A DNA stretch of 64,000 bases, from positions 192,001 to 256,000 of the forward strand of contig JBOEGD010000001.1 of assembly GCA_050633245.1 (NCBI GenBank), in the 5' to 3' direction. This document shows positions 1 through 64,000 of the stretch, one piece after another. This DNA comes from Calditrichia bacterium. GTDB lineage: Bacteria; Calditrichota; Calditrichia; RBG-13-44-9; J075. Every line of letters starts with the position of its first letter. The stretch's first letter is position 1. The notes under the pieces are model-generated. The model did no database searches, was not told the DNA's origin, and saw only the letters and a program-made list of their open reading frames with translations. The position numbers and the translations under genes were made by a program.

Positions 1-1
1 T

Positions 2-244
2 CGTATTCACAGTCATTTTCACGGCGCTGAATATCCAGGTTACCTGGTTTGGAATCCCACGGTTTATAACGTGGGAAGACGCTTCTCCAAGGTCCTGAAT
101 ATGGATAAAATGGACAATCAGATTCAGCTTCTATCAAACTCCTGGTATTACGACACATCAAATTTAGAAGCGCAATTTGCCATTCCACAACGAGATACTC
201 TCACCCAAATTCAGCGTTATCTCACCGAAAAAGTCTTCGATTAA
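2..244 (+). CDS. 3' end of a protein truncated by the window edge (possibly NAD-dependent epimerase/dehydratase-like tail)
   Basis: Frame 2 is open from the edge to TAA at 242-244 (...SNSWYYDTSNLEAQFAIPQRDTLTQIQRYLTEKVFD*). The family guess is weak. Confidence 0.4.
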   Translation, partial: RIHSHFHGAEYPGYLVWNPTVYNVGRRFSKVLNMDKMDNQIQLLSNSWYYDTSNLEAQFAIPQRDTLTQIQRYLTEKVFD

Positions 245-331
245 GCCCTTCTTTTTTTCCAAAATTCTCTGCTCATTTTTGCAAATCAATTTTTACCGTT
301 TTGCCGTTAGGTAGAATTAATACGACAAAGA

Positions 332-353
332 TATAATTGTGATATGCCACAAT
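332..353 (+). promoter_or_regulatory. Candidate -10 box overlapped by a palindromic operator upstream of the EPS operon
   Basis: TATAAT at 332-337; ATTGTG-N6-CACAAT at 336-353; no convincing -35 box. Confidence 0.35.
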
Positions 354-393
354 GGTAAAATAGTGATTGAGAGTATTTTTCAGCATTCCAACA

Positions 394-623
394 GGCTCAA
401 CGAATGGATTCGCCGAGCCATACGAAATGCCCCTTCGTGATGGAAATATGGTGCCTGAAACCTCTGGGATAGGGGAGGCACCTGCTTTGTGCCTGGCAAT
501 CCTAAGCTTGTCACAGACTTGATCTTTGTGTACTACTTCTGTCGCTATTGCCCGGTGACGTTAATCGTGGTTACGACTGTCTTGATACCCCAGCCAAATC
601 AAGCATAGTTCTGGAATCTCCAG
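394..623 (+). ncRNA. Putative structured 5' leader of the EPS operon
   Basis: Consecutive hairpins: GGCTC/GAGCC with inner CGAAT/ATTCG (394-419), ACGAA/TTCGT (422-438), GGTGCCT/AGGCACC (450-482), CACA/TGTG (512-530), GTCGC/GTGAC (541-559), TCGT/ACGA (565-576), CTGGA/TCCAG (611-623). Confidence 0.3.
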
Positions 624-749
624 TGTTTATTTAGTAAAACGATGCAAATTTTAATTGCTAAAAATGGTATGCCGGAATGGCGATAATGGAAATAGTGGTT
701 TCAAAGATTAAACCATTACTGAGATTATTTTGTTAATGGAGTAACAACG

Positions 750-1361
750 TTGGGTAATTCTACGATCTTTTATAAGTGCTTCTTAATTTTTACGCTTTGG
801 TGCTTTCCGGTTCTATCTCAAAACATTGGACCTGGCGATGGCGTTCGCCTTACACTTTACAATATTAGTGATCCACTTACGGGCGACTACTATGTACAGG
901 AAGACTGGCACATCCAGTTGCCCTATATTGGCCTTGTCGATGTTCGGCAGCGTGAGATCAACGAGATTCGCAACGAGATATTTGAAAAATACGCGAAGAT
1001 TTATCGAAATCCAGAACTCACTGTAAGGGCGCTTTACAGAATTAATGTTCTTGGCGAGATAAAAAATCCCGGGGTCTACTTCGTAACAGGAGTTGAGAAA
1101 ATTTCAGATTTGCTTGCGGAAGCAGGTGGCGAAACGCGTGACGCCAGTATTAACAAGATTTTTTTTATTCGCGAAGATCAAAAGATGGACATTGACGGCA
1201 AAGCAATTTTGGAACAAGGGAAACGTTTGAATGATATCGGTCTGCGTTCAGGAGATCAAATTTATATTCCGCGAAAACGCTGGTTGTCGTTTCGCAACGC
1301 ATCTGTATTGATTTCGGCCTTGGCGCTATCGATTGCTATTTACGACCGTAGCGGAAATTGA
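750..1361 (+). CDS. wza: Polysaccharide export protein (Wza/OPX-like, SLBB domain)
   Basis: Signal peptide; IGPGDGVRL, LPYIGLV, VLGEIKNPGVY and LRSGDQIYIP motifs; directly upstream of wzc. Confidence 0.85.
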   Translation: MGNSTIFYKCFLIFTLWCFPVLSQNIGPGDGVRLTLYNISDPLTGDYYVQEDWHIQLPYIGLVDVRQREINEIRNEIFEKYAKIYRNPELTVRALYRINVLGEIKNPGVYFVTGVEKISDLLAEAGGETRDASINKIFFIREDQKMDIDGKAILEQGKRLNDIGLRSGDQIYIPRKRWLSFRNASVLISALALSIAIYDRSGN

Positions 1362-1399
1362 GATAAAGCATTAATTGAGCTAGAGATTGGGTTTGTAGT

Positions 1400-3892
1400 A
1401 TGAATAATGGAAGTATGACGAGCAATGGGCATCACGATTTTTCCGCCAATGGAACGAATACAAGAACTATTGGAATGCCGGAAATCCTGCAAATTCTAAA
1501 AAGACAAAAATGGTTGCTGATTGGTATCACTATCATTATGGTTCTACTGGCTCTTCTCTACAACCTCTTTTCAACTCCGGTCTATCGTGCTGCAACGATG
1601 ATAAAAAAGGAAAAGCCGCTTAAGGACTACGGCAGCGATGATGTAAGTAAGATTATCCAAATGGGCTCGCCGGATGAGATTGAAACTGAAATAGAAATTC
1701 TTAAAACCCGCGCTGTTTTGGATAAAGTTGTTGATGAGCTTATGCTGTTTTTTCACGTGGGTAAAATTGATCTTCCCAATACGCCGGTTCAAGAATACAA
1801 TATGGATTTGGCCGATTTTAAGGAACTTTATACAAACTTTTATGAGAACCCGGCCTGGTGGCCAAGATTCTCTGAATTTGCATTTATGCCGGGTTATGAA
1901 GGCGGCAGCTACTTTATTGATATATCCAGCGACACATTAAGGCTCTTTAATGCAGAAGAGCTACGCGTTTTGAACGTAATCACCAATAGCAAAAATGCCC
2001 GCTTTCAGGCTGAAGGCGTTGGGTTTACTGTTGACTGCAGTAAAATAATTTCCGGATCGCAAATCTATTTTTCCCTGAAAGACCCGGATGTCGCCATTCT
2101 CGATCTGAAAAATAATATTGAAGTCGATGCCTTACGCAAGACCAGCATCTTCCGCGTCTCTGCGGAATCGCACTCTCCATATATGGCCATGTTGTTGGCG
2201 AATACGTTGGCAGATAAGTTCCGCGAAACGCGCCTGGAGCATAAGCGACAGACCATCCGCTATTCGTACGACTTTGTTGATAAGCAACTTGAAGAGATTA
2301 ACGCGAATCTGAAGGCTGCGGAAGCTGAGCTAAGCGGGTTTCGCAGTAAGAATCAAATTGTAGCAATCGATGAAACCTCGCGTGGGACCATCGAGTTTCT
2401 AAGCAATTTGGAATCGGAAAAAGTTAAGACTGATCTGCAGTTAGCAGAGTATCGCAATCGACATAAAGCGCTCTCGGATGCTGTTGGTGAGACAGGCTAC
2501 TTCGATCAAACATACTTGACGCCAACTCAATCCGATCAACGCGATTCGCCTTTTTCGGTCTTACTGAGGCAGCTTTCCGAAGCAGAGCTCGAACGCCTTG
2601 AGCTTCTGCAAAAGCGAACGGATAATCACCCTGATGTTTTGGCAATAGACCAGCGAATTGAGCAGATAAAAACCCGCTTGGCCGGATTTAATCAAAATAC
2701 GATCACTTCCTACCAGGTATTCATTACGTCGCTTGAACAGAAACAGCGGGATCTGCGACGCCTTATTCGCAAATACGAATCTAAAATTAAAGCTCTTCCG
2801 GCATTTGAAACGCGGTTGCTGAGCCTGAATCGCAAAAAAGGCGTCTATGAAAAAATGTTTGTTCAGCTTTTGGATAAGCGTGAAGAAATGCGGATGGCTG
2901 AACTTTCTAAGCTTCAGGATATTGTCATTGTAGACCCGGCAGATGTACCCTATCGTCCGGTTCGACCGCGCCAGCGTTTTAATCTGTTCTTTGGATTGGT
3001 TTTTGGTCTTATGTGTGGATTAGTAACAATTTTCTGGCGAGAGTTGCGCAGTGATACGATCCGTAGCATAAACGAGATTGAAGATGTATACGGCCTTCCG
3101 GTGATGTCGATTCTACCGGTTTATCCGAAGCAATATATTCGCGAAATTGATAATGAGTTTACTCTGGAAAACCATCTCGAGCTGCTTACCGATGCCGAGT
3201 TTGGCTATAAGGAAGCATATCGCGTGTTGCGAACGCGATTGTCGCATACTCTGAAGGATAACAAGATTTTCATGGTGTCCAGCTGTGAAGAGAATACCGG
3301 GAAAACCACAGTTCTCACAAATTACGCAGTTGCTTTAGCACTTGCTGAAAAGAAGGTGTTGGTAATTGACTGCGACCTGCGCAAGCCGAAGGTTGGAGAA
3401 TTTTTTGGTCTGCCATATCGCTCTCCGGGGCTAATTGGTTTTTTGACCAGGGAAACGCCCAGGCCAACCATCTATACACCTTTTGAAAAGATAAACGGTC
3501 GTAAGATAAAGCTCGATGTTATTCCTTCTGGCGGCACTGTAGACAATTCCAGTGAGCTTCTGGATTCTGAAGAGTTCCGAATGTTCTTGAACGACATTGC
3601 AACGTATTATGATTATGTATTAATCGATACGCCGCCGGTAACACGAACGGTAGATGCTCTGGTCGTTGGCGGATTTATTAAGGAAATGGTGTTTATTATT
3701 CGCCCCAACCTTACGCATAAAGATAGCCTGGCCGGTGCCTTGCAAGACCTGAGACAGTTTGATGTGAACGTCTTGGGAACGGTTGTAAACGCCTGCGATG
3801 AGAAGCTCATGAAAGAACAGTACCGACACGGTTATAGCTATGGATATGGATATCAATATCAGGATCAACCGGATACCGGACGGATTCTGTAA
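1400..3892 (+). CDS. wzc: Polysaccharide co-polymerase / BY-kinase
   Basis: Two TM segments around a coiled-coil periplasmic region; Walker A SSCEENTGKTT, IDCDLRKP, IDTPP; C-terminal tyrosine cluster YRHGYSYGYGYQY. Confidence 0.93.
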   Translation: MNNGSMTSNGHHDFSANGTNTRTIGMPEILQILKRQKWLLIGITIIMVLLALLYNLFSTPVYRAATMIKKEKPLKDYGSDDVSKIIQMGSPDEIETEIEILKTRAVLDKVVDELMLFFHVGKIDLPNTPVQEYNMDLADFKELYTNFYENPAWWPRFSEFAFMPGYEGGSYFIDISSDTLRLFNAEELRVLNVITNSKNARFQAEGVGFTVDCSKIISGSQIYFSLKDPDVAILDLKNNIEVDALRKTSIFRVSAESHSPYMAMLLANTLADKFRETRLEHKRQTIRYSYDFVDKQLEEINANLKAAEAELSGFRSKNQIVAIDETSRGTIEFLSNLESEKVKTDLQLAEYRNRHKALSDAVGETGYFDQTYLTPTQSDQRDSPFSVLLRQLSEAELERLELLQKRTDNHPDVLAIDQRIEQIKTRLAGFNQNTITSYQVFITSLEQKQRDLRRLIRKYESKIKALPAFETRLLSLNRKKGVYEKMFVQLLDKREEMRMAELSKLQDIVIVDPADVPYRPVRPRQRFNLFFGLVFGLMCGLVTIFWRELRSDTIRSINEIEDVYGLPVMSILPVYPKQYIREIDNEFTLENHLELLTDAEFGYKEAYRVLRTRLSHTLKDNKIFMVSSCEENTGKTTVLTNYAVALALAEKKVLVIDCDLRKPKVGEFFGLPYRSPGLIGFLTRETPRPTIYTPFEKINGRKIKLDVIPSGGTVDNSSELLDSEEFRMFLNDIATYYDYVLIDTPPVTRTVDALVVGGFIKEMVFIIRPNLTHKDSLAGALQDLRQFDVNVLGTVVNACDEKLMKEQYRHGYSYGYGYQYQDQPDTGRIL

Positions 3893-3950
3893 AATAGACT
3901 ACTCGCATTCCTGGTAGTCTTAACACTAAACGGATTTTGCAGGTTGGGAA

Positions 3951-5267
3951 TTGAAGCTGTTAACTCGTACATCCTTACCTCATGCTTCGGAAAAGCTGGA
4001 TACAGTTGTTACGAAGCATAATGGCTGGTATGCCATAGAGGACTTTAAGCTATTTCTCAGACGTGAGCGCGAGCGTGAGCAGCGCACCGGCTGGGTTACG
4101 GCTTTTGTCTCTATTTCATTACCAAACTATCAGAAACGTTCGTCGGCTATTTCTAACCGAAGTTACGATCGCTTTTTGGCTCAATTTATTGGTATCATTG
4201 CCAATAATACACGTGATGCCGATATCAAGGCCATCTCAGATAATTATCGCATTTCATTACTGCTGGTCGATACCTCAATGGATCAGGCTAAGCAATTCAT
4301 TGATAAAATTTCTAAGATTCTGTCAGAGTATTTTAAGGGAGAGAACGTTGATCAAGAGCTTCAACTACTCCAAAATGTTCTCATTGCTTCCTATGCTCTT
4401 AGCTCGATAGATAATGGTGGAGAAGTACGCGGTGACGCTATTTCCCTCAAGCATTTCAGATTTCAGGATGAAGTGGATGGGCCAGCGCCTGAGAACGGCA
4501 AGCTTAATAACGCAACGCCTGCTGATGACAGCTTCTATTTTAATTGGGGAATTTTTAGTGCGTCTACACAGCCGTCTCAATTAGACCCGGCACTGACAGC
4601 AGGCCGGACGAAACAATCTTATCATACAGCCTATCCTTTTCTGAAAAGATGTGTCGACATAATTGGCAGCCTTGTGGGAATTCTTCTCTTTCTACCACTG
4701 ATGGTATTGATTGGAGTCCTTGTTAAATTCACATCTAAAGGACCAATGCTGTTTAAACAAAAACGGATTGGATATCGTGGAGAAATCTTTACCTTCTTGA
4801 AATTCCGCTCTATGCGCACGGATATGGATGATTCGATCCATCGGGAATACGTTACCAAGCTGATTGAAGGAAAGAACGATCAGATAAACAATGGCTCGGG
4901 CGAGGATCCTGTGTATAAAATTACACACGATCCACGAATAACCAAGATTGGTGGCTTTCTAAGGAAAACCAGTCTGGATGAAATACCACAATTTTTCAAT
5001 GTGCTGAGTGGGAAAATGAGCTTGGTTGGTCCACGACCACCGATTCCCTATGAAGTAGACATGTATGAAGACTGGCATTTGCGTCGAATCATGGAAGCAA
5101 AGCCGGGTATTACCGGATTGTGGCAGGTATATGGCCGCAATCAGACAACATTTGATGAGATGGTGCGCCTCGATCTCCAATATATAAAGAAACGATCCAT
5201 CCTTCTGGATCTGAAACTGATTCTACAAACGATTACGGTACTATTTAACCCTGGAGCAGGGTTGTAA
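3951..5267 (+). CDS. Priming glycosyltransferase (polyprenyl-phosphate hexose-1-P transferase, WcaJ/WbaP-type C-terminal domain) with degenerate GGDEF-like N-terminal domain
   Basis: KRCVDI, KFRSM, DPRITKIGGFLRKTSLDEIPQFFNVL, MSLVGPRP, KPGITGLWQV; the N-terminus has a GGDEF-like residue pattern with an RDAD motif. Confidence 0.9.
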   Translation: MKLLTRTSLPHASEKLDTVVTKHNGWYAIEDFKLFLRREREREQRTGWVTAFVSISLPNYQKRSSAISNRSYDRFLAQFIGIIANNTRDADIKAISDNYRISLLLVDTSMDQAKQFIDKISKILSEYFKGENVDQELQLLQNVLIASYALSSIDNGGEVRGDAISLKHFRFQDEVDGPAPENGKLNNATPADDSFYFNWGIFSASTQPSQLDPALTAGRTKQSYHTAYPFLKRCVDIIGSLVGILLFLPLMVLIGVLVKFTSKGPMLFKQKRIGYRGEIFTFLKFRSMRTDMDDSIHREYVTKLIEGKNDQINNGSGEDPVYKITHDPRITKIGGFLRKTSLDEIPQFFNVLSGKMSLVGPRPPIPYEVDMYEDWHLRRIMEAKPGITGLWQVYGRNQTTFDEMVRLDLQYIKKRSILLDLKLILQTITVLFNPGAGL

Positions 5268-5282
5268 TGGAAGGAGAAATGA

Positions 5283-6323
5283 ATGCTTAAAGTTGGAGTC
5301 GTTGGATGTGGGTACTGGGGCCCAAACCTGATTAGAAATTTTCGAAATGCAAAAGACTGCACGGTTGTTATGTGTGCGGACAAGAATGAAGAACGTCTTG
5401 CTAAAATGAAATCACTTTATCCGGAAGTAGAAACGACCACGGATCATCGCGATCTATTGCGCGGAGATATTGCTGCCGTTGCTATCGCAACACCGGTGTG
5501 GACACATTTTCCGCTCGCCAAGGAGTTCCTAAATGCGGGTAAACATGTTTTTATCGAAAAGCCGATTACGCCCTCAGCTAATGAATGCCTGGAATTGATT
5601 GATCTTGCCGAAAAGAAGAATCGCAAGCTAATGGTAGGGCATACGTTTGAGTATACGGCAGCGGTAAATAAAATACGCGAAATTGTGCGCAGTGGAGAGC
5701 TTGGCGATATTATGTATATCAGCAGCACGCGCGTAAACCTGGGGCTTTTTCAGCCGGATATCAATGTGATCTGGGATCTGGCGCCACACGATATTTCCAT
5801 TATTTCATATGTGCTTGGTAAAGATCCGGTCTCGGTGAACGCCCAGGGAAGTGCACACTTCAAGGAGGATATTGAAGATGTGGCAATGACGACGCTGAAT
5901 TACGATAATGGCACAATTGCCTTTCTACATAATAGTTGGTTAGACCCCAACAAAATTCGCAACATGGTCTTTGTCGGAAGTAAGAAGATGCTCGTTTACG
6001 ATGATATCAGTCCAAACGAGAAGATCAAGATTTATGACAAGGGTGTGGATAAACCGAAATACTATGACAGCTTTGCAGAATTTCAGTTTTCCTACCGCTA
6101 TGGTGACATTTATATTCCACGAGTCGAGGAAACAGAAGCCCTTAACAGCGAATGTAATCACTTCCTTAATGCTATTCGAAACGATACCACGCCACGCAGC
6201 GATGGCTATAGTGGACTCAGAGTTGTGCGCATTATTGAAGCCGCATGCAAATCTTTGCGTGAAAACGGATCGGCAGTTCCTTTAGAGCCGCTGGAAAAGC
6301 TTCAAGCAGTAGAGGAGAATTAA
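5283..6323 (+). CDS. Gfo/Idh/MocA family oxidoreductase (WbpB/WlbA-like NDP-sugar dehydrogenase)
   Basis: GVVGCGYWG Rossmann motif, HVFIEKP, DLAPHD. Confidence 0.88.
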   Translation: MLKVGVVGCGYWGPNLIRNFRNAKDCTVVMCADKNEERLAKMKSLYPEVETTTDHRDLLRGDIAAVAIATPVWTHFPLAKEFLNAGKHVFIEKPITPSANECLELIDLAEKKNRKLMVGHTFEYTAAVNKIREIVRSGELGDIMYISSTRVNLGLFQPDINVIWDLAPHDISIISYVLGKDPVSVNAQGSAHFKEDIEDVAMTTLNYDNGTIAFLHNSWLDPNKIRNMVFVGSKKMLVYDDISPNEKIKIYDKGVDKPKYYDSFAEFQFSYRYGDIYIPRVEETEALNSECNHFLNAIRNDTTPRSDGYSGLRVVRIIEAACKSLRENGSAVPLEPLEKLQAVEEN

Positions 6324-6324
6324 G

Positions 6325-6807
6325 ATGGATTTTCAGAAGATCGCCCCGGACGTTAAGCTGGCGAAAACAGCCAAAGTCTTCAGCTTTGTCAATCTATACG
6401 GTTGTGAGATTGGTGAGAATAGTAAGGTTGGCACTTTCGTAGAGATACAAAAAGGCGCAGTGGTCGGTGCGAATTGCAAAATATCCAGCCATTCATTTAT
6501 CTGCGAAGGCGTAACCATCGAAGACGGGGTTTTTATTGGACACGGCGTGATGTTCATAAATGATGTGTATCCACGCTCTACAACTGAAGACGGTGAATTG
6601 CAGACCGATAGCGATTGGGAATGCGTTCCCACCCGCATATGCGAACGCGCTTCAATTGGTTCAAATGCCACCATTCTCTGTGGCGTTACGGTTGGGAAAA
6701 ATGCAATAGTCGGTGCAGGAAGTGTTGTTACAAAGGATGTGCCCGAGAATACAATCGTTGCCGGAAACCCGGCGCGCGAGATACGACATATTGAGGAGAC
6801 CAAATAG
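6325..6807 (+). CDS. Hexapeptide-repeat N-acyltransferase (WbpD/WlbB-like)
   Basis: Left-handed beta-helix repeats, HSFICEGVTIED, FINDVYP, VAGNPAR. Confidence 0.88.
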   Translation: MDFQKIAPDVKLAKTAKVFSFVNLYGCEIGENSKVGTFVEIQKGAVVGANCKISSHSFICEGVTIEDGVFIGHGVMFINDVYPRSTTEDGELQTDSDWECVPTRICERASIGSNATILCGVTVGKNAIVGAGSVVTKDVPENTIVAGNPAREIRHIEETK

Positions 6808-7932
6808 ATGCGAGTACCTTTTCTGGACTTGAAAGCTCAGTACAATAGCATTAACACGGAAGTTCATGAAGCCATTCAAAAAGTCATTGATAAAACTGCT
6901 TTTGCCGGAGGACCGTTTGTAAATGCCTTCGAAGAAGAATTTGCTTCCTATTGCACAACCGAATATGCCATAGGTTGCAGCAGCGGAACCTCTGCTCTTT
7001 GGTTGGCATTGGCAGCCCTTGGCGTTGGCCCGGGAGACGAAGTGATTACTGCGGCAAATACTTTTATTGCTACTGCGGAAGCGATCAGCTTTGCCGGTGC
7101 GACGCCTGTATTTGTCGATATTGAAGAGAACTCGTTTAATCTCGATGCCAGCTTACTTGAACAGGCTGTTACATCGCGCACCAAAGCCGTAATTCCGGTT
7201 CATTTGTTTGGCCAAATGGCAGACATGGATCCGATTATGGAAATTGCCCGTCGACATAATCTGTTTGTTATAGAGGATGCCAGCCAAGCTCACGGTGCAG
7301 AGTACAAAGGAAGGCGTGCCGGTTCCATTGGTGACATTGGCTGTTTTTCTTTCTATCCGGGGAAAAACCTTGGCGCATATGGAGAAGCAGGTGGCATTGT
7401 TACCAATAGTGCTGAGTGGGCTGCTAAAATGAAGATGATAAGAGATCACGGCCAGTCGAAAAAATATCATCATGAAATTATTGGATGGAATGGTCGAATG
7501 GATGGAATTCAGGGGGCAATACTCAGCGTAAAGCTGCGCCATCTGGAAACCTGGACAAATGGACGCCGTGCAAATGCCGGGCTCTATCAGAAATATCTCG
7601 CAGATACCGAGGGCGTGCTGCTGCCAAAGGAGGCTGACCAGGCTCGTCATGTGTATCATATATATGCGATTCGTACATCAAATCGTGATGAGTTGATGAA
7701 AAAACTCAGCGAAAAGGAAATCTATTGCGGTATTCACTACCCGATTCCACTGCATCTGCAAACTGCCTATAGCGATATGGGACATAAGCGCGGCGACTTT
7801 CCGGTTACGGAAGCCTGTGCCGATAGCTATATCTCACTACCCATGTTCGCAGAACTGACCGAAGAACAGATTGCTTTTACTGCAGCAACCATAAAGCAAT
7901 TGATGTCTGAAGAAGTGCCTGTTGGAGTATAG
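6808..7932 (+). CDS. DegT/DnrJ/EryC1/StrS PLP-dependent sugar aminotransferase (WbpE/WlbC-like)
   Basis: SGTSAL, IEDASQAHG, SFYPGKNLGAYGEAG with the PLP lysine, IHYPIPLH. Confidence 0.92.
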   Translation: MRVPFLDLKAQYNSINTEVHEAIQKVIDKTAFAGGPFVNAFEEEFASYCTTEYAIGCSSGTSALWLALAALGVGPGDEVITAANTFIATAEAISFAGATPVFVDIEENSFNLDASLLEQAVTSRTKAVIPVHLFGQMADMDPIMEIARRHNLFVIEDASQAHGAEYKGRRAGSIGDIGCFSFYPGKNLGAYGEAGGIVTNSAEWAAKMKMIRDHGQSKKYHHEIIGWNGRMDGIQGAILSVKLRHLETWTNGRRANAGLYQKYLADTEGVLLPKEADQARHVYHIYAIRTSNRDELMKKLSEKEIYCGIHYPIPLHLQTAYSDMGHKRGDFPVTEACADSYISLPMFAELTEEQIAFTAATIKQLMSEEVPVGV

Positions 7933-7976
7933 AAAACGAGACGCAGGAAGATTGAAGGCGTAATATATTCGAAGGA

Positions 7977-10900
7977 TTGAATGCTATGTACACAGGGAAA
8001 AGTTTGCCGGATCTGCTGGCGGAAGGATTACAGCTGTGGCTAAAGGGACCCGATCAACTCGGGTTTAAGGCGCCGCGCGGCAAACTTTCTCCTGAGCTTA
8101 AAGAAAAGCTTATCGCTGCAAAGCCCGAGCTTTTGGTTACGCTGGAGCGAAACAGGAAATATGCGGCCTGTTCTTTCGCACAACACCGGCTGTGGTTTCT
8201 TGAGCAATTAGATGGCGCCAACCCTGTCTACAATATTCATGCTACCCATATGCTGGAAGGGGAACTGAATGTTGAGGCACTGCAAAACAGCATCACTAAG
8301 GTTCTTCAAAGGCATGATTCCCTGCGCACGGTGTTCGATGCCGCTGACGGTCAGCCGTTTCAGGTAATTGCTGATTCCGTTGAGTTTGAACTACAGCAAA
8401 CCGATTTAACCGCTGTTGAAGAAAGTCTGCGCGACGAGGCGATTGAGCACCATTTGCAAAAAGCCGCGGTAGACACGTTCGATCTACAGCAGGGGCCGTT
8501 GATACGGTTCAGCCTCTATAAACTTTCCGATACCCGCCATGCGTTTATGATTCTTACGCATCACATTATTTTTGATGGTATCTCACTCGGTCTATTGATC
8601 AATGAACTGAGTGCTTCTTATGAAGCACTAATTAGCGGAAAAGAACCGGATTTGCCGCAGCTGCAAAGTAGTTATGCTGATCACGTTAGCTGGCAGCGTC
8701 AGTGGTTTAGCGGCGACGTCGCTCAGAAACAATTGGACTATTGGAAAAATAAGCTGGCCGGTGACCTGGAATCGCTGAATTTGCCATTGGACTATCAGCG
8801 ACCGCAAATTCAGGATACGAGCGGCGATATTCTTTTCTCCGAGATTCCACAAGAGCTATTGAACCGGTTGGATGCTACAGCAAAGCAACACAAGGTCTCG
8901 CTGTTTATGCTGCTCGTTACAGCGGTTAACGTGTTGTTGTCTCGATACTGTAGTCAGGATGATATCTTGCTCGGCCTTCCGGTTGCCAATCGCTCGCGAA
9001 AAAAAGTTGAATCTACTGTCGGCTACTTTGCCAATACCCTGGTTTTGCGCACAAATCTGGCCGACGAACCTACCTTTGCAGAAATGCTACAGCGCGTTCG
9101 TACTGTTTGTTTGGATGCGTATAATCATGAAGATGCTCCATTTGAACAAGTTGTAAGTGCCGTTCAACCGGCTCAGGATCGTAGTCGGACACCACTCTTC
9201 CAGGCAATGGTTAGTTATGATGAAGCAGTTAATCATGCCCGAAAGCTTGGGGAAGTGACAATGGAGCGAATGCCGATAAGAAGCAGGGCAGCACGTACCG
9301 ACCTGACTATTTGGATGAGTAAAGAGATCGATTCTATTCGCTTTGCCTTTGAATATGCCACAAAGCTATTTCGCCCGGAGACTATCAGGCGGATGATGGA
9401 TGGATTCCTTGCGCTCCTTGAAGCTGTGGTATTAGATACTTCTTTGCCGATAAGCATACTTCCGGTAATAACCGCCGAAAATAAACACCAGCTGTTGAGA
9501 GAGTGGAACCAAACGCAAGCCGATGTGCCGACAAATTGCTGTTTCCATCAGCTGTTTGAAGAAAAGGCTAAGGAGAAACCCGGTCAGATAGCTGCTTCAT
9601 TTAATGGCAGTCAAATTAATTATGATGAGCTCAATAAAGCAGCAAATCGACTCGCAAATCTGCTGATAGGCTATGGTATTGAATCTGGCGACCTGCTCGG
9701 TATTTGTATGGATCGCTCCTTGAGCATGCTTATTGGCTTATTGGCTGCCCAAAAGATTGGTGCCACCTACATACCAATGGACCCGTCGTTTCCTGTAGAC
9801 CGCTTGCAATACATGTGCGAAGACGCTGATGTGAAGTGTATTCTTTCCGAGACCGTTTATGGCGAATTAGTAAGTGGTTTTTCCGGTGAACAAGTTTTCT
9901 ATGATCAGCTTGAAGAAGAGCTGATGCAACAGCCCGATCGCAATTTGGATATTCGAATCTCTCCTACGGCAGCGATGTACATGATTTATACTTCTGGTTC
10001 TACAGGAAGACCGAAAGGCGCTTTGCTGCCGCATTCTGCAGTTGTGAACTTTTTGAATTCAATGAGTAAGTCCCCGGGAGTGCAGGCCTCCGATCGGTTA
10101 TTAGCGATCACCACTCTGTCTTTTGATATTGCAGTCTTAGAACTTTACCTGCCGTTGATGCAGGGAGCCTGCGTTGTTATCGCAGATAGCAAGACGGTAA
10201 TGGATCCGCCTTCACTGAAGCTGCTTTTGAGCAACGAGAATATTACGGTAATGCAAGCAACACCCACAACTTGGCGGATGCTCCTGGAAACAAGCTGGAA
10301 TCCTCCACCGCAGTTTAAAGCTTTATGCGGTGGAGAAGCAATGCCACAGTCGTTGTGCAACAGCCTGCTGAAAAAAGGCGTGGAACTGTGGAATATGTAT
10401 GGTCCTACCGAAACATGCGTCTGGTCTTGCGTTCAAAGAATGCAGCCGGAGCATGACCGCATCCTTATTGGCAGGCCGATCGATAATACAACGATTTACA
10501 TTCTCGATAAGCATCTGAATCCCGTTCCGCAGGGAGTTGCCGGTGATCTGTGGATTGGCGGTGTCGGATTGGCGTTGGGCTATCATAACCGCCCTGAACT
10601 GACCGTAGAACGTTTTATTGATAATCCATTCTCAAGCGAGCCTGATTCAAGGCTATATAAAACGGGGGATTTAGCACGCTATGTAGCTGATGAAACGCTC
10701 GAATGTTTAGGCCGCGATGACTTCCAAATAAAGATACGCGGATATCGGATTGAACCCGGTGAAATTGAGGTGGCCTTAAAAAGCTATTCCGGGATTGAAC
10801 AAGCGGTTGTTACGGTAAAGACATTTTCTGAGGATGATGAAAGGCTGGTCGGCTACGTTATTTCAGAGAATCAAATTGAAGAACAACTACAATCGATTCG

Positions 10901-12191
10901 GCAACACATGAAAGAGGCGCTACCGGACTACATGATTCCCGCAGCAATAATGCAGCTCGATACAATTCCACTGACACCGAATGGTAAAATTGACAGAAAT
11001 GCGCTACCACTGCCACAGCCCAAGGTGTCCACTATTCCGATTGAGGTAAAGCGCCCGGTTACCAAATTGGAAGCGAAGCTGATCGCTATTTGGGAATCCG
11101 TTTTGATGGCGAAATCTATTGGAGTGAACGACAATTTTTTTGAGATTGGCGGACATTCATTACTGGCTGCGCGAATCTTTGCTCGAATTGAGAGTGAGTT
11201 GGGTAAAAAATTGCCGCTGGCCACGCTCTTTACCGTACAAACGATTGCCGGACTCGCCGCAGCGATGCAGGAAGAAACGGTCTCTTCAGACTGGTCTTCG
11301 CTGGTGCCAATCCAAACCTCTGGTGACCGTCCACCGTTGTTCTTAATTCACGGTGCCGGTGGGAATGTGCTGCTTTATCGCGACTTAGCTCATTATTTAG
11401 GAGACGATCAGCCCGTTTATGGTCTGCAGGCCCAAGGGCTCGATGGCTCGATGAATTATCTGACTCGTTTTGAAGAGATGGCTGAGCGTTACATCTCCGA
11501 AATCAGAGCTCAACAGCCGAGTGGACCATATTACTTGGGTGGTTATTGTCTTGGCGGCACTCTGGCGTTTGAAGTGGCTAAGCAGCTAACGAGTGTCGGA
11601 GAGCAGGTTGCACTCGTGGCCATGTTCGAGACATTTAACATACATGTGCTGAATAAAAAAGTTCACTCGAAGCCTTACCAGATTCTACACAAAATGCAAA
11701 ATTGGAAGTTTCACTTTGAGAATCTGATGGCACTGGATGCAAAGAGTCGTGCAGACTTCTTCCTCGAAAAAGCACGCGTAGAACGCAGCAGGGCCAAGGC
11801 TTCGCTGGAAGTTGGCGTGAACAATCTTTTTCGAAAGTTAGGCCGTGCCAATCTTGTCGAAGACAAGCCGGCTCCCGTTATTCTCGACCCTATTAATGAT
11901 CGCGCACAATATCACTATGTGCCAACACCATACTCAGGGCGCATAACCCTTTTCCAACCGGTAAAAAGTTTCGCAGGATTCGAGGATGAATTCAGTGGTT
12001 GGAGTGGACTTGCGGAAGGTGGAATTGACCTTCAGGAAATGCCGTTAAGGCCGCGTGGCATGATGGTGGAACCGTTTGTTAAACTTTTAGCTGAAAAACT
12101 AAACGTTTGTATAAGCAAAAGTAGGCGAACCTATTTTGCTCAAGAAACCAATGACCCTAAAAAGACAGGAATGTCTGATGAAGCGAGATAG
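7977..12191 (+). CDS. Single-module NRPS: N-terminal docking-like domain, C, A (predicted Gly), T, TE (alternative ATG at 7986)
   Basis: SFAQHRLWFL and HHIIFDG (C); YTSGSTGRPKG, SFDIAV, NMYGPTE, YKTGDL, QIKIRGYRIEPGEIE, LTPNGKIDR (A); FFEIGGHSLLA (T); GYCLGG (TE). Confidence 0.93.
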   Translation: MNAMYTGKSLPDLLAEGLQLWLKGPDQLGFKAPRGKLSPELKEKLIAAKPELLVTLERNRKYAACSFAQHRLWFLEQLDGANPVYNIHATHMLEGELNVEALQNSITKVLQRHDSLRTVFDAADGQPFQVIADSVEFELQQTDLTAVEESLRDEAIEHHLQKAAVDTFDLQQGPLIRFSLYKLSDTRHAFMILTHHIIFDGISLGLLINELSASYEALISGKEPDLPQLQSSYADHVSWQRQWFSGDVAQKQLDYWKNKLAGDLESLNLPLDYQRPQIQDTSGDILFSEIPQELLNRLDATAKQHKVSLFMLLVTAVNVLLSRYCSQDDILLGLPVANRSRKKVESTVGYFANTLVLRTNLADEPTFAEMLQRVRTVCLDAYNHEDAPFEQVVSAVQPAQDRSRTPLFQAMVSYDEAVNHARKLGEVTMERMPIRSRAARTDLTIWMSKEIDSIRFAFEYATKLFRPETIRRMMDGFLALLEAVVLDTSLPISILPVITAENKHQLLREWNQTQADVPTNCCFHQLFEEKAKEKPGQIAASFNGSQINYDELNKAANRLANLLIGYGIESGDLLGICMDRSLSMLIGLLAAQKIGATYIPMDPSFPVDRLQYMCEDADVKCILSETVYGELVSGFSGEQVFYDQLEEELMQQPDRNLDIRISPTAAMYMIYTSGSTGRPKGALLPHSAVVNFLNSMSKSPGVQASDRLLAITTLSFDIAVLELYLPLMQGACVVIADSKTVMDPPSLKLLLSNENITVMQATPTTWRMLLETSWNPPPQFKALCGGEAMPQSLCNSLLKKGVELWNMYGPTETCVWSCVQRMQPEHDRILIGRPIDNTTIYILDKHLNPVPQGVAGDLWIGGVGLALGYHNRPELTVERFIDNPFSSEPDSRLYKTGDLARYVADETLECLGRDDFQIKIRGYRIEPGEIEVALKSYSGIEQAVVTVKTFSEDDERLVGYVISENQIEEQLQSIRQHMKEALPDYMIPAAIMQLDTIPLTPNGKIDRNALPLPQPKVSTIPIEVKRPVTKLEAKLIAIWESVLMAKSIGVNDNFFEIGGHSLLAARIFARIESELGKKLPLATLFTVQTIAGLAAAMQEETVSSDWSSLVPIQTSGDRPPLFLIHGAGGNVLLYRDLAHYLGDDQPVYGLQAQGLDGSMNYLTRFEEMAERYISEIRAQQPSGPYYLGGYCLGGTLAFEVAKQLTSVGEQVALVAMFETFNIHVLNKKVHSKPYQILHKMQNWKFHFENLMALDAKSRADFFLEKARVERSRAKASLEVGVNNLFRKLGRANLVEDKPAPVILDPINDRAQYHYVPTPYSGRITLFQPVKSFAGFEDEFSGWSGLAEGGIDLQEMPLRPRGMMVEPFVKLLAEKLNVCISKSRRTYFAQETNDPKKTGMSDEAR

Positions 12192-13140
12192 CAAAGTCAA
12201 AAAGTTGTATTATATGGCACGGCCGGTAATTCCGCGTCGGATTCAGCTGTCTGCCAGAAGAAAGCTAATAGCGCGACAACGCGAGCAGTTCCGCGAAAGC
12301 TGGCCGATTTTGAAAAGCGCATCTAAGCCACCAATGGGTTGGCGGGGATGGCCGGAGGGCAAACGCTTTTCAGTGGTTTTGACGCATGATGTGGAAACAT
12401 ATCGCGGACATGAACGCTGTATGAGGCTAATGGATCTGGAGAAAAAGCTGGGATTTCGTTCCTCATTTAACTTCGTTCCAGAACGGTATGACGTTTCACC
12501 GGATTTACGCAGCCAACTACAGTTGCATGGGTTCGAGGTGGGTGTGCATGGTCTGAACCATGATGGAAAACTGTATCGCAGCAAAAAAACCTTTCGAGAA
12601 CGAGCAAAGAAGATAAATCAATATTTGGAAGAATGGCAGGTCTCGGGATTCCGCTCACCGGCGATGCATCATAATTTGGATTGGATACGGATGTTAAATA
12701 TCGAATATGATTGTTCTACATTCGATACCGATCCGTTTGAACCGCAATCGGATGGTGTTGCAACTATCTTTCCGTTTTGGGTGGAAAGTGCTCGTGACGA
12801 AAAAGGTTTTGTTGAAATGCCTTATACCCTGGCTCAGGACTTTACTCTTTTTGTGCTAATGCAGGAAAAAACGATTCATCTTTGGCAGCAAAAGCTGGAT
12901 TGGATTGCCGAAAACGGCGGAATGGTGCTGATAAATACCCACCCGGATTACATGCGATTTGGTAGCGCCAAGCCGGGAATTGAAGAATATTACGTCGATC
13001 GATATGTCGAATTATTGTCTTATATAAACGAGCGATATGCGGGTGATTTCTGGCATGTTTTACCTTTGGAGATGGCGCGATATTGGTCAGAATACGTAGA
13101 ATCGGATAAAAATACATCCGATATCGGTTTTGTTTTATAA
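12178..13140 (+). CDS. Polysaccharide deacetylase-like protein
   Basis: LTHDVE, EVGVHGLNH, GFRSP, NTHPDY; ATG at 12178 has an SD-like AGGA and overlaps the end of the NRPS. Confidence 0.78.
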   Translation: MKRDSKVKKLYYMARPVIPRRIQLSARRKLIARQREQFRESWPILKSASKPPMGWRGWPEGKRFSVVLTHDVETYRGHERCMRLMDLEKKLGFRSSFNFVPERYDVSPDLRSQLQLHGFEVGVHGLNHDGKLYRSKKTFRERAKKINQYLEEWQVSGFRSPAMHHNLDWIRMLNIEYDCSTFDTDPFEPQSDGVATIFPFWVESARDEKGFVEMPYTLAQDFTLFVLMQEKTIHLWQQKLDWIAENGGMVLINTHPDYMRFGSAKPGIEEYYVDRYVELLSYINERYAGDFWHVLPLEMARYWSEYVESDKNTSDIGFVL

Positions 13141-13250
13141 GATGTTTGATGAGGTTTACACGCTTTCCCGGGATGGATAGCAGGTGATGTAAAGAGGAAA
13201 TAGAGAAAGCAATAAGTCTGTTTTATGCAGACTCTTATGGAAGGAAAGAA

Positions 13251-14513
13251 ATGAAACGCATCGCAATGGTTGTGTATTCCTATTATCCCAGTGACCCGCG
13301 GGTAACGCGGGAGGCGCTTGCCCTTAGCGAGAAAGGTTATGAAGTAGACATTATTTGTCTAAGAGGAGAATCTGAAGCAGCAAAAGAAACGGTTGATGGA
13401 ATTACAGTTTACCGGTTGAATATGAGTCGCCATCGTGGCAATATGCTGCGGTATCTGTGGGCATACTTCTCGTTTCTTATGCGTTCTTTTGTAAAGCTGA
13501 GTCTGAAACAACTTAAGAAAAGCTACGACATTGTTCACGTCCACAACATGCCCGATATCTTGGTCTTATCGGCACTGCTTCCAAAGTTAATGGGAGCCAA
13601 AATTGTTCTGGATCTGCACGATCCCATGCCGGAAGTATTCATCGCAAAGTTTGAGTCTGGCTACAGTCATCCGCTAATTCGCTTATTAATGATGATGGAA
13701 AAGTTTAGTGTCGGTTTCTCGAACCTTGTGCTTACCCCTAACCTGGCATTTCGGGATCTGTTTATCAAACGAGGTTGTCCGGACTGGAAAATTCACATTG
13801 TAATGAATTCTCCTGTCGAGGAAATCTTTGATGAGAAACTTAATGCTTTGGCATCTTCTGCTGAGAGGCTTGATGACGCGCCTGAGCCCTTTGTGGTAAT
13901 GTATCACGGAAGCGTAGTACGACGTCATGGATTAGACGATGCCGTAAAAGCCGTTAAGTTGCTAAAGGACAAAATTCCAATGCTGCACTTTAACGTTTTT
14001 GGCGGGGGCGAGTTTGTAGAGCCTTTCAAAAAGGTCGTGCGTGATGAAGGTGTGTCTTCACATGTTACCTACTTCGGTGGAGTGAGTATTGAGCGTATTG
14101 CCAGAGAAATTGCGCGCGTTGATGTTGGGATTATTCCGAATAAAAGAAGCCCGTTTACCGATATCAACCTGCCAACCCGTATTTTTGAGTATCTATCAAT
14201 GAAAAAGCCGGTTATCGCTTGCCGAACGCACGGGATCCAGGATTATTTTTCCGAGGATGAAATCCACTTCTTTGAGCCAGGAAATATTACAGATCTTGCG
14301 CGAGTGATCGGAGATATTTACGACAACCGTGAGCGAGCTTTGGCCGTTATGCAGCGCGGACAGGCAGTCTATAATTCCTATCGGTGGACAAAGCAGAAAG
14401 ACTACCTGGTACGTTTGGTCGATGCTTTGCTTGCGGATGGAATAAAGCAGATTCAACCGGAGCTTCCGGAAGATATAACTCGTGACGTAGTGGATGCACC
14501 CTTTTCAGGGTAA
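13251..14513 (+). CDS. Glycosyltransferase family 4
   Basis: DPRVTREA, HVHNMPD, DLHDPMPE, PTRIFEYLSMKKPVI. Confidence 0.88.
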   Translation: MKRIAMVVYSYYPSDPRVTREALALSEKGYEVDIICLRGESEAAKETVDGITVYRLNMSRHRGNMLRYLWAYFSFLMRSFVKLSLKQLKKSYDIVHVHNMPDILVLSALLPKLMGAKIVLDLHDPMPEVFIAKFESGYSHPLIRLLMMMEKFSVGFSNLVLTPNLAFRDLFIKRGCPDWKIHIVMNSPVEEIFDEKLNALASSAERLDDAPEPFVVMYHGSVVRRHGLDDAVKAVKLLKDKIPMLHFNVFGGGEFVEPFKKVVRDEGVSSHVTYFGGVSIERIAREIARVDVGIIPNKRSPFTDINLPTRIFEYLSMKKPVIACRTHGIQDYFSEDEIHFFEPGNITDLARVIGDIYDNRERALAVMQRGQAVYNSYRWTKQKDYLVRLVDALLADGIKQIQPELPEDITRDVVDAPFSG

Positions 14514-14558
14514 AAAGCTTATCCAAGAGCGCTAAATGAACAACAGGCTGATGCAAAT

Positions 14559-15431
14559 ATGAAGTATACCTTAATTACTCCGGCTCGCAATGAAGAGGCC
14601 TATTTGGAAAAAACGATTCAGACCGTTATTGCACAAACAATCCTGCCGCAGCGCTGGGTAATTGTCAGCGATGGCTCGACGGATCGGACAGATGAAATAG
14701 CCGGTAAATACGCAGCAGAATACGATTTCATTCAGTTGATTGCCAATGATGCAGATGCCGAGCGCAATTTTGGCTCGAAATCGAAAGCTATCGAGTATGG
14801 CTATAAACAACTTTCCGGAATCGATTACGATTACATCGGAAATCTTGATGCCGATGTCGCCTTTGCCCCAAATTATTACGAGCAAATTCTGACGAAATTT
14901 GAAGAAAATCCGAAACTTGGAGTAGCGGGAGGCATTCGATATGATCTGGTCTCGGGTGAAACGTTTGAAAAAGTAATGTGCGCTAAAAATAGTGTCGGTG
15001 GACCATTTCAACTTTTTCGACGGGAATGTTATGAAAAAATCGGCGGTTACTTGCCATTAAAATACGGTGGTGTCGATGCCGTTGCCGAAACGATGGCCAG
15101 GATGCATGGCTGGCAAGTTCAGTCATTTGATGAGTATCGTGTTAACCATTTTCGTCGCACCGGAACTGCCGGGCGCGGCATTATCCACGCGCGATTTCGC
15201 GCCGGAATTAAAGACTACCTGATCGGTTATCATCCCCTTTTTCAACTGCTTCGAGGAACATATCATATGCTGGGCAGCCCGTTTCTAATCGGTGGAGCTG
15301 CATTTCTAAGCGGCTACTTTTGGGCAGCATTGCGTCGCTTAAAACGTCCGGTTTCTGATGAGTTTGTCAGCTACCTGCGTACCGAGCAAATGGCGCGGCT
15401 ACGTGGCAAGAATGCGGCTTTTCGCTTATAG
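14559..15431 (+). CDS. Glycosyltransferase family 2
   Basis: ITPARNEE, VSDGSTDRT, DAD motif. Confidence 0.9.
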   Translation: MKYTLITPARNEEAYLEKTIQTVIAQTILPQRWVIVSDGSTDRTDEIAGKYAAEYDFIQLIANDADAERNFGSKSKAIEYGYKQLSGIDYDYIGNLDADVAFAPNYYEQILTKFEENPKLGVAGGIRYDLVSGETFEKVMCAKNSVGGPFQLFRRECYEKIGGYLPLKYGGVDAVAETMARMHGWQVQSFDEYRVNHFRRTGTAGRGIIHARFRAGIKDYLIGYHPLFQLLRGTYHMLGSPFLIGGAAFLSGYFWAALRRLKRPVSDEFVSYLRTEQMARLRGKNAAFRL

Positions 15432-15462
15432 CACTATAAATTAGCATTAATTAGCAGGGAAT

Positions 15463-16926
15463 ATGGATAAAGGGTTTGTAAAATCTTTCTTGAAAGGCTC
15501 CGCCGCCGCTTCTATCGGGCAATTTGCGTCGATTGCCTTTCACTTCCTCAGCATAATGGTGCTTACCAGGAAGATGCCAAAAGAAGAATTTGGTATTTAT
15601 TTACTCATCCTTGTTGTAGTACATCTCCTGAAAATTCTTAGCGGGCTCGGTCTGGATCTGACGCTCGTAAAGTTTATTGCCTCTCGCAAAGAGCATACGA
15701 AGTCTGGTGTACTGGGCACAGTTTTGACGCTTCGTGCGATGCTTCTTGTTCTCTTCGGAGCATTGGTTTATGGGGTTGGGCATTTGCTGACCCCGATGCT
15801 GGATGTGCGGATTAATGACTATCTGATTTATATTCCAATTATTGTCTTTTTTGCCAGCTTTCGGGAATTATTCTTCTTTTTATTTCAGGGGTTAAAGCAA
15901 TTTAAGCATTACGCAATTGTACAGGTGCTGTCTGCACTATTCAAGTTTGGATTGATTTTCTGGGCGTATTGGGTGAATGCTTTATCAGTAAGCAATCTTC
16001 TGATGATCGAAATTATCGCATTTGCCATTTCGCTCGTAGTGCAAATTGCATTGACGCCAATGAAGGAACTTGGCGGCTATTCGTTTAAAATGGAAAGTGT
16101 GCGTGAACTACTGCAATTCGGCTTGCCGTTATATGCGAATAACGTTCTAACCTTCCTGTATGGTCGAGTGAATGTGTTTATGATTGGTGCATTTCTTAAT
16201 CCGGCAAGCATTGCTTCATTTGAAGTCGCGGGAAATATCCCGGGTGGATTTGCTCGAATCTTCAAGTCTTTTATCGTTGTGTATTTTCCCAACCTCGCTA
16301 CGCTTTTTGCTGAGGGAAAAACACGCGATGCAGAGAAGGTTATGAATAAGTCGTTGGTTATTTGTGCGACAGCAGTAGCGTTTCTGACAATGGGCGCGTT
16401 TGCATTTCGCGAGGAAATTATGACGCTAATCTTCTCAGAGAATTATCGGGAAGCCGCACTGGCCTTCGCTTTGTTAATGCTGAGCTTTTTACTTTATGCA
16501 CAGGCATCGATTATGGGCTATTCTTTAGTGTCCGCCGGTTATTCCGGCGTTCCCGTAAAAGCCAATATAATTTCCAGCCTGCTTAACCTGGCATTGAGCA
16601 TTGTTCTAATTCCAAAGTATGGCTATATAGGCGCGGTATATTCGGTGATTGCCATGAACGCTGTTTCGCAGATTGTTTACCTCTACTTTTTAAGGAAAAA
16701 CAATATTAAGGCCGACATTATAAATTACGTGAAGCCGCTTGTATTAGCGGTCGGATTACTGGTGCCGTTTATGATGGCAGGTGAACTTCATATTCTACTT
16801 CGCGCTTTGCTGCCTGTCTGTTATGCCGTAGCTGCTGGTCTTTTACTGCCCGATATTCGCAGTCTTCTTATGATGCTACTAAAACGCGGTAACAAGAGCG
16901 ATATGTCTACGGAGTCGGCGTCATGA
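15463..16926 (+). CDS. wzx: Polysaccharide flippase
   Basis: Multi-TM MOP-family pattern, EFGIY, LIPKYGYIGA; position in the EPS operon. Confidence 0.85.
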   Translation: MDKGFVKSFLKGSAAASIGQFASIAFHFLSIMVLTRKMPKEEFGIYLLILVVVHLLKILSGLGLDLTLVKFIASRKEHTKSGVLGTVLTLRAMLLVLFGALVYGVGHLLTPMLDVRINDYLIYIPIIVFFASFRELFFFLFQGLKQFKHYAIVQVLSALFKFGLIFWAYWVNALSVSNLLMIEIIAFAISLVVQIALTPMKELGGYSFKMESVRELLQFGLPLYANNVLTFLYGRVNVFMIGAFLNPASIASFEVAGNIPGGFARIFKSFIVVYFPNLATLFAEGKTRDAEKVMNKSLVICATAVAFLTMGAFAFREEIMTLIFSENYREAALAFALLMLSFLLYAQASIMGYSLVSAGYSGVPVKANIISSLLNLALSIVLIPKYGYIGAVYSVIAMNAVSQIVYLYFLRKNNIKADIINYVKPLVLAVGLLVPFMMAGELHILLRALLPVCYAVAAGLLLPDIRSLLMMLLKRGNKSDMSTESAS

Positions 16927-18047
16927 AGATTATTATGGTAGACAGCCTGGTGGATAACGATTATGCGATCTGTCTTTGCGATGCGCTTCAGCAAAGTGGT
17001 GCGGATGTAAGTTTAGTGGTTACCGAAAATCGTCGCGTGCCGGAGAACGTATCGTTCGATTTGCAGTTTATGGCACCATCAAAAGCACAGGGCATTAGCA
17101 AGATAAGCAAGCTCTGGAAATATTTTCGCTATCTGTATCGCCTGCGTAAATTTGCAAAATCGAGCAATGCTGCTGCCATACACTTTCAGTTCTTTCGACG
17201 TGAAAGACTCGATACCTTCTACTTTGTATTACTACGATTGCTGGGCTACAATGTCATTCATACTGCACATAATGTGTTGCCGCATGAGCGCAGCCGTATC
17301 GACTTCTATCTGAAATATCTGGTCTATCTTTCTGCCCGGCAAATTGTTGTGCACTCCGGCTATATTCGGGATAAGTTGCTGGCATCATTCCGGGTTACAC
17401 CGGGGAAGGTGCACATCATTCCGCACGGGAATTTTGATATGTATGTGCCCGAAGAAGAACTTACTGTTGCAGAGGCGCGGTCGAAGATCAATCTTCCGGA
17501 ATCGGCAGCTGTCGTGCTATGTTTTGGTCATATCCGCGAATACAAAGGCATTGACATCCTGATTCAGGCTTTCGATTTAGCAGCACAGGAGGAAAAAGAC
17601 CTGCATCTTATTATTGCCGGAAGTGCCCGGACGCAGGAACTGAAGGAGCGCTACTGCGTGCAGATTGATGCGATTTCTGCGAGTGATCGAGTGCAATATG
17701 TACCGGACTTTATCCCCAATGAAGCGGTTGCCGAATATTTTACTGCGGCGGATATAATTGCTCTACCGTATCGCGCAATAGATCACAGTGGAATTGTACA
17801 TCTGGCGTACTCTTTTGGTAAGCCGATAATTGCTACACGGGTAGGAGATTTTAGTGAGGCCGTTGAAGAGGGCAAGAGTGGCTTTCTCGTTGAGAAAGAA
17901 GATGCGAAGGCTTTAGCAGAAGCATTAAGGTTGGTAGCAGGTAGCAAAGGCAAGCTGGTCGAAATGGGTGAGTATGCCCAAATGCTGAACAAAACAAAAT
18001 ATTCATGGCAGGATATTGCCCGCAAAACCAGAGCAATATATAAATAA
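16923..18047 (+). CDS. Glycosyltransferase family 4
   Basis: HNVLPHE, IPHG, FGHIREYKG, SGIVHLAYSFGKPIIAT. Confidence 0.9.
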   Translation: MKIIMVDSLVDNDYAICLCDALQQSGADVSLVVTENRRVPENVSFDLQFMAPSKAQGISKISKLWKYFRYLYRLRKFAKSSNAAAIHFQFFRRERLDTFYFVLLRLLGYNVIHTAHNVLPHERSRIDFYLKYLVYLSARQIVVHSGYIRDKLLASFRVTPGKVHIIPHGNFDMYVPEEELTVAEARSKINLPESAAVVLCFGHIREYKGIDILIQAFDLAAQEEKDLHLIIAGSARTQELKERYCVQIDAISASDRVQYVPDFIPNEAVAEYFTAADIIALPYRAIDHSGIVHLAYSFGKPIIATRVGDFSEAVEEGKSGFLVEKEDAKALAEALRLVAGSKGKLVEMGEYAQMLNKTKYSWQDIARKTRAIYK

Positions 18048-18083
18048 GTTTTAGGGCGTACCAAGGTATTACGAGAATTAAGC

Positions 18084-19391
18084 ATGAAGACGATCCGACA
18101 CCAAGAGATAATGTTCGTTTATCAACAGCCAACTATTTATTCGCGTGTTGCTGAGTTTGCCTTTTATCTGATGGCAGCCGCCGTCCTTTTTGGAACGACT
18201 ATGCCGTTCCCGGAAACGGAAGGATTTAATGCAGAAAATACCTCGAATATAATGAATCAGATTGTATTCAGTTTCCTCCTTTTATCCGGAACCTTCTCAC
18301 TTATTCCGCTACGTATGGAAGCACTAGCCATTTTGCGTCGTGAGAAGCTGCTTATTATATTGCTGGCCTGGTGCACAATTTCGCTGATGTGGTCGATATA
18401 TCCATTTGTCGGCTTTAAGCGCTTGGTTCTGCTCTTGTCGGTAAGCGTAACTTCGCTTGCTGTATTACTACACTCGCGCAATAGGCCAAACCTACTTTCC
18501 CGCCTGAAATATGTTATTGGCATTTACATTCTGCTAACGATTGTGGTGTGCCTGGTTTTACCTGCTGCCAAAGATCCCAAATTTCATACCTGGCGTGGGT
18601 TTGAGCCGACAAAAAACAATCTGGGACAGGTTGCGCTTGTGTGCATTTTGCTGCTGTTTGTAACCTTTAAGTCTGAACAGGGAAAGCGTTACTTCTCTGG
18701 TGCTTTGCTAGCACTTACCGGAGTTGTATTAATAGGCAGCTGGAGCGTTACTTCAATAGGCGTATTGTTTGGTCTTCTGGGAATTGGTCTGCTGGTATGG
18801 GGAATAGATGTTGCGTTCAACTCTGCACCAATTGCACGGCTACTGAGTATTGTGGCGATTGCAGGCTTTGGTCTGCTGGCCTTGGGAGCGATGCTGTGGG
18901 CCCCGGAATTATTGACAACTATTCCGAAATCATTGGGAAAAGACATTACTTTTTCTGGTCGAACCTATCTATGGGAGTCGATGTGGTTAGAAATTGAACG
19001 CCATTGGATGTTGGGAACGGGTTATGCAGGATTTTGGAACCCGGAGAGTGTTGGGATGGAAGTGCTTCACGAAGAGTTTGTCTGGCTGCCTAACCAGGCA
19101 CACAACGGCTATCTGGATGTGTTGAATGAAATTGGTTTGGTCGGGCTATTTCTCTTTGCTGCGCTAATAATCCGCTACTTGCGAGATGCAGTGGAGCTTG
19201 GAGAAGGATTCTACTGGCAATGGTTTATTGTTGCAATGCTGGTAATGAACCTTCAGGAGAGCACTTTTTTACGTCCGCATAATGCTTTTAATGTTTTTTT
19301 CCTCTTTGCATACTTCTCGTTGTTTGTGGAGCAACATTTTCGCGAAGTGCGGCGTTTTGGTGCAGACGATCAGCTGATATCACCTAACTGA
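18084..19391 (+). CDS. O-antigen ligase / Wzy-like polymerase
   Basis: Multi-TM protein; WRG..KNNLG, SGRTYLW, GTGY, AHNGYLDVLNEIGLVG. Confidence 0.82.
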   Translation: MKTIRHQEIMFVYQQPTIYSRVAEFAFYLMAAAVLFGTTMPFPETEGFNAENTSNIMNQIVFSFLLLSGTFSLIPLRMEALAILRREKLLIILLAWCTISLMWSIYPFVGFKRLVLLLSVSVTSLAVLLHSRNRPNLLSRLKYVIGIYILLTIVVCLVLPAAKDPKFHTWRGFEPTKNNLGQVALVCILLLFVTFKSEQGKRYFSGALLALTGVVLIGSWSVTSIGVLFGLLGIGLLVWGIDVAFNSAPIARLLSIVAIAGFGLLALGAMLWAPELLTTIPKSLGKDITFSGRTYLWESMWLEIERHWMLGTGYAGFWNPESVGMEVLHEEFVWLPNQAHNGYLDVLNEIGLVGLFLFAALIIRYLRDAVELGEGFYWQWFIVAMLVMNLQESTFLRPHNAFNVFFLFAYFSLFVEQHFREVRRFGADDQLISPN

Positions 19392-19398
19392 TCTTCTC

Positions 19399-20742
19399 CT
19401 AGTGACCGCCCTGAATATGGAAATTACCGGGCGGTGAGGGCGCAGTTGTATCATTTAAAATAAATTCCAGTGCACCAGCGTCGAAGGCCCCATTGTGCGG
19501 TCGTAAGGTTCCGCTTACGTCACGTGCGCTGCCGATGCCGCTAACATTTGCTCCCATGTTCAGAGCGATAGAACTTTCTTTAAGACGAAAGTCGTATTGC
19601 TGGAGATTTAAAAAATGTGGATTACCGCTTTTCCCGCCAGTTTCCTGTCCTTGCGAAGATTGAAATTCAGAAAAGCTAAACTTCGGTCCGCCCCAATAAA
19701 TAATGTTGTCGACATTGGGGTAATACACATTGTTGTTTAACGTGTGCCCGGAGGTTGCTTCGGCATTCATAAACACTTCATATTGGCTGTTTTGTACCGT
19801 ATGTCCATAAATGATATTGTTCTTCAGAGTGAGGTGTGTTGCGCTGTTATTGCGAATGCCACTAAACCCATTGTTGACAATCGTATTGCTAACAATATAA
19901 CCATCAGCGCGATAAGTTGCCGGACCATTACCGTGACGGTGCAGAAAAATTCCGTTTTCCTGATTGTTGTAAATCAAATTACCCGAAATGTCATAGTCTT
20001 TCTGATAGCGAGTATAGATGCCACCGAGATTGTTATAAAGCGTGTTGTTACGGATGCGGTTTCCAATTTGCATAGATTGGGCATCAGCTGTATTAGGAAA
20101 AACATTTATTCCGAAGTGCAGTGGGTTATCATGCGAAATATTCTGCTCGATTAGAGTATAATTACTGTTCTCTGCATTAATGCCGTTCCAGCCGCAGTTG
20201 TAGACTTCGTTACCGCGAATGATATTGTAGTCACCCTGTCGAATCAAAATGCCTACACCCTTGGTTGTTGAACCGCAATTATAGATGATGCAGTTACGAA
20301 TAATATTATGATCGCCTTCAATCCAAAGAGCCCAGCGAGCCACATTGCGAACTGTGAATCCATCGAAAATGATATAATTCTTGTCGATCCCATTGGATGC
20401 TGAACCTTTCCAATCGACAAACTTATCTTGTGCCGAGCCGCTGCCATCAATAATAACGCTCTCACCGGGAAATGCCTGAATGACCAAATAGTTGTTTGGT
20501 TCACCAGACACGGACATTCGCAGGGGATTGGTATAAACCCCTTCCCGAATAAAAATAGTATCACCAGCCTGAACCTGATTCAGAGCATGTTGAATGCTAA
20601 ACCAGGGGTTCTCCTGAGTGCCGGTTGCACCATCTGATGCCTGAGCATTGTTTTTGTCTACAAAATAGGTCTCACCGCGCAGAGAAAAACTGCAGGCAAA
20701 GAACAGAAGCAGTGGCAACAGGATTAAGCGTTTTAATTCCAT
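19399..20742 (-). CDS. Secreted right-handed parallel beta-helix protein (pectin-lyase-like fold)
   Basis: Signal peptide; GTQENPWFSIQHALNQVQAGDTIFIREGVY; Asn-rich N-x-I-x-x-N repeats; DFRL...DAGALEF; ends DTTAPSPPGNFHIQGGH. Confidence 0.82.
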   Translation of the reverse strand: MELKRLILLPLLLFFACSFSLRGETYFVDKNNAQASDGATGTQENPWFSIQHALNQVQAGDTIFIREGVYTNPLRMSVSGEPNNYLVIQAFPGESVIIDGSGSAQDKFVDWKGSASNGIDKNYIIFDGFTVRNVARWALWIEGDHNIIRNCIIYNCGSTTKGVGILIRQGDYNIIRGNEVYNCGWNGINAENSNYTLIEQNISHDNPLHFGINVFPNTADAQSMQIGNRIRNNTLYNNLGGIYTRYQKDYDISGNLIYNNQENGIFLHRHGNGPATYRADGYIVSNTIVNNGFSGIRNNSATHLTLKNNIIYGHTVQNSQYEVFMNAEATSGHTLNNNVYYPNVDNIIYWGGPKFSFSEFQSSQGQETGGKSGNPHFLNLQQYDFRLKESSIALNMGANVSGIGSARDVSGTLRPHNGAFDAGALEFILNDTTAPSPPGNFHIQGGH

Positions 20743-20885
20743 CTAAAACCATCTCTTTCAAGAGTTCACTTCATGTGGACTCACTTTCAATGAATAAGCC
20801 AATTATTGCGTAACAAGTGAATGATTGGTGTCACTGCACCAAGAAAAAATAATGCACGTCTTTTGTGACCCATTACCAGTTTAAG

Positions 20886-20901
20886 AGCAAAATTAATACC
20901 A
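20886..20901 (-). promoter_or_regulatory. Sigma-54 (-24/-12) promoter of the beta-helix gene
   Basis: Minus strand TGGTATTAATTTTGCT, exact GG-N10-GC spacing. Confidence 0.65.
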
Positions 20902-21150
20902 TTATTTGAAGCTCGAAACGTCGACTCTTTAGCGCCCCTCCCGCTTGATAAACTGTAAAAAAGCTACACAAATTGAGGAGGAGTATAGAGTTAGAATACA
21001 GAATGGCAAGATGCCGCGCAAAAATCGAAAGTTGACTGTCATCAACGCATGGTAGAATTGATTAGCGTATTTTGATAAATTATGCTGGTTAGATAGCACA
21101 TGGGATGATCTGATCTTTCGAATGCGAATTTTGGTTAAGGACAGACTGGG

Positions 21151-22785
21151 ATGAAACGTGATTTAAAGCGATTGAGCGATACACAGTTTGATCTGCTCAT
21201 TATTGGTGGTGGTATTCAAGGTGCCGGAATTGCCTGGCGCGCTTCATTGGAAGGCCTGAAAGTTGCCCTCATAGACAAAAGCGATTTTGCTGCAGGAAGC
21301 TCTTCAAATACCTCAAAAGTAATATACGGCGGTATGCAGGAACTTCGCCAATACGGCATTAAGCGAAGCCGATATTCCATGCACGAACGCCTGCGCTTGA
21401 TGCATATTGCACCCCATTTAGTCCATCAATTAAATTGTATTGTGCCAATTTACGGCGACGAGAATAAAACCAGCACCGGAATGAAGGCTGCGTTGAAGTT
21501 GTATGATTGGCTTGGACGAAAGCAGAACCGCGAGTTGGAAGACGAAGATGCACCTCACGCTGCCGAACCACTGGAAATTGAGAAGGTTCTCAAATTAATC
21601 CCTGGTGTAGATAAGGATGGACTGAAAGGCGGGGCCCGTTGGCAGGAAGCCGTGTGCAGTAATACTGAACGTCTGGTTATTTCTTTCCTGAAAACCGCAT
21701 ACATTCGTGGTGCCGCTCTGGCCAATTACATTCGCGCGCAGAAAATTATTACCGAGAAGAATAAGGCGATTGGCGTAGAAGTTCGTGATGAACTAAGCGG
21801 AGAGCAGTTTACCATCATGGCCGGTGAAATAGTTGATTGCAGCGGTCCATGGACAGATGAAATTTACGCTGGTAATGACGATAAAAAGAAAAAAGAAAAG
21901 CAATCCTATGTGGCGGGAATAAGCATTGTTACTCGTCAAATCATCTCTTCCGACCACTGCGTATATTTACGCCGCAGTTCTCATAGCGATCAATTTTACA
22001 ACGTTATTCCCTGGCGCGACCGTTCGATCCTTGGCACAGAGTGGTTTCGCTATGAAGGACATCCCGATCATTTACAGATAAGCCGCGGACAGTGCTTACA
22101 GCTTATCGAGAACTTTAACCGAATTTATCCTCATGCGAACTTGAACTTGGCTGATGTCAGCTTTATCTACAAGGGAATGGTGCCGGGCAGCGGTGAGGAC
22201 TATTTTGGCACAGAAACATTGAATAAGTTTCGCTTTCTCGATCATTCAGAGCATGGCGTAAAAGGATTAACGCGCATTGTCGGTGTAGAGTTCGGGGCGG
22301 CATTGCACGTTGCTGAAACCTTTTTGATGCGCCACTTCCCGCAGGTGAAACGACGTCCTTTAGCCGATCAGGGGGTGGTTGCCGGTGGTATGCCGATTGG
22401 AATTGAAGATTACCGCGAAGATTTGTTTAAGCGCTGGAAAGATCGTGTTGATATTAAAGAGCTCGAGCGGCTGTTTATGAATTATGGAAATGAGACCGAG
22501 CAGGTGCTGGTACGTTCCGAGAACAGCAGTCAGCGTGGTGGTGAACGTATTGATAATCGCTCAATTATGTTTGCTGAAGTGCGACATGCCTTAAGTGAGG
22601 AAATGGCTGTTAAGCTGACCGATGTCGTTATGCGGCGGACCGACCTTGGCTCTCATCAGCGTCCTTCCGAAATCGAACTTACCGACATTACCGAGCAAAT
22701 GGCCTCAGTGCTACAGTGGAGCGAAAACCGCTGCGTCTCCGAGCTTACCGAATGCCGCGATCGCTATCCGTTTATGTATAACTAG
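21151..22785 (+). CDS. FAD-dependent oxidoreductase, glycerol-3-phosphate dehydrogenase/oxidase-like (divergent active site)
   Basis: DLLIIGGGIQGAG, DFAAGSSSNTSKVIYGG, APHLV, EMAVKLTDVVMRRT. Confidence 0.8.
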   Translation: MKRDLKRLSDTQFDLLIIGGGIQGAGIAWRASLEGLKVALIDKSDFAAGSSSNTSKVIYGGMQELRQYGIKRSRYSMHERLRLMHIAPHLVHQLNCIVPIYGDENKTSTGMKAALKLYDWLGRKQNRELEDEDAPHAAEPLEIEKVLKLIPGVDKDGLKGGARWQEAVCSNTERLVISFLKTAYIRGAALANYIRAQKIITEKNKAIGVEVRDELSGEQFTIMAGEIVDCSGPWTDEIYAGNDDKKKKEKQSYVAGISIVTRQIISSDHCVYLRRSSHSDQFYNVIPWRDRSILGTEWFRYEGHPDHLQISRGQCLQLIENFNRIYPHANLNLADVSFIYKGMVPGSGEDYFGTETLNKFRFLDHSEHGVKGLTRIVGVEFGAALHVAETFLMRHFPQVKRRPLADQGVVAGGMPIGIEDYREDLFKRWKDRVDIKELERLFMNYGNETEQVLVRSENSSQRGGERIDNRSIMFAEVRHALSEEMAVKLTDVVMRRTDLGSHQRPSEIELTDITEQMASVLQWSENRCVSELTECRDRYPFMYN

Positions 22786-22960
22786 CAGAACACAGAACAC
22801 AGATGAAAAGGATGAAGCACCTGTAGATGCTTCGCGTCTCAAGCCAGAAGTGAAAAGATTTCCCCGCCTTGTCTCCCATTCTCCTTGTCTCCTTTTCCCA
22901 GCAGCGAGCTTGCGAGCGCATCAGTATCGCTCCCTTTTTCCTTGTCTCCCCATCACCCGC
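22786..22960. repeat. Low-complexity 7-mer/8-mer tandem repeats between convergent genes
   Basis: (CAGAACA)2 CAGA at 22786-22803; CCTTGTCT-type 8-mers at 22867-22898 and 22932-22955. Confidence 0.55.
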
Positions 22961-23593
22961 TCATTTCTGCAGCACCGCCTTCTGCATCCTACGCTGACCT
23001 GCGCTAAGAAGCTGGTAGAAGTAAATACCGGTTGAGAGAGCATTACCATTATCATCCTTACCATCCCACTCTATAGAATAAGCGCCCTTTTCCATAAAAT
23101 CGTCTACCAATGTGCGGATCTTCATGCCAAGAGCATTGAAAATCAAGAGTTGCGTGCGACCCTTGGCAGGAATGGCATAGTCGATGGTGGTGGTTGGATT
23201 AAACGGATTAGGGTAGTTCTGAGCCAGGCGAAATTCGCCGGGTACAGGTGTATTCTCACCGGTCGAGGTAAGAATGCCGGAGGTGGCACTTAGTTCAGGG
23301 GTGGCAGCGCTTTCATTACCGGAGTAATCCACTGCGGTGAGTTTATAGAAATAGGTGCGGTTTTGCTCTACACCATGATCGCTAAATGAGGTGTTCGTGG
23401 CCTGCACGGTTGCATACGGCCTGTAGGTGCCGGACAAGGTATCGCGATAAATAACGTAATGTGAGATATCGGCTTCCGGACTGGCATCCCAGCTAAGCTC
23501 CAGCGGTTGCGCAGAAAGCTCCGGTAGCATAAAAGTCATAATTGCGCCTAAACAGACGCCTATTTTTTTAAGTAGCTTCACAGCTCGTTTCAT
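22961..23593 (-). CDS. Secreted FN3-domain protein with T9SS/FlgD-like C-terminal sorting domain
   Basis: Signal peptide; LELSWDASPEADISHYVIYR...TYFYKLTAVDYSGNES; LAQNYPNPFNPTTTI...WDGKD...TGIYFY. Confidence 0.85.
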   Translation of the reverse strand: MKRAVKLLKKIGVCLGAIMTFMLPELSAQPLELSWDASPEADISHYVIYRDTLSGTYRPYATVQATNTSFSDHGVEQNRTYFYKLTAVDYSGNESAATPELSATSGILTSTGENTPVPGEFRLAQNYPNPFNPTTTIDYAIPAKGRTQLLIFNALGMKIRTLVDDFMEKGAYSIEWDGKDDNGNALSTGIYFYQLLSAGQRRMQKAVLQK

Positions 23594-23663
23594 TAAGACC
23601 CACCGTTTGAGAATACCAAACTAAGCGAATTGAGTCCTCATCCATCCAGAATGCCTTAACAAA

Positions 23664-23679
23664 AGCAAATCAGATACCA
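23664..23679 (-). promoter_or_regulatory. Sigma-54 (-24/-12) promoter of the FN3 gene
   Basis: Minus strand TGGTATCTGATTTGCT, exact GG-N10-GC spacing. Confidence 0.65.
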
Positions 23680-23906
23680 ATAGTGGAAAAGCCGTAGAAA
23701 TGCGGCTCTGTAATGTTGTCTGTATGATGGAAAACGGATTCTGTGCATATATTTCATCATTTTTTTGTATCCTTAGGGCAAGATGAGGTATCAATAAAGA
23801 TGTGGTTTGGCAGAAAAAAGCCGAACCTGTTTTCGACAAGTGGGCACTGAACAAATAATTATACCCGCGCCGGAGCAATGTTGTAAAACCGTTGTTGGAG
23901 ATGTTT

Positions 23907-25136
23907 ATGAAAATGATGAGCTGTATACTTTTGATTGCTGCACTTTTTCTTGGCTGTAGCGAGCAACATTCTACGCTTGAAGTAGGAACCTGGCGAGCTC
24001 TTGTTAAACTACCTGGTGGTGAGCTGCCGTTTACACTGGACGTTCGAGAAAAGGGCAGCAGCTATGCCGTTACGTTTATTAATGGCGATGAACGCGTTTT
24101 GGTAGACAGCCTGCGTATCGATAAAGATCATCTTTATCTGAAGCTACCGGCATTTAATTCCACCATTGAAGCCACAATTGAGCGGCGTCATCGCCTTACC
24201 GGATTTCTAACGCTGATTAAGCGCGGTGGTAAAAAGCAGGTCATGTCTTTTGTTGCGATGCACGGTGAAGGTCATCGCTTCTCGAAGGAGGATGTAGCGA
24301 ATCCGGTGGATGTCTCCGGGCGCTGGGCCGTGACCTTTCGTGAAGAATCCGGTGACAGCACGCTGGCGGTTGGTGTTTTTGAGCAGGATGGAAAAGTTGT
24401 AACCGGCACGTTCATGACGCCCACGGGGGATTATCGCTATTTGGCCGGGGAAGTAGCTGCTAACGGAAGCATGCAGCTTTCCTGTTTCGATGGTAATCAT
24501 GCTTTTCTATTTAATGCAGTATTAGATGAGAACGATATGCTTAGCGGCAACTTTTGGTCTGGCACGCAATGGCATGAGACATGGACCGCAAAGCGGGATG
24601 CCGATGTTTCGCTTCCCGATGCATATCGGATGACTTACTTGAAAGATGGCTACGATCGCTTCGATTTTACTTTTCCTGATACTGATAGCAACAGCGTGTC
24701 TTTAACGGACGAGAAATATCGCGATAAGGTTGTTGTTCTGACAATTGCCGGAAGCTGGTGCCCAAATTGCCATGATGAGGCGGCATTTATGGCGCCATTC
24801 CATAAGCGCTATCGTGAGCACGGTCTTGAGATTGTTGGTTTAATGTATGAGCACTTTCGCGATTTTCCTACCGCCGCTAAGCAGGTAGAGCGCTTCCGCA
24901 AAAAATTTAAGATTGAGTATGACCTGCTGGTTGCCGGCTACTCCGATAAAGCCGATGCCGCTAAGACCTTACCGATGATCAATCATGTCCTGTCTTATCC
25001 GACCACTATCTTTATCGACAAGAAGGGTAATGTACGAAAGATTCATACCGGCTTTACCGGTCCTGGAACCGGCGATGCTTACGAAACGCTGACGCACGAA
25101 TTTACCGAACTTGTGGAAACGCTGCTGGCCGAATAA
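23907..25136 (+). CDS. TlpA-family thioredoxin-like lipoprotein
   Basis: Lipobox FLGC; C-terminal GSWCPNC and YPTTIFID; start chosen from the GGAG SD. Confidence 0.85.
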   Translation: MKMMSCILLIAALFLGCSEQHSTLEVGTWRALVKLPGGELPFTLDVREKGSSYAVTFINGDERVLVDSLRIDKDHLYLKLPAFNSTIEATIERRHRLTGFLTLIKRGGKKQVMSFVAMHGEGHRFSKEDVANPVDVSGRWAVTFREESGDSTLAVGVFEQDGKVVTGTFMTPTGDYRYLAGEVAANGSMQLSCFDGNHAFLFNAVLDENDMLSGNFWSGTQWHETWTAKRDADVSLPDAYRMTYLKDGYDRFDFTFPDTDSNSVSLTDEKYRDKVVVLTIAGSWCPNCHDEAAFMAPFHKRYREHGLEIVGLMYEHFRDFPTAAKQVERFRKKFKIEYDLLVAGYSDKADAAKTLPMINHVLSYPTTIFIDKKGNVRKIHTGFTGPGTGDAYETLTHEFTELVETLLAE

Positions 25137-25166
25137 CGTATTGTAGAGTCGTACAATTGTGCGGCT

Positions 25167-28100
25167 CTACAATACGTCGATTTTATCTGCAATCAAATTA
25201 GCCTCGCCCGGGATGCGAGATTGAATGGTGCCGTGTATTCGGTAGGGACCCGGGCCTTTCACCAGATGCCCATAGCGGCTGTAGGTCTGCGCAAACAATA
25301 CCACTTCACAAAGGCCGTGCAGATCTTCCAGCGTCAGAAATTTCATCAACTCTTTGTTTTGCGTGGTTACTCGTCTACTGGTAACCATCCAGCCAATAAA
25401 CGTAACGCGCTTTCCTTTATTCTCTTCCAGCTGAAAAGATGTGATAGTATTCGCGCTGATATGCTTGGTGTAAAGCGTTAGCGGATGATCTGTAATGGCA
25501 AACCCCAATAGTTCAAGCTCGTAATAAATAGCCTGCCGCGGCGCATAAGGCTGAAGGCGAACCTGTTCCATCATGGCCTCGGTAAGGCTGCGTCGGCGTT
25601 TGTTCTTGAAGTAAAACTTATTGCGCAACAGCAGCTCCGGCTCGTTTGGGTTCAATGAGCGCAGTGCGCCACATTTTATCAGATTTTCCACTTCCCCTTC
25701 GCGTGGCGTTACCCGATTGATGAAATCGTAATAGTCACGAAATTGAGATTCACGTCGTTGCTCTACAATTCGTTGCTGAGTGCGAATGGTCAGCTCATGC
25801 ACGCTTTCCAGGCCGGTAATAATCGTATCATGTGTGCAGATAAATACCCGTTCCGATTGTTGTACATCTGGTGGCAAGAGCTTGATACCCATGCGACGAC
25901 ATTCGGAGATGTAAGCAGACAGGGAATAAAACCCACCCTGATTGTTCAATACGGCGGTCATATATGGCACCGGGAAATAACACTTTAGGAAAGCGGTTTG
26001 GTAGGCGATAACGCCATATGTGCAAGAATGCGCTTTATTGAAACCGTAGCCAACAAAATTCCCAAGAAATTTCCAGACGGTTTCCGTCTGCGACTTGGAA
26101 AGTCCCTTTTCTTTCGCGCCGTCGTTAAAGCGTTTGCGCATTTTATCCAGCGTTTCATGGTTACGACTTTTCGTCATGGCACGTCGCAGTACGTCTGCCT
26201 CCGAGAGCGTGAATCCCGCCACTGCAGCAGCAATCTGCATCACCTGTTCCTGATAAATAATACTGCCGTAGCTTTCCTCTAAAACCGGCTTTAGCAGTGG
26301 ATGGATGTAGTCTACCGTTTCCAAACCGGCGCGCCGAGCGATGTATTTTTCCTTCATACCGCTGTCAGCTGCTCCGGGGCGAATTAGCGCAACGGAAATA
26401 ATCACGTCTTCCATACCGTCAATCTGCATCTTTTGCAGCAGGCCGCGCATGGCCGGGCTTTCGGTTTGAAAACAACCCATGCTCATGCCTTCGCGTAAAA
26501 GTGCAATAACGTTTGGGTCGTTTTCCGGAATCATGCGCAGATCCAGTGGAGAAATATGGGACTTGCTGGTATCGAGAAATGGAAAACGCTTCTGGGTAAG
26601 ATAAGATGCGGCAGGCTCGAGGGTAATGTGTCTTCCTTCCAGGTCGTAACGGCAAACAATTTGTTTTAGAGGGTCGTCCCTAACACGATTGGAGGCCTTT
26701 CTAATGTCTTCCAGACAATCGGTAATCACGCTGAGTGAGCGCACGCCAAGCAGGTCCATTTTTACCAACCCCAGTGGCTCTACCGAATACATATCGTAAT
26801 GCGATGTAATGATGCCCTTTCCGGCAACCTGTAGTGGAGTGTAGTTGCGGATATCGTCCGGGGCGATAATGATGCCGCCGGAATGAATTGAGCAATGACG
26901 TGGATAACCGGCAATCTGTTGTGCAAAGTCCAGCACTTGTTCCAGTACATCGGCATGGGTGCGAATATGACGACATTCCGGTGCCTCCGAAAGTGCTTTG
27001 CTGAGAGAATTGCGGCTGTAATGCGGCAGGTAACGGGTAATCGCGCCGATCTCATCTTCAGGAAAACCATAGCAGCGTGCGATGTCGCGAATAGAGGAGC
27101 GTAGCTTAAATCTGCTGAAGGTACAAATCATTGCAGTATGCGCGCTGCCGTAGGTATCGTAAACATAGCGAATAACCCGGTCGCGATTCTTCCAGCATAA
27201 ATCCAGATCAATATCCGGCATGTCCGATCGTTCGCGATTTAAAAATCGTTCAAAGTAGAGGTTATAGCGTAACGGATCCGCCTGAGTAATGCCCAGAACA
27301 TAGGACACCAGACTATCACCAGCAGAACCCCGACCAATGCAGGGAATGCGTTCGCGATGGCAGAACTCTACGATGTCTTTCACAATTAGAAAGTAATCGC
27401 TGAATCCGAGAGCATTAATGGTATTCAGTTCGGTGGTAAGGCGAGCGGTTAATTCCTGGGTTAAGATGTGATAGCGTTCCTGCGCACCGCTGAATGCTGC
27501 TTTCCATAGATAAGAATAGCTGGTTTCGCTATCAGGCAGATCAATCGATGGAAAAATATGTTTATTCAGTCCAAAAGAGAATTCACACTGTGACGCAATT
27601 GTTTTGGTGTTTCGAATCGCATCCGGAAATTGTTTAAACAGCCGCTGCATTTCATTTGCAGGCTTCAGATATTGCTCTGCACTGACGCGTTCTGTTATGC
27701 GTTCGATTAGGGTGTTTTCATCAACTGCCCGTAACACCGCATGCAGTTCCTGCTCCTGCCTGTTTGCCAGATAGACATCATTGGTAGCAGCGAGTGGAAT
27801 CTCGTACTGACGCCCCAGATCGCGCAGGCGCAGGTTCATCATCAGATCGCTTTGCTGGAAGTGCTGCAGCTCGATAAAGAAGTGTCTGCCAAAAATGCGC
27901 TTCATCTGTCGGCAGTAGGTTTGTGCCTCTGCCAGTCGATGTGCATTGACCTGTTTCCAGAGCAAACCGACCTTACCTGCCGAGAGAACTGTAAGCCCTT
28001 TTTTGTATGTGATAAGGTCCTTGAGTTCCAGTTTAAATCCAAGATGTCCACCCTGTAAATGTCCCAACGAAAGTAGGTGACAGAGATTGCTATAGCCTTT

Positions 28101-28340
28101 TTGGTTTCGGACCAATAGCAATAATGTTTGGTCGGTGAACGTGATTTCCGAACCAATAATTGGTTGAATGCCGATTTCCAGTGCTTGCTGATAAAACTCG
28201 ATTGCCCCGTATAGTGCATTGCGATCGGTGAGAGCGAGATAGGTAAAACCAAGTTTTTGCGCATTGCCAAGCAGCGTATCGATTTTCATCGTGCCGCGTA
28301 ATAAGCTGTAACAGCTATGTGTATGAAGATGAACAAACAT
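25167..28340 (-). CDS. dnaE2: C-family DNA polymerase III alpha, DnaE2-like (error-prone type)
   Basis: PHP HLHTHS; GRGSAG, FERFLN, PDIDLD, KMDLLG, YGFNKAHS; ends at the OB fold with no tau-binding tail; SOS-like operator upstream and dinB nearby. Confidence 0.85.
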   Translation of the reverse strand: MFVHLHTHSCYSLLRGTMKIDTLLGNAQKLGFTYLALTDRNALYGAIEFYQQALEIGIQPIIGSEITFTDQTLLLLVRNQKGYSNLCHLLSLGHLQGGHLGFKLELKDLITYKKGLTVLSAGKVGLLWKQVNAHRLAEAQTYCRQMKRIFGRHFFIELQHFQQSDLMMNLRLRDLGRQYEIPLAATNDVYLANRQEQELHAVLRAVDENTLIERITERVSAEQYLKPANEMQRLFKQFPDAIRNTKTIASQCEFSFGLNKHIFPSIDLPDSETSYSYLWKAAFSGAQERYHILTQELTARLTTELNTINALGFSDYFLIVKDIVEFCHRERIPCIGRGSAGDSLVSYVLGITQADPLRYNLYFERFLNRERSDMPDIDLDLCWKNRDRVIRYVYDTYGSAHTAMICTFSRFKLRSSIRDIARCYGFPEDEIGAITRYLPHYSRNSLSKALSEAPECRHIRTHADVLEQVLDFAQQIAGYPRHCSIHSGGIIIAPDDIRNYTPLQVAGKGIITSHYDMYSVEPLGLVKMDLLGVRSLSVITDCLEDIRKASNRVRDDPLKQIVCRYDLEGRHITLEPAASYLTQKRFPFLDTSKSHISPLDLRMIPENDPNVIALLREGMSMGCFQTESPAMRGLLQKMQIDGMEDVIISVALIRPGAADSGMKEKYIARRAGLETVDYIHPLLKPVLEESYGSIIYQEQVMQIAAAVAGFTLSEADVLRRAMTKSRNHETLDKMRKRFNDGAKEKGLSKSQTETVWKFLGNFVGYGFNKAHSCTYGVIAYQTAFLKCYFPVPYMTAVLNNQGGFYSLSAYISECRRMGIKLLPPDVQQSERVFICTHDTIITGLESVHELTIRTQQRIVEQRRESQFRDYYDFINRVTPREGEVENLIKCGALRSLNPNEPELLLRNKFYFKNKRRRSLTEAMMEQVRLQPYAPRQAIYYELELLGFAITDHPLTLYTKHISANTITSFQLEENKGKRVTFIGWMVTSRRVTTQNKELMKFLTLEDLHGLCEVVLFAQTYSRYGHLVKGPGPYRIHGTIQSRIPGEANLIADKIDVL

Positions 28341-28362
28341 TGTAAGTTCCTGTAAGATCCTT

Positions 28363-28440
28363 TGATTGATGAATTATGATTGATGAATTATGAATTAACC
28401 AGAGACCAGAGAGTTTTCTGCCTACTGTCTGCTACCTCCT
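28363..28440. repeat. Heptamer tandem repeats in the dnaE2 5' UTR
   Basis: TGATTGA TGAATTA TGATTGA TGAATTA TGAATTA, (ACCAGAG)2, then TCTGCCT-type units. Confidence 0.7.
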
Positions 28441-28497
28441 GCGAGTCGAGCATCGCGAGACGACCTACCAACGAACACAATGAGTAATTGATTTTAC

Positions 28498-28544
28498 GTG
28501 ATCATTCGTTCACTATTCTAGCATCCTGGGATCAATAAAATCAA
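28498..28544 (-). promoter_or_regulatory. Sigma-70 promoter of dnaE2 with SOS-box-like operator
   Basis: Minus strand TTGATT-N18-TAGAAT, then after 1 nt GTGAACGAATGATCAC (28498-28513); same architecture at 35917-35963. Confidence 0.7.
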
Positions 28545-28590
28545 CTAAAATCTGAAAAAAGGCTGTGAAAATAAAAATCATTCCGTTGTC

Positions 28591-28615
28591 AACTTTTTTA
28601 AATCCACAATGTCTA
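28591..28615 (+). promoter_or_regulatory. Candidate autoregulatory ECF promoter
   Basis: AAC-N17-GTCTA immediately upstream of the ECF sigma gene. Confidence 0.5.
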
Positions 28616-28619
28616 TATA

Positions 28620-29207
28620 TTGAAAGAAAATGGTGCTATTGGTGTGAATCGCGAACAGGAACTCATCCGGGAGGCGCAAACCGGGGACGTCGGATCATTT
28701 GACGAGCTGGTGCGTCTATACGACCGGAAAATACTTCAGCTTATTGAAAGCATTGTCGGCAGTCGACACGACGCCTATGATGTTTATCAGGATACCTTTA
28801 TCCGGGCATTCCGTAAGCTGGACACGTTTCGCGGCGAAAGCGCCTTCGGCACCTGGCTGTCTCGTATTGCCATCAATCTGTCGCTGAATTGGTGTAAGCG
28901 GCAGCGACGCAAAGAACTCTTCTCGATGGATGCGAAGCAGGAGCAGCAGGGAGGCTGGGATTTAATAGAGGGAGCGAAAGGCAGTGAGAAGCGGGTACTG
29001 CAGGATGAACTGATGAGTCATGTGGATGTTGGATTGAAGAAGCTGCCACATAAACAACGCTCGATTTTTATCCTGAAACATCAGCATGGGTATAAGATAA
29101 AAGAGATTGCCGGGATGATGAACTGCGCAGAGGGAACGGTAAAGCAACATCTGTTTCGCGCAACGGCAAAGTTGAAGGAAATGCTGACCCCGTATTATGA
29201 AAACTGA
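28620..29207 (+). CDS. ECF RNA polymerase sigma factor (alternative GTG start at 28644)
   Basis: DVYQDTFIRAF, FRGESAFGTWLSRIAIN, IKEIAGMMNCAEGTVKQHLFRA. Confidence 0.93.
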   Translation: MKENGAIGVNREQELIREAQTGDVGSFDELVRLYDRKILQLIESIVGSRHDAYDVYQDTFIRAFRKLDTFRGESAFGTWLSRIAINLSLNWCKRQRRKELFSMDAKQEQQGGWDLIEGAKGSEKRVLQDELMSHVDVGLKKLPHKQRSIFILKHQHGYKIKEIAGMMNCAEGTVKQHLFRATAKLKEMLTPYYEN

Positions 29208-29308
29208 GGCGAGAAGCGAGAAGGTAAAATGGTCAATGGTCAATGAACAATTGAAAATGGTCAATGAAAAATGTCCAATAATAAACCATCAATAATAACT
29301 CATCAATT
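29208..29308 (+). repeat. Composite heptamer repeat element, copy A
   Basis: (GCGAGAA)2, then AATGGTC-type units, then ACTCATC-type units; an imperfect inverted copy lies at 33677-33767. Confidence 0.7.
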
Positions 29309-29322
29309 ATAGATTGATTGCT

Positions 29323-30312
29323 ATGAAAAAAATAGATCAACAAAATCTGATTCTCTACCATCTCGATGAGCTGGAATCTGTGGAGCGCGCGAAGGTTGAG
29401 CAGCGCTTGCAGAATGAACCAGCCTTGCAAAAAGAGTTGGAGAAAATTGCAGCATTACACGAGGCCGCGGCAAAAAAAGCGCCTGCCGACGTATCTGATG
29501 AAACATTGGATATGCTGCGCCAAAGCGTTATGCGAAAGCTGCGCCAAGAACAGGCCAAGCCGGCAAAACAGCCTTTCTGGGGCTTTTTGCAGCCCGGCCC
29601 TGCACTACAGTTCGGATTTGCAGCGCTGCTTGTGCTGGTAGGGTTTCTATTTGGAAGATTAAATAGCGAGGCAGTACCGATAGAGAATAATCAACTTGCG
29701 GAACTATTAACCGCAAGTCGGGAAATTCAGTCGGGCAATAGCGCTGTTAATCCACTTCTGGCAGGGGTGGAAAAGCTACGTTACGACCCGCAAAGCGGCA
29801 CTCTCGAAATTTCTTATACCACGGTTAACGACATTCGGTTGAGTGGTCAGGTGGCCGATCCATCTGTGCGCAGACTTCTGCAAGAAGCGGTGATGGAAGA
29901 GGAACGCCCAAATGTGCGGCTGCATGCCGTGAAAGCACTAGAGCTTATGGCTGAAAAGAAGGAGCTGGATCGTGATCTGATAGAAACGCTTATCTTTCTG
30001 CTGGAACGCGATAGCAACACCGGCGTCCGGTTGCGGATTTTATCGGTATTGGAAAGCATGGAAAACGATCCGTTGGTAAAAGCGACGCTCACCCGGATTG
30101 TTCTTAATGATCCCGATGAGGCGGTGCGAATTCGCGCGATGGAAACGTTTACCAAGGGAATGATACATCTTGAAGATACACATATTATGAAGAAGGTTGC
30201 CAAGCAGGATTCGAACAGTTACGTTCGTAGAATGGCACAGGACGTGCTTGAAAAAATTGACATAACAGAGCCTCCCAGGGAAGAGCAGACGACTAGTCAG
30301 GAGCAGATATGA
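29323..30312 (+). CDS. Putative anti-sigma factor with TM segment and HEAT repeats
   Basis: N-terminal anti-sigma-like LYHLDEL...VEQRL, one TM helix, repeats of the VRLHAVKAL / VRLRILSVL / VRIRAMETF type; follows the ECF sigma. Confidence 0.78.
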   Translation: MKKIDQQNLILYHLDELESVERAKVEQRLQNEPALQKELEKIAALHEAAAKKAPADVSDETLDMLRQSVMRKLRQEQAKPAKQPFWGFLQPGPALQFGFAALLVLVGFLFGRLNSEAVPIENNQLAELLTASREIQSGNSAVNPLLAGVEKLRYDPQSGTLEISYTTVNDIRLSGQVADPSVRRLLQEAVMEEERPNVRLHAVKALELMAEKKELDRDLIETLIFLLERDSNTGVRLRILSVLESMENDPLVKATLTRIVLNDPDEAVRIRAMETFTKGMIHLEDTHIMKKVAKQDSNSYVRRMAQDVLEKIDITEPPREEQTTSQEQI

Positions 30313-31613
30313 GAATATTATTAATTGGATTATTACTGTGTAGCATAGGTTTTGCACAGGATATGGAAACCATACACGGTGGAAAAGGCGATTATACCTA
30401 TCGCAATAGCCAGTGGTTTGATGTTGGGAAAACCGGTGAGATTAAAGTCGAACGCGTCAATGCAGATGTCAAAATTATCGGCTGGGATCAATCGCGCGTC
30501 GAGGTTATCGAAACGGCCAAAATGGATGTGTATACCAAAGAGGAGGCGAACGAAATTATCGATCGTTTTGAGACATCCTTCAGCCAAACCGGCAGCCGAA
30601 TTACCATTCGCGGGAATAATCATGGCCATTGGGAGAAGAAGTTCTTTGAGATCAATGTGCCTCGTAAATTCCTTACCAATGTGCGGATAAACCAAGGTTC
30701 TATTTATGTAGAAGGCATGAATGAAACGGTCGACCTGCGTTCTTCCAGTGGAAACATTGCGGTAAAAGATATTGACGGCAATGTAAAAATGCGCACCTCT
30801 GGTGGAGAGCTGGAAGCATTTGGCGTTAGTGGAACCTGTTTTGGAAAAACCTCCGGCGGAAACATTACCTATGAAGATCTTGGAATGGAATCTGAGGCGC
30901 GAACGTCAGGTGGAAATATTCGCGTAACCAATGCTAAGAAAACGCTGCTGCTTAAAACGTCTGGTGGCGAAATAGGTGTTAAAAACGCCGGTGGCGATAT
31001 TGATGCACATACAAATGGCGGGGCAATCGGTGTTCGTGATTGTAAGGGAGACGTGAACTTACGAACCAACGGTGGTAATATCTTTCTGAAAGACATTGTT
31101 GGCAAGATGCTTGGCGATACCAATGGTGGCGATATTATCGGTGAAAACCTTGAAGGCAGCTTGAATGTCGAGACGAATGGTGGTGATATTGAGCTGGACG
31201 ATATCCGCGGTGGAGTTCGCGCCACAACTCATGCCGGTGATATTGAGTTAACTATTACCAGCACAGATTTTAGTAAAGATCATACCAGCCATTTAAAAAC
31301 GCACCATGGGGATATACACGTCACGCTGCCGTCGAAAATGCCGTTAACAATTTCGGCCCAAATCACCCAAAAGAGCCGTTGGGATCGCTATGAGATCTAC
31401 ACCGATTTTCCGATGACCATGCAGCCGACAGGCACGAATCGCACCACGCGTAGTAGCGGCACAATCAATGGTGGGGGAGACACAATGGTGTTGGAAACAT
31501 CGGCGGGAAATATCTACATCGGGGATGGGTCGGGCACAAAAAACAGAAAACGTCAACGCATGCGTTCAGAAGGCAAAAACTGGCATGATGATGAAGAAGA
31601 CTGCGATTGTTAA
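30309..31613 (+). CDS. DUF4097-like beta-strand repeat secreted protein
   Basis: Signal peptide; many T-[SN]-G-G-x-I repeats; INGGG...LETSAGNI end. Confidence 0.8.
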   Translation: MRILLIGLLLCSIGFAQDMETIHGGKGDYTYRNSQWFDVGKTGEIKVERVNADVKIIGWDQSRVEVIETAKMDVYTKEEANEIIDRFETSFSQTGSRITIRGNNHGHWEKKFFEINVPRKFLTNVRINQGSIYVEGMNETVDLRSSSGNIAVKDIDGNVKMRTSGGELEAFGVSGTCFGKTSGGNITYEDLGMESEARTSGGNIRVTNAKKTLLLKTSGGEIGVKNAGGDIDAHTNGGAIGVRDCKGDVNLRTNGGNIFLKDIVGKMLGDTNGGDIIGENLEGSLNVETNGGDIELDDIRGGVRATTHAGDIELTITSTDFSKDHTSHLKTHHGDIHVTLPSKMPLTISAQITQKSRWDRYEIYTDFPMTMQPTGTNRTTRSSGTINGGGDTMVLETSAGNIYIGDGSGTKNRKRQRMRSEGKNWHDDEEDCDC

Positions 31614-31691
31614 GTTCACAACGCGTCTAAATAATTTGAAACGTTTACCAGGAATAACCGTCAGTTATAGAAAGTGACCATAGGAGAAACC

Positions 31692-32681
31692 ATGAAAATG
31701 ATTACCAGATTACTCGTTGTATTTATGCTGTTTGCTTCAGCAAGCCTGTTGGCAGATACCGAGCTGTTAATGGAGAAAACCCTCAACACCGGCAAAAATG
31801 GACTGCTTTATGTAAAGAGCCTGAAAGGATCGATTCAGGTAGAAACGAGCAGCGCAAGTGAGGTTCGCGTGCGGATAGAATATCGCGATCGCGGTTGGGG
31901 CAGAGGAATGGAAAAAGATGAGATTATAGAAGAACTCGACCTGAGCATCGAGCAAGATGGTAAAAATGTCAATGTAACAACGCGTCGTGGTGGCAATGGT
32001 TGGAGCTGGGGAAATAAATGGAATAAGCTACAGCTTAAGTTTTTTATTGAGGTACCGCGTGATTATAATGTTGACCTAAATACAGCTGGTGGTAGTATTT
32101 CAGTTGGCGATCTTAAAGGAGAGGTTAAAGCTGAAACGTCCGGTGGCAGCTTGAGCTTTGGGAGCATCGATGGTCCGGTAAATGCTTCTACAGCCGGGGG
32201 CAGTATCAATCTTGATGGTTGCACCGGCGTGGTGCGGGTTCACACGGCCGGCGGCTCGATAAATATTGGTGATGTGAATGGCGATGTAGATGCCCGCACT
32301 GCCGGCGGTTCTATTTCTATTGATAAAGCAATGGGCAAAGTAAATGCGCAGACTTCCGGTGGAAGCATTAACGTAGAAGAAGTTAGAGGCGATATTAATG
32401 CTGAAACATCGGGTGGCTCTGTAACAGCACGTATCAGCAAACAGCCGGAAGGCGATTGCCGCCTGACGACTTCTGGTGGTAGCGTCACGGTATATTTAGC
32501 CGATGATCTAAAGATGGACCTGGATGCCAAGGCTGGCTGGGGAAAGGTTTATTCAGACTTTGATGTGCTCGTAAAAGGCGGCAAGGTTAGTAAATCTGCA
32601 TTACGTGGCCAGATTAATGGTGGTGGACCAGAGCTGTATTTACGAACGTCCAGCGGTAAAGTAAAGGTTTTGGAACTCTAG
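31692..32681 (+). CDS. DUF4097-like beta-strand repeat secreted protein
   Basis: AGGAG SD; signal peptide; T-[AS]-G-G-S-I repeats; GQINGGGPELYLRTSSG. Confidence 0.82.
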   Translation: MKMITRLLVVFMLFASASLLADTELLMEKTLNTGKNGLLYVKSLKGSIQVETSSASEVRVRIEYRDRGWGRGMEKDEIIEELDLSIEQDGKNVNVTTRRGGNGWSWGNKWNKLQLKFFIEVPRDYNVDLNTAGGSISVGDLKGEVKAETSGGSLSFGSIDGPVNASTAGGSINLDGCTGVVRVHTAGGSINIGDVNGDVDARTAGGSISIDKAMGKVNAQTSGGSINVEEVRGDINAETSGGSVTARISKQPEGDCRLTTSGGSVTVYLADDLKMDLDAKAGWGKVYSDFDVLVKGGKVSKSALRGQINGGGPELYLRTSSGKVKVLEL

Positions 32682-32691
32682 ATTTTAGGTT

Positions 32692-32890
32692 GAGATTGGA
32701 GCAGTTTTCAAAACTGCTCCAATCTCTTTAAACTGCTCCAATCTCTTTAAACTGCTCCAATCTCTTTAAACTGCTCCAATCTCTTTAAACTGCTCCAATC
32801 TCTTTAAACTGCTCCAGTCTTGTCGAAACTACTCCAGCTTTTTCAAACTGTTCCAGTCTTCTTCCAAAACTACTCCAAACTACTCCAGCC
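32692..32890. repeat. 19-bp tandem repeat preceded by an inverted copy (hairpin / possible terminator)
   Basis: Five perfect AAACTGCTCCAATCTCTTT copies at 32711-32805, degenerate copies to about 32890; 32692-32708 is the reverse complement of 32710-32726. Confidence 0.9.
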
Positions 32891-33167
32891 TCTTATTAAG
32901 GTTTGTTACCTTTTAAGTTAAACTTTGTATTTGCTTTGCTCGCGATGTTTAGTGCCGCAAATTTTTCTGGCACACTGGAGCATTGTTATAATGGAGCAGT
33001 CTTGGGATCTAAGAACGTTTGTACTTAATTAGAAAAAAAGACCCGAATTTTTATTTTTCGGGAAATTGCCTCAAATTTGATTTCATCTCCTTTCTGCTTT
33101 GCATCATCGAGCCTTGTTTTTTCAGCCCCTCCTGCTTACTATTTTCATATAAAATTTAGGAGCCCTA

Positions 33168-33689
33168 TTGGATTATACGTCGCTGAATATTCCGCGCGGA
33201 TTTACGCTAAACGTTTTGCAGGATGAGCAGTTTGAAGTTCGCCATAAAGGGGTACTGGGGCAGAGTAAATACGTCTTTCTCTTTTTGGGGCTTTGGCTGT
33301 TATTGTGGACCTTCGCCTGTGTGGCCTTGCTATTTGCGTATCTGGATGGGCAAACGATGGATGACGGGTCCGCCATGCCGCTGTGGTTTTTGTTAGCCTT
33401 CTGGATTCCGGAGTTTATTGTTCTTGGAGTGATGATCTTTATGATTCAGCGTAAATACTACTTTCGCTTCGACGAGGGCATGCTCTATGCTGAAAGCCGA
33501 CTGTTTCTGCTTGGAAATGATGTTGAACTGCGACGATCTGCTATTGGCAAGGTTACTTTAGAGTCTGGCAAAGTGATTGTGCAGGCGGATACCGTGCCAT
33601 ATGTTTTGTTCAAAAACAACTCCAGGAAAAAATGCCTTTGGCTGGGAGAGTTGATCGCAAAGTGGGCAAGGGTGGAAATTGATGAATGA
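33168..33689 (+). CDS. Hypothetical membrane protein (2 TM)
   Basis: AGGAG SD before TTG; two hydrophobic segments. Confidence 0.65.
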   Translation: MDYTSLNIPRGFTLNVLQDEQFEVRHKGVLGQSKYVFLFLGLWLLLWTFACVALLFAYLDGQTMDDGSAMPLWFLLAFWIPEFIVLGVMIFMIQRKYYFRFDEGMLYAESRLFLLGNDVELRRSAIGKVTLESGKVIVQADTVPYVLFKNNSRKKCLWLGELIAKWARVEIDE

Positions 33690-33767
33690 TGAGTCATGAT
33701 TGTCCATTGTCCATTGTCCATTTTTAATTGTCCATTGCCTTCTCGCTTCTCGCTGCTGCCTTCTGCC
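33677..33767 (-). repeat. Composite heptamer repeat element, copy B
   Basis: Minus strand after the dinB stop: GGCAGAA GGCAGCA (GCGAGAA)2, AATGGAC-type units, ACTCATC ATTCATC AATT. Confidence 0.7.
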
Positions 33768-35063
33768 TCATTTCGTAAGAGCCGGTGAATGTAGTACATA
33801 ACCATTCTTCTCCATGCGATAATGATTGCGCAGAGATAGCGTATGTGCTGGTAGAATCGCGGTAAACCCAAAGCGCTGACGGATGTCATCTATCATCGGG
33901 TGCAGCCGTTCCTGTGGACTCTCATCGCCCAGAGATAGCTGCTGCTGTCGCCAGTTAATATTGCCAACGCGCACGCCTACCATCCTAATGAGAAGCCTCC
34001 GCGTGGTAATGCGGTCAAACAACTCCTCTACCATTTGATAGAGCTCAAACGCATTGTCACAGCTTCCGGGGAGCTTACTCGCTGCTTCATGTTGCGTAAA
34101 GTCTGAATAGCGTAGACGAATCTTTATATGTTTACACGATTGCTTGTCTTCCCGCAGTCTTGCAGCAATACGCTCTGTGAGATAGCACAGCGTTGCGAGA
34201 ATAACATCTTTGTCAGTAAGATCTTCTTCGAATGTTGTTTCGCGACTCAGTTGCCGGCTTAACACACGTCGCTTTACTTCGCGCTTGTCAATTCCGTTGG
34301 CAAAGCGCCACATGGTAGTGCCATTGGCTCCGAAGAGTTGCGCCAGTGCAGTTTGCGGTAATTTCGCCAGTTGCCCAATCGTAAAAACTCCCAGCTCCTC
34401 CAGCTTTTTTGTCGTCTTACGACCAATCCCCGGTAAGCAATTTACAGCCAATGGGTGAAAGCGTTCTTGTTCTTCTTCCGGGGGGATGTAGGTAATACCA
34501 TTGGGCTTATTCATTGAAGAGGCCATGCGTGCTGTCAGTTTATCTTTGCCAATACCAATAGATACGCTAATGCCGATTGCCTGCCACACATCCTCTTTTA
34601 TTTGTTTCGCCAGTGCTTCCGGGTCGGGATAGAGATGCTGCATTCCCCGAAAGTCCAGATAGGCATCATCCAGTGAAGTAAATTCTACCAGCGGCGTATG
34701 GCGCAGATAAATATCCTGCATCTGTAGCGATGCTGCGCGATATTGCTGATAGTTTCCTTTCAAAAATATCCCGTGTTTGCAAAGCTCTTTTGCTTTTGTT
34801 AGCGGCATTCCGGCAGTAACACCAAAGGCCCGGGCCTCATAGCTGGCGGTATGCACGACCCCACGCTGACTCGCTTCACCACCTATAATCACTGCCTTAC
34901 CGCGAAGCAGTGGATTAAACCCTTGTTCTACAGAAGCAAAAAAGGCATCGGCATCGATGTGGAGAACAATTGATGATTGATGATTGATGATTGATGATTG
35001 ATGATTGATGATTGATGATTGATGATTTAAAAGACGGGGATTGAAAAATTGTTCAAAATTCAT
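33768..35063 (-). CDS. dinB: Y-family DNA polymerase IV
   Basis: LHIDADAFFASVEQ, ASYEARAFGV, SLDDAYLD, KPNG, LPGIG; clamp motif QLSL; N-terminal NHQSSII repeats. Confidence 0.92.
   Translation of the reverse strand: MNFEQFFNPRLLNHQSSIINHQSSIINHQSSIVLHIDADAFFASVEQGFNPLLRGKAVIIGGEASQRGVVHTASYEARAFGVTAGMPLTKAKELCKHGIFLKGNYQQYRAASLQMQDIYLRHTPLVEFTSLDDAYLDFRGMQHLYPDPEALAKQIKEDVWQAIGISVSIGIGKDKLTARMASSMNKPNGITYIPPEEEQERFHPLAVNCLPGIGRKTTKKLEELGVFTIGQLAKLPQTALAQLFGANGTTMWRFANGIDKREVKRRVLSRQLSRETTFEEDLTDKDVILATLCYLTERIAARLREDKQSCKHIKIRLRYSDFTQHEAASKLPGSCDNAFELYQMVEELFDRITTRRLLIRMVGVRVGNINWRQQQLSLGDESPQERLHPMIDDIRQRFGFTAILPAHTLSLRNHYRMEKNGYVLHSPALTK
34969..35027. repeat. Perfect heptamer tandem repeat (ATTGATG)8 ATT inside the dinB 5' coding region
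   Basis: Read directly; translates on the minus strand as NHQSSII NHQSSII NHQSSI. Confidence 0.95.
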
Positions 35064-35112
35064 AAGGAAAACCCTAAGTAAGAATAAAGAAAAGAATCAA
35101 TACGAGGCAAAA

Positions 35113-35478
35113 ATGACTCGGCTTATTTTAACAAAACGTACCAAATTATTCGCATATGCTGTTGTAAGAGAGCTGGCAAAAATGCCCGGAAGCACATTAA
35201 GTAAACACATATACTATCAGCTTACTCGATCTGCGACATCTGTTGCTGCGAACTATCGTGCAGCATGTTTGGCACATTCAAAGTCTGCATTTGCTGCAAA
35301 ACTAAGTATCGTAATTGAAGAGGCCGATGAATCCGTCTTTTGGCTGGAATTTATTTATGATGAAGCGTTGCTAAAAAGAGACTTAATCATTCCCTTGATA
35401 AAAGAAGGACAGGAATTAACCGCAATCTTTGTTGCATCGCGTAAAACTATTCAGTTAAACCAAAAAAGAGGCAAGTAG
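35113..35478 (+). CDS. Four-helix-bundle protein (TIGR02436 / 23S rRNA IVP-like, Avd-like fold)
   Basis: KRTKLFA, QLTRSATSVAANYRAA, SKSAFAAKLSIVIEEADESVFWLE, EGQELTAIF; ATG at 35113 with GAGG SD. Confidence 0.88.
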   Translation: MTRLILTKRTKLFAYAVVRELAKMPGSTLSKHIYYQLTRSATSVAANYRAACLAHSKSAFAAKLSIVIEEADESVFWLEFIYDEALLKRDLIIPLIKEGQELTAIFVASRKTIQLNQKRGK

Positions 35479-35598
35479 AAATGGATCGCCTCTTTCATCT
35501 GAAATGCACATTCCTTTAGAAATGAACGTTGTTGCTGATCTATGTGGCACCTTCCCGAAGCGTCAGGACTTGGCGTAACAAGAAAAGACCAAGGTGTT

Positions 35599-35632
35599 TC
35601 ATTCATAACTCATCATTCATCATTCATCAATC
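35599..35632. repeat. Degenerate heptamer repeats, inverted relative to the dinB array
   Basis: TCATTCA TAACTCA TCATTCA TCATTCA TCAATC. Confidence 0.75.
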
Positions 35633-35878
35633 CAAAAAAACTCTCGCCAGTTGCCACGAATAGTCTGCGGAATCAAAAATGAGCTCAAAACAATCGGTGG
35701 TTTCCGATCGCACGGAAAAATGGATTTGGGTCGTCGAGCCGATTCTTTCTTGCCAACGGGAGTGAATATGCTTTACCGGATAAGCACGTCCATTCCACAA
35801 AAATCGCAACGGGATAATCTTACCGCGCTGAAAGTGGGTGATAACTTCGATGGTTTCAAAGACGTCTTCATAAGCCAT
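35627..35878 (-). CDS. Small protein of mutagenesis cassettes (DUF6504-like)
   Basis: AAGGGAG SD; PLRFLWNGRAYPVKHI...HFSV...FELIFD...WQL pattern; first gene after an SOS-like promoter. Confidence 0.7.
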   Translation of the reverse strand: MAYEDVFETIEVITHFQRGKIIPLRFLWNGRAYPVKHIHSRWQERIGSTTQIHFSVRSETTDCFELIFDSADYSWQLARVFLD

Positions 35879-35916
35879 GATGATTACTCCCTTAATCGCC
35901 AAAAAAATCCATTTAA

Positions 35917-35963
35917 GTGGTCAGGCGTTCACTAATGTAGCGTAAAAAATCAATTTTTGTCAA
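35917..35963 (-). promoter_or_regulatory. Sigma-70 promoter with SOS-box-like operator
   Basis: Minus strand TTGACA-N18-TACATT, then after 1 nt GTGAACGCCTGACCAC (35917-35932). Confidence 0.72.
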
Positions 35964-36195
35964 CACTAAAAGTGCCCCATTAACTTTTTTTTTAGTCACA
36001 GGAGCTTTACATTAGCGAGCAAATAACTTTTCCCTCAAAAAGGTGTTGTAAGCACGGATTTATAACAAACCTGGTTTGGGCAATACCTAAAGTCTCTAAT
36101 CTTTAGTTGATATGAGACGATTCTGTATAGAAGTAACTCAAAAACGCGGACCGGCATCATTCGATACGAATTCACCGGAAACAGAGGATCATATT

Positions 36196-37041
36196 ATGAC
36201 GCGCATTATCGCTGTGTCTAATCCCAAAGGGGGCGTGGGGAAGACAACCACCACGATCAATCTGGCCGCCAGCCTGGCTATTGCCGAGCAGCGAGTACTG
36301 ATTATCGATGCAGACCCTGCTGGTGCGGTAAGTAGCGGAATGGGCCTGGAACGCAAATCCATTCGCGCAGGACTTTTTGAGTTTTTCTCCGGTAGCATTA
36401 TGTTTAAAGAAACCATCCACAAGCTGCCTTTTATTGATATGGATATTGTTCCTGTAAATGTGTATGACAGTGAGCAGGAAACCCGACTTACCGATCTCTC
36501 CAAAAATCGCATTCGCCTAAAACGACAGCTAACCGGTATGAGTGAAGCCGGTCGTTTGCCTTATGATTATATATTAATCGACACTCCACCGGTGTTGAAC
36601 GACCTGACGATGGGGGCATTGATGGCTGCTCATTCGGTGTTAATTCCATTACAATGTGGTTATTTTGCACTGAACGCCATTGGTCGATTAATGCAGCTTA
36701 TTGAGCGCATTCGCAAAAGTGCGAATCCGGATTTGCAAGTAGAAGGAATTTTGCTGAACCTGTATGAGCGTGGCACTCGTGTTTCAATGCGAAGTTTATA
36801 TGAGGCAAAGATGAAATACAATTCGCACGTATTTCGTACGGTTATTCCGAAGAATGTTGCAATCGGACATGCGACCTATCAACAGAAGCCGGTTGCTTTA
36901 GTGGATATCACCTCACCCGGTGCACGTGCCTATATGAGTTTGGCAGATGAAATTTTGCGCAAGAACCGCCGCTCTGAAGAACCACTCAGACGCAACGCCG
37001 CAACTATTCGCACCGACTTCCTTACCAAAATAGATGCGTGA
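36196..37041 (+). CDS. parA: ParA/Soj family ATPase (no parB in window)
   Basis: Deviant Walker A KGGVGKTT, IDADP, IDTPP, VLIPLQC; GAGGA SD before the ATG at 36196. Confidence 0.85.
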   Translation: MTRIIAVSNPKGGVGKTTTTINLAASLAIAEQRVLIIDADPAGAVSSGMGLERKSIRAGLFEFFSGSIMFKETIHKLPFIDMDIVPVNVYDSEQETRLTDLSKNRIRLKRQLTGMSEAGRLPYDYILIDTPPVLNDLTMGALMAAHSVLIPLQCGYFALNAIGRLMQLIERIRKSANPDLQVEGILLNLYERGTRVSMRSLYEAKMKYNSHVFRTVIPKNVAIGHATYQQKPVALVDITSPGARAYMSLADEILRKNRRSEEPLRRNAATIRTDFLTKIDA

Positions 37042-37174
37042 TTGATGATTCGCATTCATAATTCATCAAACAGAACTCCACTGCCAAAGCTATTGAGCGA
37101 TGGCAGCAGAATGGAGTGGAACGCCTTTGGTTGGTAGGAGGAGGTAGCCTAAGTTCAGCGTTCCTTTACCCAGG

Positions 37175-37230
37175 GATTGATGATTGATGATTGATGAATG
37201 ATGATTGATCATCAATCATCATTCATCAAT
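37175..37230. repeat. Heptamer repeats forming a 41-bp near-perfect palindrome (possible bidirectional terminator)
   Basis: ATTGATGAATGATGATTGAT-C-ATCAATCATCATTCATCAAT at 37190-37230, between convergent genes. Confidence 0.8.
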
Positions 37231-37234
37231 TAGA

Positions 37235-38383
37235 TCATTTGAGTAGCATCATCTTCTTAGTTGCCTGATAACTTCCAGCCTGTAGACGATAGACATATAC
37301 ACCGGAACTCAGATTCTCAGCATCAAAGGTTAAGCTATGCTCGCCGCTTGCCAAATTTTGGCTTAGCAATGTAGTAATCTCCCGCCCACTCATGTCGTAT
37401 AGTGTAATCTGCACGGCTTCTGCACTTGGAATGCGGAAACGAATGGTTGTGGATGGATTGAACGGATTGGGATAGTTTTGATCCAGTTCATAGCCTTCAA
37501 CAATATTGTCGTTAGATTCCAGTGTAATGCCGGTGATGATGCCGGTGATATGCCGGATTGCCCGACTCTGGAAACCCGATGTGTATAGGCTGTTATCCGT
37601 CTTGTCGAAAAGGATGCCGTTGGGGAAGTTAAAGCGGGCATTTGCTGCAGGGCCATCCATTATTCCGGCAATGCCGCTTCCTGCCAAGATGCTCGTATTA
37701 CCATTTGCCGGATCGACCTGATAAATGCGGTGAACACCTATCCCCGTAGCATACAACATGCCTTCACCATATTCCAAAAAGCCTACTGCACCAGCATTGG
37801 TTCCCGGGATGTCTGCTATTTCTGTTAGCGTGGTGCCGTTGACCCGAAATATCTTGCCGTCATTATAATTCGCGATAAAAAGAACGTTGTTTTCATCCCA
37901 TGTCAGTCCAACAGGACCATTAAGCGGGGGGCCGCTGAGAAATGGCGTGTAGCTGCCATCAGGCGCCATCTTTACCACATTGTTTTGCGTGTATTGCGTT
38001 ACATAAAGCGTATCACTCAATGGATCCTCGATAACTCCACTGGGCGAGGTAATATTAGCACCAAATTGAATTTTGGTGCTATCCGGCATCACTTTGTAAA
38101 TGCGATTGCCAAGATTTGACAAGACAACCAAATTGCTGTCTGCGTCAAAGGCCAGACCATTGGGTGCATTAAATCCACCCATATATTCTGTGACGTCTCC
38201 AGATGTGGTAATTTTGTAAACATAGGTTCCGGAATAATTTGATCCGTAGATCGTGCCGTCTGCAGCCTGAATGATGTCATCATTGACGCCAATTCCCGGT
38301 CCGGCGAATGTTGATACGGTTTGTGCATTGAGTGACATTACCAGTGCCAGACTTAGCACGATTAACATTGTAAAAATCCTCAT
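37235..38383 (-). CDS. Secreted NHL/SMP-30-like beta-propeller protein with T9SS-type C-terminal domain
   Basis: Signal peptide; APNGLAFD, GPVGLTWD, DGPAANARFNFPNGI; LDQNYPNPFNPSTTI. Confidence 0.85.
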   Translation of the reverse strand: MRIFTMLIVLSLALVMSLNAQTVSTFAGPGIGVNDDIIQAADGTIYGSNYSGTYVYKITTSGDVTEYMGGFNAPNGLAFDADSNLVVLSNLGNRIYKVMPDSTKIQFGANITSPSGVIEDPLSDTLYVTQYTQNNVVKMAPDGSYTPFLSGPPLNGPVGLTWDENNVLFIANYNDGKIFRVNGTTLTEIADIPGTNAGAVGFLEYGEGMLYATGIGVHRIYQVDPANGNTSILAGSGIAGIMDGPAANARFNFPNGILFDKTDNSLYTSGFQSRAIRHITGIITGITLESNDNIVEGYELDQNYPNPFNPSTTIRFRIPSAEAVQITLYDMSGREITTLLSQNLASGEHSLTFDAENLSSGVYVYRLQAGSYQATKKMMLLK

Positions 38384-38438
38384 ACTTATTCTCCTTTTTG
38401 TCCAAATGATTGAATTGTTTTTCTTTGAAAAGCCTCAG

Positions 38439-39590
38439 CTATTTTAGCAGAATCATACGCTTCGTTTTCAGATAATTACCTGCCTTAAGCCGATAGGTAT
38501 AGACGCCTGAAGCCAATCCTGCGGCCTCAAATGTAAGTTGATGCTCACCCGCGGGAAGATTTCCATTTACCAGATTACTTACAATTCTTCCACTCATGTC
38601 GTAAAGCGTTAACTGCACAGTTTCAGCTTCTGGTATACGAAAGCGGATTGTTGTGGACGGATTAAACGGGTTGGGGTAGTTTTGATCGAGCTGATAGGCC
38701 TCGGCAATACCCGGCTGCGACTGCAATGAAATGCCGGTAACGACGCCGGTGATCAGGCGAAGCGTTCTGGTTTGGCCATCTGATACATAGATATTATTCG
38801 TCCGCTCATCGAATAAAATGCCGTTCGGGGAGTGAAAGCGGGCGTCTGCTGCCGGACCGTTTACTGTTCCGGGAACGCCTGTTCCAGCTAATGTCGTACG
38901 AACTCCGGTTGCCGGATCAATCTCGTAAATTCGATGCCTGGCTATGCCCGTAGCATATATCTTGCCCGCACCATAAGCGATAAATCCGATTGCTGAAAAG
39001 CTGTTTCCCGGAACTGTGGCAATCTGCACCAGAGTGGAACCATCTACGCGAAATATCTTGCCGTCGTTGAAGTTTGCAATATACAGGCGGTTATTTTCAT
39101 CCCATGCCATTCCCACCGGGCCATCGAATTCAGCGCTGTTAATAAACGGGATAATGCTACCATCAGGTGGCATCTTTACAACCTTATTTGCCGAGTATTG
39201 AGCAACATAAAGTGTATCACTCAGTGGGTCTTTAATAACACCTGCCGGGGTGTTGAGCGTATCTCCAAACGGCACTTTTGTGCTATCTGCCATCACCTTG
39301 TATACTTGATTGCCAAAGTGATCGGCAACGACCAAATTGCTGTCGGCATCGAAGGCCAATCCATTGGGGGCTGAAAATCCACCCATATATTCTGTTACAT
39401 CTCCATTTGGGGTAACTCGATAGACGTATGAACCGCCAAAACGGGAACCGTAGATGGTGCCGTCTGCTGCCTGAATCAATCCATCATTCACATCGATGTT
39501 TGGCCCGGCAAATGTTGACACAGTCTGAGCGGTAAGAGATGTTCCCAGGCATAGAATTACCGAGATCACCAGTGCTGCAAAAAAATTCAT
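38439..39590 (-). CDS. Secreted NHL/SMP-30-like beta-propeller protein with T9SS-type C-terminal domain (tandem paralogue)
   Basis: Co-linear with the neighbouring gene (QTVSTFAGP, IQAADGTIYGS, DPLSDTLYV, DQNYPNPFNPSTTIRFRIP). Confidence 0.85.
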   Translation of the reverse strand: MNFFAALVISVILCLGTSLTAQTVSTFAGPNIDVNDGLIQAADGTIYGSRFGGSYVYRVTPNGDVTEYMGGFSAPNGLAFDADSNLVVADHFGNQVYKVMADSTKVPFGDTLNTPAGVIKDPLSDTLYVAQYSANKVVKMPPDGSIIPFINSAEFDGPVGMAWDENNRLYIANFNDGKIFRVDGSTLVQIATVPGNSFSAIGFIAYGAGKIYATGIARHRIYEIDPATGVRTTLAGTGVPGTVNGPAADARFHSPNGILFDERTNNIYVSDGQTRTLRLITGVVTGISLQSQPGIAEAYQLDQNYPNPFNPSTTIRFRIPEAETVQLTLYDMSGRIVSNLVNGNLPAGEHQLTFEAAGLASGVYTYRLKAGNYLKTKRMILLK

Positions 39591-39713
39591 TCCTTTTCCT
39601 CCTCTGAAACGTTTAGATAAAGCAGCGCTTTATGCGCCACTTTATCTAATTAGCAGGAAAAAATAACAGAAATCGTCCCTCCCGATGGAAAGGAACCTAT
39701 TTTCTGCAGTGTT

Positions 39714-40880
39714 TTATATCCGTGAGTGTAAATTGTCTGTATTGCGTTTTATATAAGATGAGGGAGTGAGTCCGGTAGATTTTTTAAACATGCGATTGAA
39801 GGATGTTTTACTGCGAAAACCGGATTCCAAAGCGATACCGAAAATGGTTAGTTCATCATAGCGCGGATCGAGCAGACGTTTTTGCACGTCCTTCAGACGA
39901 TAGTTATTAATATAATCGTAAAAACTCATTCCCAGGCCCTGATTCAAAGCCTGAGACAGATTGTGTGGGGTTAAGTTGATCATTTCTGCCAGGTCGGAGA
40001 GCTTTAAATCGCTATTCAAATAAGGCTGGTCTTTTTCCATGATGAAATTAAGCTCTTTTAGATAAAAACTGAGCTCGTGTTCCGATAGCGCAGAGTTGCG
40101 ATATTTTATTATCGAATCAAGGTCTTCGCTTTGCAGTTCCTGTTTTTTCTCCTCTGCAAATATTTTCGAAGGGTAGCGCACCGAAGTAAATGCCACAATA
40201 TGTACAAAAAACGACATCACAAGAGTTGTTGTGTGGCTTAATGCTTTGGTGTCGAGCTTCATATAATGAAGCGCTATTCCCGCGATTGTGTCAAATATAA
40301 GATAGACTGTAAATGTCGCAATTAATGCTTGAGCCCACTTAAGTGAGGATAAGCTGTGTTGATTCACTTTTTGCTCTGCTTTTTTGCTCTCTTTATTTGC
40401 TGCCTGTAAACTCAAACCCAAATAGCTCAGCAACAATGCTGCGAGCACTAGATATTGCCATGGGAAACTGCCTGTTCCAATAGCTGGTTGCTGAAGTATG
40501 GATATTTTTATGTCTCCAGATAACCGGTAGAATGGAATCATTCTGACTGTTATATATGCCGCAGGTAGCAAATGAAGAATGTGCCAGACTCTAAAGCGAA
40601 ATTGGCTATTCAAGTGCAGCATGACGTAGAAATACAGCAGAGGGCCCAGCAAATACCAAAACACCCAATTGGTACCGGCAACATGGGGCCAACGCACAAA
40701 CATCCCTGATACAATAAGGGTCTCGATACTGAGGTAATACGCAACCATCAAAACAATTAGCACCAGCCAGCGATTTGCCCGTGGTGCTCCCTGCTTTTGC
40801 AACAACAGCAGGCCGGCAAAGTAAAATCCCTGCATGGCGCTGAAACCCAGTAATACTACCCAAATGGAAATTTCCGGCAT
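39714..40880 (-). CDS. Membrane-anchored AraC-family transcriptional regulator
   Basis: Multi-TM N-terminus; PYLNSDLKLSDLA, FYDYINNYR, IALESGFRSKTSFNRMFKKSTGLTPS. Confidence 0.9.
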   Translation of the reverse strand: MPEISIWVVLLGFSAMQGFYFAGLLLLQKQGAPRANRWLVLIVLMVAYYLSIETLIVSGMFVRWPHVAGTNWVFWYLLGPLLYFYVMLHLNSQFRFRVWHILHLLPAAYITVRMIPFYRLSGDIKISILQQPAIGTGSFPWQYLVLAALLLSYLGLSLQAANKESKKAEQKVNQHSLSSLKWAQALIATFTVYLIFDTIAGIALHYMKLDTKALSHTTTLVMSFFVHIVAFTSVRYPSKIFAEEKKQELQSEDLDSIIKYRNSALSEHELSFYLKELNFIMEKDQPYLNSDLKLSDLAEMINLTPHNLSQALNQGLGMSFYDYINNYRLKDVQKRLLDPRYDELTIFGIALESGFRSKTSFNRMFKKSTGLTPSSYIKRNTDNLHSRI

Positions 40881-41147
40881 AATAGGTATCTATACGTTTT
40901 ATGGTTGTTTTAGACTGTACGCGTGTTCCTGTTCTAGTATAGGCAACATTCCAGCATGTGTCTATTCCCCAAACGGGGCATTTTTTGCCTCTTTTTGACC
41001 TTTTTGGTAACGATTAAATGATGGTTTGAAATTTCTGCCCGGCGAAAAGTGATACGATATTTCCTGCCACTTTACCCATTGGCTTTCACAATAGTTTTGA
41101 TTTATCTTACAACCAAAACATGTTAAACTTACTACCGAACGGATCTG

Positions 41148-41750
41148 ATGACCGAAGTAAATTCTTCACGCCAAATGAAGACGCTTGTTGAAACATGGGC
41201 TAATCTCGATGCCAATCAGTGGAGTATGTTATCGGCAATTTTTCAGGAGCGTCGTGTGGATGCACGGGTGCAGATTGCTACACCGGGATCGACGCGACAT
41301 GAATTATTCTTCGTTTCCGCCGGCCTGTTGCGATTTTACTATCTAAGCAGCGATGGTAAGGAAGTAAATAAGGCATTTATTGCTGAAAACATGTTCGCTG
41401 GCCCGCTTGCTGCATCGGCTCTTAACCTGCCTATTATTTATGGTATCGAAACGCTCGAGCAGACAACATTATTATCTGCGGATTATCACCGCTTTGCGGC
41501 CCTGTTTGATGCAGATCCGATATTTGAACGCGTTGGCCGAAAGTTGGCCGAGTGGCTTCTGATCCGTAAGGAAATCCGACAGCGTAGTCTGTTGCAGCAG
41601 AATGCCAGCCAACGTTATCTGGATTTTGTAGAGCATCATCCAACCATGTTGCAGCGTGTTCCTCAATATCATATCGCTTCTTATTTGGGAATTGCGGAAG
41701 TTTCGCTGTCTCGCCTTCGCCGTGCACTTGCCGCAGATCAGCTTTCTTAA
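41148..41750 (+). CDS. Crp/Fnr family regulator
   Basis: GLLRFYY..DGKE, QRVPQYHIASYLGIAEVSLSRLR. Confidence 0.88.
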   Translation: MTEVNSSRQMKTLVETWANLDANQWSMLSAIFQERRVDARVQIATPGSTRHELFFVSAGLLRFYYLSSDGKEVNKAFIAENMFAGPLAASALNLPIIYGIETLEQTTLLSADYHRFAALFDADPIFERVGRKLAEWLLIRKEIRQRSLLQQNASQRYLDFVEHHPTMLQRVPQYHIASYLGIAEVSLSRLRRALAADQLS

Positions 41751-41761
41751 CAAATGTTAAG
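41746..41761. promoter_or_regulatory. Palindromic site, likely bound by the adjacent Crp/Fnr protein
   Basis: CTTAACA-AA-TGTTAAG overlapping the regulator stop codon, upstream of the next gene. Confidence 0.55.
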
Positions 41762-41833
41762 GAAGCGTATTTTTACTCCGCTTATTTTACCCGGGTAATT
41801 ATTGTTAATAAAACACAACCCGGAGATATAAAA

Positions 41834-42694
41834 ATGAACATTGGTTTTATCGGAATTGGCATCATGGGCAGCCGAATGGCTGGCAATCTACTGAAAGCAG
41901 GGCATTCTGTTGCAGTTTTTAATCGGAGCATCGAAAAAGTTAGTCCTCTTCTTGAAGCTGGTGCAAGTCACTGGATTCATCTAAACAATCCTTCCCCCAA
42001 ATTTGATGTTGTAATTACTATGTTATCTGACTCCAAAGCTGTTGAAAGCGTTGCTCTTGGTGACGATGGCTTTCTTGAACATTTTAAAGGGCTCTGGATA
42101 GATTGTAGCACCACAACCCCTGAGTTTGCTCGCCACATATTCGACTTTGCCGATCAGCATGGAGTTCGCTTTATGGATGCACCGGTTGGTGGTTCACTTG
42201 GCCAGGCAGAGAGAGCCGAGCTGATATTCCTTTGTGGAGGAGATGCTGCTGATTTTGCATTCTCTGCACCTCTCTTTGAGGCAATGGGAGCGAAGTCTGT
42301 CCATGTTGGAGATTTAGGTATGGGAACATCGCTGAAGCTGGTATTAAATCACCTGTTGGCAAGCTCGATGGCTGCTTTTGCTGAGGCATTACATTTTGGA
42401 ATGGCTCTTGGGCTTGAGAAATCGACACTGCTAAACATTCTTATTGGAGGACCGGTTGTCCCCCCCTATATGCAAATGAAGAAAGAAAAATTGGCAGTAC
42501 AATCTTATGACGCGGAATTTCCGCTGCGGCTAATGCATAAAGACATGCAGATGGTTTCACTTGCTGCCTACAGCGTGGGAGTTCCAATGCCTGTTGCATG
42601 TACCGTGAAGGAGCTGTTTCTAATGGCTCAGCAGGCAGGGCATGGTGATGCTGATTTCTCTGCACTTGCGGGATTTCTCGAAAACGGGCGGTAA
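41834..42694 (+). CDS. NAD(P)-dependent beta-hydroxyacid dehydrogenase (3-hydroxyisobutyrate dehydrogenase family)
   Basis: IGFIGIGIMG, IDCSTT, MDAPVGGS, KLVLN, HKDM. Confidence 0.9.
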   Translation: MNIGFIGIGIMGSRMAGNLLKAGHSVAVFNRSIEKVSPLLEAGASHWIHLNNPSPKFDVVITMLSDSKAVESVALGDDGFLEHFKGLWIDCSTTTPEFARHIFDFADQHGVRFMDAPVGGSLGQAERAELIFLCGGDAADFAFSAPLFEAMGAKSVHVGDLGMGTSLKLVLNHLLASSMAAFAEALHFGMALGLEKSTLLNILIGGPVVPPYMQMKKEKLAVQSYDAEFPLRLMHKDMQMVSLAAYSVGVPMPVACTVKELFLMAQQAGHGDADFSALAGFLENGR

Positions 42695-42947
42695 AACTTT
42701 TTCATAAATTCCACCTTTTTGTCTCATAGATCACGGTGCTGTGGGATAATTGCTGCTTAATTATTCTACAGGCTGCATAAAGTATCGCATGCGCCTGCCT
42801 CGATTGGGAGTTGGTAATTAAAATATAAACTTTGCAGTATGCAGATTCTGCTACTTTTTGGCGTAGCCGCGATGCTTGTACCAGCAATGTGGCCGATAAT
42901 CTATTCAGCTGCGAATACATATGGACATGACGGTAAGGAGATATGAC

Positions 42948-43445
42948 ATGAAGGTCATCGCACTGCTGGTTTTATCATTCGTTTTTTTTAGCTGTAGTTC
43001 CGAAGAATTGCAAACCACCTCCGAAAGATCAATCTCATCTGTTAAGAATGATCGGGTTTCATTAAAAGGAGCTGTTACGCTCGATCATGCCGGAAAAGCT
43101 TTTAGCGAAGCTTGTAGAAAGCTACGGGTGAACAGCCGCTTTTCATTTCGGGATCGTAGCAATATGGTTGCGGCTGTTGCTGAAAATGAAGTTGTTTCAA
43201 TTTCACCATCCTCCGATTCACAGATTCGCGTAACGCGATATCGCATCAATGGAATGGTGTCTAACAGAATGCAGTTGCAGATGAGCTTTCTGAAGTTCCT
43301 CGATTACAAGAGTCGCCTGCAGTCTGAAGGAAATTGGAATAATCGTGGTCCTGCGCAGTACCCCGGTAAAGAAGGTCGTTTTAAATTTAGTTCGATTCGC
43401 GCGAATGAAAAGATGGCACTTTCTGATCTGGCTCAAATTTTTTAA
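42948..43445 (+). CDS. Hypothetical lipoprotein
   Basis: AAGGAG SD; MKVIALLVLSFVFFSC lipobox. Confidence 0.6.
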   Translation: MKVIALLVLSFVFFSCSSEELQTTSERSISSVKNDRVSLKGAVTLDHAGKAFSEACRKLRVNSRFSFRDRSNMVAAVAENEVVSISPSSDSQIRVTRYRINGMVSNRMQLQMSFLKFLDYKSRLQSEGNWNNRGPAQYPGKEGRFKFSSIRANEKMALSDLAQIF

Positions 43446-43559
43446 CTTTCATCAGCACAACTTATTGCTAAACTACAAGTTAAAAAATACTTGTCTTAAC
43501 CAGCATTCCTTCTCACATTTATTGCTGTTTCTTACACTACGCAGAAGGAGATTTCTAGT

Positions 43560-44267
43560 ATGACCAAGTGGATACTGACTATTCTTGTTGCCGGCATGTT
43601 TTTTTCCTGTGGCTATAAAAAGCAGATCGATGTGCTTACAACAGAAAACGAAGGTTTGAAGAGCCAGGTCGCTGAACTTACCGAGCAAAAAAATAAGCTC
43701 GAGAGCGATATGGTGCAGGTAAAAGCGAATTTTGATCAGGTTAACTTTTTAGCACGCCAGTTAAAGGGCGTTAAAGCTCGTGTGATAACCAATCATGGCC
43801 CTATCGAGATGGAGTTCTTTGCCGAAAAAGCACCGATTCATGTTTTCAACTTTATAACGCGCGCCGAGAGTGGTTTCTATGATGGCACGCGGTTTCATCG
43901 CATTATTCCCGGCTTTATGATTCAGGGTGGCGACCCGAACAGCAAAAATGATCAGCTGGAAGATGATGGCGCCGGTGGACCAATCGCAAACATCCCCCAC
44001 GAGTTTAATAGCGTAAAGCACGTGCCTGGTATCCTGTCTATGGCGCGTCAGGGAAACACCTCGCTTGGTGCAGGCAGCCAATTTTTTATCATGCATGGCA
44101 CCAGCCCTAATCTCGATCGACAATACACTGCATTCGGTAAAGTAACGTCTGGAATGAAGGTTGTTAATCAGATTGCTACAACACCAACCTACGGTCAGAA
44201 AAACCCTCGTTTGGCAACGCAACCGGTTCGGCCGGTACTGATTCGGCGTATAGAAGTGTATCGGTAG
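43560..44267 (+). CDS. Cyclophilin-type peptidyl-prolyl isomerase, lipoprotein with coiled-coil linker
   Basis: FFSC lipobox; FYDGTRFHRIIPGFMIQGGDP, LSMAR, SQFFI, YTAFGKV. Confidence 0.92.
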   Translation: MTKWILTILVAGMFFSCGYKKQIDVLTTENEGLKSQVAELTEQKNKLESDMVQVKANFDQVNFLARQLKGVKARVITNHGPIEMEFFAEKAPIHVFNFITRAESGFYDGTRFHRIIPGFMIQGGDPNSKNDQLEDDGAGGPIANIPHEFNSVKHVPGILSMARQGNTSLGAGSQFFIMHGTSPNLDRQYTAFGKVTSGMKVVNQIATTPTYGQKNPRLATQPVRPVLIRRIEVYR

Positions 44268-44270
44268 CTA

Positions 44271-45095
44271 ATGCGCAGGCCTATTTTATTTGTTCTACTT
44301 TTATCGTCCGGCATTTTTGCCCAGTCGCTGTTTCAGCGACTGGCGCTGGATCATATTAATATTGCTGTAGCTGACCTTGAGACGGCCACAGCACTCTTTA
44401 ACGATTCATTGGGTTTTGCCATTAAACCGGGACGGCTGCACGAGAACGGCATTAACAATGCACATCTTAAGTTTAAAAATGGCACTTCCATTGAAATTAT
44501 TACGGCCTCAAAACCTGGGGACGATCTTGCTGCATTTTATCAAAAGAGAATCTCTTATGCACAAGGCGGCTCTGCTGCATTTCTTTGTCTACGCTTAACC
44601 TATAGCGCCGCAAGCGATTCTTTGCTGAAGCGTTTCCCACTTAATAAAGCAGATCTTGGTTATGCAGAACTCTATTCTTTTTCGCTTGCTGATCCGCGCC
44701 ACCCGCTCTTCTTTATTCGCTATAAAAAACGAACTTCAGATAATCCACGCTATCTGTATCACTGGAATGGCGCTCAACAATTGAGTGCTGTTTGGGTAAG
44801 TAAGCGTTGGTGGCAGAGACATTTCGCAGATTTCGGTAAAATCTCGGAAACGCGACACCTTATGATTGATGGTAAAAAGCACGCTGTCGATGTGCTACCG
44901 TTAGCTGCTGGAGAAATATGGTTGGTCGATGGTGAAATGCCGTTTTCTGATGCGCTTCAATCGCCGCTTCCGGGATTAACGATTTCCGTCGAAGATCAAA
45001 AACAAACTCAGCAGTTCTTAGAAAAAAAATTGTCCGGGAAAAGAGTTGGCAATCCATTGTGGGTTACCGGAACGTTTTTTCTTTTTCAGGAATAG
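44271..45095 (+). CDS. Secreted VOC/glyoxalase-like domain protein
   Basis: Signal peptide; LDHINIAVADL...LGF..GRLHENGINN...IEII. Confidence 0.7.
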   Translation: MRRPILFVLLLSSGIFAQSLFQRLALDHINIAVADLETATALFNDSLGFAIKPGRLHENGINNAHLKFKNGTSIEIITASKPGDDLAAFYQKRISYAQGGSAAFLCLRLTYSAASDSLLKRFPLNKADLGYAELYSFSLADPRHPLFFIRYKKRTSDNPRYLYHWNGAQQLSAVWVSKRWWQRHFADFGKISETRHLMIDGKKHAVDVLPLAAGEIWLVDGEMPFSDALQSPLPGLTISVEDQKQTQQFLEKKLSGKRVGNPLWVTGTFFLFQE

Positions 45096-45096
45096 A

Positions 45097-45120
45097 AACC
45101 CGGTGTGCGCACACCGGGTT
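45097..45120. terminator. Perfect 24-bp palindrome between convergent genes (likely bidirectional terminator)
   Basis: AACCCGGTGTGC GCACACCGGGTT. Confidence 0.7.
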
Positions 45121-45132
45121 AATCTTGTAAAC

Positions 45133-46386
45133 TTAATTCAACTTAAATTTTATCGGTAGCTTTACTCGAGTGCTTACAGCTTTACCGTCTGCTTCGCCGG
45201 GGCTAAATGTACTGGTGCGAACAAATTCAAGTGCTGCAGCATCAAGCTCTGGAACGGATTTTACAACTTTTGCATCCATTACATTACCTTCAGCGTTTAC
45301 CAGAATATCTACGACTACAGTTCCTTCAAGTGCTGCCTTCTTTGCATCTTCCGGATACTTTAGATCCGCAGCCACTGCCAGTTTTGGCTTAACACTCAGG
45401 TTATTGATATCTACAATTATTGCCTCTGAAGCGGTTGCACTGCTTCTTTCCGTACTACAGGAAAATGGAATTGCCAGTAAAAGCACTGCTGCTGCAATAC
45501 CGAAACCAGATAGAATGTGTTTCTTCAATGGAGTAACCTCCTTCTTAAGTTGATAATGAATTCGTTTAGACAGGCCGGATTGGCACTGCGAAAAATAACT
45601 GGCTGCAGTCAGTCTTTTTTTATTTTGGATCAGAGACTCCGCAATATGAATAAGGTTGTTTGCGTAGTCTCGTGGAGGAATGTCCATATTACGTATTGTG
45701 CGATTATCGCAACTTATCTCACGATACAGATTTATTCTGTTGTTCAATAACCACACCATGGGATTAAAGAAGAAAATGATCTGCGAAAAAATCTGCAGCA
45801 CATTTATCCAATGGTCGCCTGCCTGAATATGTTGAAGCTCATGCGTGATAATTGTCCGTTTTACCTGCGTGTTCCAGTTCTTTGACGAAGCAGGGAGCAG
45901 TATTTTGTGCCGGAACAACCCGGTAACAAGTGGACTTTGTTCTTCTGCTGATAGCAAAACGACGGTATTTGCCGGTAGATCGATTGTGTGTGGCAGTAAG
46001 GCCGCATTCTTTAGCTTACTGCGTAGAGTGAGCGTTCGGAAAATAAGTTTGGCTGATAATACAATAACACCGGTAAGCCATAGGCAAAACAAAATTACGT
46101 CAACTGTCCAGATGTTCGCCCCGGCAGAAGATGATGCCAACACTTCTGGCAATTCAAAGCGATTGGCAATGCCGGGTAGGACGCTTTCGACGGGTAGTGC
46201 GATTATTGGAACAAACAGCTTTACCAACGCAATGCCCATTAGAATAATCTGTAATCGCGGGTCATCGTTCTTCCGGGCAAGCCAAACAGAGATCAGTAGC
46301 ACCAACAGGATAAAGAGCGAGCCATTCACATTCATTTGCAGGAAATGTTCCCGCCAAAGCGTTATCAATTCAGGAGTGCTATTCAT
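45133..46386 (-). CDS. BlaR1/M56 metallopeptidase fused to a TonB C-terminal domain
   Basis: SPLVTG, HELQH, FFFNPMVW, REISCD; YPEDAKKAALEGTVVV...LPIKFKL. Confidence 0.88.
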   Translation of the reverse strand: MNSTPELITLWREHFLQMNVNGSLFILLVLLISVWLARKNDDPRLQIILMGIALVKLFVPIIALPVESVLPGIANRFELPEVLASSSAGANIWTVDVILFCLWLTGVIVLSAKLIFRTLTLRSKLKNAALLPHTIDLPANTVVLLSAEEQSPLVTGLFRHKILLPASSKNWNTQVKRTIITHELQHIQAGDHWINVLQIFSQIIFFFNPMVWLLNNRINLYREISCDNRTIRNMDIPPRDYANNLIHIAESLIQNKKRLTAASYFSQCQSGLSKRIHYQLKKEVTPLKKHILSGFGIAAAVLLLAIPFSCSTERSSATASEAIIVDINNLSVKPKLAVAADLKYPEDAKKAALEGTVVVDILVNAEGNVMDAKVVKSVPELDAAALEFVRTSTFSPGEADGKAVSTRVKLPIKFKLN

Positions 46387-46777
46387 TATTGCTCTCCTTC
46401 TTCTGTTTCTGTTCGAGGAGGGCTTTTAGCCTGATTAACTCCTCTTCATTAAGAGAGTCCGAGTCGACTAAAAAGTTTGCCAGATCATTAACAGAACCGC
46501 CAAAAAAACGCTTTGCCATCTGCGTTACAGCACTGCGCAGCGTGGTATCCCGTGCCTCTGAAGGACGATAAAAATTTACCAGGCCCACTTTCTCTTTGTT
46601 GAGATACCCTTTTCCAACAAGGTTGTTCATAACCGTTTGCACGGTTGTATACGCTTTTTGTCCATCGGGATACGCTGATTCGAGAATCTCACGTACCGTC
46701 ACTTGTTTTCGTGCCTGCCAGATGAATTGAAGAATTTCCCATTCCAGTTCTGTTGGCTGTTGTTTGGTGGAATTCAC
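46379..46777 (-). CDS. blaI: BlaI/MecI/CopY family repressor
   Basis: TELEWEILQFIW, AYTTVQTVMNNLVGKGYL, FGGS; directly upstream of the M56 gene. Confidence 0.88.
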   Translation of the reverse strand: MNSTKQQPTELEWEILQFIWQARKQVTVREILESAYPDGQKAYTTVQTVMNNLVGKGYLNKEKVGLVNFYRPSEARDTTLRSAVTQMAKRFFGGSVNDLANFLVDSDSLNEEELIRLKALLEQKQKKESNNE

Positions 46778-46794
46778 ACTCTCTCCTGCGTTTT

Positions 46795-46838
46795 TAGTAG
46801 ATCTACTATAAATATAGTAGGTGCTTGCAAAAAGTCAA
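46795..46838 (-). promoter_or_regulatory. Promoter and palindromic operator of the blaI-blaR1-like operon
   Basis: Minus strand TTGACT-N16-TATATT; palindromes CTACTATA-AA-TATAGTAG (46803-46820) and TAGTAGATCTACTA (46795-46808). Confidence 0.68.
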
Positions 46839-46851
46839 GAGATTTATCCGG

Positions 46852-46888
46852 AAATAAAAAAGCAGCGTGCCAAAGAGGCACGCTGCTT
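46852..46888 (-). terminator. Rho-independent terminator of the ZU5-like lipoprotein gene
   Basis: AAGCAGCGTGCC-N5-GGCACGCTGCTT stem followed by a U-run on the minus strand. Confidence 0.82.
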
Positions 46889-46913
46889 ATATTATGCTTA
46901 GTCTTATTTAAGC

Positions 46914-47486
46914 CTATCCGCGGGAGAGAGCGTAGCGAGAGAAGTGGTGAATTGTGAGGATGATCAATTTGTTGGTGACGTCAATGTCATCGGGAATTTG
47001 CTCGATATAGTTACCATTATCATCTATATAGTAAAGCGTGGGTATTTCGATTCCGAGATCAGCATAGTTAAGGTAAACCTTCGCTGCAGGGCTAAACTGG
47101 CAGCCATGTGGGCCAAACTCGAAGAGCAATTCATTGTTCACAGTGTCCAAATCCGCAGTCATTGTGATAACTACATCGTCACCCCAAGGCGTGCTTGGTG
47201 GCGGAGTAATAGCGTTCTTCATCAGCTCGAACACCGTACCATTCGGTAGCGTAAATGATCCACCTCTATAACCTTCTTTATGAAAGCTGTAGTTGTAAGA
47301 AGCGCTTTGCGGGTAGGTTAGCCTTTCATTCGATCCCTTAATTGGCTTCCCGTTAAACTCGGCCGGTTCCTCAACACTGTCCGGTCCGTTGATGCTTACA
47401 ATACTGTCCTGTGTGCAGCTAAGGGCGAAAAAAGAGAATAATACTGCGGTGATGAGTAAGTAGAGTGAACGTTTGGTGCGTGTCAT
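46914..47486 (-). CDS. Lipoprotein with ZU5-like domain ending in HFS motif
   Basis: GGAGG SD; lipobox FALSC; GGSFTLPNGT...VVITM...FEFGPHGCQFSP..VYLNY...IHHFSRYALSRG*. Confidence 0.7.
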   Translation of the reverse strand: MTRTKRSLYLLITAVLFSFFALSCTQDSIVSINGPDSVEEPAEFNGKPIKGSNERLTYPQSASYNYSFHKEGYRGGSFTLPNGTVFELMKNAITPPPSTPWGDDVVITMTADLDTVNNELLFEFGPHGCQFSPAAKVYLNYADLGIEIPTLYYIDDNGNYIEQIPDDIDVTNKLIILTIHHFSRYALSRG

Positions 47487-47552
47487 GGTCAACCTCCGTG
47501 TTGATTAAGTTTTTGTTTACTTCCGTTACATCCTTGTAACTGCTGCTATTAT

Positions 47553-47568
47553 AGCAACTGATATGCCA
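47553..47568 (-). promoter_or_regulatory. Sigma-54 (-24/-12) promoter of the ZU5-like lipoprotein
   Basis: Minus strand TGGCATATCAGTTGCT, close to the TGGCAC-N5-TTGCW consensus. Confidence 0.8.
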
Positions 47569-47585
47569 ATTTGTATTGTTGGCTT

Positions 47586-47692
47586 TAAGTCTTTGATTTT
47601 ATTGACTATGAACTCTTTTTACCCTCTCGCTGCAAAGTGGTCCATTTCAACCATTTATTTGCTGACTTCCGCCAACTGGCTGAATTCAACCA
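47586..47692. promoter_or_regulatory. IHF-like site and two candidate enhancer boxes
   Basis: Minus strand AATCAAAGACTTA (47586-47598) fits WATCAA-N4-TTR; TGGTCCATTTCAACCA (47638-47653) and TGGCTGAATTCAACCA (47677-47692). Confidence 0.6.
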
Positions 47693-47843
47693 GGTTTTTA
47701 GGCAAATAATGGTCTATAGCGGCTAACTATTTTACGCAGAAATTAACTCTCGTTTTATCAAGGAGATCCTCTTAGCGTCGACTATTAAAAATAGTTGAAT
47801 GTGCTGTTTATACATAACTTGATACAGAAAGTATATTCCTGCA

Positions 47844-50800
47844 ATGTCTCCTGTAAATACAATTGGCCGCTACCGGATTCGCCGAAAGCTCGGACATGGC
47901 GCAATGGGCCTTGTTTATGAAGCTGAGGATGATGCGCTCGGGCGATCCGTTGCTATTAAAGTTATGCACGAATTTCTTAGTGATGACGAGGTTCAGACTG
48001 CGCGTTTTCTTCGTGAAGCAAAGTCGGCAGCTTTTCTACAGCATCCTAATATAATTACCATATACGAAGTTGGCACCGCCGACAATGTCCACTTTATTGC
48101 AATGGAATATGTAGCGGGGCAGTCCGTGCAGGATCTGCTCAACTCCGGTAAGGTCATTCCTCTCAATCAGACACTGGATGTTGTTTGTCAGGTTCTTGAG
48201 GGACTACAGCTTGCGCATCAAAAAGGAATTTTGCATCGTGATATTAAGCCGGATAATATTCTGCTAACGCAAAGCGGTGTTGCCAAAATAGCAGATTTTG
48301 GCATTGCCAAAATGACGAATGAGCAGGGTTTAACTGCCGATCAGGATATTCTCGGTACCGTGGAGTTCATGGCTCCGGAACAAATGCTGGGTGAGGAATT
48401 GGATGCTCGCAGCGATTTATACTCTGTGGGAATTATGACCTATCAACTTTTAACCGGTCGCGTGCCTTTTCGTGGCGATAGCCCGGTAGAAGTACTCTAC
48501 AAACAGCTTAACGATCAACCAAAGCCACCGTCTTTTTATAACAATACTCTTAGTCGGGCAATCGATATGGTGTTGTTTAAAGCTCTGCAAAAAGACAAGC
48601 AGCAACGCTGGGAAAACGCAAGTGCTTTTGCCAATGCGCTCAGGCGGGCATGTGATGGTGAGGCCGTGGGAGAACTGGAATTGCTCAGCGAGGATGCGCC
48701 GGGAGCTCAGCGCTCCTTGTTTGTCGGACGTGATTCCGAGTTTAATACGCTACTCGGTCTTTTTGCACGCTGCTCGACAGAAGAAGGGCAGGTTGCATTG
48801 ATCTCCGGACAGGCCGGAGTTGGCAAAACAGCCTTGGCTGATTACTTTGTTGAAATGGCTGCTGACGATGGTACTTGGACACTCTCTGCTGCCTGTTTGT
48901 ATCAGGAAGGACTTGATGCCTACCGACCTTTTTTGGACGCGATAAAGGCATTCTTCCGAGAAGAGGTGTTCAGACTTTCTCCCGAACACCGGCAGGCGCT
49001 GTTGGAAATCATACACGAGAAGATTCCTGTGCTCAGCGATTTTCTGGATACCCTCGAAGACGATTCAACCTCCCCGATTGCGCGGACAGAAAATTCTGCA
49101 TCTAAAGCAAATATTCTCGAAGGTATTGATTATCTGTTTAGCCTGTTGGCTACAATTAAGCCGGTTGTTTTTATATTGGATGACTTACAGTGGGCCGACG
49201 AGTCAACTCTGCGTCTTTTTCATTATCTCGCACGAAACGCCGAACACAACAGAATTTTAATCATCGGACTGATGCGTCTTTCTTCACAGGGGGGCGAGAT
49301 TGATGAAGCTGCATATGAGGTTACGAATACGATCTCTCGCCTAAAGCGTGAAATGAATGTGTCTACGATTGAATTGGCTCACCTGAGCGAGTCTGAGAGT
49401 GAACATCTACTGGACTTACTCTATCCATCGAATTTATTTAGTGCGGCCTTTTATCGCGAGATACATAAACAAACTACTGGAAACCCTCGCCTTCTGTTGG
49501 ATGTTATGGAAACGCTAGCCGATAGCGAACAGATTTTTTGCAAAGGTGAATTTTGGCAGGAAAAGTCCGGAAAACTATCAATAACGCTCAGTGTGAATCT
49601 CGAAGACGCGTTCCCGGATCAGCTCCGCAAATTGTCTTCAGAGGAACGTGAACTGCTTGATGTTGCCTCAGTCATCGGCTATCGTTTCGATCTCGGCGTT
49701 CTGGCATCCTTAATGGATATGAAGCGTATTACTCTCTTGCGAATGCTGCGTCGAATGGAACAGGAACTGCATATTTTTAAGAGCAGCGAAGAAGGGATGC
49801 AGTTTGTATATCCGGTTTTTCGAGACATCTTATATAATGAGATTCCCTTCTTGTTGCGACAGGAATATCATCTGCTTATTGCTGAGGAGTATGAAGAAAA
49901 ACCCGCTGAGGTTTTACAGGCCATTCCAGGAGATTTGGCCGGTCATTATTTGGCTGGTGGTAAGGTAGTGAAGGCGCTGCCCCTTCTTTACAAAGCTGCT
50001 GAACGTGCGTTTAATTTGATGGCCTACCGAGAAGCTGCTCACCTTCTTGATCACCTGATTTCATTGACCGAAGAAAAAGAGTTAATCCTTCCGGATGATA
50101 TTCCATCCACACAAATTTATTCCATGCTTGGCGTTTGTTATGAGGAACTCGGGGATCGGCAGCGCAGCCTGTCTATGCTAACGATTTATAAAGAACATGC
50201 TCAGCAGCAGCAGTTGATCGATAAAGAAGCAGATGCTTATCTCAAAATTGGACGTGTGCACGATCTATTAGGGAGCTGGGATGCTGCGTTGGAAAATTAT
50301 GATGCCTGCAGAGAGCTGACTACCCGGCACGAGTTATCGGATGGGTTGGGGGCAGTGCAAAACAATATCGGAGTTGTCTATTTCCAAATGGGTGACTTTG
50401 AGAAGGCGGCTACCTATTTCAAATTGAATACAGCCGACATATCGGGCATTGCTGATAAGGATCGGGCAAATTCTATTGCAGGATTGGGCATCTTAAGCAG
50501 CATTCGGGGGGAATATGAAGACGGGTTGGCTTACTATCGCAGTGCACTGTCTATTTATCAAAAGCTTCAGCTTCGCAAAAATCAAGCTGAGGCGTATCAT
50601 AATATTGGAATGTCCTTTGCCGATGTAAATGAGACTGACAAAGCGCTACAGGCTTATAGCACCTGCCTGAATCTCGTTCGCGATTTTGAAAGTGAACAGC
50701 TTCGCGGACTCACCTTTCTTAACATGAGTAAACTTCACGCCAAATTGTCTAACAATGATGAGGCCCACCCTTTATTGGCCAAAGCACGAAAAATCTTTCA

Positions 50801-51119
50801 GCGCTCTGAAGATCTTTTGAGTATTGGTGAGTGTGAATTGATCTCCGGATTACTTTATGCAAATGTTAAAGACTACAAGTCTGCCTCCGAATGTTTTAAA
50901 GAGAGCGTTCGTATTAATTCGGAGATGAAATTTCCGGAAGGGCTTGCAGAGAGCTATCGTGCGCTCGGAGACCTGTACCTGGCGCAAGATATTGCTATAG
51001 AGGCACTCACATTTTACTCAAAAGCTGCAGAGTTATATGAAGAGATGAATTCATTGTCAAAGTTTAGTGAGCTTTCCGAGTTGGTTGCATCAATAAATGA
51101 TGCGGTTAAAATAACTTAG
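47844..51119 (+). CDS. Ser/Thr protein kinase - STAND/AAA ATPase - TPR protein
   Basis: LGHGAMG, VAIK, HRDIKPDN, DFG, APE; FVGRDSE, GQAGVGKT, LDDLQWAD; C-terminal TPR array; no TM segment. Confidence 0.92.
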   Translation: MSPVNTIGRYRIRRKLGHGAMGLVYEAEDDALGRSVAIKVMHEFLSDDEVQTARFLREAKSAAFLQHPNIITIYEVGTADNVHFIAMEYVAGQSVQDLLNSGKVIPLNQTLDVVCQVLEGLQLAHQKGILHRDIKPDNILLTQSGVAKIADFGIAKMTNEQGLTADQDILGTVEFMAPEQMLGEELDARSDLYSVGIMTYQLLTGRVPFRGDSPVEVLYKQLNDQPKPPSFYNNTLSRAIDMVLFKALQKDKQQRWENASAFANALRRACDGEAVGELELLSEDAPGAQRSLFVGRDSEFNTLLGLFARCSTEEGQVALISGQAGVGKTALADYFVEMAADDGTWTLSAACLYQEGLDAYRPFLDAIKAFFREEVFRLSPEHRQALLEIIHEKIPVLSDFLDTLEDDSTSPIARTENSASKANILEGIDYLFSLLATIKPVVFILDDLQWADESTLRLFHYLARNAEHNRILIIGLMRLSSQGGEIDEAAYEVTNTISRLKREMNVSTIELAHLSESESEHLLDLLYPSNLFSAAFYREIHKQTTGNPRLLLDVMETLADSEQIFCKGEFWQEKSGKLSITLSVNLEDAFPDQLRKLSSEERELLDVASVIGYRFDLGVLASLMDMKRITLLRMLRRMEQELHIFKSSEEGMQFVYPVFRDILYNEIPFLLRQEYHLLIAEEYEEKPAEVLQAIPGDLAGHYLAGGKVVKALPLLYKAAERAFNLMAYREAAHLLDHLISLTEEKELILPDDIPSTQIYSMLGVCYEELGDRQRSLSMLTIYKEHAQQQQLIDKEADAYLKIGRVHDLLGSWDAALENYDACRELTTRHELSDGLGAVQNNIGVVYFQMGDFEKAATYFKLNTADISGIADKDRANSIAGLGILSSIRGEYEDGLAYYRSALSIYQKLQLRKNQAEAYHNIGMSFADVNETDKALQAYSTCLNLVRDFESEQLRGLTFLNMSKLHAKLSNNDEAHPLLAKARKIFQRSEDLLSIGECELISGLLYANVKDYKSASECFKESVRINSEMKFPEGLAESYRALGDLYLAQDIAIEALTFYSKAAELYEEMNSLSKFSELSELVASINDAVKIT

Positions 51120-51154
51120 ATCCAGAACTGTTTTGAAATTTGATCGGTGATAGT

Positions 51155-52141
51155 ATGTCTGAAACAATACAAGTTGATAAAGACCTGCGATTGGAAAACC
51201 AGCGTTTGCTCGCCGAGTTGGAAGATGCTTACAAAAGTATGGAGGCAATGTTAGCCCAACATTCGCATGAGAACAAAATCACCTACCAGGAACTTCTGCT
51301 TAAAGTAAATGCCTTGGAAAATCTGAACAAGGCGTTGACGGATAAAGAAAATAAGCTAATCAACTTGCAAAAAATGTCTTCGGTCGGATACTTTGTGGCC
51401 AACATTATTCACGAATTGAGTACGCCTCTAACCATCATCTCCGGTAGTGCCGAGCTCGCGCGTATGAAGGGCTGTACGCCTGCTGTGCACGATTATTTAA
51501 AAGTGATCTCTGAAAGTGTTGTGAGGCTCTACGATTTACTCGACCGTTTTCGTGGTATCTACGGCAGTGAAACAGAAACATTTAAGGTGTTTGATCTTGG
51601 CGAGCATCTGCGTTACACCATGGAAACCGTTTCGATTATAATGCCGTCTCATATAAATCTGGAATTGACAATTCCTGATAGGGCAATTCCGGTTGAGGGG
51701 GATTCTGATCAGCTTATGCAAATCTACCTTAATATTTGTAAAAATGCCTTTGATGAGCTGCTTAACTGCGGCAACAGCTTGAGTGTTAAGGTCATAACTC
51801 TGCCCGCGAAGCAGTTACATGAAGAATTCAACGATACATATGCCTTTAGCCAGACTAGTACAGACTGGAGAAACATTGTTTCGCATCATGAGCAATTTGC
51901 TGCTGTGCGTTTTGGAGACAATGGTGGTGGTATTGCGCAAGAGCGTCTTCACAGAGTATTTGAAGCCTATCATACGTCGAAGCCTGAAGGAGAAGGCACC
52001 GGGTTAGGGCTTTCGATTTCTTCAGATATTATAACCAGACATAATGGCAATCTTGGCGTAGCCTCGGAAGAGGGAGTGGGGACTGAGTTTGTGGTATTAG
52101 TCCCGCTTGCCAGTCAATCTGATGGGAGAGAAAAGACATGA
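51155..52141 (+). CDS. Soluble histidine kinase without recognisable sensor domain
   Basis: Coiled-coil N-terminus; HELSTPL, QIYLNICKNA, DNGGGI, GTGLGL. Confidence 0.88.
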   Translation: MSETIQVDKDLRLENQRLLAELEDAYKSMEAMLAQHSHENKITYQELLLKVNALENLNKALTDKENKLINLQKMSSVGYFVANIIHELSTPLTIISGSAELARMKGCTPAVHDYLKVISESVVRLYDLLDRFRGIYGSETETFKVFDLGEHLRYTMETVSIIMPSHINLELTIPDRAIPVEGDSDQLMQIYLNICKNAFDELLNCGNSLSVKVITLPAKQLHEEFNDTYAFSQTSTDWRNIVSHHEQFAAVRFGDNGGGIAQERLHRVFEAYHTSKPEGEGTGLGLSISSDIITRHNGNLGVASEEGVGTEFVVLVPLASQSDGREKT

Positions 52142-52422
52142 CAATTACATGTAAGAAGTGCAGCAATAGCATGGAGCAGGCAGATAAATTCTGTGGGGCC
52201 TGTGGTGCCCCGAAAGAAAAGAATGTCGCCCCGCTGTTGGGAACCAAGGTCGATATGCAGCTCAGCGATATTCGCTACAATCTGGCGCAGGTTTATGTAA
52301 AAAAAGGCGACTTTCAAAAAGCACTGAACGTTTTCGAAAAGCTGCTGGAAGAAAATCCTGACAACTCGGAAATCCAGCTTCAGATAAATAGTCTAAAGAG
52401 TATGCTCGAAGTGAGCTCATAA
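52138..52422 (+). CDS. Zinc-ribbon + TPR small protein
   Basis: CKKC...FCGACG; YNLAQVYVKKGDFQKALNVFEKLLEENPDN. Confidence 0.8.
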   Translation: MTITCKKCSNSMEQADKFCGACGAPKEKNVAPLLGTKVDMQLSDIRYNLAQVYVKKGDFQKALNVFEKLLEENPDNSEIQLQINSLKSMLEVSS

Positions 52423-52441
52423 TACGATACCGGGGTCTGTT

Positions 52442-52831
52442 ATGCAAAAACATAGATGTGAAGAATGTAGTCACCTTAATAAAGAATCTAATCAGTTCTG
52501 CAGCAATTGCGGCGTTTCGCTAAATGATGAGCTAAAATATGGTCCACGATTGGTAATGATCTACGGAGACAATAACGAGGTGATTTTTCCTTTACGGGAA
52601 GACTATGTATCTATCGGAAGAGATAGTGAAAATCACATTGTTTTGGGCGACGAAAAAATCTCAAAAAATCATGCTGCAATCGTAAAAACGGACGACTTTT
52701 TTGCTATTAAAGATTTGGATAGCCGCAACGGTGTCTACGTGAACGGAACGAAAGTTGAAACGTTGCAAAAAATCTCCGGCGAAAGCCTGATTAAGCTCGG
52801 CTTTACGTTTCTTCGATTTAAGGAGAATTGA
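52442..52831 (+). CDS. Zinc-ribbon + FHA domain protein
   Basis: CEEC...FCSNCG; IGRD, ISKNHA, DLDSRNGVYVNG. Confidence 0.88.
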   Translation: MQKHRCEECSHLNKESNQFCSNCGVSLNDELKYGPRLVMIYGDNNEVIFPLREDYVSIGRDSENHIVLGDEKISKNHAAIVKTDDFFAIKDLDSRNGVYVNGTKVETLQKISGESLIKLGFTFLRFKEN

Positions 52832-52876
52832 CAGAAAAAAACAGGATGTGGGATAATTTTCCTGGGAGGGAACACA

Positions 52877-54517
52877 ATGAAATGTAACGGATTCTATAAA
52901 ACTATTGTTCTACTGACTTTTTTCTTCTGCTTTGCCTGCCAACAAAATGAAGAAACCAACCACGATGGAACCGCTTCACAACCTACACCCGGCGGCACCC
53001 TGATTGTTGGTATTCCGCAGGACATAGACACCTTCAATCCGCTCTTTAGCGAATCGATGGTTGCCAGCGAGATTACCCATTTATTGCTTCCCGGGCTTGC
53101 TGACCTCGATGCCAAGTCTCGTTTTGTGCCACAAACTTCTTCCTCCTGGAAATACTCCGATGGCGGCAAAAAGCTAACATATTTCCTGCACAAAAACGTA
53201 CGCTGGACCGATGGGACTCCCCTTACTGCCTCCGATGTGGTTTTTACATATGAACTATTAAAAGATGAGCGCGTTGGTAGTCCGAAACGCCAGTGGGTAG
53301 AGCTGATAGAAAAAGTTGAGGCCATTGACTCGTTTCAGGTGATGTTTACTTTTGCCCAGCCTTACCCGCTGAGTATCTTCGATACTGCTGGTGAGATACT
53401 CCCCAGGCATTACCTGATAAATGCTGAACGCACTCAGCTGAACTCTCATGCTTTTGGCAGAGAGCCGCTCTCATTTGGTCCGTATTTTCTGAAGCGCTGG
53501 AAGACCAGGCAGTTTATCGAACTCGCTGCAAATGACAACTTCTTTCGGGCTTCGCCATTTTTAAAAAGCCTCTTTTTTAAAGTGATTCCGGACGAGAACA
53601 ATCTGCTTATCCAGCTGCAAACCGGTGAAATTGATATGGCGATTGATGTGCCTGTTGATAAGGTTAAAGAAACGGTTTTAGCCAATCCCAATTTGAATGT
53701 CTACCCGCTATCTGGCCGTCTCTACTATTATCTCGGATACAATGAGGCACAGAAAAAGTTTGCTTCAACTCGTGTTCGCAGGGCTCTTACAATGGCCGTA
53801 AACCGCCAAATGATGATCGATGCCTTACTGGACGGCTATGGTCGTATTTGTCTCGGTCCCATTCCTCCAATGTTGTCGTGGGCATATAACGACACCATTC
53901 AGGAGATTCCGTTTAATCAGCAGCAGGCTAAAAAGCTGCTTGCCGAGGAAGGGTGGATCGATAGCGACGGAGACGGATGGTTAGATAAGGATGGCGATAC
54001 GTTTAATTTTGTTCTGAATACCGATGCCGGTAATGGTCGAAAGAAGGATATAGCCGTTGTTATTCAGGATCAGCTTAGGCAAATAGGGGTTAAAGTAGAT
54101 ATTAACCTTTTGGAATGGGGCAGCTTGATTAATCGTTTGGGAAAGCGCGATTTTGAAGCGTATATCGGTGGCTGGAATACCCCTGTCTATATTGATCCGA
54201 CGCCGATTTTTCACTCTTCCTCTGTCGATCTGTTTAATCATGGTGGCTACGCCAATTCCCGCGTAGATGAATTAATCGAGCAGGGGAGAGAGGAACTGGA
54301 TCAGAATAAAGCGGGTGAAATTTGGAAAGAGCTGCAGGCTATTATTTATAGCGAACAGCACTATAATTTCCTGTTTTGGGTCGATCGTCTGGTTCTTATC
54401 GATAAGCGCTTTAAAAACGTTACACCTATTCCGCTTAGCGCACTCTACAATATCGAAAATTGGTATGACGCCTCCCAGTCTCTGAAACATTTGACAGCCG
54501 CCGCCGATGGTGACTGA
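52877..54517 (+). CDS. oppA: Family 5 ABC substrate-binding lipoprotein (peptide/Opp-Dpp type)
   Basis: Lipobox CFAC; WTDGTPLTASDVVFTY, RVRRALTMAVNR, AKKLLAEEGW. Confidence 0.88.
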   Translation: MKCNGFYKTIVLLTFFFCFACQQNEETNHDGTASQPTPGGTLIVGIPQDIDTFNPLFSESMVASEITHLLLPGLADLDAKSRFVPQTSSSWKYSDGGKKLTYFLHKNVRWTDGTPLTASDVVFTYELLKDERVGSPKRQWVELIEKVEAIDSFQVMFTFAQPYPLSIFDTAGEILPRHYLINAERTQLNSHAFGREPLSFGPYFLKRWKTRQFIELAANDNFFRASPFLKSLFFKVIPDENNLLIQLQTGEIDMAIDVPVDKVKETVLANPNLNVYPLSGRLYYYLGYNEAQKKFASTRVRRALTMAVNRQMMIDALLDGYGRICLGPIPPMLSWAYNDTIQEIPFNQQQAKKLLAEEGWIDSDGDGWLDKDGDTFNFVLNTDAGNGRKKDIAVVIQDQLRQIGVKVDINLLEWGSLINRLGKRDFEAYIGGWNTPVYIDPTPIFHSSSVDLFNHGGYANSRVDELIEQGREELDQNKAGEIWKELQAIIYSEQHYNFLFWVDRLVLIDKRFKNVTPIPLSALYNIENWYDASQSLKHLTAAADGD

Positions 54518-55352
54518 TTTCGAAGACATGGATAACAATTTCAGAGTGGGTTCCAGTGGGGCTCAGCTGAACTCAAACTTGCTGTCTGTTCATCAACTTA
54601 CGCTCGGGATTGCAGGAAGAAAATCCCGAATAACGCTGTTGGAAGATATTTCTTTTTCTCTTAAAGAGGGGGAATGCCTTGGGGTTATCGGCGAGTCTGG
54701 TGCGGGAAAAAGTATGTTGGCACATGTGCTATTAGGTGTTCAGCCGGCAGATGCGCAAGTTGCCTCAGGTTTCATCTGCTTTGCCAACAAACTACTTAAT
54801 CCTGAAAACCCTAAAGACTGGCAATCGATTCGTGGCAATGAAATATCTATGGTTTTTCAAAATGCAGCGGAAGCATTAAATCCGCTGATTACTGTTGGAA
54901 AACAGGTTCAAAGGGTAATTGCAACTCACGGCTCGATGTCTGATTCCATGGCGCACAAACGGGTTTTATACCTATTTGAAGAGATGAATCTCAATAATCC
55001 GGAAATGGTTTTTAACTGTTTCCCGCATCAGCTAAGCGGTGGCATGAATCAACGTGTTATGTTGGCTATGGCACTTTGCGGTTCCCCACGCCTTGTTATT
55101 GCTGATGAACCAACTTCTGCGCTCGACAATGAATCCCGCGATAGAGTGCTTTCTCTGCTTGCGGCCTTTAAAAAAAAGCTTGGTTTCGCGCTTATCTTTA
55201 TTACACACAACATCGAGCTCGCGGCTGGTATTGCAGACTCGCTTGTGGTAATGAAAGACGGACGAATTGTTGAACAAGGTGTTTCCGACGTTCTGCTGAC
55301 AGCCCCAACTCATCACTACACCATGCAGATATTAGACGGGCAGCTTCCATGA
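54507..55352 (+). CDS. oppD: Peptide ABC transporter ATP-binding protein
   Basis: GESGAGKS, ISMVFQ, PHQLSGGMNQR, IADEPT, PTHHYT. Confidence 0.88.
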   Translation: MVTDFEDMDNNFRVGSSGAQLNSNLLSVHQLTLGIAGRKSRITLLEDISFSLKEGECLGVIGESGAGKSMLAHVLLGVQPADAQVASGFICFANKLLNPENPKDWQSIRGNEISMVFQNAAEALNPLITVGKQVQRVIATHGSMSDSMAHKRVLYLFEEMNLNNPEMVFNCFPHQLSGGMNQRVMLAMALCGSPRLVIADEPTSALDNESRDRVLSLLAAFKKKLGFALIFITHNIELAAGIADSLVVMKDGRIVEQGVSDVLLTAPTHHYTMQILDGQLP

Positions 55353-56134
55353 TAGCAGATAATGTGTCTCCGGTATTGTGCATTCAAAATTTGTGCAAAA
55401 GTTATCAGCAAAGTCATCGGATGCTGTCTGCATCGGATCGTTTTTACGCCATCAGAGATGTTAGCCTGGAGTTATTTAAGGGCGAGTTTGTTGCTCTTTC
55501 CGGGCCTTCCGGAAGTGGAAAGTCGACGTTGGGTCGCTGCATTGTATCGCAAGTGCAACCAGACTCCGGCGCCGTTATCTATTGCGGTGAGGATCTCTCA
55601 CACTTAACCGGAAAACAACTTGCCCATCGACGCAAATGTATTCAGTATATCTTTCAAAATGGCGCAGGAGCGCTTAATCCACGACAATCAATTGCCGGTT
55701 GCTTGAAGGAGGCTATTGCTGCAAATACGTCTTCTGCTGAGCATGCAACAGTTGCCGGACTGCTTGAGATGGTTGGATTAACTTCATCCTTAGAAAGTCG
55801 TTATCCGCATCAGCTTAGCGGAGGTCAGCAGCAGCGAGTTTGTATTGCGCGTGCATTGTCCGTTCACCCGCGTATAATAATTGCCGATGAACCGACCTCA
55901 GCGCTCGATGCTCCGCGGCGCAGGCAAATTGTTCAGTTGTTTTTGACATTGCAGCAGCGCCTTAATTTAACGATTCTCTGGATTACGCACGATCTTGCAG
56001 CCGTAGAACAACATGCTGATCGCATATTGCTTATGGATTGTGGCAGATTGAAGTCAGAACATTCATCGTGTAATGTCAATTCTGCAGTACTTCATCCTGG
56101 ACCGGAAACTATACCGACAGGTGAAGACCAGTGA
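55349..56134 (+). CDS. oppF: Peptide ABC transporter ATP-binding protein
   Basis: GPSGSGKS, YPHQLSGGQQQRVCIARAL, IADEPT. Confidence 0.86.
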   Translation: MIADNVSPVLCIQNLCKSYQQSHRMLSASDRFYAIRDVSLELFKGEFVALSGPSGSGKSTLGRCIVSQVQPDSGAVIYCGEDLSHLTGKQLAHRRKCIQYIFQNGAGALNPRQSIAGCLKEAIAANTSSAEHATVAGLLEMVGLTSSLESRYPHQLSGGQQQRVCIARALSVHPRIIIADEPTSALDAPRRRQIVQLFLTLQQRLNLTILWITHDLAAVEQHADRILLMDCGRLKSEHSSCNVNSAVLHPGPETIPTGEDQ

Positions 56135-57105
56135 TTCGCTACATCTTATACCGTTCTGGTTATTCTCTACTGCTTGTTTGGGGCATAGTCACCTTTACTT
56201 TCCTTCTGCTAAACGCAGTGCCGGGAGATCCGTCTACAATTTATTTACGACCGGATATCGATGCAGAAACCCTTTATTACCTGCGAAAGCATATGGGACT
56301 GGATCTGCCTATTTGGCAACGCTATTGGAATTGGCTTTTCGCGGCATCAAAAGGAATTCTGGGCATTTCATTTACGCATCACCGGCCGGTTCTCGATCTG
56401 CTTGCTGAAGCTTTGCCCAATACGCTGAGACTAACTATAGTTGTTTTTTTTCTGCAGCTGTTTGGAGGAATTGGTCTTGCCATCGTGATGGCCCTGATTC
56501 GTCGGCCGGTTATTCTAAAAGGCATAGAGTCTACTTTGGCCATTTGCTATTCTCTCCCCGGTTTTGTAATTGCATTATTTCTGATTTATGTGTTCTCGTA
56601 TCAGCTCAATTGGTTGCCTTCAGGTCAGATGCAAAGCATGTTGCCAACCGAAGGGCGTGGATATTTAGGCGATTTGTTTCGGCATACTCTTTTACCGGCG
56701 TTGGCGTTTGCCATTCCGCTTGGTGCGTTTACAGCAAGACTCACCTATGGCAACCTGTGCGAAGTGCTATCAAAACCCTATATTCGAACGGCTCAGGCTT
56801 ATGGCATTTCCCGCACACGCATACTCTTTTCCGATGCCCTGCGAAATGCCCTGCTTCCTTTAATTACAATGTCCGGACTATTCTTTCCGGTTTTGCTGGG
56901 CGGTTCGGTTATTATAGAAAATGTTTTTGCATGGCCGGGTATGGGAACAATTGCTGTTCAGGCAGTGCATGCCTATGACTATCCGGTAATAATAGCAGTC
57001 TCAATTATCTCTGCCATATCAATTGTTATTGGCAATCTGCTTGCGGATATCCTTTACGTAGTATGCGATCCGCGCATAAACCTTCACAATCAGGTTCAGG
57101 TATGA
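56131..57105 (+). CDS. oppB: Peptide ABC transporter permease
   Basis: PGDP, GLDLP, YIRTAQAYG, LRNALLP, IENVFAWPGMG, DPRI. Confidence 0.9.
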   Translation: MIRYILYRSGYSLLLVWGIVTFTFLLLNAVPGDPSTIYLRPDIDAETLYYLRKHMGLDLPIWQRYWNWLFAASKGILGISFTHHRPVLDLLAEALPNTLRLTIVVFFLQLFGGIGLAIVMALIRRPVILKGIESTLAICYSLPGFVIALFLIYVFSYQLNWLPSGQMQSMLPTEGRGYLGDLFRHTLLPALAFAIPLGAFTARLTYGNLCEVLSKPYIRTAQAYGISRTRILFSDALRNALLPLITMSGLFFPVLLGGSVIIENVFAWPGMGTIAVQAVHAYDYPVIIAVSIISAISIVIGNLLADILYVVCDPRINLHNQVQV

Positions 57106-57956
57106 GTTACTTGTATCTCAGCAATCTGGTTCATTCAGCCCGGGCGAAACGAGAGTCTGTTGCGAGTAATCCGATCCTTTGGCTTGCCGGTGCAGCTCTT
57201 TTTACCTTATTGCTGATCAGCTTTTCCAGCACAATGATGCTTGCCATTGATCCATTTCAACACGGAGATTTGTTGATGGATCGCTATAAGCCACCCTCTT
57301 ATGAGCATCTTTTTGGAACCGACAAGTTTGGTCGGGACGTTTTAGCAAGAACTCTCTATGGCGCACGCATATCATTGCTAATAGCTATTGGCGTGGTTTT
57401 GGTCGCTTTTTTTATTGGCACGTTGTATGGCCTTATTTCGGGCTATGCCGGGGGCTGGCTAGATCAAGGGATGATGTATGTGCTGGATTTTTTGCTGGCA
57501 TTTCCAGCAATCTTCTTACTCATGTTCTTACTTGCAATGTTTCAAATGAATCATTGGTGGCTTATTCCCATTCTTGGATTAACAGGCTGGATGGAAACAG
57601 CAAGATTGGTGCGAGCTGAGGTGCTCACCGTAAAGGAACGCGATTTCATGCATGCGGCAATTGGTTTAGGTTTATCGCGCTGGCGGATTATCAGTAGACA
57701 TATTTTGCCAAACGTGCTCACATCTGTTCTGATTACAATTCCGTTTAAGGTTGCAGACGTCATTCTTCTGGAATCGGCACTCAGCTTTTTGGGGCTCGGC
57801 GTCCAACCTCCAATCCCAAGTTGGGGGAATTTGATAAATGACGGCCGAAGTGTCTTGTTGAGCGCGTGGTGGATTTCTACAGCACCTGCATTGTTCATAT
57901 TATTCACTACCCTTATCTTTAATGTGATTGGAGATCGTCTGCGGAAACAGCTATGA
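57102..57956 (+). CDS. oppC: Peptide ABC transporter permease
   Basis: HLFGTDKFGRDVLARTLYGARISL, RHILPN, LSFLGLG, PSWG; ATG overlaps the oppB stop. Confidence 0.9.
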   Translation: MSYLYLSNLVHSARAKRESVASNPILWLAGAALFTLLLISFSSTMMLAIDPFQHGDLLMDRYKPPSYEHLFGTDKFGRDVLARTLYGARISLLIAIGVVLVAFFIGTLYGLISGYAGGWLDQGMMYVLDFLLAFPAIFLLMFLLAMFQMNHWWLIPILGLTGWMETARLVRAEVLTVKERDFMHAAIGLGLSRWRIISRHILPNVLTSVLITIPFKVADVILLESALSFLGLGVQPPIPSWGNLINDGRSVLLSAWWISTAPALFILFTTLIFNVIGDRLRKQL

Positions 57957-58051
57957 CAATTTTCCGTCGCTGCTGAAAAGAGGTATAAAATTGTCATATT
58001 CCTGCCAATTTCATCCGACACTATTACTGGAGACTTAGAAAAGAGGTAAGG

Positions 58052-59074
58052 TTGAAAAAAACGAGTCGAAATACCTTTGATCACATGATTGTTGGCGAAT
58101 CGCGTGCCATAAGAGACGTTATTTCTAAAGCGAAACAGCTTGCTGTACGTGGAACGGTTACTACACTTATTACCGGTGAAAGCGGTACGGGTAAGGAACT
58201 TTTTGCCCGTCTTATTCACGCTGCCGGCCCCCACGCGCATCAACCGTTTGTAGACATTAACTGTGGCGCTATTCCGGAGTCTTTGCTGGAGTCTGAACTC
58301 TTTGGTTATGAAAAAGGCGCGTTTACCGGGGCGGAAAACCGCAAGCCGGGTCTCTTTGAACTCGCGAATAAGGGCACTATTTTTCTAGACGAAATTGGTA
58401 ATACGAATCTGACTTTTCAAATAAAGTTGCTTAAGGCCGTTGAGCAAAAGCGCTTTCGTCGAATTGGGGGAATTGATGAGGTTCAGATTACCACAAGAAT
58501 TATTGCTGCGACGAATGTTGATTTACAGAAAGCTGTCAGTTCCGGAAAGTTTCGTGAAGATCTTTACTATCGTTTGAATGTCTGTGAGGTAAAGCTCCCG
58601 CCTCTGCGTGAACGGAGTGACGATTCCGCTTTAATCGCTTCGCATCTTCTTGAGCACTTTCGCGTACAATACGATCGACAGAACCTGGAGTTTAGTGAAG
58701 ATGCCCTTGAAGCTATCCGCGATTATCATTGGCCGGGCAATGTGCGACAATTGAAAAACAGCATAGAAAGAACGGTCCTTCAGAGCAATGATAGTGTTAT
58801 TACGGCTGAGGAGCTGGCCTTGCAAGGGAAGCGCAAAGATCGATCGCCTAAACAACCAGCTGTTGATACGAAGACATCTCGCCAAGACCCTCCCTGGACA
58901 ATACCTGATGAAGGGATTTCACTGGAAGATGTTGAAAGGAAGCTGATTTTAAGTGCGCTGAATAAGTGCTCCGGGAACCTCAGCAAGGCTGCACGCTTAT
59001 TGCATATTAAACGTGGAAAACTCCGCTATCGCCTCGATAAACTTTGTATCGATTATTCTAACGAGTTGGCCTGA
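58052..59074 (+). CDS. Sigma-54 enhancer-binding protein lacking an N-terminal regulatory domain
   Basis: GESGTGKE, ESELFGYEKGAFTGA, FLDEI, FREDLYYRL, WPGNVRQL, Fis-type HTH; the AAA+ domain starts about 10 residues after the start. Confidence 0.9.
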   Translation: MKKTSRNTFDHMIVGESRAIRDVISKAKQLAVRGTVTTLITGESGTGKELFARLIHAAGPHAHQPFVDINCGAIPESLLESELFGYEKGAFTGAENRKPGLFELANKGTIFLDEIGNTNLTFQIKLLKAVEQKRFRRIGGIDEVQITTRIIAATNVDLQKAVSSGKFREDLYYRLNVCEVKLPPLRERSDDSALIASHLLEHFRVQYDRQNLEFSEDALEAIRDYHWPGNVRQLKNSIERTVLQSNDSVITAEELALQGKRKDRSPKQPAVDTKTSRQDPPWTIPDEGISLEDVERKLILSALNKCSGNLSKAARLLHIKRGKLRYRLDKLCIDYSNELA

Positions 59075-59230
59075 TTATCATTCTCCATCCAGGCCTGACA
59101 ATTTTTTTGAACCCTTCTTTCTACATATGTATTTTTGTCTTTCGTTCTGTATCGATCCTGAATTTCTTGCATCTAATAATTGATATCCCTACGTATTTAT
59201 TGCATATTACGGTTAAACCGGAAAACACTT

Positions 59231-61174
59231 ATGGCATATGTAAATCCACGTATTACTCAACTCGGCGCAACGCTCGAATCGTATACCGATCCGTCCAACG
59301 AACGGGTAGATACGCTGAACGACCTTGCCTGGGAACTTTGGACAACCCAGCCTGAGAGAGCCACTGAGTTGACTCACGAAGCATCCGCCCTGGCGGAGAA
59401 GCTGGACTATCCGCGTGGAAAGGCTTATGCCAAGGTCAACCGGGGAATGCTGGAGTGGCGTACCAATATTGCAGGTTCTCTTGAGCTGTTTGCGGAAGCA
59501 TTGGTTTGGTTCGAGGAACATGATGAACCGGTTGGCGCTGCAAACGTTCTGAACTTTATTGCCATTATTTATTGGGGCATCGGTGACCTGCAGCGCGGAC
59601 TCGATCATAGTTTAAAATCGCTTAAGCTGCATAAGACGGTTGATGATCCTGAAGGAAGTGGATGGACACATCAGACCCTGAGTGGGTTTCATCTTGATTT
59701 GAAGCAGTATGAACAGGCGAAAGAATATGCCACCAAGGCATACGAGATTTTTAAAGGATGTGAAAATAAGTTGGGCGAAGCTCGTGCTCTGAATGGGATG
59801 GGTAATGCTCTGCTTCATTTGGGCGATTGTAAAAAGGCGCTCGAATATCTGGAAGAAAGTTTAAGGCAATCCCGCGAGATGGAGCATGAGTTCTCTATTT
59901 CCAGAGCCCTTAACGATATCGGTTTGGTTTATCAGAAGCGGAGTGATTATGCCGGCGCGCTGCCGTTTCATCAGGAAAGCTTGCGGTTACGCGAAGAGCT
60001 GGATTATCCGACCGGACAAACAACTTCGCTACTCGATCTGGCCAATGCCTATGTTAATGTCGGCGAAACCGAAAAGGGAATTGCGGCAATTGAGCGATCA
60101 ATGAGTCTGGCAAAGGAAATTAATGCCAAGCCCAAGATCGCAAGAGGCCATATGGCACTTGCGATGATTTACGAAAACCTCGGTAGTTTTGAGCAGGCAT
60201 TGGAGCATTTCAAGCAACACTTCGAGCTTGAGCAATCCATCTTCAGTGAAGATGCTGAACGCAAGATGAAAAACATGCAGGCCGTTTTTGAGCGAGAAGC
60301 GACTCAAAAAGAAGCCGAGATCTTTCGCTTGAAGAATGTTGAGTTAAAGGAAAAAAATGAACAGCTTCAGCATACGCTTGAGGAGCTTAATTCTACGCAA
60401 GCCCAGCTGCTTCAGGCTGGTAAAATGATGGCTCTGGGTAATCTGGTCGCTGGTATTGCTCATGAAATAAATACGCCGATCGGCACTATCAAAAGCGGAG
60501 CCGACCTGGCTTCCCGCGTAGCGGGCAAACTTCTGAAATCTCTTGATGGCGATTCGGATGAGGCTGCTGTAAACAAAGAGCTGAATAAAACGCTTCCCCT
60601 GCTGCAAAGTAGTACCGAAAATACTTTTCTTGCCGTTGAGCGCATTATGAAAATAGTGAATGGACTAAAAAACTTCGCTCGCCTTGATGAAGCAGAGTTT
60701 CAGCTGGCTGATATTACCGAAGGACTAGAAAGTACGCTTCTGCTTATTGCACATGAAATTCCTGCGACAGTTAAGGTAGATTTACAATACGCTGATTTAC
60801 CGAAAATCTATTGTTTCCCTACCGAGTTGAATCAGGTTTTCATGAACATCATTCTAAATGCACTCCAAGCAATGCGCAATGGTGGAACGCTTACCATTCG
60901 CACTGAACAATCTGCTGAACATATACTCATTTCCATCTGTGATACCGGTGTTGGCATTGCTGAAGAGAACTTGAAATCTCTTTTTGAGCCCGGCTTTTCC
61001 TCCGGTGCCAGCCGTATGAAGATGAAAACCGGTCTTTACACCAGTTATGGCATTGTCGCCCGGCACCGAGGCGATATTCAGGTTGAGAGTACTATCGGAC
61101 GTGGGACAAAGTTTTCCATCACGATTGCTACGGATCTGCAAAATTATATGTCGCCGCTCTCCAGTGCATCCTAG
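59231..61174 (+). CDS. TPR-containing soluble histidine kinase
   Basis: N-terminal TPR array; AHEINTP, LNQVFMNIILNA, DTGVGI; atypical G2 region. Confidence 0.87.
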   Translation: MAYVNPRITQLGATLESYTDPSNERVDTLNDLAWELWTTQPERATELTHEASALAEKLDYPRGKAYAKVNRGMLEWRTNIAGSLELFAEALVWFEEHDEPVGAANVLNFIAIIYWGIGDLQRGLDHSLKSLKLHKTVDDPEGSGWTHQTLSGFHLDLKQYEQAKEYATKAYEIFKGCENKLGEARALNGMGNALLHLGDCKKALEYLEESLRQSREMEHEFSISRALNDIGLVYQKRSDYAGALPFHQESLRLREELDYPTGQTTSLLDLANAYVNVGETEKGIAAIERSMSLAKEINAKPKIARGHMALAMIYENLGSFEQALEHFKQHFELEQSIFSEDAERKMKNMQAVFEREATQKEAEIFRLKNVELKEKNEQLQHTLEELNSTQAQLLQAGKMMALGNLVAGIAHEINTPIGTIKSGADLASRVAGKLLKSLDGDSDEAAVNKELNKTLPLLQSSTENTFLAVERIMKIVNGLKNFARLDEAEFQLADITEGLESTLLLIAHEIPATVKVDLQYADLPKIYCFPTELNQVFMNIILNALQAMRNGGTLTIRTEQSAEHILISICDTGVGIAEENLKSLFEPGFSSGASRMKMKTGLYTSYGIVARHRGDIQVESTIGRGTKFSITIATDLQNYMSPLSSAS

Positions 61175-61269
61175 TAGGCTTATCGGCGTTCAATATTAGA
61201 GCTCTGCCTGCACTTTCCCGCACCGAATGAATCTATTCTGCTTAAAAAACATTTTCCGGAGTATTAAAA

Positions 61270-61848
61270 ATGAATGACCTTTACCGCAACAATTTCATTC
61301 TGTTTCTACTGCTCACGCTTATCTCCAGCGTGTTTGGTGGGGATAAAAAACCGACGATTTTAATTACGTATTATTCTGCAAGTGGTAATACCGAGAAGAT
61401 GGCCAACGCTGTTTTTGAGGCTGCTTCAGAAAACGATAGTGTCGCTGTCGTGTTGAAAACGGTAAGTGAAGTAACAAAGCAAGATGTAGAATCAGCAGAT
61501 GGCATTATCATTGGATCACCAACATACTATGCAAACATGGCGGCTCCGGTCAAGGCTTTTATTGATGGCTGGTTCGAGCAAAAAGTTGTTCTGTTCGATA
61601 AGGTTGGTGGTGCATTTGCCACTGGCGGAGGACGCACGGCCGGTCGTGAATTTGTTGTAGCTTCACTACTATTGGCTATGCTCAATAATGGAATGATTGT
61701 GGCGGGCCCACATTATGAAAGCTGGGGAACGTTTGGAGCATCTGCTATAACTGCGCCTCCGGATGAGGGGGTCAATGACAGTGAGCTGGATGATGCTCGG
61801 CGCCTTGGAAGCAGGATCGCCGATTTGGTCTTAAAAATGACGGACTAG
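61270..61848 (+). CDS. Flavodoxin/WrbA-like FMN-binding protein with signal peptide
   Basis: YYSASGNTEKMA, IIGSPTYY, KVGGAFATGG. Confidence 0.85.
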   Translation: MNDLYRNNFILFLLLTLISSVFGGDKKPTILITYYSASGNTEKMANAVFEAASENDSVAVVLKTVSEVTKQDVESADGIIIGSPTYYANMAAPVKAFIDGWFEQKVVLFDKVGGAFATGGGRTAGREFVVASLLLAMLNNGMIVAGPHYESWGTFGASAITAPPDEGVNDSELDDARRLGSRIADLVLKMTD

Positions 61849-62417
61849 CGGATTCCCGCGGTTTGCATTAGCTCTGCGCGCTTATCATGAATCTCTTTAT
61901 TCTCAGGCATAATTTGCAGAGCACTTTCATATTTCTCAATGGCGCGAGAGAGTCTGCCTCGTCGTTCATCTCTTTTGGCCTGCTCAGTATAGTGTTGAAT
62001 CATCGATTCTTTAAGCAGCAGTGCCGTTGTATTATCCGGGTCAATCTGCAGAATCTGTAGCGTGTAACCCGTGGCATTATCTTCTTCCGGAGTCAAAAAG
62101 TTCTTATCCTCGAACGCTGTTAGCGCCTTTTCCAACAATCCTTCAATTCGCTTTTGGTTTTGAAGATTTTCTTCAATTGCAGCCAAACGTTGTTGTGCAA
62201 GTCCTTTTGCAACCTCATCCGCCTCGTCCTGTGAAAGAAAAAGCTGATAGTATTTCAGAGCACTGATATATTTTTTCTGATTATACAGCTCTTCAGCTCG
62301 CGTAAATATAACATCGACAGTAGACTTATTGTCTGAGCTGATGTAGGCGTAGCCGAGGGTGCCGATTACGGACAACATTAAGAAAATTATAATTAGAAAA
62401 ATCCACTTCTTGTTCAT
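61845..62417 (-). CDS. Membrane-anchored TPR-like hypothetical protein
   Basis: GGAG SD; N-terminal TM; AEELYNQKKYISAL, LTPEEDNA..Y..ILQIDPDN, AIEKYESALQIMPEN. Confidence 0.7.
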   Translation of the reverse strand: MNKKWIFLIIIFLMLSVIGTLGYAYISSDNKSTVDVIFTRAEELYNQKKYISALKYYQLFLSQDEADEVAKGLAQQRLAAIEENLQNQKRIEGLLEKALTAFEDKNFLTPEEDNATGYTLQILQIDPDNTTALLLKESMIQHYTEQAKRDERRGRLSRAIEKYESALQIMPENKEIHDKRAELMQTAGIR

Positions 62418-62670
62418 GGATGTTCTCCAGATGCAAATCATTGAGTTATTGGAATTTGGACAAAGCTGACTTCCCACCTCTACGGTGAGTACTAATGCAG
62501 CTTGCTGATAGGATTATCAAGATCGATTGCTAAATCGTAGTAAGAAACAACAATATCGTTGCTCAGAATGTGCTGATCCGCATAGAAATTCGAACTTCTT
62601 TTTAGAAGCGAAGTCTGCACCAGTCCATTTCGATATTTGATTTATTGAACCAGCCATCATAACTTGTCTT

Positions 62671-64000
62671 ATGCAAACGGCAATCCGACTTATTTTCCAT
62701 GTTGCGCTTTATGCGGGACTTCTCTTTTCGCTTACAGGATGCGATAATGGAACGAAGCCCGGTGGCTATAATGTGGTTCTTACGCCACAGGTTGAAGTCG
62801 ACTTACCACAGATCATCGAGCGTGATACGCTGGTTGCTTTGGTATCATATAACTCTAATAGCTTTTATATCTATAAGGGCCAAACAAAGGGATTTGAATA
62901 CGAGTTGCTTAAGCTTTTGGCACAGCATCTGAATGTTGAGCTAAAGGTGCAGGTTGTTCGGGATTTGAATACTGTCTTTGATCGTCTGAATTTGGGAGAT
63001 GGCGATCTGGTTGCCCATAATCTGGCCAGTACGAAAGAACGTCGCCAGCTGGTGAGCTTCACCGATTACTATACCAATGTGCCGCAGGTTTTGGTTCAGC
63101 GGGTACCGAAGAACTGGCGCAAAATGAAACTACATGAGATTGATCAGTCGATGTTACGGTATCCGATTGAGCTAATTGGCAAGCAAATTCATGTTCGTGG
63201 AGGCTCGGCATACTTTTCTCGCCTTAAAAGTCTTTCTGAAGAAATTGGTGGTGATATTGATATTGTTGAGGTGGCGGGAAATATCTCGACGGACGAGCTG
63301 ATTGCAATGGTTTCCTCCGGAGAAATTGATTATACTGTTGCCGACCAAAACATCGCGCGTATCAATCAAGCGTATTATTCCAACATCCATATAAAAATGC
63401 CGGTGAGTCTACCGCAGCCCGGCGCATGGGCCGTTCGGAAAAACTCTCCCGAGCTGCTAAATGAGATCAATCTATGGCTAAAGAGTCTGCGAAAAACGCC
63501 CACCTTTAACGTGCTCTTTAATCGCTATTATCGCAATAAACGCTATTTCAGACAACGCTCTAACAGTGATTACTTCTCCATTACCGGTGCCAAGATTTCC
63601 AGTTTTGACGATCTTATTCAGCAATACGCAGAGCAGTTAGGGTGGGACTGGCGTTTACTTGCAGCACAGATTTACCAGGAATCACAGTTCAATCCACGAG
63701 CGCGTTCTTGGATGGGAGCGACTGGATTGATGCAGCTAATGCCGGAAACTGCCGAGCAATACGGCGCACGAGACGCGATGAATCCTGAACAAAATATTGC
63801 AGCCGGAGTAAAATATCTGAAGTGGCTGGGTGGCTTTTGGGATTCAATTCCCGACTCATCCGACCGTCTGAAGTTCATCTTAGCTTCCTATAATGCCGGT
63901 CAGGGACATCTGCTTGATGCACAGCGCCTGTCAAAAAAATACGGCAAAAACCCACTCATATGGGAAGATAATGTTGCTTTCTATCTGCTAAAAAAATCTC
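62671..64000 (+). CDS. mltF: Membrane-bound lytic murein transglycosylase F-like lipoprotein (3' truncated by window)
   Basis: Not in the ORF track because it has no stop in the window. MQTAIRL...LTGC lipobox; SBP-like GFEYELLK; SLT motifs YQESQFNP, GATGLMQLMP, ASYNAG. Confidence 0.88.
   Translation, partial: MQTAIRLIFHVALYAGLLFSLTGCDNGTKPGGYNVVLTPQVEVDLPQIIERDTLVALVSYNSNSFYIYKGQTKGFEYELLKLLAQHLNVELKVQVVRDLNTVFDRLNLGDGDLVAHNLASTKERRQLVSFTDYYTNVPQVLVQRVPKNWRKMKLHEIDQSMLRYPIELIGKQIHVRGGSAYFSRLKSLSEEIGGDIDIVEVAGNISTDELIAMVSSGEIDYTVADQNIARINQAYYSNIHIKMPVSLPQPGAWAVRKNSPELLNEINLWLKSLRKTPTFNVLFNRYYRNKRYFRQRSNSDYFSITGAKISSFDDLIQQYAEQLGWDWRLLAAQIYQESQFNPRARSWMGATGLMQLMPETAEQYGARDAMNPEQNIAAGVKYLKWLGGFWDSIPDSSDRLKFILASYNAGQGHLLDAQRLSKKYGKNPLIWEDNVAFYLLKKS

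Follow-up and report, generated by a model that had tools for sequence, protein, structure and literature searches.

The window, a 64,000-nucleotide stretch of DNA from a Calditrichia bacterium, contains a Wza/Wzc/PGT/Wzx/Wzy polysaccharide operon that encloses a glycine-type NRPS. The open reading frames and their Pfam matches place all of these genes on the plus strand, with intergenic gaps of 0-110 nt along the operon:

750-1361, + strand: Wza-like polysaccharide export protein (Poly_export, SLBB; Pfam)
1400-3892, + strand: Wzc-like chain-length determinant/tyrosine autokinase (Wzz, GNVR, AAA_31; Pfam; NCBIfam Wzc 5e-67, below cut-off)
3951-5267, + strand: PGT, the initiating polyprenyl-phosphate sugar-phosphate transferase (Bac_transf 2e-64; TIGR03025 6.6e-82)
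5283-6323, + strand: sugar-nucleotide 3-dehydrogenase, WbpB/GnnA role (GFO_IDH_MocA domains; Pfam)
6325-6807, + strand: left-handed beta-helix N-acetyltransferase, WbpD/WlbB/QdtC class (Hexapep; Pfam)
6808-7932, + strand: sugar 3-aminotransferase, WbpE class (DegT_DnrJ_EryC1 3.5e-122)
7986-12191, + strand: one-module NRPS, TubC_N-C-A(Gly)-PCP-TE* (Pfam and motif reading; the reading frame opens at TTG 7977)
12178-13140, + strand: VimE-type CE4 (NodB-fold) deacetylase (weak PF01522, Polysacc_deac_1; model; reading frame 12136-13140)
13251-14513, + strand: GT4 glycosyltransferase in the VimF position (Pfam)
14559-15431, + strand: GT2 glycosyltransferase (Pfam)
15463-16926, + strand: Wzx-type flippase (Polysacc_synt)
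16923-18047, + strand: GT4 glycosyltransferase (Pfam)
18084-19391, + strand: Wzy-type polymerase (Wzy_C)

Family and PDB matches identify all three members of a 2,3-diacetamido-sugar trio (3-dehydrogenase, 3-aminotransferase and 3-N-acetyltransferase) in the operon. The aminotransferase matches QdtB (8e-106) and WbpE (2.6e-81), and the N-acetyltransferase matches 4mzu, 7s43, 3mqg (WlbB, 9e-21) and 3fs8. For the dehydrogenase, the top NCBIfam family is UDP-GlcNAc 3-dehydrogenase (2.5e-57, below cut-off) and the top PDB sequence match is 7bvj (4e-22), with no WbpB structure at E <= 1e-10 in that search.

The NRPS likely starts at ATG 7986, and its 1404-codon frame is open and contains every recognised C, A and PCP motif. 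It is divided into the following domains:

8010-8144, + strand: TubC_N-type docking domain (PF18563 2e-9, residues 12-56)
8160-9497, + strand: condensation (C) domain (PF00668 2.5e-111, residues 62-507)
9555-10988, + strand: adenylation (A) domain of Gly type (AMP-binding, PF00501, residues 527-870; AMP-binding_C, PF13193, residues 929-1004)
11076-11264, + strand: PCP (PP-binding 3.9e-14, residues 1034-1096)
11334-12188, + strand: TE*, a thioesterase-fold domain (Pfam Thioesterase, residues 1120-1223; alignments; model)

A preliminary description of this DNA had placed the NRPS directly after the dehydrogenase/acyltransferase/aminotransferase trio and in overlap with a deacetylase-like gene, all on one strand, and had credited it with an intact HHxxxDG motif and a TubC-like N-terminal docking region. 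Pfam and the open reading frames agree on each point: the overlap measures 14 nt, the C domain reads HHIIFDG at residues 195-201 (nt 8559-8579) with all core motifs intact, and the docking region is the PF18563 match listed above. Anchoring the ten specificity positions on the A4/A5/A10 motifs returns the code that had earlier been read by eye, DILQLGMVWK, Lys517 included. The preliminary description called it close to DILQLGLIWK, which it took as a known Gly code. That exact string occurs in no paper searched. DILQLGMIWK is given as a Gly code in a 2025 survey of A-domain codes (PMC12283262), where the Gly-type residues described are L/M299, L/M322, I/V330, W331 and K517. By its code, which fits the DILQLG[L/M][I/V]WK type, the A domain is predicted to be glycine-activating. 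The phosphopantetheine Ser of the PCP lies inside GGHSLL (residues 1058-1063, nt 11148-11165), and the NRPS, which includes both a PCP and a TE, makes up a complete termination module. Thus, the earlier statement that the window holds no ACP or PPTase is correct for a PPTase and for a separate carrier protein, whereas the NRPS carries a PCP of its own.

The active site of TE* is unusual. Its model (pLDDT 84) has AB3403, EntF, 7crn and the Pks13 TE as nearest folds. In alignments, Cys1191, in GYCLGG (nt 11541-11558), takes the place of the catalytic Ser in 7crn and EntF, and Glu1218 that of the Asp in EntF and AB3403; Pro1359 stands where canonical TEs have His, so that TE* lacks the Ser/Cys-His-Asp triad of type I TEs; His1246 sits in the lid motif FHxxN. 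Without a catalytic His the domain may be inactive, or may have another role. We examined this pattern in other TEs and found C-[E/D]-[P/S] in all 11 that have a deacetylase within 16 kb, whereas none of the 51 TEs whose triad position carries His has one at that distance. A tree built from 97 TEs groups all 12 deacetylase-adjacent rows in a single 22-member clade (SH-like support 99), which includes none of the 60 S..H or C..H rows. Throughout this clade, which covers several phyla, the substitutions are kept, with Cys, Pro and other residues invariant, and C..P domains number 36 among the best 150 database representatives. Such conservation looks like that of a selected variant rather than a product of decay. 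TE* is preceded by an identical or nearly identical Gly code in G007, L017, L080, L196 and L226. For ten TE* rows of the tree (nine in the clade of 22, and L229 outside it), the fetched DNA contains no deacetylase.

The deacetylase likely starts at ATG 12178, as judged from a database protein of 320 aa with 98% identity; counted from this codon, the gene overlaps the NRPS by 14 nt, versus 56 nt from the bounds of the reading frame. It is the sole copy in the genome, and no signal peptide is evident on reading its N-terminus. Foldseek top matches of its model (pLDDT 91) are 3rxz, PuuE, HP0310, ArnD (8t0j) and WbmS (3hft), and H70, D71, H124, H128, R159 and H255 are invariant in 50 homologues. 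Fold, family, gene order and the description of VimE in Veith et al. 2020 (PMC7468200) together suggest a likeness to the Porphyromonas gingivalis protein. The NRPS is predicted to be translationally coupled to a VimE-type CE4 deacetylase, which should expose an acceptor amine.

Using 64 loci with deacetylase homologues, taken from genome contigs of many phyla, we determined what lies at the position of the NRPS elsewhere. The common cassette consists of PGT, dehydrogenase, acetyltransferase, aminotransferase, a variable slot, deacetylase and GT4, with a GT4 homologue 0.5-2.5 kb after the deacetylase in 27 of the 64. In this survey, which included Pfam analysis of 63 slot ORFs, 42 loci have a FemAB-like gene between -6.5 and +3.5 kb, PCP-TE* within 3.5 kb upstream is found in seven, and NRPS/PKS genes lie downstream in two; neither FemAB-like nor TE* is seen in 15, six of which have less than 3 kb of upstream DNA. 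Among relatives, the FemAB-like gene is the next upstream match at 12 of 17 deacetylase places, is upstream with another match between at three, downstream only at one and absent at one. The orthologous locus of the same-family genome G007 runs Wza, Wzc, PGT, dehydrogenase (74% identical), acetyltransferase (72%), aminotransferase (68%), FemAB-like gene, deacetylase (60%) and GT4 (46%), with the FemAB-like gene exactly where the window has the NRPS. The operon ORFs of the window give no match to PF13480 or PF02388; PF13480 has five matches elsewhere in the genome, the nearest at C1:142052, outside the window. The slot proteins match TIGR03019 pepcterm_femAB (8.7e-32 and 3.3e-40, below cut-off), the family that VimA is stated to match (PMC7468200). 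As no orthologue of the NRPS above 47% identity was found anywhere, conservation of its exact arrangement cannot be shown. Absence of the NRPS from orthologous EPS loci, which the preliminary description had counted against its proposal, is literally what we see; since an analogous enzyme stands in its place, this supports the proposed function rather than refuting it.

The cassette resembles the Wbp/Vim linking-sugar pathway of P. gingivalis and Tannerella forsythia, for which Veith et al. 2020 (PMC7468200) describe WbpB/E/D, VimE, VimA and VimF. According to that account, VimE is a putative N-2 deacetylase, VimA sets Ser versus Gly, the T. forsythia product is 2-N-glycyl-3-N-acetyl-mannuronic acid, and the vimA-vimE-wbp arrangement also occurs outside T9SS organisms. 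In both systems the trio is followed by a CE4 deacetylase and then a GT4, and in the Vim system the amino acid (Gly in T. forsythia) goes on the de-acetylated amine. The window locus differs in having C-A(Gly)-PCP-TE* in place of a FemAB-like VimA, and in lying in a Wza/Wzc/Wzx/Wzy exopolysaccharide operon, whereas Wbp/Vim belongs to A-LPS. Since its dehydrogenase looks to be of the UDP-GlcNAc type and no WbpA-type 6-dehydrogenase or uronic acid branch is among the window ORFs scanned, its sugar probably differs from the published uronic one. The connection to Wbp/Vim, the PCP and TE domains and the odd TE active site are absent from the preliminary description.

Based on these comparisons, we consider it fairly likely that glycine or an acyl-glycine is transferred by the NRPS to the amine that the deacetylase leaves free on the sugar. 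The operon would make a Wzx/Wzy-type polysaccharide containing a 2,3-diamino-2,3-dideoxy hexose. Judging from their families, the dehydrogenase, aminotransferase and acetyltransferase would convert UDP-GlcNAc to the 2,3-di-N-acetyl sugar, from which the CE4 enzyme would remove one N-acetyl, that at N-2 if the published Wbp/Vim logic applies. The A domain is predicted to activate glycine and load the PCP. The resulting thioester would be glycyl or, should a donor reach the C domain beforehand, acyl- or peptidyl-glycyl. In either form it would pass to Cys1191 of TE* and from there to the freed amine; the product, a sugar with a 2-N-glycyl or 2-N-(X-glycyl) group, would be incorporated into the repeat unit by the downstream GT4. 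The NRPS would thereby replace the tRNA-dependent VimA/FemAB-type transferase that holds the slot in relatives, most likely doing a VimA-type job by a different, undescribed route. The earlier proposal that glycine or a Gly-ending acyl group is attached to an amino sugar thus gains strong comparative support from the FemAB-like slot and the deacetylase coupling, while its call for a donor in trans is plausible only. L099, L110, L196 and G007 each have both FemAB-like and PCP-TE* genes, indicating that TE* lines are not always VimA substitutes, and TE* may acylate an aminoacyl amine, not the sugar amine.

Several known enzymes share parts of this scheme. AB3403 of A. baumannii (4zxh), to which the PCP-TE* model is closest in fold, and EntF (5ja1) are free-standing proteins with the same four-domain order, C-A-PCP-TE, and AB3403 also has a Cys nucleophile (GGWCFGG); unlike the window NRPS, both have Asp at the acid position, where TE* has Glu, the TubC_N docking domain is an addition of the window NRPS, and neither of the two is known to lie in a polysaccharide operon. 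EntF receives its donor in trans. The Pks13 TE domain, which scores like the EntF TE against TE*, transfers mycolate to trehalose, an acyl chain onto a sugar rather than water, using Ser and His and making an ester. In NodB/NodA, LpxC/LpxD and ArnD logic, a deacetylase frees a sugar amine and carrier-bound acylation follows; here, instead of NodA or LpxD, the presumed transferase is a TE-fold domain, supplied with the acyl group by an NRPS PCP. ObiF1 and SulM keep a His-containing triad, whereas TE* has Pro at that position. They share with it a Cys nucleophile in an NRPS TE, and their TEs are described as forming beta-lactone or beta-lactam rings (PMC6668435, PMC11298585).

We also searched the rest of the genome for assembly lines related to the NRPS. 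Across the docking and C region it shares 57.6% identity with C18b and 46.6% with C48, each of which follows carrier-ending subunits, and its docking domain, one of three of TubC_N type in the genome, is close to those of both. Given this identity to C18b, itself a subunit of a separate assembly line, supply of a donor in trans is plausible at the level of sequence. One of 11 PP-binding matches in the genome lies in the window, that of the NRPS PCP; PPTases are of Sfp type on C18 and AcpS type on C14. Within the main reading, transfer of glycine together with a donor docked in trans through TubC_N from the C18/C19 lines is quite possible, and transfer of glycine alone somewhat less likely. The relationship to C18b and C48 would also suit an NRPS that terminates the remote C18/C19 lines and releases a free Gly-ending (lipo)peptide, its place in the operon reflecting co-regulation or chance. 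Two further features would suit this: no PF00975 match in the genome other than the window TE is strong (97.6 bits vs 34.5, 30.3 and 22.2), and the C19 C-A(Gly)-T protein, whose terminal acidic tail looks docking-like, is not followed by an NRPS gene. We regard such release as improbable: lacking His, the TE would make a poor hydrolase, and the 14-nt overlap with the deacetylase, the recurrent PCP-TE*/deacetylase adjacency in several phyla and the FemAB-like gene at the slot in relatives would all go unexplained. A second TE, moreover, may be unassembled, since the assembly comprises 59 contigs and its NRPS contigs break within genes.

In a Dlt/AlmEFG-like system, glycine would instead be esterified to a hydroxyl of a polymer or lipid, with no amide on a de-acetylated amine. 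The A domain does score against DltA models (NF003417 6.5e-82, below cut-off), and AlmEFG of Vibrio cholerae, which puts carrier-protein-borne glycine on lipid A, is a precedent. The operon, however, has no separate small carrier protein and no DltB/DltD or AlmG-like membrane transferase, its conserved partner is an amine-making CE4 deacetylase, and the enzyme displaced in relatives belongs to an N-aminoacyl transferase family, all of which make esterification quite unlikely. Least probable is a decaying or non-catalytic remnant whose TE*, inactive without His, would leave a polysaccharide with a free amine or another substituent. The replacement of His by Pro and of Asp by Glu fits such decay, and the 15 of 64 cassettes with neither FemAB-like gene nor TE* suggest that the deacetylase can work without either of them, but the long open frame with its C, A and PCP motifs and the conservation of the substitutions across the TE* clade and the C..P domains argue against it.

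Beyond transfer of glycine to the freed sugar amine, we tentatively suggest that TE* domains are sortase-like transacylases joining Gly-ending peptides or lipopeptides to Vim-type sugar amines, the NRPS here taking over the VimA step and collecting a lipopeptide from a remote line via docking. If so, they would yield peptide- or lipid-bearing polysaccharides, or anchors on which exosortases or protein sorting of T9SS type rely. A resemblance to XrtA/PEP-CTERM exosortase-associated EPS genes is seen in the relatives' slot proteins, through TIGR03019, and in the deacetylase, through a weak match to TIGR03006, all below curated cut-offs; unlike those sets, the window has no exosortase gene seen by Pfam scan. 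Relatives have the deacetylase family only in part, with 19 of 61 genomes containing it, and it is thus not a general T9SS part here; T9SS C-terminal sorting domains are present in the window. Elsewhere, exosortase genes are found 2-7 kb away from three TE* assembly lines near which no deacetylase is seen.

The preliminary description placed the NRPS within a Wzx/Wzy operon, directly after a dehydrogenase/acyltransferase/aminotransferase trio and overlapping a deacetylase gene, and gene order and Pfam matches bear this out. The operon is a one-strand run of 13 genes (750-19391, plus strand) with intergenic gaps of -14 to 110 nt. In order, it encodes Wza, Wzc, an initiating phosphoglycosyl transferase (PGT), a GFO-family oxidoreductase, a hexapeptide acetyltransferase, a DegT aminotransferase, and the NRPS, followed by a CE4-like protein, GT4, GT2, Wzx, GT4, and Wzy. 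Beyond the operon, at 20-64 kb, the window contains unrelated housekeeping genes and encodes three proteins with type IX secretion (T9SS) sorting domains, which show that the organism has a T9SS.

7977-12191, plus strand: NRPS open reading frame, likely start ATG 7986
NRPS residues 12-56: TubC_N docking domain (Pfam)
NRPS residues 62-507: C domain (Pfam), with an intact HHIIFDG motif
NRPS residues 527-1004: A domain (Pfam)
NRPS residues 1034-1096: PCP (Pfam)
NRPS residues 1120-1404: TE (Pfam)
Likely start ATG 12178, plus strand: CE4 gene, with a 14-nt overlap with the end of the NRPS gene; start in line with a 98%-identical database protein of 320 aa
22961-23593, minus strand: protein with type IX secretion C-terminal sorting domain (Pfam)
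37235-38383, minus strand: protein with type IX secretion C-terminal sorting domain (Pfam)
38439-39590, minus strand: protein with type IX secretion C-terminal sorting domain (Pfam)

The GC content of the NRPS gene (0.474) falls within the range of its neighbours (0.428-0.474) and thus gives no signal of transfer. Scans for promoter-like sites (34 versus 34.7 expected) and terminator-like sites (25 versus 20.9 expected) were uninformative. Convergent with the operon end, a right-handed beta-helix (pectate-lyase-like) protein is encoded at 19399-20742 on the minus strand; it is a candidate depolymerase acting on the operon's polysaccharide.

The A-domain pocket of the NRPS reads DILQLGMVWK, as had been read by eye. 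In a 2025 survey, DILQLGMIWK is a glycine code, and the glycine-type residues are L/M299, L/M322, I/V330, W331, and K517 (PMC12283262). The top PDB match, LgrA, was rejected as support for glycine; it has no bearing on specificity because, against the NRPS pocket region, its Val-activating domain (153.7 bits) outscores its second domain (134.3 bits). The HHxxxDG motif and TubC-like N-terminus of the preliminary description are both present, and we take the core motifs of the C domain to be of the LCL type. A role as a lipo-initiation starter was rejected, since the nearest relative, a subunit encoded elsewhere in the same genome (C18b), follows a C-A-T subunit and is therefore an elongation domain.

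The genes upstream of the NRPS resemble those for a diamino sugar. PDB matches of the aminotransferase are 3-aminotransferases (QdtB, 8e-106; WbpE, 2.6e-81), the acetyltransferase resembles 3-N-acetyltransferases of the WlbB/QdtC class, and the oxidoreductase is closest to UDP-GlcNAc 3-dehydrogenase in NCBIfam and to 7bvj, presumably GnnA, in the PDB. Given these family matches, the product of the trio should be a 2,3-diacetamido-2,3-dideoxy hexose, probably not in a uronic form.

The deacetylase has no family members elsewhere in the genome. Its model (pLDDT 91) has a NodB/CE4 fold, with 3rxz, PuuE, HP0310, ArnD, and WbmS as the nearest folds, and H70, D71, H124, H128, R159, and H255 are invariant across 50 homologues. 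Read by eye, its basic N-terminus shows no evident signal peptide. NCBIfam gave no match at 1e-5 for the long open reading frame and only weak matches at 0.01; the protein atlas returned unnamed clusters only, and a homologous-protein search returned no VimE name.

This cassette follows the logic of the Wbp/Vim pathway, where, according to Veith et al. 2020 (PMC7468200), Wbp enzymes produce a di-N-acetyl sugar and the CE4 protein VimE is the proposed remover of its N-2 acetyl. VimA, which matches TIGR03019, then determines which amino acid is added (Ser for P. gingivalis, Gly for T. forsythia), and the free amine that results carries T9SS cargo; vimA-vimE-wbp clusters also occur in bacteria without T9SS (PMC7468200). 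The likeness of our deacetylase to VimE lies in fold, family, gene order, and published description. At the position between aminotransferase and deacetylase (hereafter the slot), the window has an NRPS.

A synteny survey with the NRPS as query yielded no orthologous NRPS locus: apart from the NRPS itself, identity peaked at 46% for the 612 relatives in genome_contigs, at 42% across 60 related genomes, and at 47% for the 615 relatives on metagenome contigs, too low for orthologous NRPS loci to be compared. Within the set fetched by similarity, many polysaccharide loci do contain NRPS or PKS genes. The CE4 family is patchy among relatives of this T9SS-bearing organism, being found in 19/61 related genomes and 9/15 of the same family. 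One of the latter, G007, has an orthologous locus encoding Wza (55% identity), Wzc (44%), PGT (48%), oxidoreductase (74%), acetyltransferase (72%), aminotransferase (68%), a VimA-type FemAB-like protein (343 aa), CE4 (60%), GT4 (46%), another GT4, Wzx, and Wzy. Wzy is followed by a 3466-aa A-T-KS-AT-T-aminotransferase-C-A-T-TE protein, and the final A domain of that protein reads DILQLGMVWK, like the window NRPS. At 17 further CE4 places in relatives, a FemAB-like gene is the next match upstream in 12, lies upstream with another match between in three (L250, L253, L255), and is downstream only in one (L244) or absent (one, L248). Thus, the window is exceptional in having an NRPS where its kin carry a VimA-type enzyme.

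The same order, PGT, oxidoreductase, acetyltransferase, aminotransferase, slot, CE4, GT4, GT2, recurs around 64 CE4 homologues (47-64% identical) from Bacteroidota, Thermodesulfobacteriota, Nitrospirota, Ignavibacteriota, Fibrobacterota, Verrucomicrobiota, Acidobacteriota, and other phyla. A FemAB-like gene lies -6.5 to +3.5 kb from CE4 in 42/64 loci. PCP-TE is found within 3.5 kb upstream of CE4 in seven (L099, L110, L114, L118, L122, L128, L158), two of which also have a FemAB-like gene, and NRPS/PKS genes are downstream of CE4 in two. The 15 loci with neither FemAB-like nor NRPS/PKS/PCP-TE genes include six with less than 3 kb of upstream DNA. Among 63 slot open reading frames searched with Pfam, 18 match PF13480/PF02388 and six have PCP-TE ends; two slot proteins match FemX and, below the cut-off, TIGR03019 pepcterm_femAB (8.7e-32 and 3.3e-40).

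Several loci show variant architectures. PCP-TE proteins with the thioesterase type of the window NRPS (TE*) stand alone, without A or C domain, at L110:8905-10023, L128:55-1404, and L158 (about 1163-2344), with CE4 on one side and, on the other, a FemAB-like gene (L110) or a GNAT gene (L128). L123:1391-3598 combines a DegT aminotransferase and a FemAB-like domain in one gene (Pfam). The roughly 750-aa open reading frames L146:9998-12268, L147:9992-12235, and L152:9992-12349 begin with the CE4 homologue and have a GT4a match about 1 kb downstream; their lengths and tblastn matches suggest CE4-GT4 fusions. In Cytophagales-type cassettes (L098, L100, L104-L106, about 4100-9960; Pfam on L098 only), CE4 is immediately preceded by a FemAB-like gene, a stand-alone AMP-binding ligase, DUF354, an unknown open reading frame, and an AAC(3)-like N-acetyltransferase, a gene set that may be another way to fill the slot.

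We examined TE* by alignment and modelling. In the alignment, Cys1191 falls on the catalytic Ser of 7crn and EntF and the Cys of AB3403, Glu1218 falls on the Asp of these enzymes, and the TE* group has Pro at the G-x-H of the canonical TEs aligned with it. The lid motif F-H-x-x-N is present in 18/20 aligned members, and modelling of PCP-TE* (pLDDT 84) gives a TE fold of the usual kind, nearest to AB3403, EntF, 7crn, and Pks13 TE. Across all TE matches of the fetched loci, 11 lie no more than 16 kb from a CE4 gene, and these read C-[E/D]-[P/S]; none of the 51 TEs with a triad His has a CE4 gene within that distance. In a FastTree tree of 97 TE rows, leaving out duplicates (L087, L238, L239, L142, and L250, a repeat of L110 and so a single row with it) and matches under 200 aa, one clade of 22 rows (SH-like support 99) holds all 12 CE4-adjacent TEs, nine others with Cys and Pro (C..P), and L186, and includes 0/60 S..H or C..H rows. 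The best 150 database representatives include 36 C..P TE domains, 34 with the lid His, and about 100 S-D-H or S-D-gap TEs; because multi-carrier-domain proteins inflate scores, TE types are mixed there and these counts do not size the TE* clade.

From sequence-level gene order, domains, pocket code, active-site residues, and comparative counts, the NRPS most likely provides glycine or X-glycine for the amine that the VimE-type deacetylase exposes, via a Cys-bound intermediate on TE*, and would take the place of VimA; we infer from them the substrate, the acceptor, its position N-2, and the transfer by TE*. Two findings count against this reading: FemAB-like and TE* genes co-occur in some loci, and TE* lacks the triad His. 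If true, it would explain what a widespread thioesterase variant does despite being unable to use the textbook triad. As a tRNA-dependent enzyme and an NRPS share one slot across related genomes, these loci offer a clean natural experiment. Amino-acid-bearing diamino sugars are the attachment points of type IX-secreted proteins and have been proposed as the unknown acceptor of exosortase systems (PMC7468200). If assembly-line enzymes feed the same amine, polysaccharides bearing non-ribosomal peptides or lipids may exist in many phyla; this chemistry was in none of the papers searched, and the Wbp/Vim papers among them do not mention 'nonribosomal'.

The preliminary description had a donor supplied in trans, with no donor module or ACP in the window. 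We found no other carrier or synthetase there, but the NRPS by itself forms a complete termination module that includes a PCP and a TE. Further NRPS/PKS genes lie on contigs C18, C19, and C48 of the genome, with an Sfp-type PPTase on C18. NRPS residues 9-503 share 57.6% identity with C18b, the TubC_N-C protein encoded after the 3614-aa C18a, and 46.6% with the C48 equivalent, both of which we rate above any public match to the window NRPS. Between C18a and the G007 megasynthase, identity is 43%. The C-terminal tails of C18a, C48a, and an orphan C19 C-A(Gly)-T protein are alike, acidic then hydrophobic, and the sole strong PF00975 match in the assembly is the window TE. Together, the C18b/C48 likeness, the tails, and the single strong TE make a trans donor credible.

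These genes belong to a second NRPS/PKS system (G000:C18:239745-252083, fetched as L243; C19:1-24500, L241 and L242; C48), for which no TE was found in the assembly. Its 3614-aa protein is A-T-sulfotransferase-KS-AT-T-aminotransferase-C-A(Gly)-T and is followed by TubC_N-C proteins broken at contig ends; the system includes the PPTase, and C19 encodes C-A-T-C-A, T-C, and C-A(Gly)-T proteins with a TonB receptor.

Three C..P lines with no CE4 in view (L020, L193, L194) end in A(Gly)-PCP-TE* and have an exosortase (EpsH) gene 2-7 kb downstream (L020:16325-17275, L193:20821-21732, L194:16251-17168), with TPR, AT3 acyltransferase, ATP-grasp, and PPTase genes nearby. In Ignavibacteria (L017:67-8380 and 9434-10447), two NRPS modules, whose A domains are interrupted by a luciferase-like monooxygenase, lie upstream of a C-A(Gly)-PCP-TE*/CE4 pair, and a PCP is fused to a hexapeptide transferase. 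Acidobacterial and verrucomicrobial loci (L022, L044, L046, L053, L054, L015; about 6300-14000 each) look like a different NRPS-in-EPS arrangement, with Wzc, PGT, a long (about 650 aa) FemAB-like protein, and a C-A(Gly)-PCP-TE protein whose TE has the canonical Ser/Asp/His triad. Pfam analysis past the NRPS gene covered L022 alone, where the genes that follow encode a sulfotransferase, Wzy, a deacetylase, GT4, and a carbamoyltransferase.

Follow-up and report, generated by a model that had tools for sequence, protein, structure and literature searches.

A ZU5-like lipoprotein of Calditrichota with a predicted self-cleavage site eight residues from its end, encoded in a conserved cluster with TPR-STAND proteins and an Opp-like importer

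The window, that is the 64,000-nucleotide stretch of DNA analysed here, encodes a 190-amino-acid ZU5-like lipoprotein (ZU5L) whose predicted autoproteolysis site lies so close to the C-terminus that a cut would leave a strand of only eight residues. Judged from its model, ZU5L is best explained as a lipid-anchored exported protein whose only folded part is an autoproteolytic-type β-sandwich. Its gene appears, by gene order and homology, to be part of a conserved Calditrichota cluster that is newly recognised here. We propose that ZU5L may be the protease-independent, self-cleaving precursor of a peptide that is imported and sensed by TPR domains, a reading to which we give a probability of roughly 40%.

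The ZU5L gene (46914..47486, minus strand, stop codon included), delimited from the list of open reading frames and its translation, begins with an ATG at 47486 and ends with a TAG stop at 46914-46916. A GGAGG sequence lies 6 nt upstream of this ATG and directly abuts an alternative TTG at 47492, a difference in spacing that makes the ATG the likely start. ZU5L is a single-copy gene in its own 6.35-Mb genome; homologues numbered 78 in a word-index search and 230 cluster representatives in a full HMMER scan. Residues 1-24 (...FFALS-C24; 47415..47486, minus strand) read as a signal peptide with a lipobox. The N-terminus, MTRTKRSLYLLITAVLFSFFALSC, contains a hydrophobic h-region with a predicted helix at residues 6-22, followed by Cys24, a position with 90% or more conservation across an alignment of 73 sequences, and the lipobox that an earlier note on this DNA had seen is thereby upheld. 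A strict regular expression, which is a pattern match rather than a dedicated predictor, recovers the lipobox in no more than 98 of the family's 213 proteins. Behind it, a linker of approximately residues 25-55 (47322..47414, minus strand) is modelled with low confidence (pLDDT 50-56 in blocks 21-50) and occupies gap-rich, variable alignment columns. The chain stops eight residues beyond the phenylalanine of its HFS motif, and ZU5L is indeed the stand-alone lipoprotein that it had been taken for.

Residues 56-190 (46917..47321, minus strand) are predicted by AlphaFold2, VIA-align and hhalign to form a β-sandwich like those of ZU5 and GAIN-B (MAIN) domains. The AlphaFold2 model reaches pLDDT 92-98 over blocks 61-190. 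In VIA-align, its best matches are ankyrin ZU5 domains (Z 9.6-11.7, rmsd 2.4-3.1, 112-119 residues aligned), led by that of ankyrin-B (4d8o; Z 11.7, rmsd 2.4, 119 aligned) and by 6m3q_E (Z 11.3), and then come the GAIN domain of CD97 (Z 9.1; GAIN chains as a group, Z 5.8-9.1), UNC5b (8.5), ZO-1 (7.5-8.1), NLRP1 (5.7-6.7) and CARD8 (6.1). This ranking agrees with the ZU5-like fold proposed earlier from sequence patterns (GG..LPNG, F.FGPHG.QF.P and LYYI), all of which lie within conserved alignment columns. No Nup98 chain is among the 50 best matches of either VIA-align list, and the best Foldseek E-value was merely 1.3e-3. No Pfam or NCBIfam model names the protein: the Pfam ZU5 model (PF00791) matches 0 of 73 family members at E ≤ 1 and neither the window protein nor any other in its genome, and a PDB sequence search with the protein and its profile gave chance LRR-like matches only. 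Within the phylum, a single protein was found to match the Pfam ZU5 model (L052; 25.2 bits, cut-off 21), and it too is a lipoprotein; one hhalign comparison of it with ZU5L (A1) gave a probability of 91% (E 1e-6, 142 columns) and aligned the motifs GG/GAL/FGP.G..F..P/HFS.YA. ZU5, GPS-GAIN and Nup98 APD domains have been grouped as one ZU5 superfamily (Zhang et al. 2012, PMC3482391), to which, by its modelled β-sandwich fold and profile-level homology, ZU5L very probably belongs.

The predicted autoproteolysis site, H181-F182-S183 (46938..46946, minus strand; cut between F182 and S183), was assigned from its invariance, from DSSP and from the fold alignment. DSSP places the triplet in the turn that joins strand 174-181 of the model to strand 184-188. 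All three of its residues are invariant in the 73 aligned sequences, as are P96, F124, F131, R184 and Y185. Across the family, whose mean column identity is 32%, HFS lies within 40 amino acids of the C-terminus in 204 of 213 proteins (as HFSRY in 201 of those 204), and because it recurs there in so many relatives the pattern is more than chance. The remaining nine proteins comprise five C-terminally cut fragments and four variants (QFS, QVS, RFS and HTS). Thus, both the final residues reported before, HHFSRYALSRG, which can be read from the translation, and the retention of HFS among homologues hold good. In the fold alignment, the NLRP1 ZU5 fragment 1095-1212 ends opposite residue 182 of the ZU5L model, as do several GAIN N-terminal fragments. 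According to a preprint on NLRP1 (10.1101/2020.08.14.246132), the ZU5 domain of that protein spans Phe1079-Phe1212, and S1213, with which UPA begins, is catalytic. In bacterial YfkN, an HFS is cut between F and S, as the main text of another preprint documents by Edman sequencing and an S-to-A mutant (10.64898/2026.05.12.724683). The model supports placing the HF/S of ZU5L at the structurally equivalent cut site, with cleavage itself a prediction.

The tail beyond this site, S183-G190 (SRYALSRG; 46917..46940, minus strand), holds the last β-strand (residues 184-188 of the model) and, by its statistics in the family, is the candidate released peptide. Among 204 family proteins, the chain after the phenylalanine measures 9 amino acids in 119 and 8 in 76, so that the short remainder pointed out for the window protein is shared by 195. 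We found no family protein with a domain beyond HFS. Single-sequence searches returned no fused or longer forms, and a profile search in which 8000 candidates were scored returned two longer proteins (423 and 429 amino acids), both ending 8 amino acids past the phenylalanine; these searches hint that fused ZU5L forms are absent. The paralogues of about 425 amino acids carry DUF6923/tachylectin-like repeats (a lectin-like propeller), placed before the ZU5-like domain.

The same 204 proteins bear 109 distinct tails. In genome G030, 13 pairs of paralogues have an identical variable tail on domains that are only 26-42% identical (median 29%), and within the tail classes of this genome synonymous differences occur at every tail codon that permits them. 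At the codon level, purifying selection on the ZU5L tail is strongly indicated. Positions 1-5 of the tail (SRYA followed by L, V or I) are nearly invariant and therefore leave three or four positions for specificity. In the model the tail sits firmly inside the fold, with a pLDDT of 92 for the last block. The number of tail classes sometimes differs from the number of STAND genes, and a one-to-one rule linking the two was rejected, since in several clusters a single tail goes with two STAND genes.

The neighbours of ZU5L on the plus strand encode signalling and import proteins. Divergently transcribed from it is the gene of a cytoplasmic Ser/Thr kinase-AAA_16 (STAND)-TPR protein of 1091 amino acids (47844..51119, plus strand; Pfam Pkinase 1.3e-53, AAA_16 1.5e-25, TPR_12 4.7e-28), whose N-terminus is not TM-like. 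It is the sole strong match of its STAND type in the genome (one other scores 7e-12), and its orthologues adjoin ZU5L genes in other genomes. There follow a soluble histidine kinase of 333 amino acids (51140..52141, plus strand; HisKA and HATPase_c in Pfam), with orthologues in the same position at L026/L036, L028, L037, L038, L045 and L050, a zinc-ribbon and TPR protein of 94 amino acids (52138..52422, plus strand; counterparts at L035 and L036), and a zinc-ribbon and FHA protein of 129 amino acids, a phospho-Thr reader (52442..52831, plus strand; counterparts at L035, L036 and L038). Next is an SBP_bac_5 solute-binding lipoprotein of the Opp/Dpp/Nik type (52877..54517, plus strand; 546 amino acids, Pfam 1.4e-76) with FFCFAC in its N-terminus. 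Its best NCBIfam match is Opp4A (1.8e-68), all NCBIfam matches being below cut-off, and nickel and opine binders appear equally close as far as scores can tell. Two ABC ATPases and two permeases, likewise of the Opp/Dpp/Nik type by Pfam and NCBIfam (54507..57956, plus strand), accompany it, and this type of permease has one match in the whole genome. A sigma-54 activator of 340 amino acids (58052..59074, plus strand; Sigma54_activat 1.9e-66, HTH_8) has neither a receiver nor another N-terminal sensor domain; its orthologues (3.9e-122 to 2.6e-105) end the cluster at L035, L036, L037 and L038. A TPR-histidine kinase of 664 amino acids (59180..61174, plus strand), with no clear orthologue at its position in other loci, is an uncertain member. 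Every sensor of the cluster is predicted to be cytoplasmic and the ABC importer to be the sole membrane-crossing part. The Pfam matches show that the OppA-like and TPR neighbours to which the earlier note referred are real genes.

Taken over all loci, the cluster contains one or more ZU5-like lipoprotein genes, often with a sigma-54-type promoter, followed by one or more cytoplasmic TPR-STAND NTPases; its other parts are a PknK-like kinase-STAND-TPR protein, a soluble histidine kinase, Zn-ribbon-TPR and FHA proteins, an ABC importer of the Opp-like SBP_bac_5 kind and a sigma-54 activator that lacks a receiver. A STAND-TPR gene is present in 14 of 27 ZU5L-bearing loci and a cytoplasmic TPR protein in 6 more, such that TPR proteins lacking a signal peptide or TM segment adjoin ZU5L in 20 of the 27, in a cluster that also holds the SBP_bac_5 ABC system. 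Four of the seven loci with neither gene are cut by a contig end. The full chain of histidine kinase, FHA protein, SBP_bac_5/ABC system and short sigma-54 activator is found in the window, G004, G017 and G073; G030 has the same chain but no FHA match. ZU5L genes also form tandem arrays of up to eight.

At ortholog level, the kinase-STAND protein and the SBP share one distribution: of the phylum's 86 genomes, an identical set of 16 has each of them, and ZU5L is present throughout this set. Orthologues of the SBP (at least 46% identity) are limited to these genomes, and none of the 67 ZU5L-negative genomes has an ortholog-level kinase-STAND or SBP. The Fisher p of 1e-14 for this co-occurrence is overstated, the genomes being kin. 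A search of genome contigs for related loci confirmed two, both in Calditrichia MAGs. One ZU5L family member is labelled candidate division KSB1, and look-alikes in the ESM Atlas (Gemmatimonadota and others) serve as leads only. At the level of sequence comparison, the idea of a link to Opp and TPR proteins gains support, beyond expectation, from the shared gene order, from phyletic co-occurrence and from the purifying selection seen in the tail.

Just past the ZU5L stop lies a predicted intrinsic terminator (46860..46888, minus strand; 12-bp stem with 8 GC pairs, T-run), and 66 nt upstream of the ATG a sigma-54-type promoter-like element, TGGCAT-N5-TTGCT (GG-N10-GC; 47553..47568, minus strand). 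Such elements precede 13 of 51 ZU5L genes, compared with 2.2% of 4000 random segments, and the scan found none for the other 38. We rejected the downstream BlaI/BlaR1 pair as a partner of ZU5L: the terminator stands between them, and among 30 loci the window alone has BlaI/BlaR.

Of the earlier interpretation, the fold, the position of the cut site, the conservation of HFS and the Opp/TPR context have stood, and cleavage, release, import and binding by TPR proteins and the SBP are, like feedback, carried forward as conditional steps. After export and folding, S183 would attack the F182-S183 bond with H181 as base, and an N-O acyl shift would yield an ester that is then hydrolysed. The last strand, SRYALSRG (8-9 residues family-wide), would from then on be held only non-covalently, until some trigger frees it through unfolding or degradation of the sandwich or through strand displacement. 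The cluster-encoded Opp-like SBP_bac_5 ABC importer could take up the freed peptide, and in the cytoplasm it could be read by TPR sensor domains, namely those of the adjacent STAND NTPase(s) and of the kinase-STAND-TPR protein. The FHA protein, the histidine kinase and the receiver-less sigma-54 activator may carry the output to sigma-54 promoters, including that of ZU5L, and such feedback would close an autoinducing loop. In its complete form, this would be a diderm peptide autoinducer circuit with a self-cut 8-9-mer, dedicated Opp-like import, TPR reading by STAND NTPases and a STAND-linked Ser/Thr kinase, and sigma-54 feedback, a tentative proposal that we think rather unlikely to hold in every part. 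Several observations run against the precursor reading. A ZU5L that is only a regulated output of the cluster would show equal synteny and co-occurrence; the tail is modelled inside the fold (pLDDT 92), and YfkN fragments stay together according to the main text cited above; few tail positions vary, the specificity of the SBP is ambiguous, and 38 of 51 genes have no sigma-54 element.

The main rival is that the tail stays bound, as the earlier note itself had cautioned. ZU5L would then self-cleave, keep its tail for the life of the protein and serve as a sigma-54-controlled output, for example as a surface or periplasmic binding protein, and the ligand of the importer and the TPR sensors would be something else; we take this possibility seriously, with the odds against it. 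Cleaved YfkN fragments are described as co-purifying and running as one species (10.64898/2026.05.12.724683), the strand after the motif is reported as crucial for the stability of the UNC5b fold (D'Osualdo et al., PMC3210808), and the ZU5L tail is confidently modelled within the sandwich. The tachylectin-like repeats of the longer paralogues suggest ligand binding, the tandem arrays resemble diversifying surface-protein families, and sigma-54 promoters suit an output as well as a precursor. However, a tail that never leaves offers no reason for an invariant catalytic triplet with nothing past the strand to release, and it leaves unexplained both the identical variable tails that persist under synonymous change in paralogues of about 29% identity and an Opp-like importer confined to ZU5L genomes.

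Cleavage might also serve to make the strand replaceable, leaving a groove that binds another peptide or protein strand by β-augmentation. As such a strand-exchange receptor, ZU5L would serve outside the cytoplasm as a module for capture or sensing and might supply the peptide importer encoded next to it. The structures of ZO-1 ZU5 illustrate the principle: alone (2kxr), it aligns to model residues 57-182 only, and with the GRINL1A peptide (2kxs) to residues 54-190, the partner peptide filling the slot of the tail. The post-cleavage strand of NLRP1, as its preprint describes, can likewise leave the fold and bind DPP9 in extended form (10.1101/2020.08.14.246132). However, we identified no candidate partner strand, and strict conservation of the tail within genomes suggests that selection acts on it rather than on the groove; we give this reading a small chance. 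That there is no autoproteolysis at all, and HFSRY simply builds the final β-turn and the hydrophobic core of a ZU5-like domain that binds without catalysis, has in our view a slim chance. The best structural matches are indeed ankyrin ZU5 domains, which do not cleave, the motif phenylalanine is described as a buried core residue in Nup98 and CARD8 (PMC3210808), and four family members lack the H or F. By contrast, 204 of 213 proteins retain H, F and S alike despite the low mean column identity, non-cleaving UNC5b is reported to have a leucine at the position of the motif phenylalanine (D'Osualdo, PMC3210808), and experiment has shown that bacterial MAIN domains are cleaved at this same motif (10.64898/2026.05.12.724683).

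ZU5L shares features with several known systems and matches none of them. MAIN domains are microbial GAIN-like domains, exemplified by B. subtilis YfkN (Brogan & Rudner, 10.64898/2026.05.12.724683), and like ZU5L they are exported bacterial GAIN-B-like β-sandwiches with HFS (HX[S/T]) in the β-turn before the last strand. As the main text presents them, MAIN proteins are large (mean 158 kDa) and run from a signal peptide through ectodomains and the MAIN domain to a C-terminal wall or S-layer anchor, and therefore cleavage can free the ectodomain. ZU5L has its lipid anchor at the N-terminus and nothing past the strand, and therefore cleavage could free only 8-9 residues; a protein with an N-terminal lipobox that ends 8-9 amino acids past the cut, as in 195 of 204 relatives, departs from the MAIN architecture. 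Its authors state that the C-terminal fragment has been tied to no signalling. Our distinction between ZU5L and MAIN proteins is drawn from that main text, and family members may be listed in its supplementary tables.

The eukaryotic relatives, autoproteolytic ZU5/FIIND domains in PIDD1, NLRP1 and CARD8 and non-cleaving ZU5 domains in ankyrin and UNC5b, have the same fold (Z 6-11.7), the cut site falls at the equivalent turn, the HFS of ZU5L is described as the motif of PIDD and Nup98 (PMC3210808), and the link of ZU5L to a STAND NTPase resembles NLRP1. These domains reside in the cytosol and are followed by a large UPA-CARD or death domain, whereas ZU5L is exported, terminal, encoded apart from the STAND proteins and undetected by the Pfam ZU5 model. 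In the GAIN/Stachel pair of adhesion GPCRs, the HX(S/T) cut also falls before the last strand, and the Stachel strand itself is the signal. The Stachel remains attached to a 7TM receptor, on which it acts in cis; ZU5L, by contrast, has a free C-terminus and no membrane receptor, and its candidate receptors are cytoplasmic. ZO-1 ZU5 likewise has a last-strand slot that a separate peptide can fill, but in ZO-1 the strand is genetically absent, with neither an HFS motif nor cleavage.

In RRNPPA signalling, an exported precursor yields a C-terminal oligopeptide that is imported by an Opp-type system and bound by a cytoplasmic TPR receptor, with the precursor and receptor genes adjacent. The precursors of this system are small pro-peptides that separate proteases process, and the receptors are TPR-HTH or TPR-phosphatase proteins. 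The proposed ZU5L circuit would follow the same logic, a likeness drawn from gene arrangement. Unlike that peptide quorum sensing of Firmicutes (PMC9765709), it would use a folded, predicted self-cutting lipoprotein of 190 residues as precursor, in a diderm phylum, with TPR domains that belong to STAND NTPases and to a Ser/Thr kinase. In a literature search on HFSRY, ZU5 quorum sensing, bacterial GAIN lipoproteins and autoproteolytic pheromone precursors, we found neither the family nor the circuit described.

Autoproteolytic ZU5, GAIN and MAIN domains are understood as separators of two large protein parts. In ZU5L the second part is the strand alone, and therefore the usual logic of domain or ectodomain release cannot apply. 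Rather, selection on the tail, a dedicated peptide-type importer, exclusively cytoplasmic TPR-STAND sensors and sigma-54 control point to the strand itself as the signal. If the precursor reading is true, ZU5L would represent a new route to signalling peptides and extend peptide signalling through cytoplasmic receptors beyond Firmicutes; it would be a free-peptide counterpart of the 'tethered agonist' of GAIN domains and would correspond, in bacterial and split form, to the ZU5-STAND pairing of NLRP1. Should release need the destruction of the sandwich, ZU5L could act as a tripwire for proteases or damage. The family would then also offer a simple bacterial system in which to study how a cleaved ZU5/GAIN strand departs, a step relevant to adhesion GPCRs and NLRP1.

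The ZU5L gene encodes a 190-residue ZU5-like lipoprotein on the reverse strand, reading from an ATG at 47486 to a TAG at 46914-46916. This ATG is the likely start because a GGAGG lies 6 nt 5' of it, whereas the alternative TTG at 47492 directly abuts the GGAGG. The N-terminus, MTRTKRSLYLLITAVLFSFFALS-C24, has the character of a signal peptide with a lipobox-type cysteine. Translation yields the C-terminal HHFSRYALSRG described in the earlier note, and the cysteine of the lipobox noted there occupies a column that is at least 90% conserved in an alignment of 73 homologues. Directly after the stop codon, an intrinsic terminator at 46860-46888, with a 12-bp stem and a T-run, intervenes before the downstream BlaI-like and BlaR1-M56/TonB_C genes, indicating that ZU5L is not co-transcribed with them. 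In this pair, the BlaI-like repressor gene (46379-46777, reverse strand) overlaps the gene for a BlaR1-type M56 peptidase (45133-46386, reverse strand), whose product carries a C-terminal TonB_C domain in place of the penicillin-binding sensor. The pair is preceded by a -35/-10-like promoter (46811-46838) and, at 46791-46820, by overlapping palindromes resembling a BlaI/MecI-type operator; it is not a conserved neighbour of ZU5L at the other loci examined. At 43560-44267, the window also encodes a cyclophilin-type peptidyl-prolyl isomerase with a short coiled-coil segment, probably an exported lipoprotein given its N-terminal lipobox-like sequence (…FFSCGY).

The ZU5L family has no name beyond 'hypothetical protein' in the sources consulted and no match in Pfam or NCBIfam. 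A word-index search returned 78 homologues, and HMMER, run in full over 1.84 billion cluster representatives, returned 230 at E <= 0.001; nearly all of the best 150 of these 230 are 150-250 aa long. Mean column identity in the 73-sequence alignment is 32%, with P96, F124, F131, H181, F182, S183, R184 and Y185 invariant. The HFS motif lies within 40 aa of the C-terminus in 204 of 213 family proteins and is part of HFSRY in 201 of the 204, so that the conservation on which the earlier note depended is found. The nine proteins without HFS are five C-terminally truncated fragments and four with QFS, QVS, RFS or HTS. Counted from the serine, the tail (S183-G190 in the window protein) measures 9 aa in 119 proteins, 8 aa in 76, and 10-20 aa in the remaining nine; the eight-residue stretch singled out in the window protein thus has a counterpart of 8 or 9 aa in 195 of 204 members. 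The tails follow the consensus S-R-Y-A-[LVI]-[AGS]-x-x-(x) and comprise 109 distinct sequences. None of the members found has residues past the last strand or a downstream domain, in agreement with the description of the window protein as stand-alone. Longer relatives of about 320-430 aa also exist. DUF6923/tachylectin-like repeats were detected in three ~425-aa forms (among seven longer paralogues scanned) and in P0230. The lipobox and the ZU5-like domain flank this propeller-type region, and the chain still stops 8-9 aa past the phenylalanine; the ~425-aa paralogues that combine such an insert with an 8-aa tail are encoded at L031:862-2151, L032:2970-4244 and L022:10122-11402 and include P0230 and P0231.

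An AlphaFold2 model built from the 73-sequence alignment predicts an all-beta domain, with pLDDT of 92-98 in blocks across residues 61-190. In its last hairpin, strand 174-181 leads into a turn containing H181-F182-S183, followed by strand 184-188. Against the PDB, Foldseek placed ZU5 domains (ankyrin, ZO-1, NLRP1 and UNC5b) on top, together with MYDGF and a GAIN domain, at marginal E-values (best 1.3e-3). VIA-align over 48,161 representative chains gave Z scores of 11.3, 10.9 and 10.5 for ankyrin ZU5 (rmsd 2.5-3.1 over 114-118 residues), and a second comparison gave 11.7 for ankyrin-B (4d8o). CD97 GAIN (9.1), UNC5b (8.5), ZO-1 ZU5 (7.5), CARD8 (6.1) and NLRP1 (5.7) followed. From about Z 7.6 down, glycosidase accessory beta-sandwiches are mixed with the remaining GAIN, ZO-1, CARD8 and NLRP1 matches, and the top ZU5/GAIN matches exceed the best of these sandwiches by some 3-4 Z units. 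With ZU5 domains leading both searches, the model supports the predicted ZU5-like fold. The Pfam ZU5 model matched none of the 73 members; a single comparison of the ZU5L profile with a ZU5 lipoprotein from genome G027 brought the characteristic motifs into register at a probability of 91% (E 1e-6), which supports homology to a bona fide ZU5 at the sequence level. This 580-aa protein (L052:82-1824, -) is the sole Pfam-positive ZU5 protein found in the phylum's 86 genomes. Its ZU5 domain directly follows the lipobox, and its HFSAYAA is trailed by about 415 further residues. It looks like the conventional layout, in which the cut releases a large part, and the tail-only family may be related to it by descent.

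The predicted turn coincides with known cleavage sites: the N-terminal fragment chains of NLRP1 ZU5 (1095-1212) and of the GPR126, GPR110, GPR97 and latrophilin-3 GAIN domains all stop opposite model residue 182. In NLRP1, as reported, ZU5 spans Phe1079-Phe1212 and the catalytic S1213 is the first UPA residue (10.1101/2020.08.14.246132). HFS is the motif of PIDD and Nup98, where the phenylalanine is buried and an N-O acyl shift operates (D'Osualdo et al., PMC3210808). Zhang et al. (2012, PMC3482391) placed ZU5, GPS and the Nup98 domain in a single superfamily and pointed to ZU5 autopeptidases of bacteria, occurring in polymorphic toxins and in surface proteins. Bacterial MAIN domains are described as cut between F and S of HFS, by Edman sequencing and by an S-to-A change that blocks and an S-to-T change that restores cleavage (Brogan & Rudner, bioRxiv 10.64898/2026.05.12.724683). 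Fold, motif and motif position are consistent with ZU5L being a self-cleaving domain.

The fold, the HFS motif and its occurrence in bacteria are already known. The described cases, however, are cut between two substantial parts (ZU5 and UPA-CARD, ectodomain and 7TM, ectodomain and wall anchor), whereas the ZU5L cut would leave a strand alone. According to the MAIN preprint, virtually all of 15,000 MAIN proteins consist of signal peptide, ectodomains, MAIN and C-terminal anchor, and its account links no signalling to the C-terminal fragment to date (10.64898/2026.05.12.724683). ZU5L, by contrast, is anchored N-terminally and its chain stops with the strand, so that only an 8-9-mer could be freed and no shear force can be exerted across the cut site. 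As far as our searches reach, this tail-only, N-terminally anchored architecture is undescribed in the literature searched, while the preprint's supplementary lists might include such proteins.

To place ZU5L in context, we compared 27 loci carrying ZU5L, drawn from 19 genomes of the phylum, together with extension loci. The comparative data all come from this one phylum, identified as Calditrichia MAGs, with one member labelled KSB1. Genes were longest-ORF calls, searched with Pfam and with phmmer using window proteins as queries; domain labels are our own. The cluster begins with one to eight ZU5L genes, followed by an optional TPR protein (~417 aa), an AAA_16-TPR protein of the STAND NTPase type (about 800-850 aa), a Pkinase-AAA_16-TPR protein (kinase-STAND, ~1100 aa), a HisKA/HATPase kinase (~330 aa), Zn-ribbon-TPR (~92 aa) and Zn-ribbon-FHA (~130 aa) proteins, an SBP_bac_5 solute-binding lipoprotein (SBP), two ABC ATPases with two permeases, and a sigma-54 activator without receiver domain (~340 aa). 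The complete chain occurs in the window, G004, G017 and G073, and in G030 apart from the FHA match, which was not found; the window lacks the AAA_16-TPR gene, and its ZU5L is inverted, diverging from the kinase-STAND gene. A STAND gene is present in 14 of the 27 loci and a stand-alone TPR protein adjoins ZU5L in six more; four of the seven loci with neither end at a contig edge shortly past ZU5L. No signal peptide or convincing TM segment was found in the cluster's TPR, STAND, kinase, histidine kinase, FHA or activator proteins, which leaves the ABC importer as the sole membrane-crossing part. Its SBP has a lipobox-like FFCFAC and matches Opp4A best and NikA next, all below the NCBIfam cut-off, and sequence does not reveal its ligand class. 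A variant cluster in G063 (L029) and G065 (L047), partial in G064 (L051), lacks the STAND kinase and runs SBP_bac_5/ABC, receiver-type sigma-54 activator, ZU5L, ~415-aa TPR protein and GT28-like glycosyltransferase; its SBP is 35% identical to that of the window and its ZU5L tails are basic (SRYAIRKFQ, SRYAIKKFR).

In the genome from which the window comes (6.35 Mb), a scan of ORFs yielded one ZU5L gene, one STAND domain of the kinase-STAND type plus a weak match at 7e-12, two SBP_bac_5 proteins (the second at 5e-19) and one permease of the cluster type. Across the phylum, ZU5L is present in 19 of 86 genomes. Kinase-STAND orthologues (identity of at least 34%, with the fragments cut by contig ends in G054 and G064 included) and SBP orthologues (at least 46%) occupy the identical 16 genomes, all ZU5L-positive, and none of the 67 ZU5L-negative genomes at these thresholds; among the latter, four have STAND paralogues at 29-30% and three have SBP homologues at 29-37%. 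The 16 genomes are spread across four families, each of which also has members with none of the three genes. The Fisher p value is 1e-14, which overstates the case, given kinship among the genomes and linkage of the genes. The adjacency of ZU5L to the cluster is not chance, and the distribution shows that ZU5L, kinase-STAND and SBP are acquired, retained or lost together.

A sigma-54-promoter-like GG-N10-GC element (at least 9 of 11 positions of the sigma-54 consensus) lies upstream of 13 of 51 ZU5L genes, two of the 51 having almost no upstream sequence, and mostly 40-160 nt ahead of the stretch encoding the signal peptide. Among 4000 random 340-nt segments drawn from these loci, 2.2% have such an element (binomial p 7e-11, with array genes non-independent). 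The window element, TGGCATATCAGTTGCT (47553-47568), is 66 nt before the ZU5L ATG; as one of nine matches of this kind across the window's two strands, it is by itself modest evidence. About 110 nt further upstream, the palindrome CTGGTTGAATTCAGCCAG (47676-47693), together with GTTGAA/TTCAAC half-sites at 47646-47656 and 47789-47799, may be activator binding sites. The sigma-54 activator is the last gene of the main cluster and directly precedes ZU5L in the variant clusters. The window activator (58052-59074) has AAA+ and HTH_8 domains alone, without receiver, GAF, PAS or V4R sensor, and short-form orthologues end the cluster in four other genomes. Something else must control it, perhaps the adjacent kinase and FHA proteins.

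The eight genes of the G030 array fall into two tail classes, SRYAIGTEY (three genes) and SRY[A/V]MAYGW (five genes). Over the 125 residues before HFS, the 13 pairs sharing a variable tail are 26-42% identical (median 29%) and are no closer than those whose tails differ (median 32%). Within these G030 classes, the tail codons differ synonymously wherever possible (at I, G, T, E and Y in one class and at A, Y and G in the second), so that the identity is explained by purifying selection on the peptide sequence and not by recent gene conversion. G054 repeats the pattern with LSKD tails in four genes that are 24-50% identical, and between genomes the variable positions differ freely. This is what one would expect if all tails within a genome had to fit a common partner. 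Many clusters have one gene for each of two tail classes and two STAND-TPR genes; the match is loose, several clusters having one tail and two STANDs.

These data bear on four readings. That the domain is never cleaved is very improbable. Were it cleaved with the strand staying bound, the lipoprotein would be an output of the cluster. MAIN fragments remain associated, as in YfkN (10.64898/2026.05.12.724683), and the strand after the motif is reported to matter for stability (PMC3210808); by analogy, tail release would not be the default for the ZU5/GAIN/MAIN fold. Synteny is equally compatible with a regulated output and cannot separate it from a signal precursor. A purely structural bound strand would not, however, predict shared tails among paralogues of ~29% identity, and we regard this reading as rather unlikely. 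It is improbable that the cleaved strand is swapped for a foreign one, as a partner peptide completes the ZO-1 ZU5, an idea with which the alignments of 2kxr (model residues 57-182) and 2kxs (54-190) agree.

The earlier note's proposal of an Opp- and TPR-linked peptide has gained concrete partner genes from the cluster, but its release step runs against the default of the fold. In NLRP1, the strand is reported to be able to exit the fold after cleavage and to bind DPP9 as an extended chain (10.1101/2020.08.14.246132). As far as our searches reach, a fixed partnership of ZU5L with cytoplasmic TPR-STAND sensors, an Opp-like importer and sigma-54 control is undescribed in the literature searched. 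We tentatively favor, at a probability of about 0.4, an import-and-sense peptide circuit in which ZU5L, a putatively self-cutting lipoprotein, would be the precursor of the peptide; the data together fit such a circuit.
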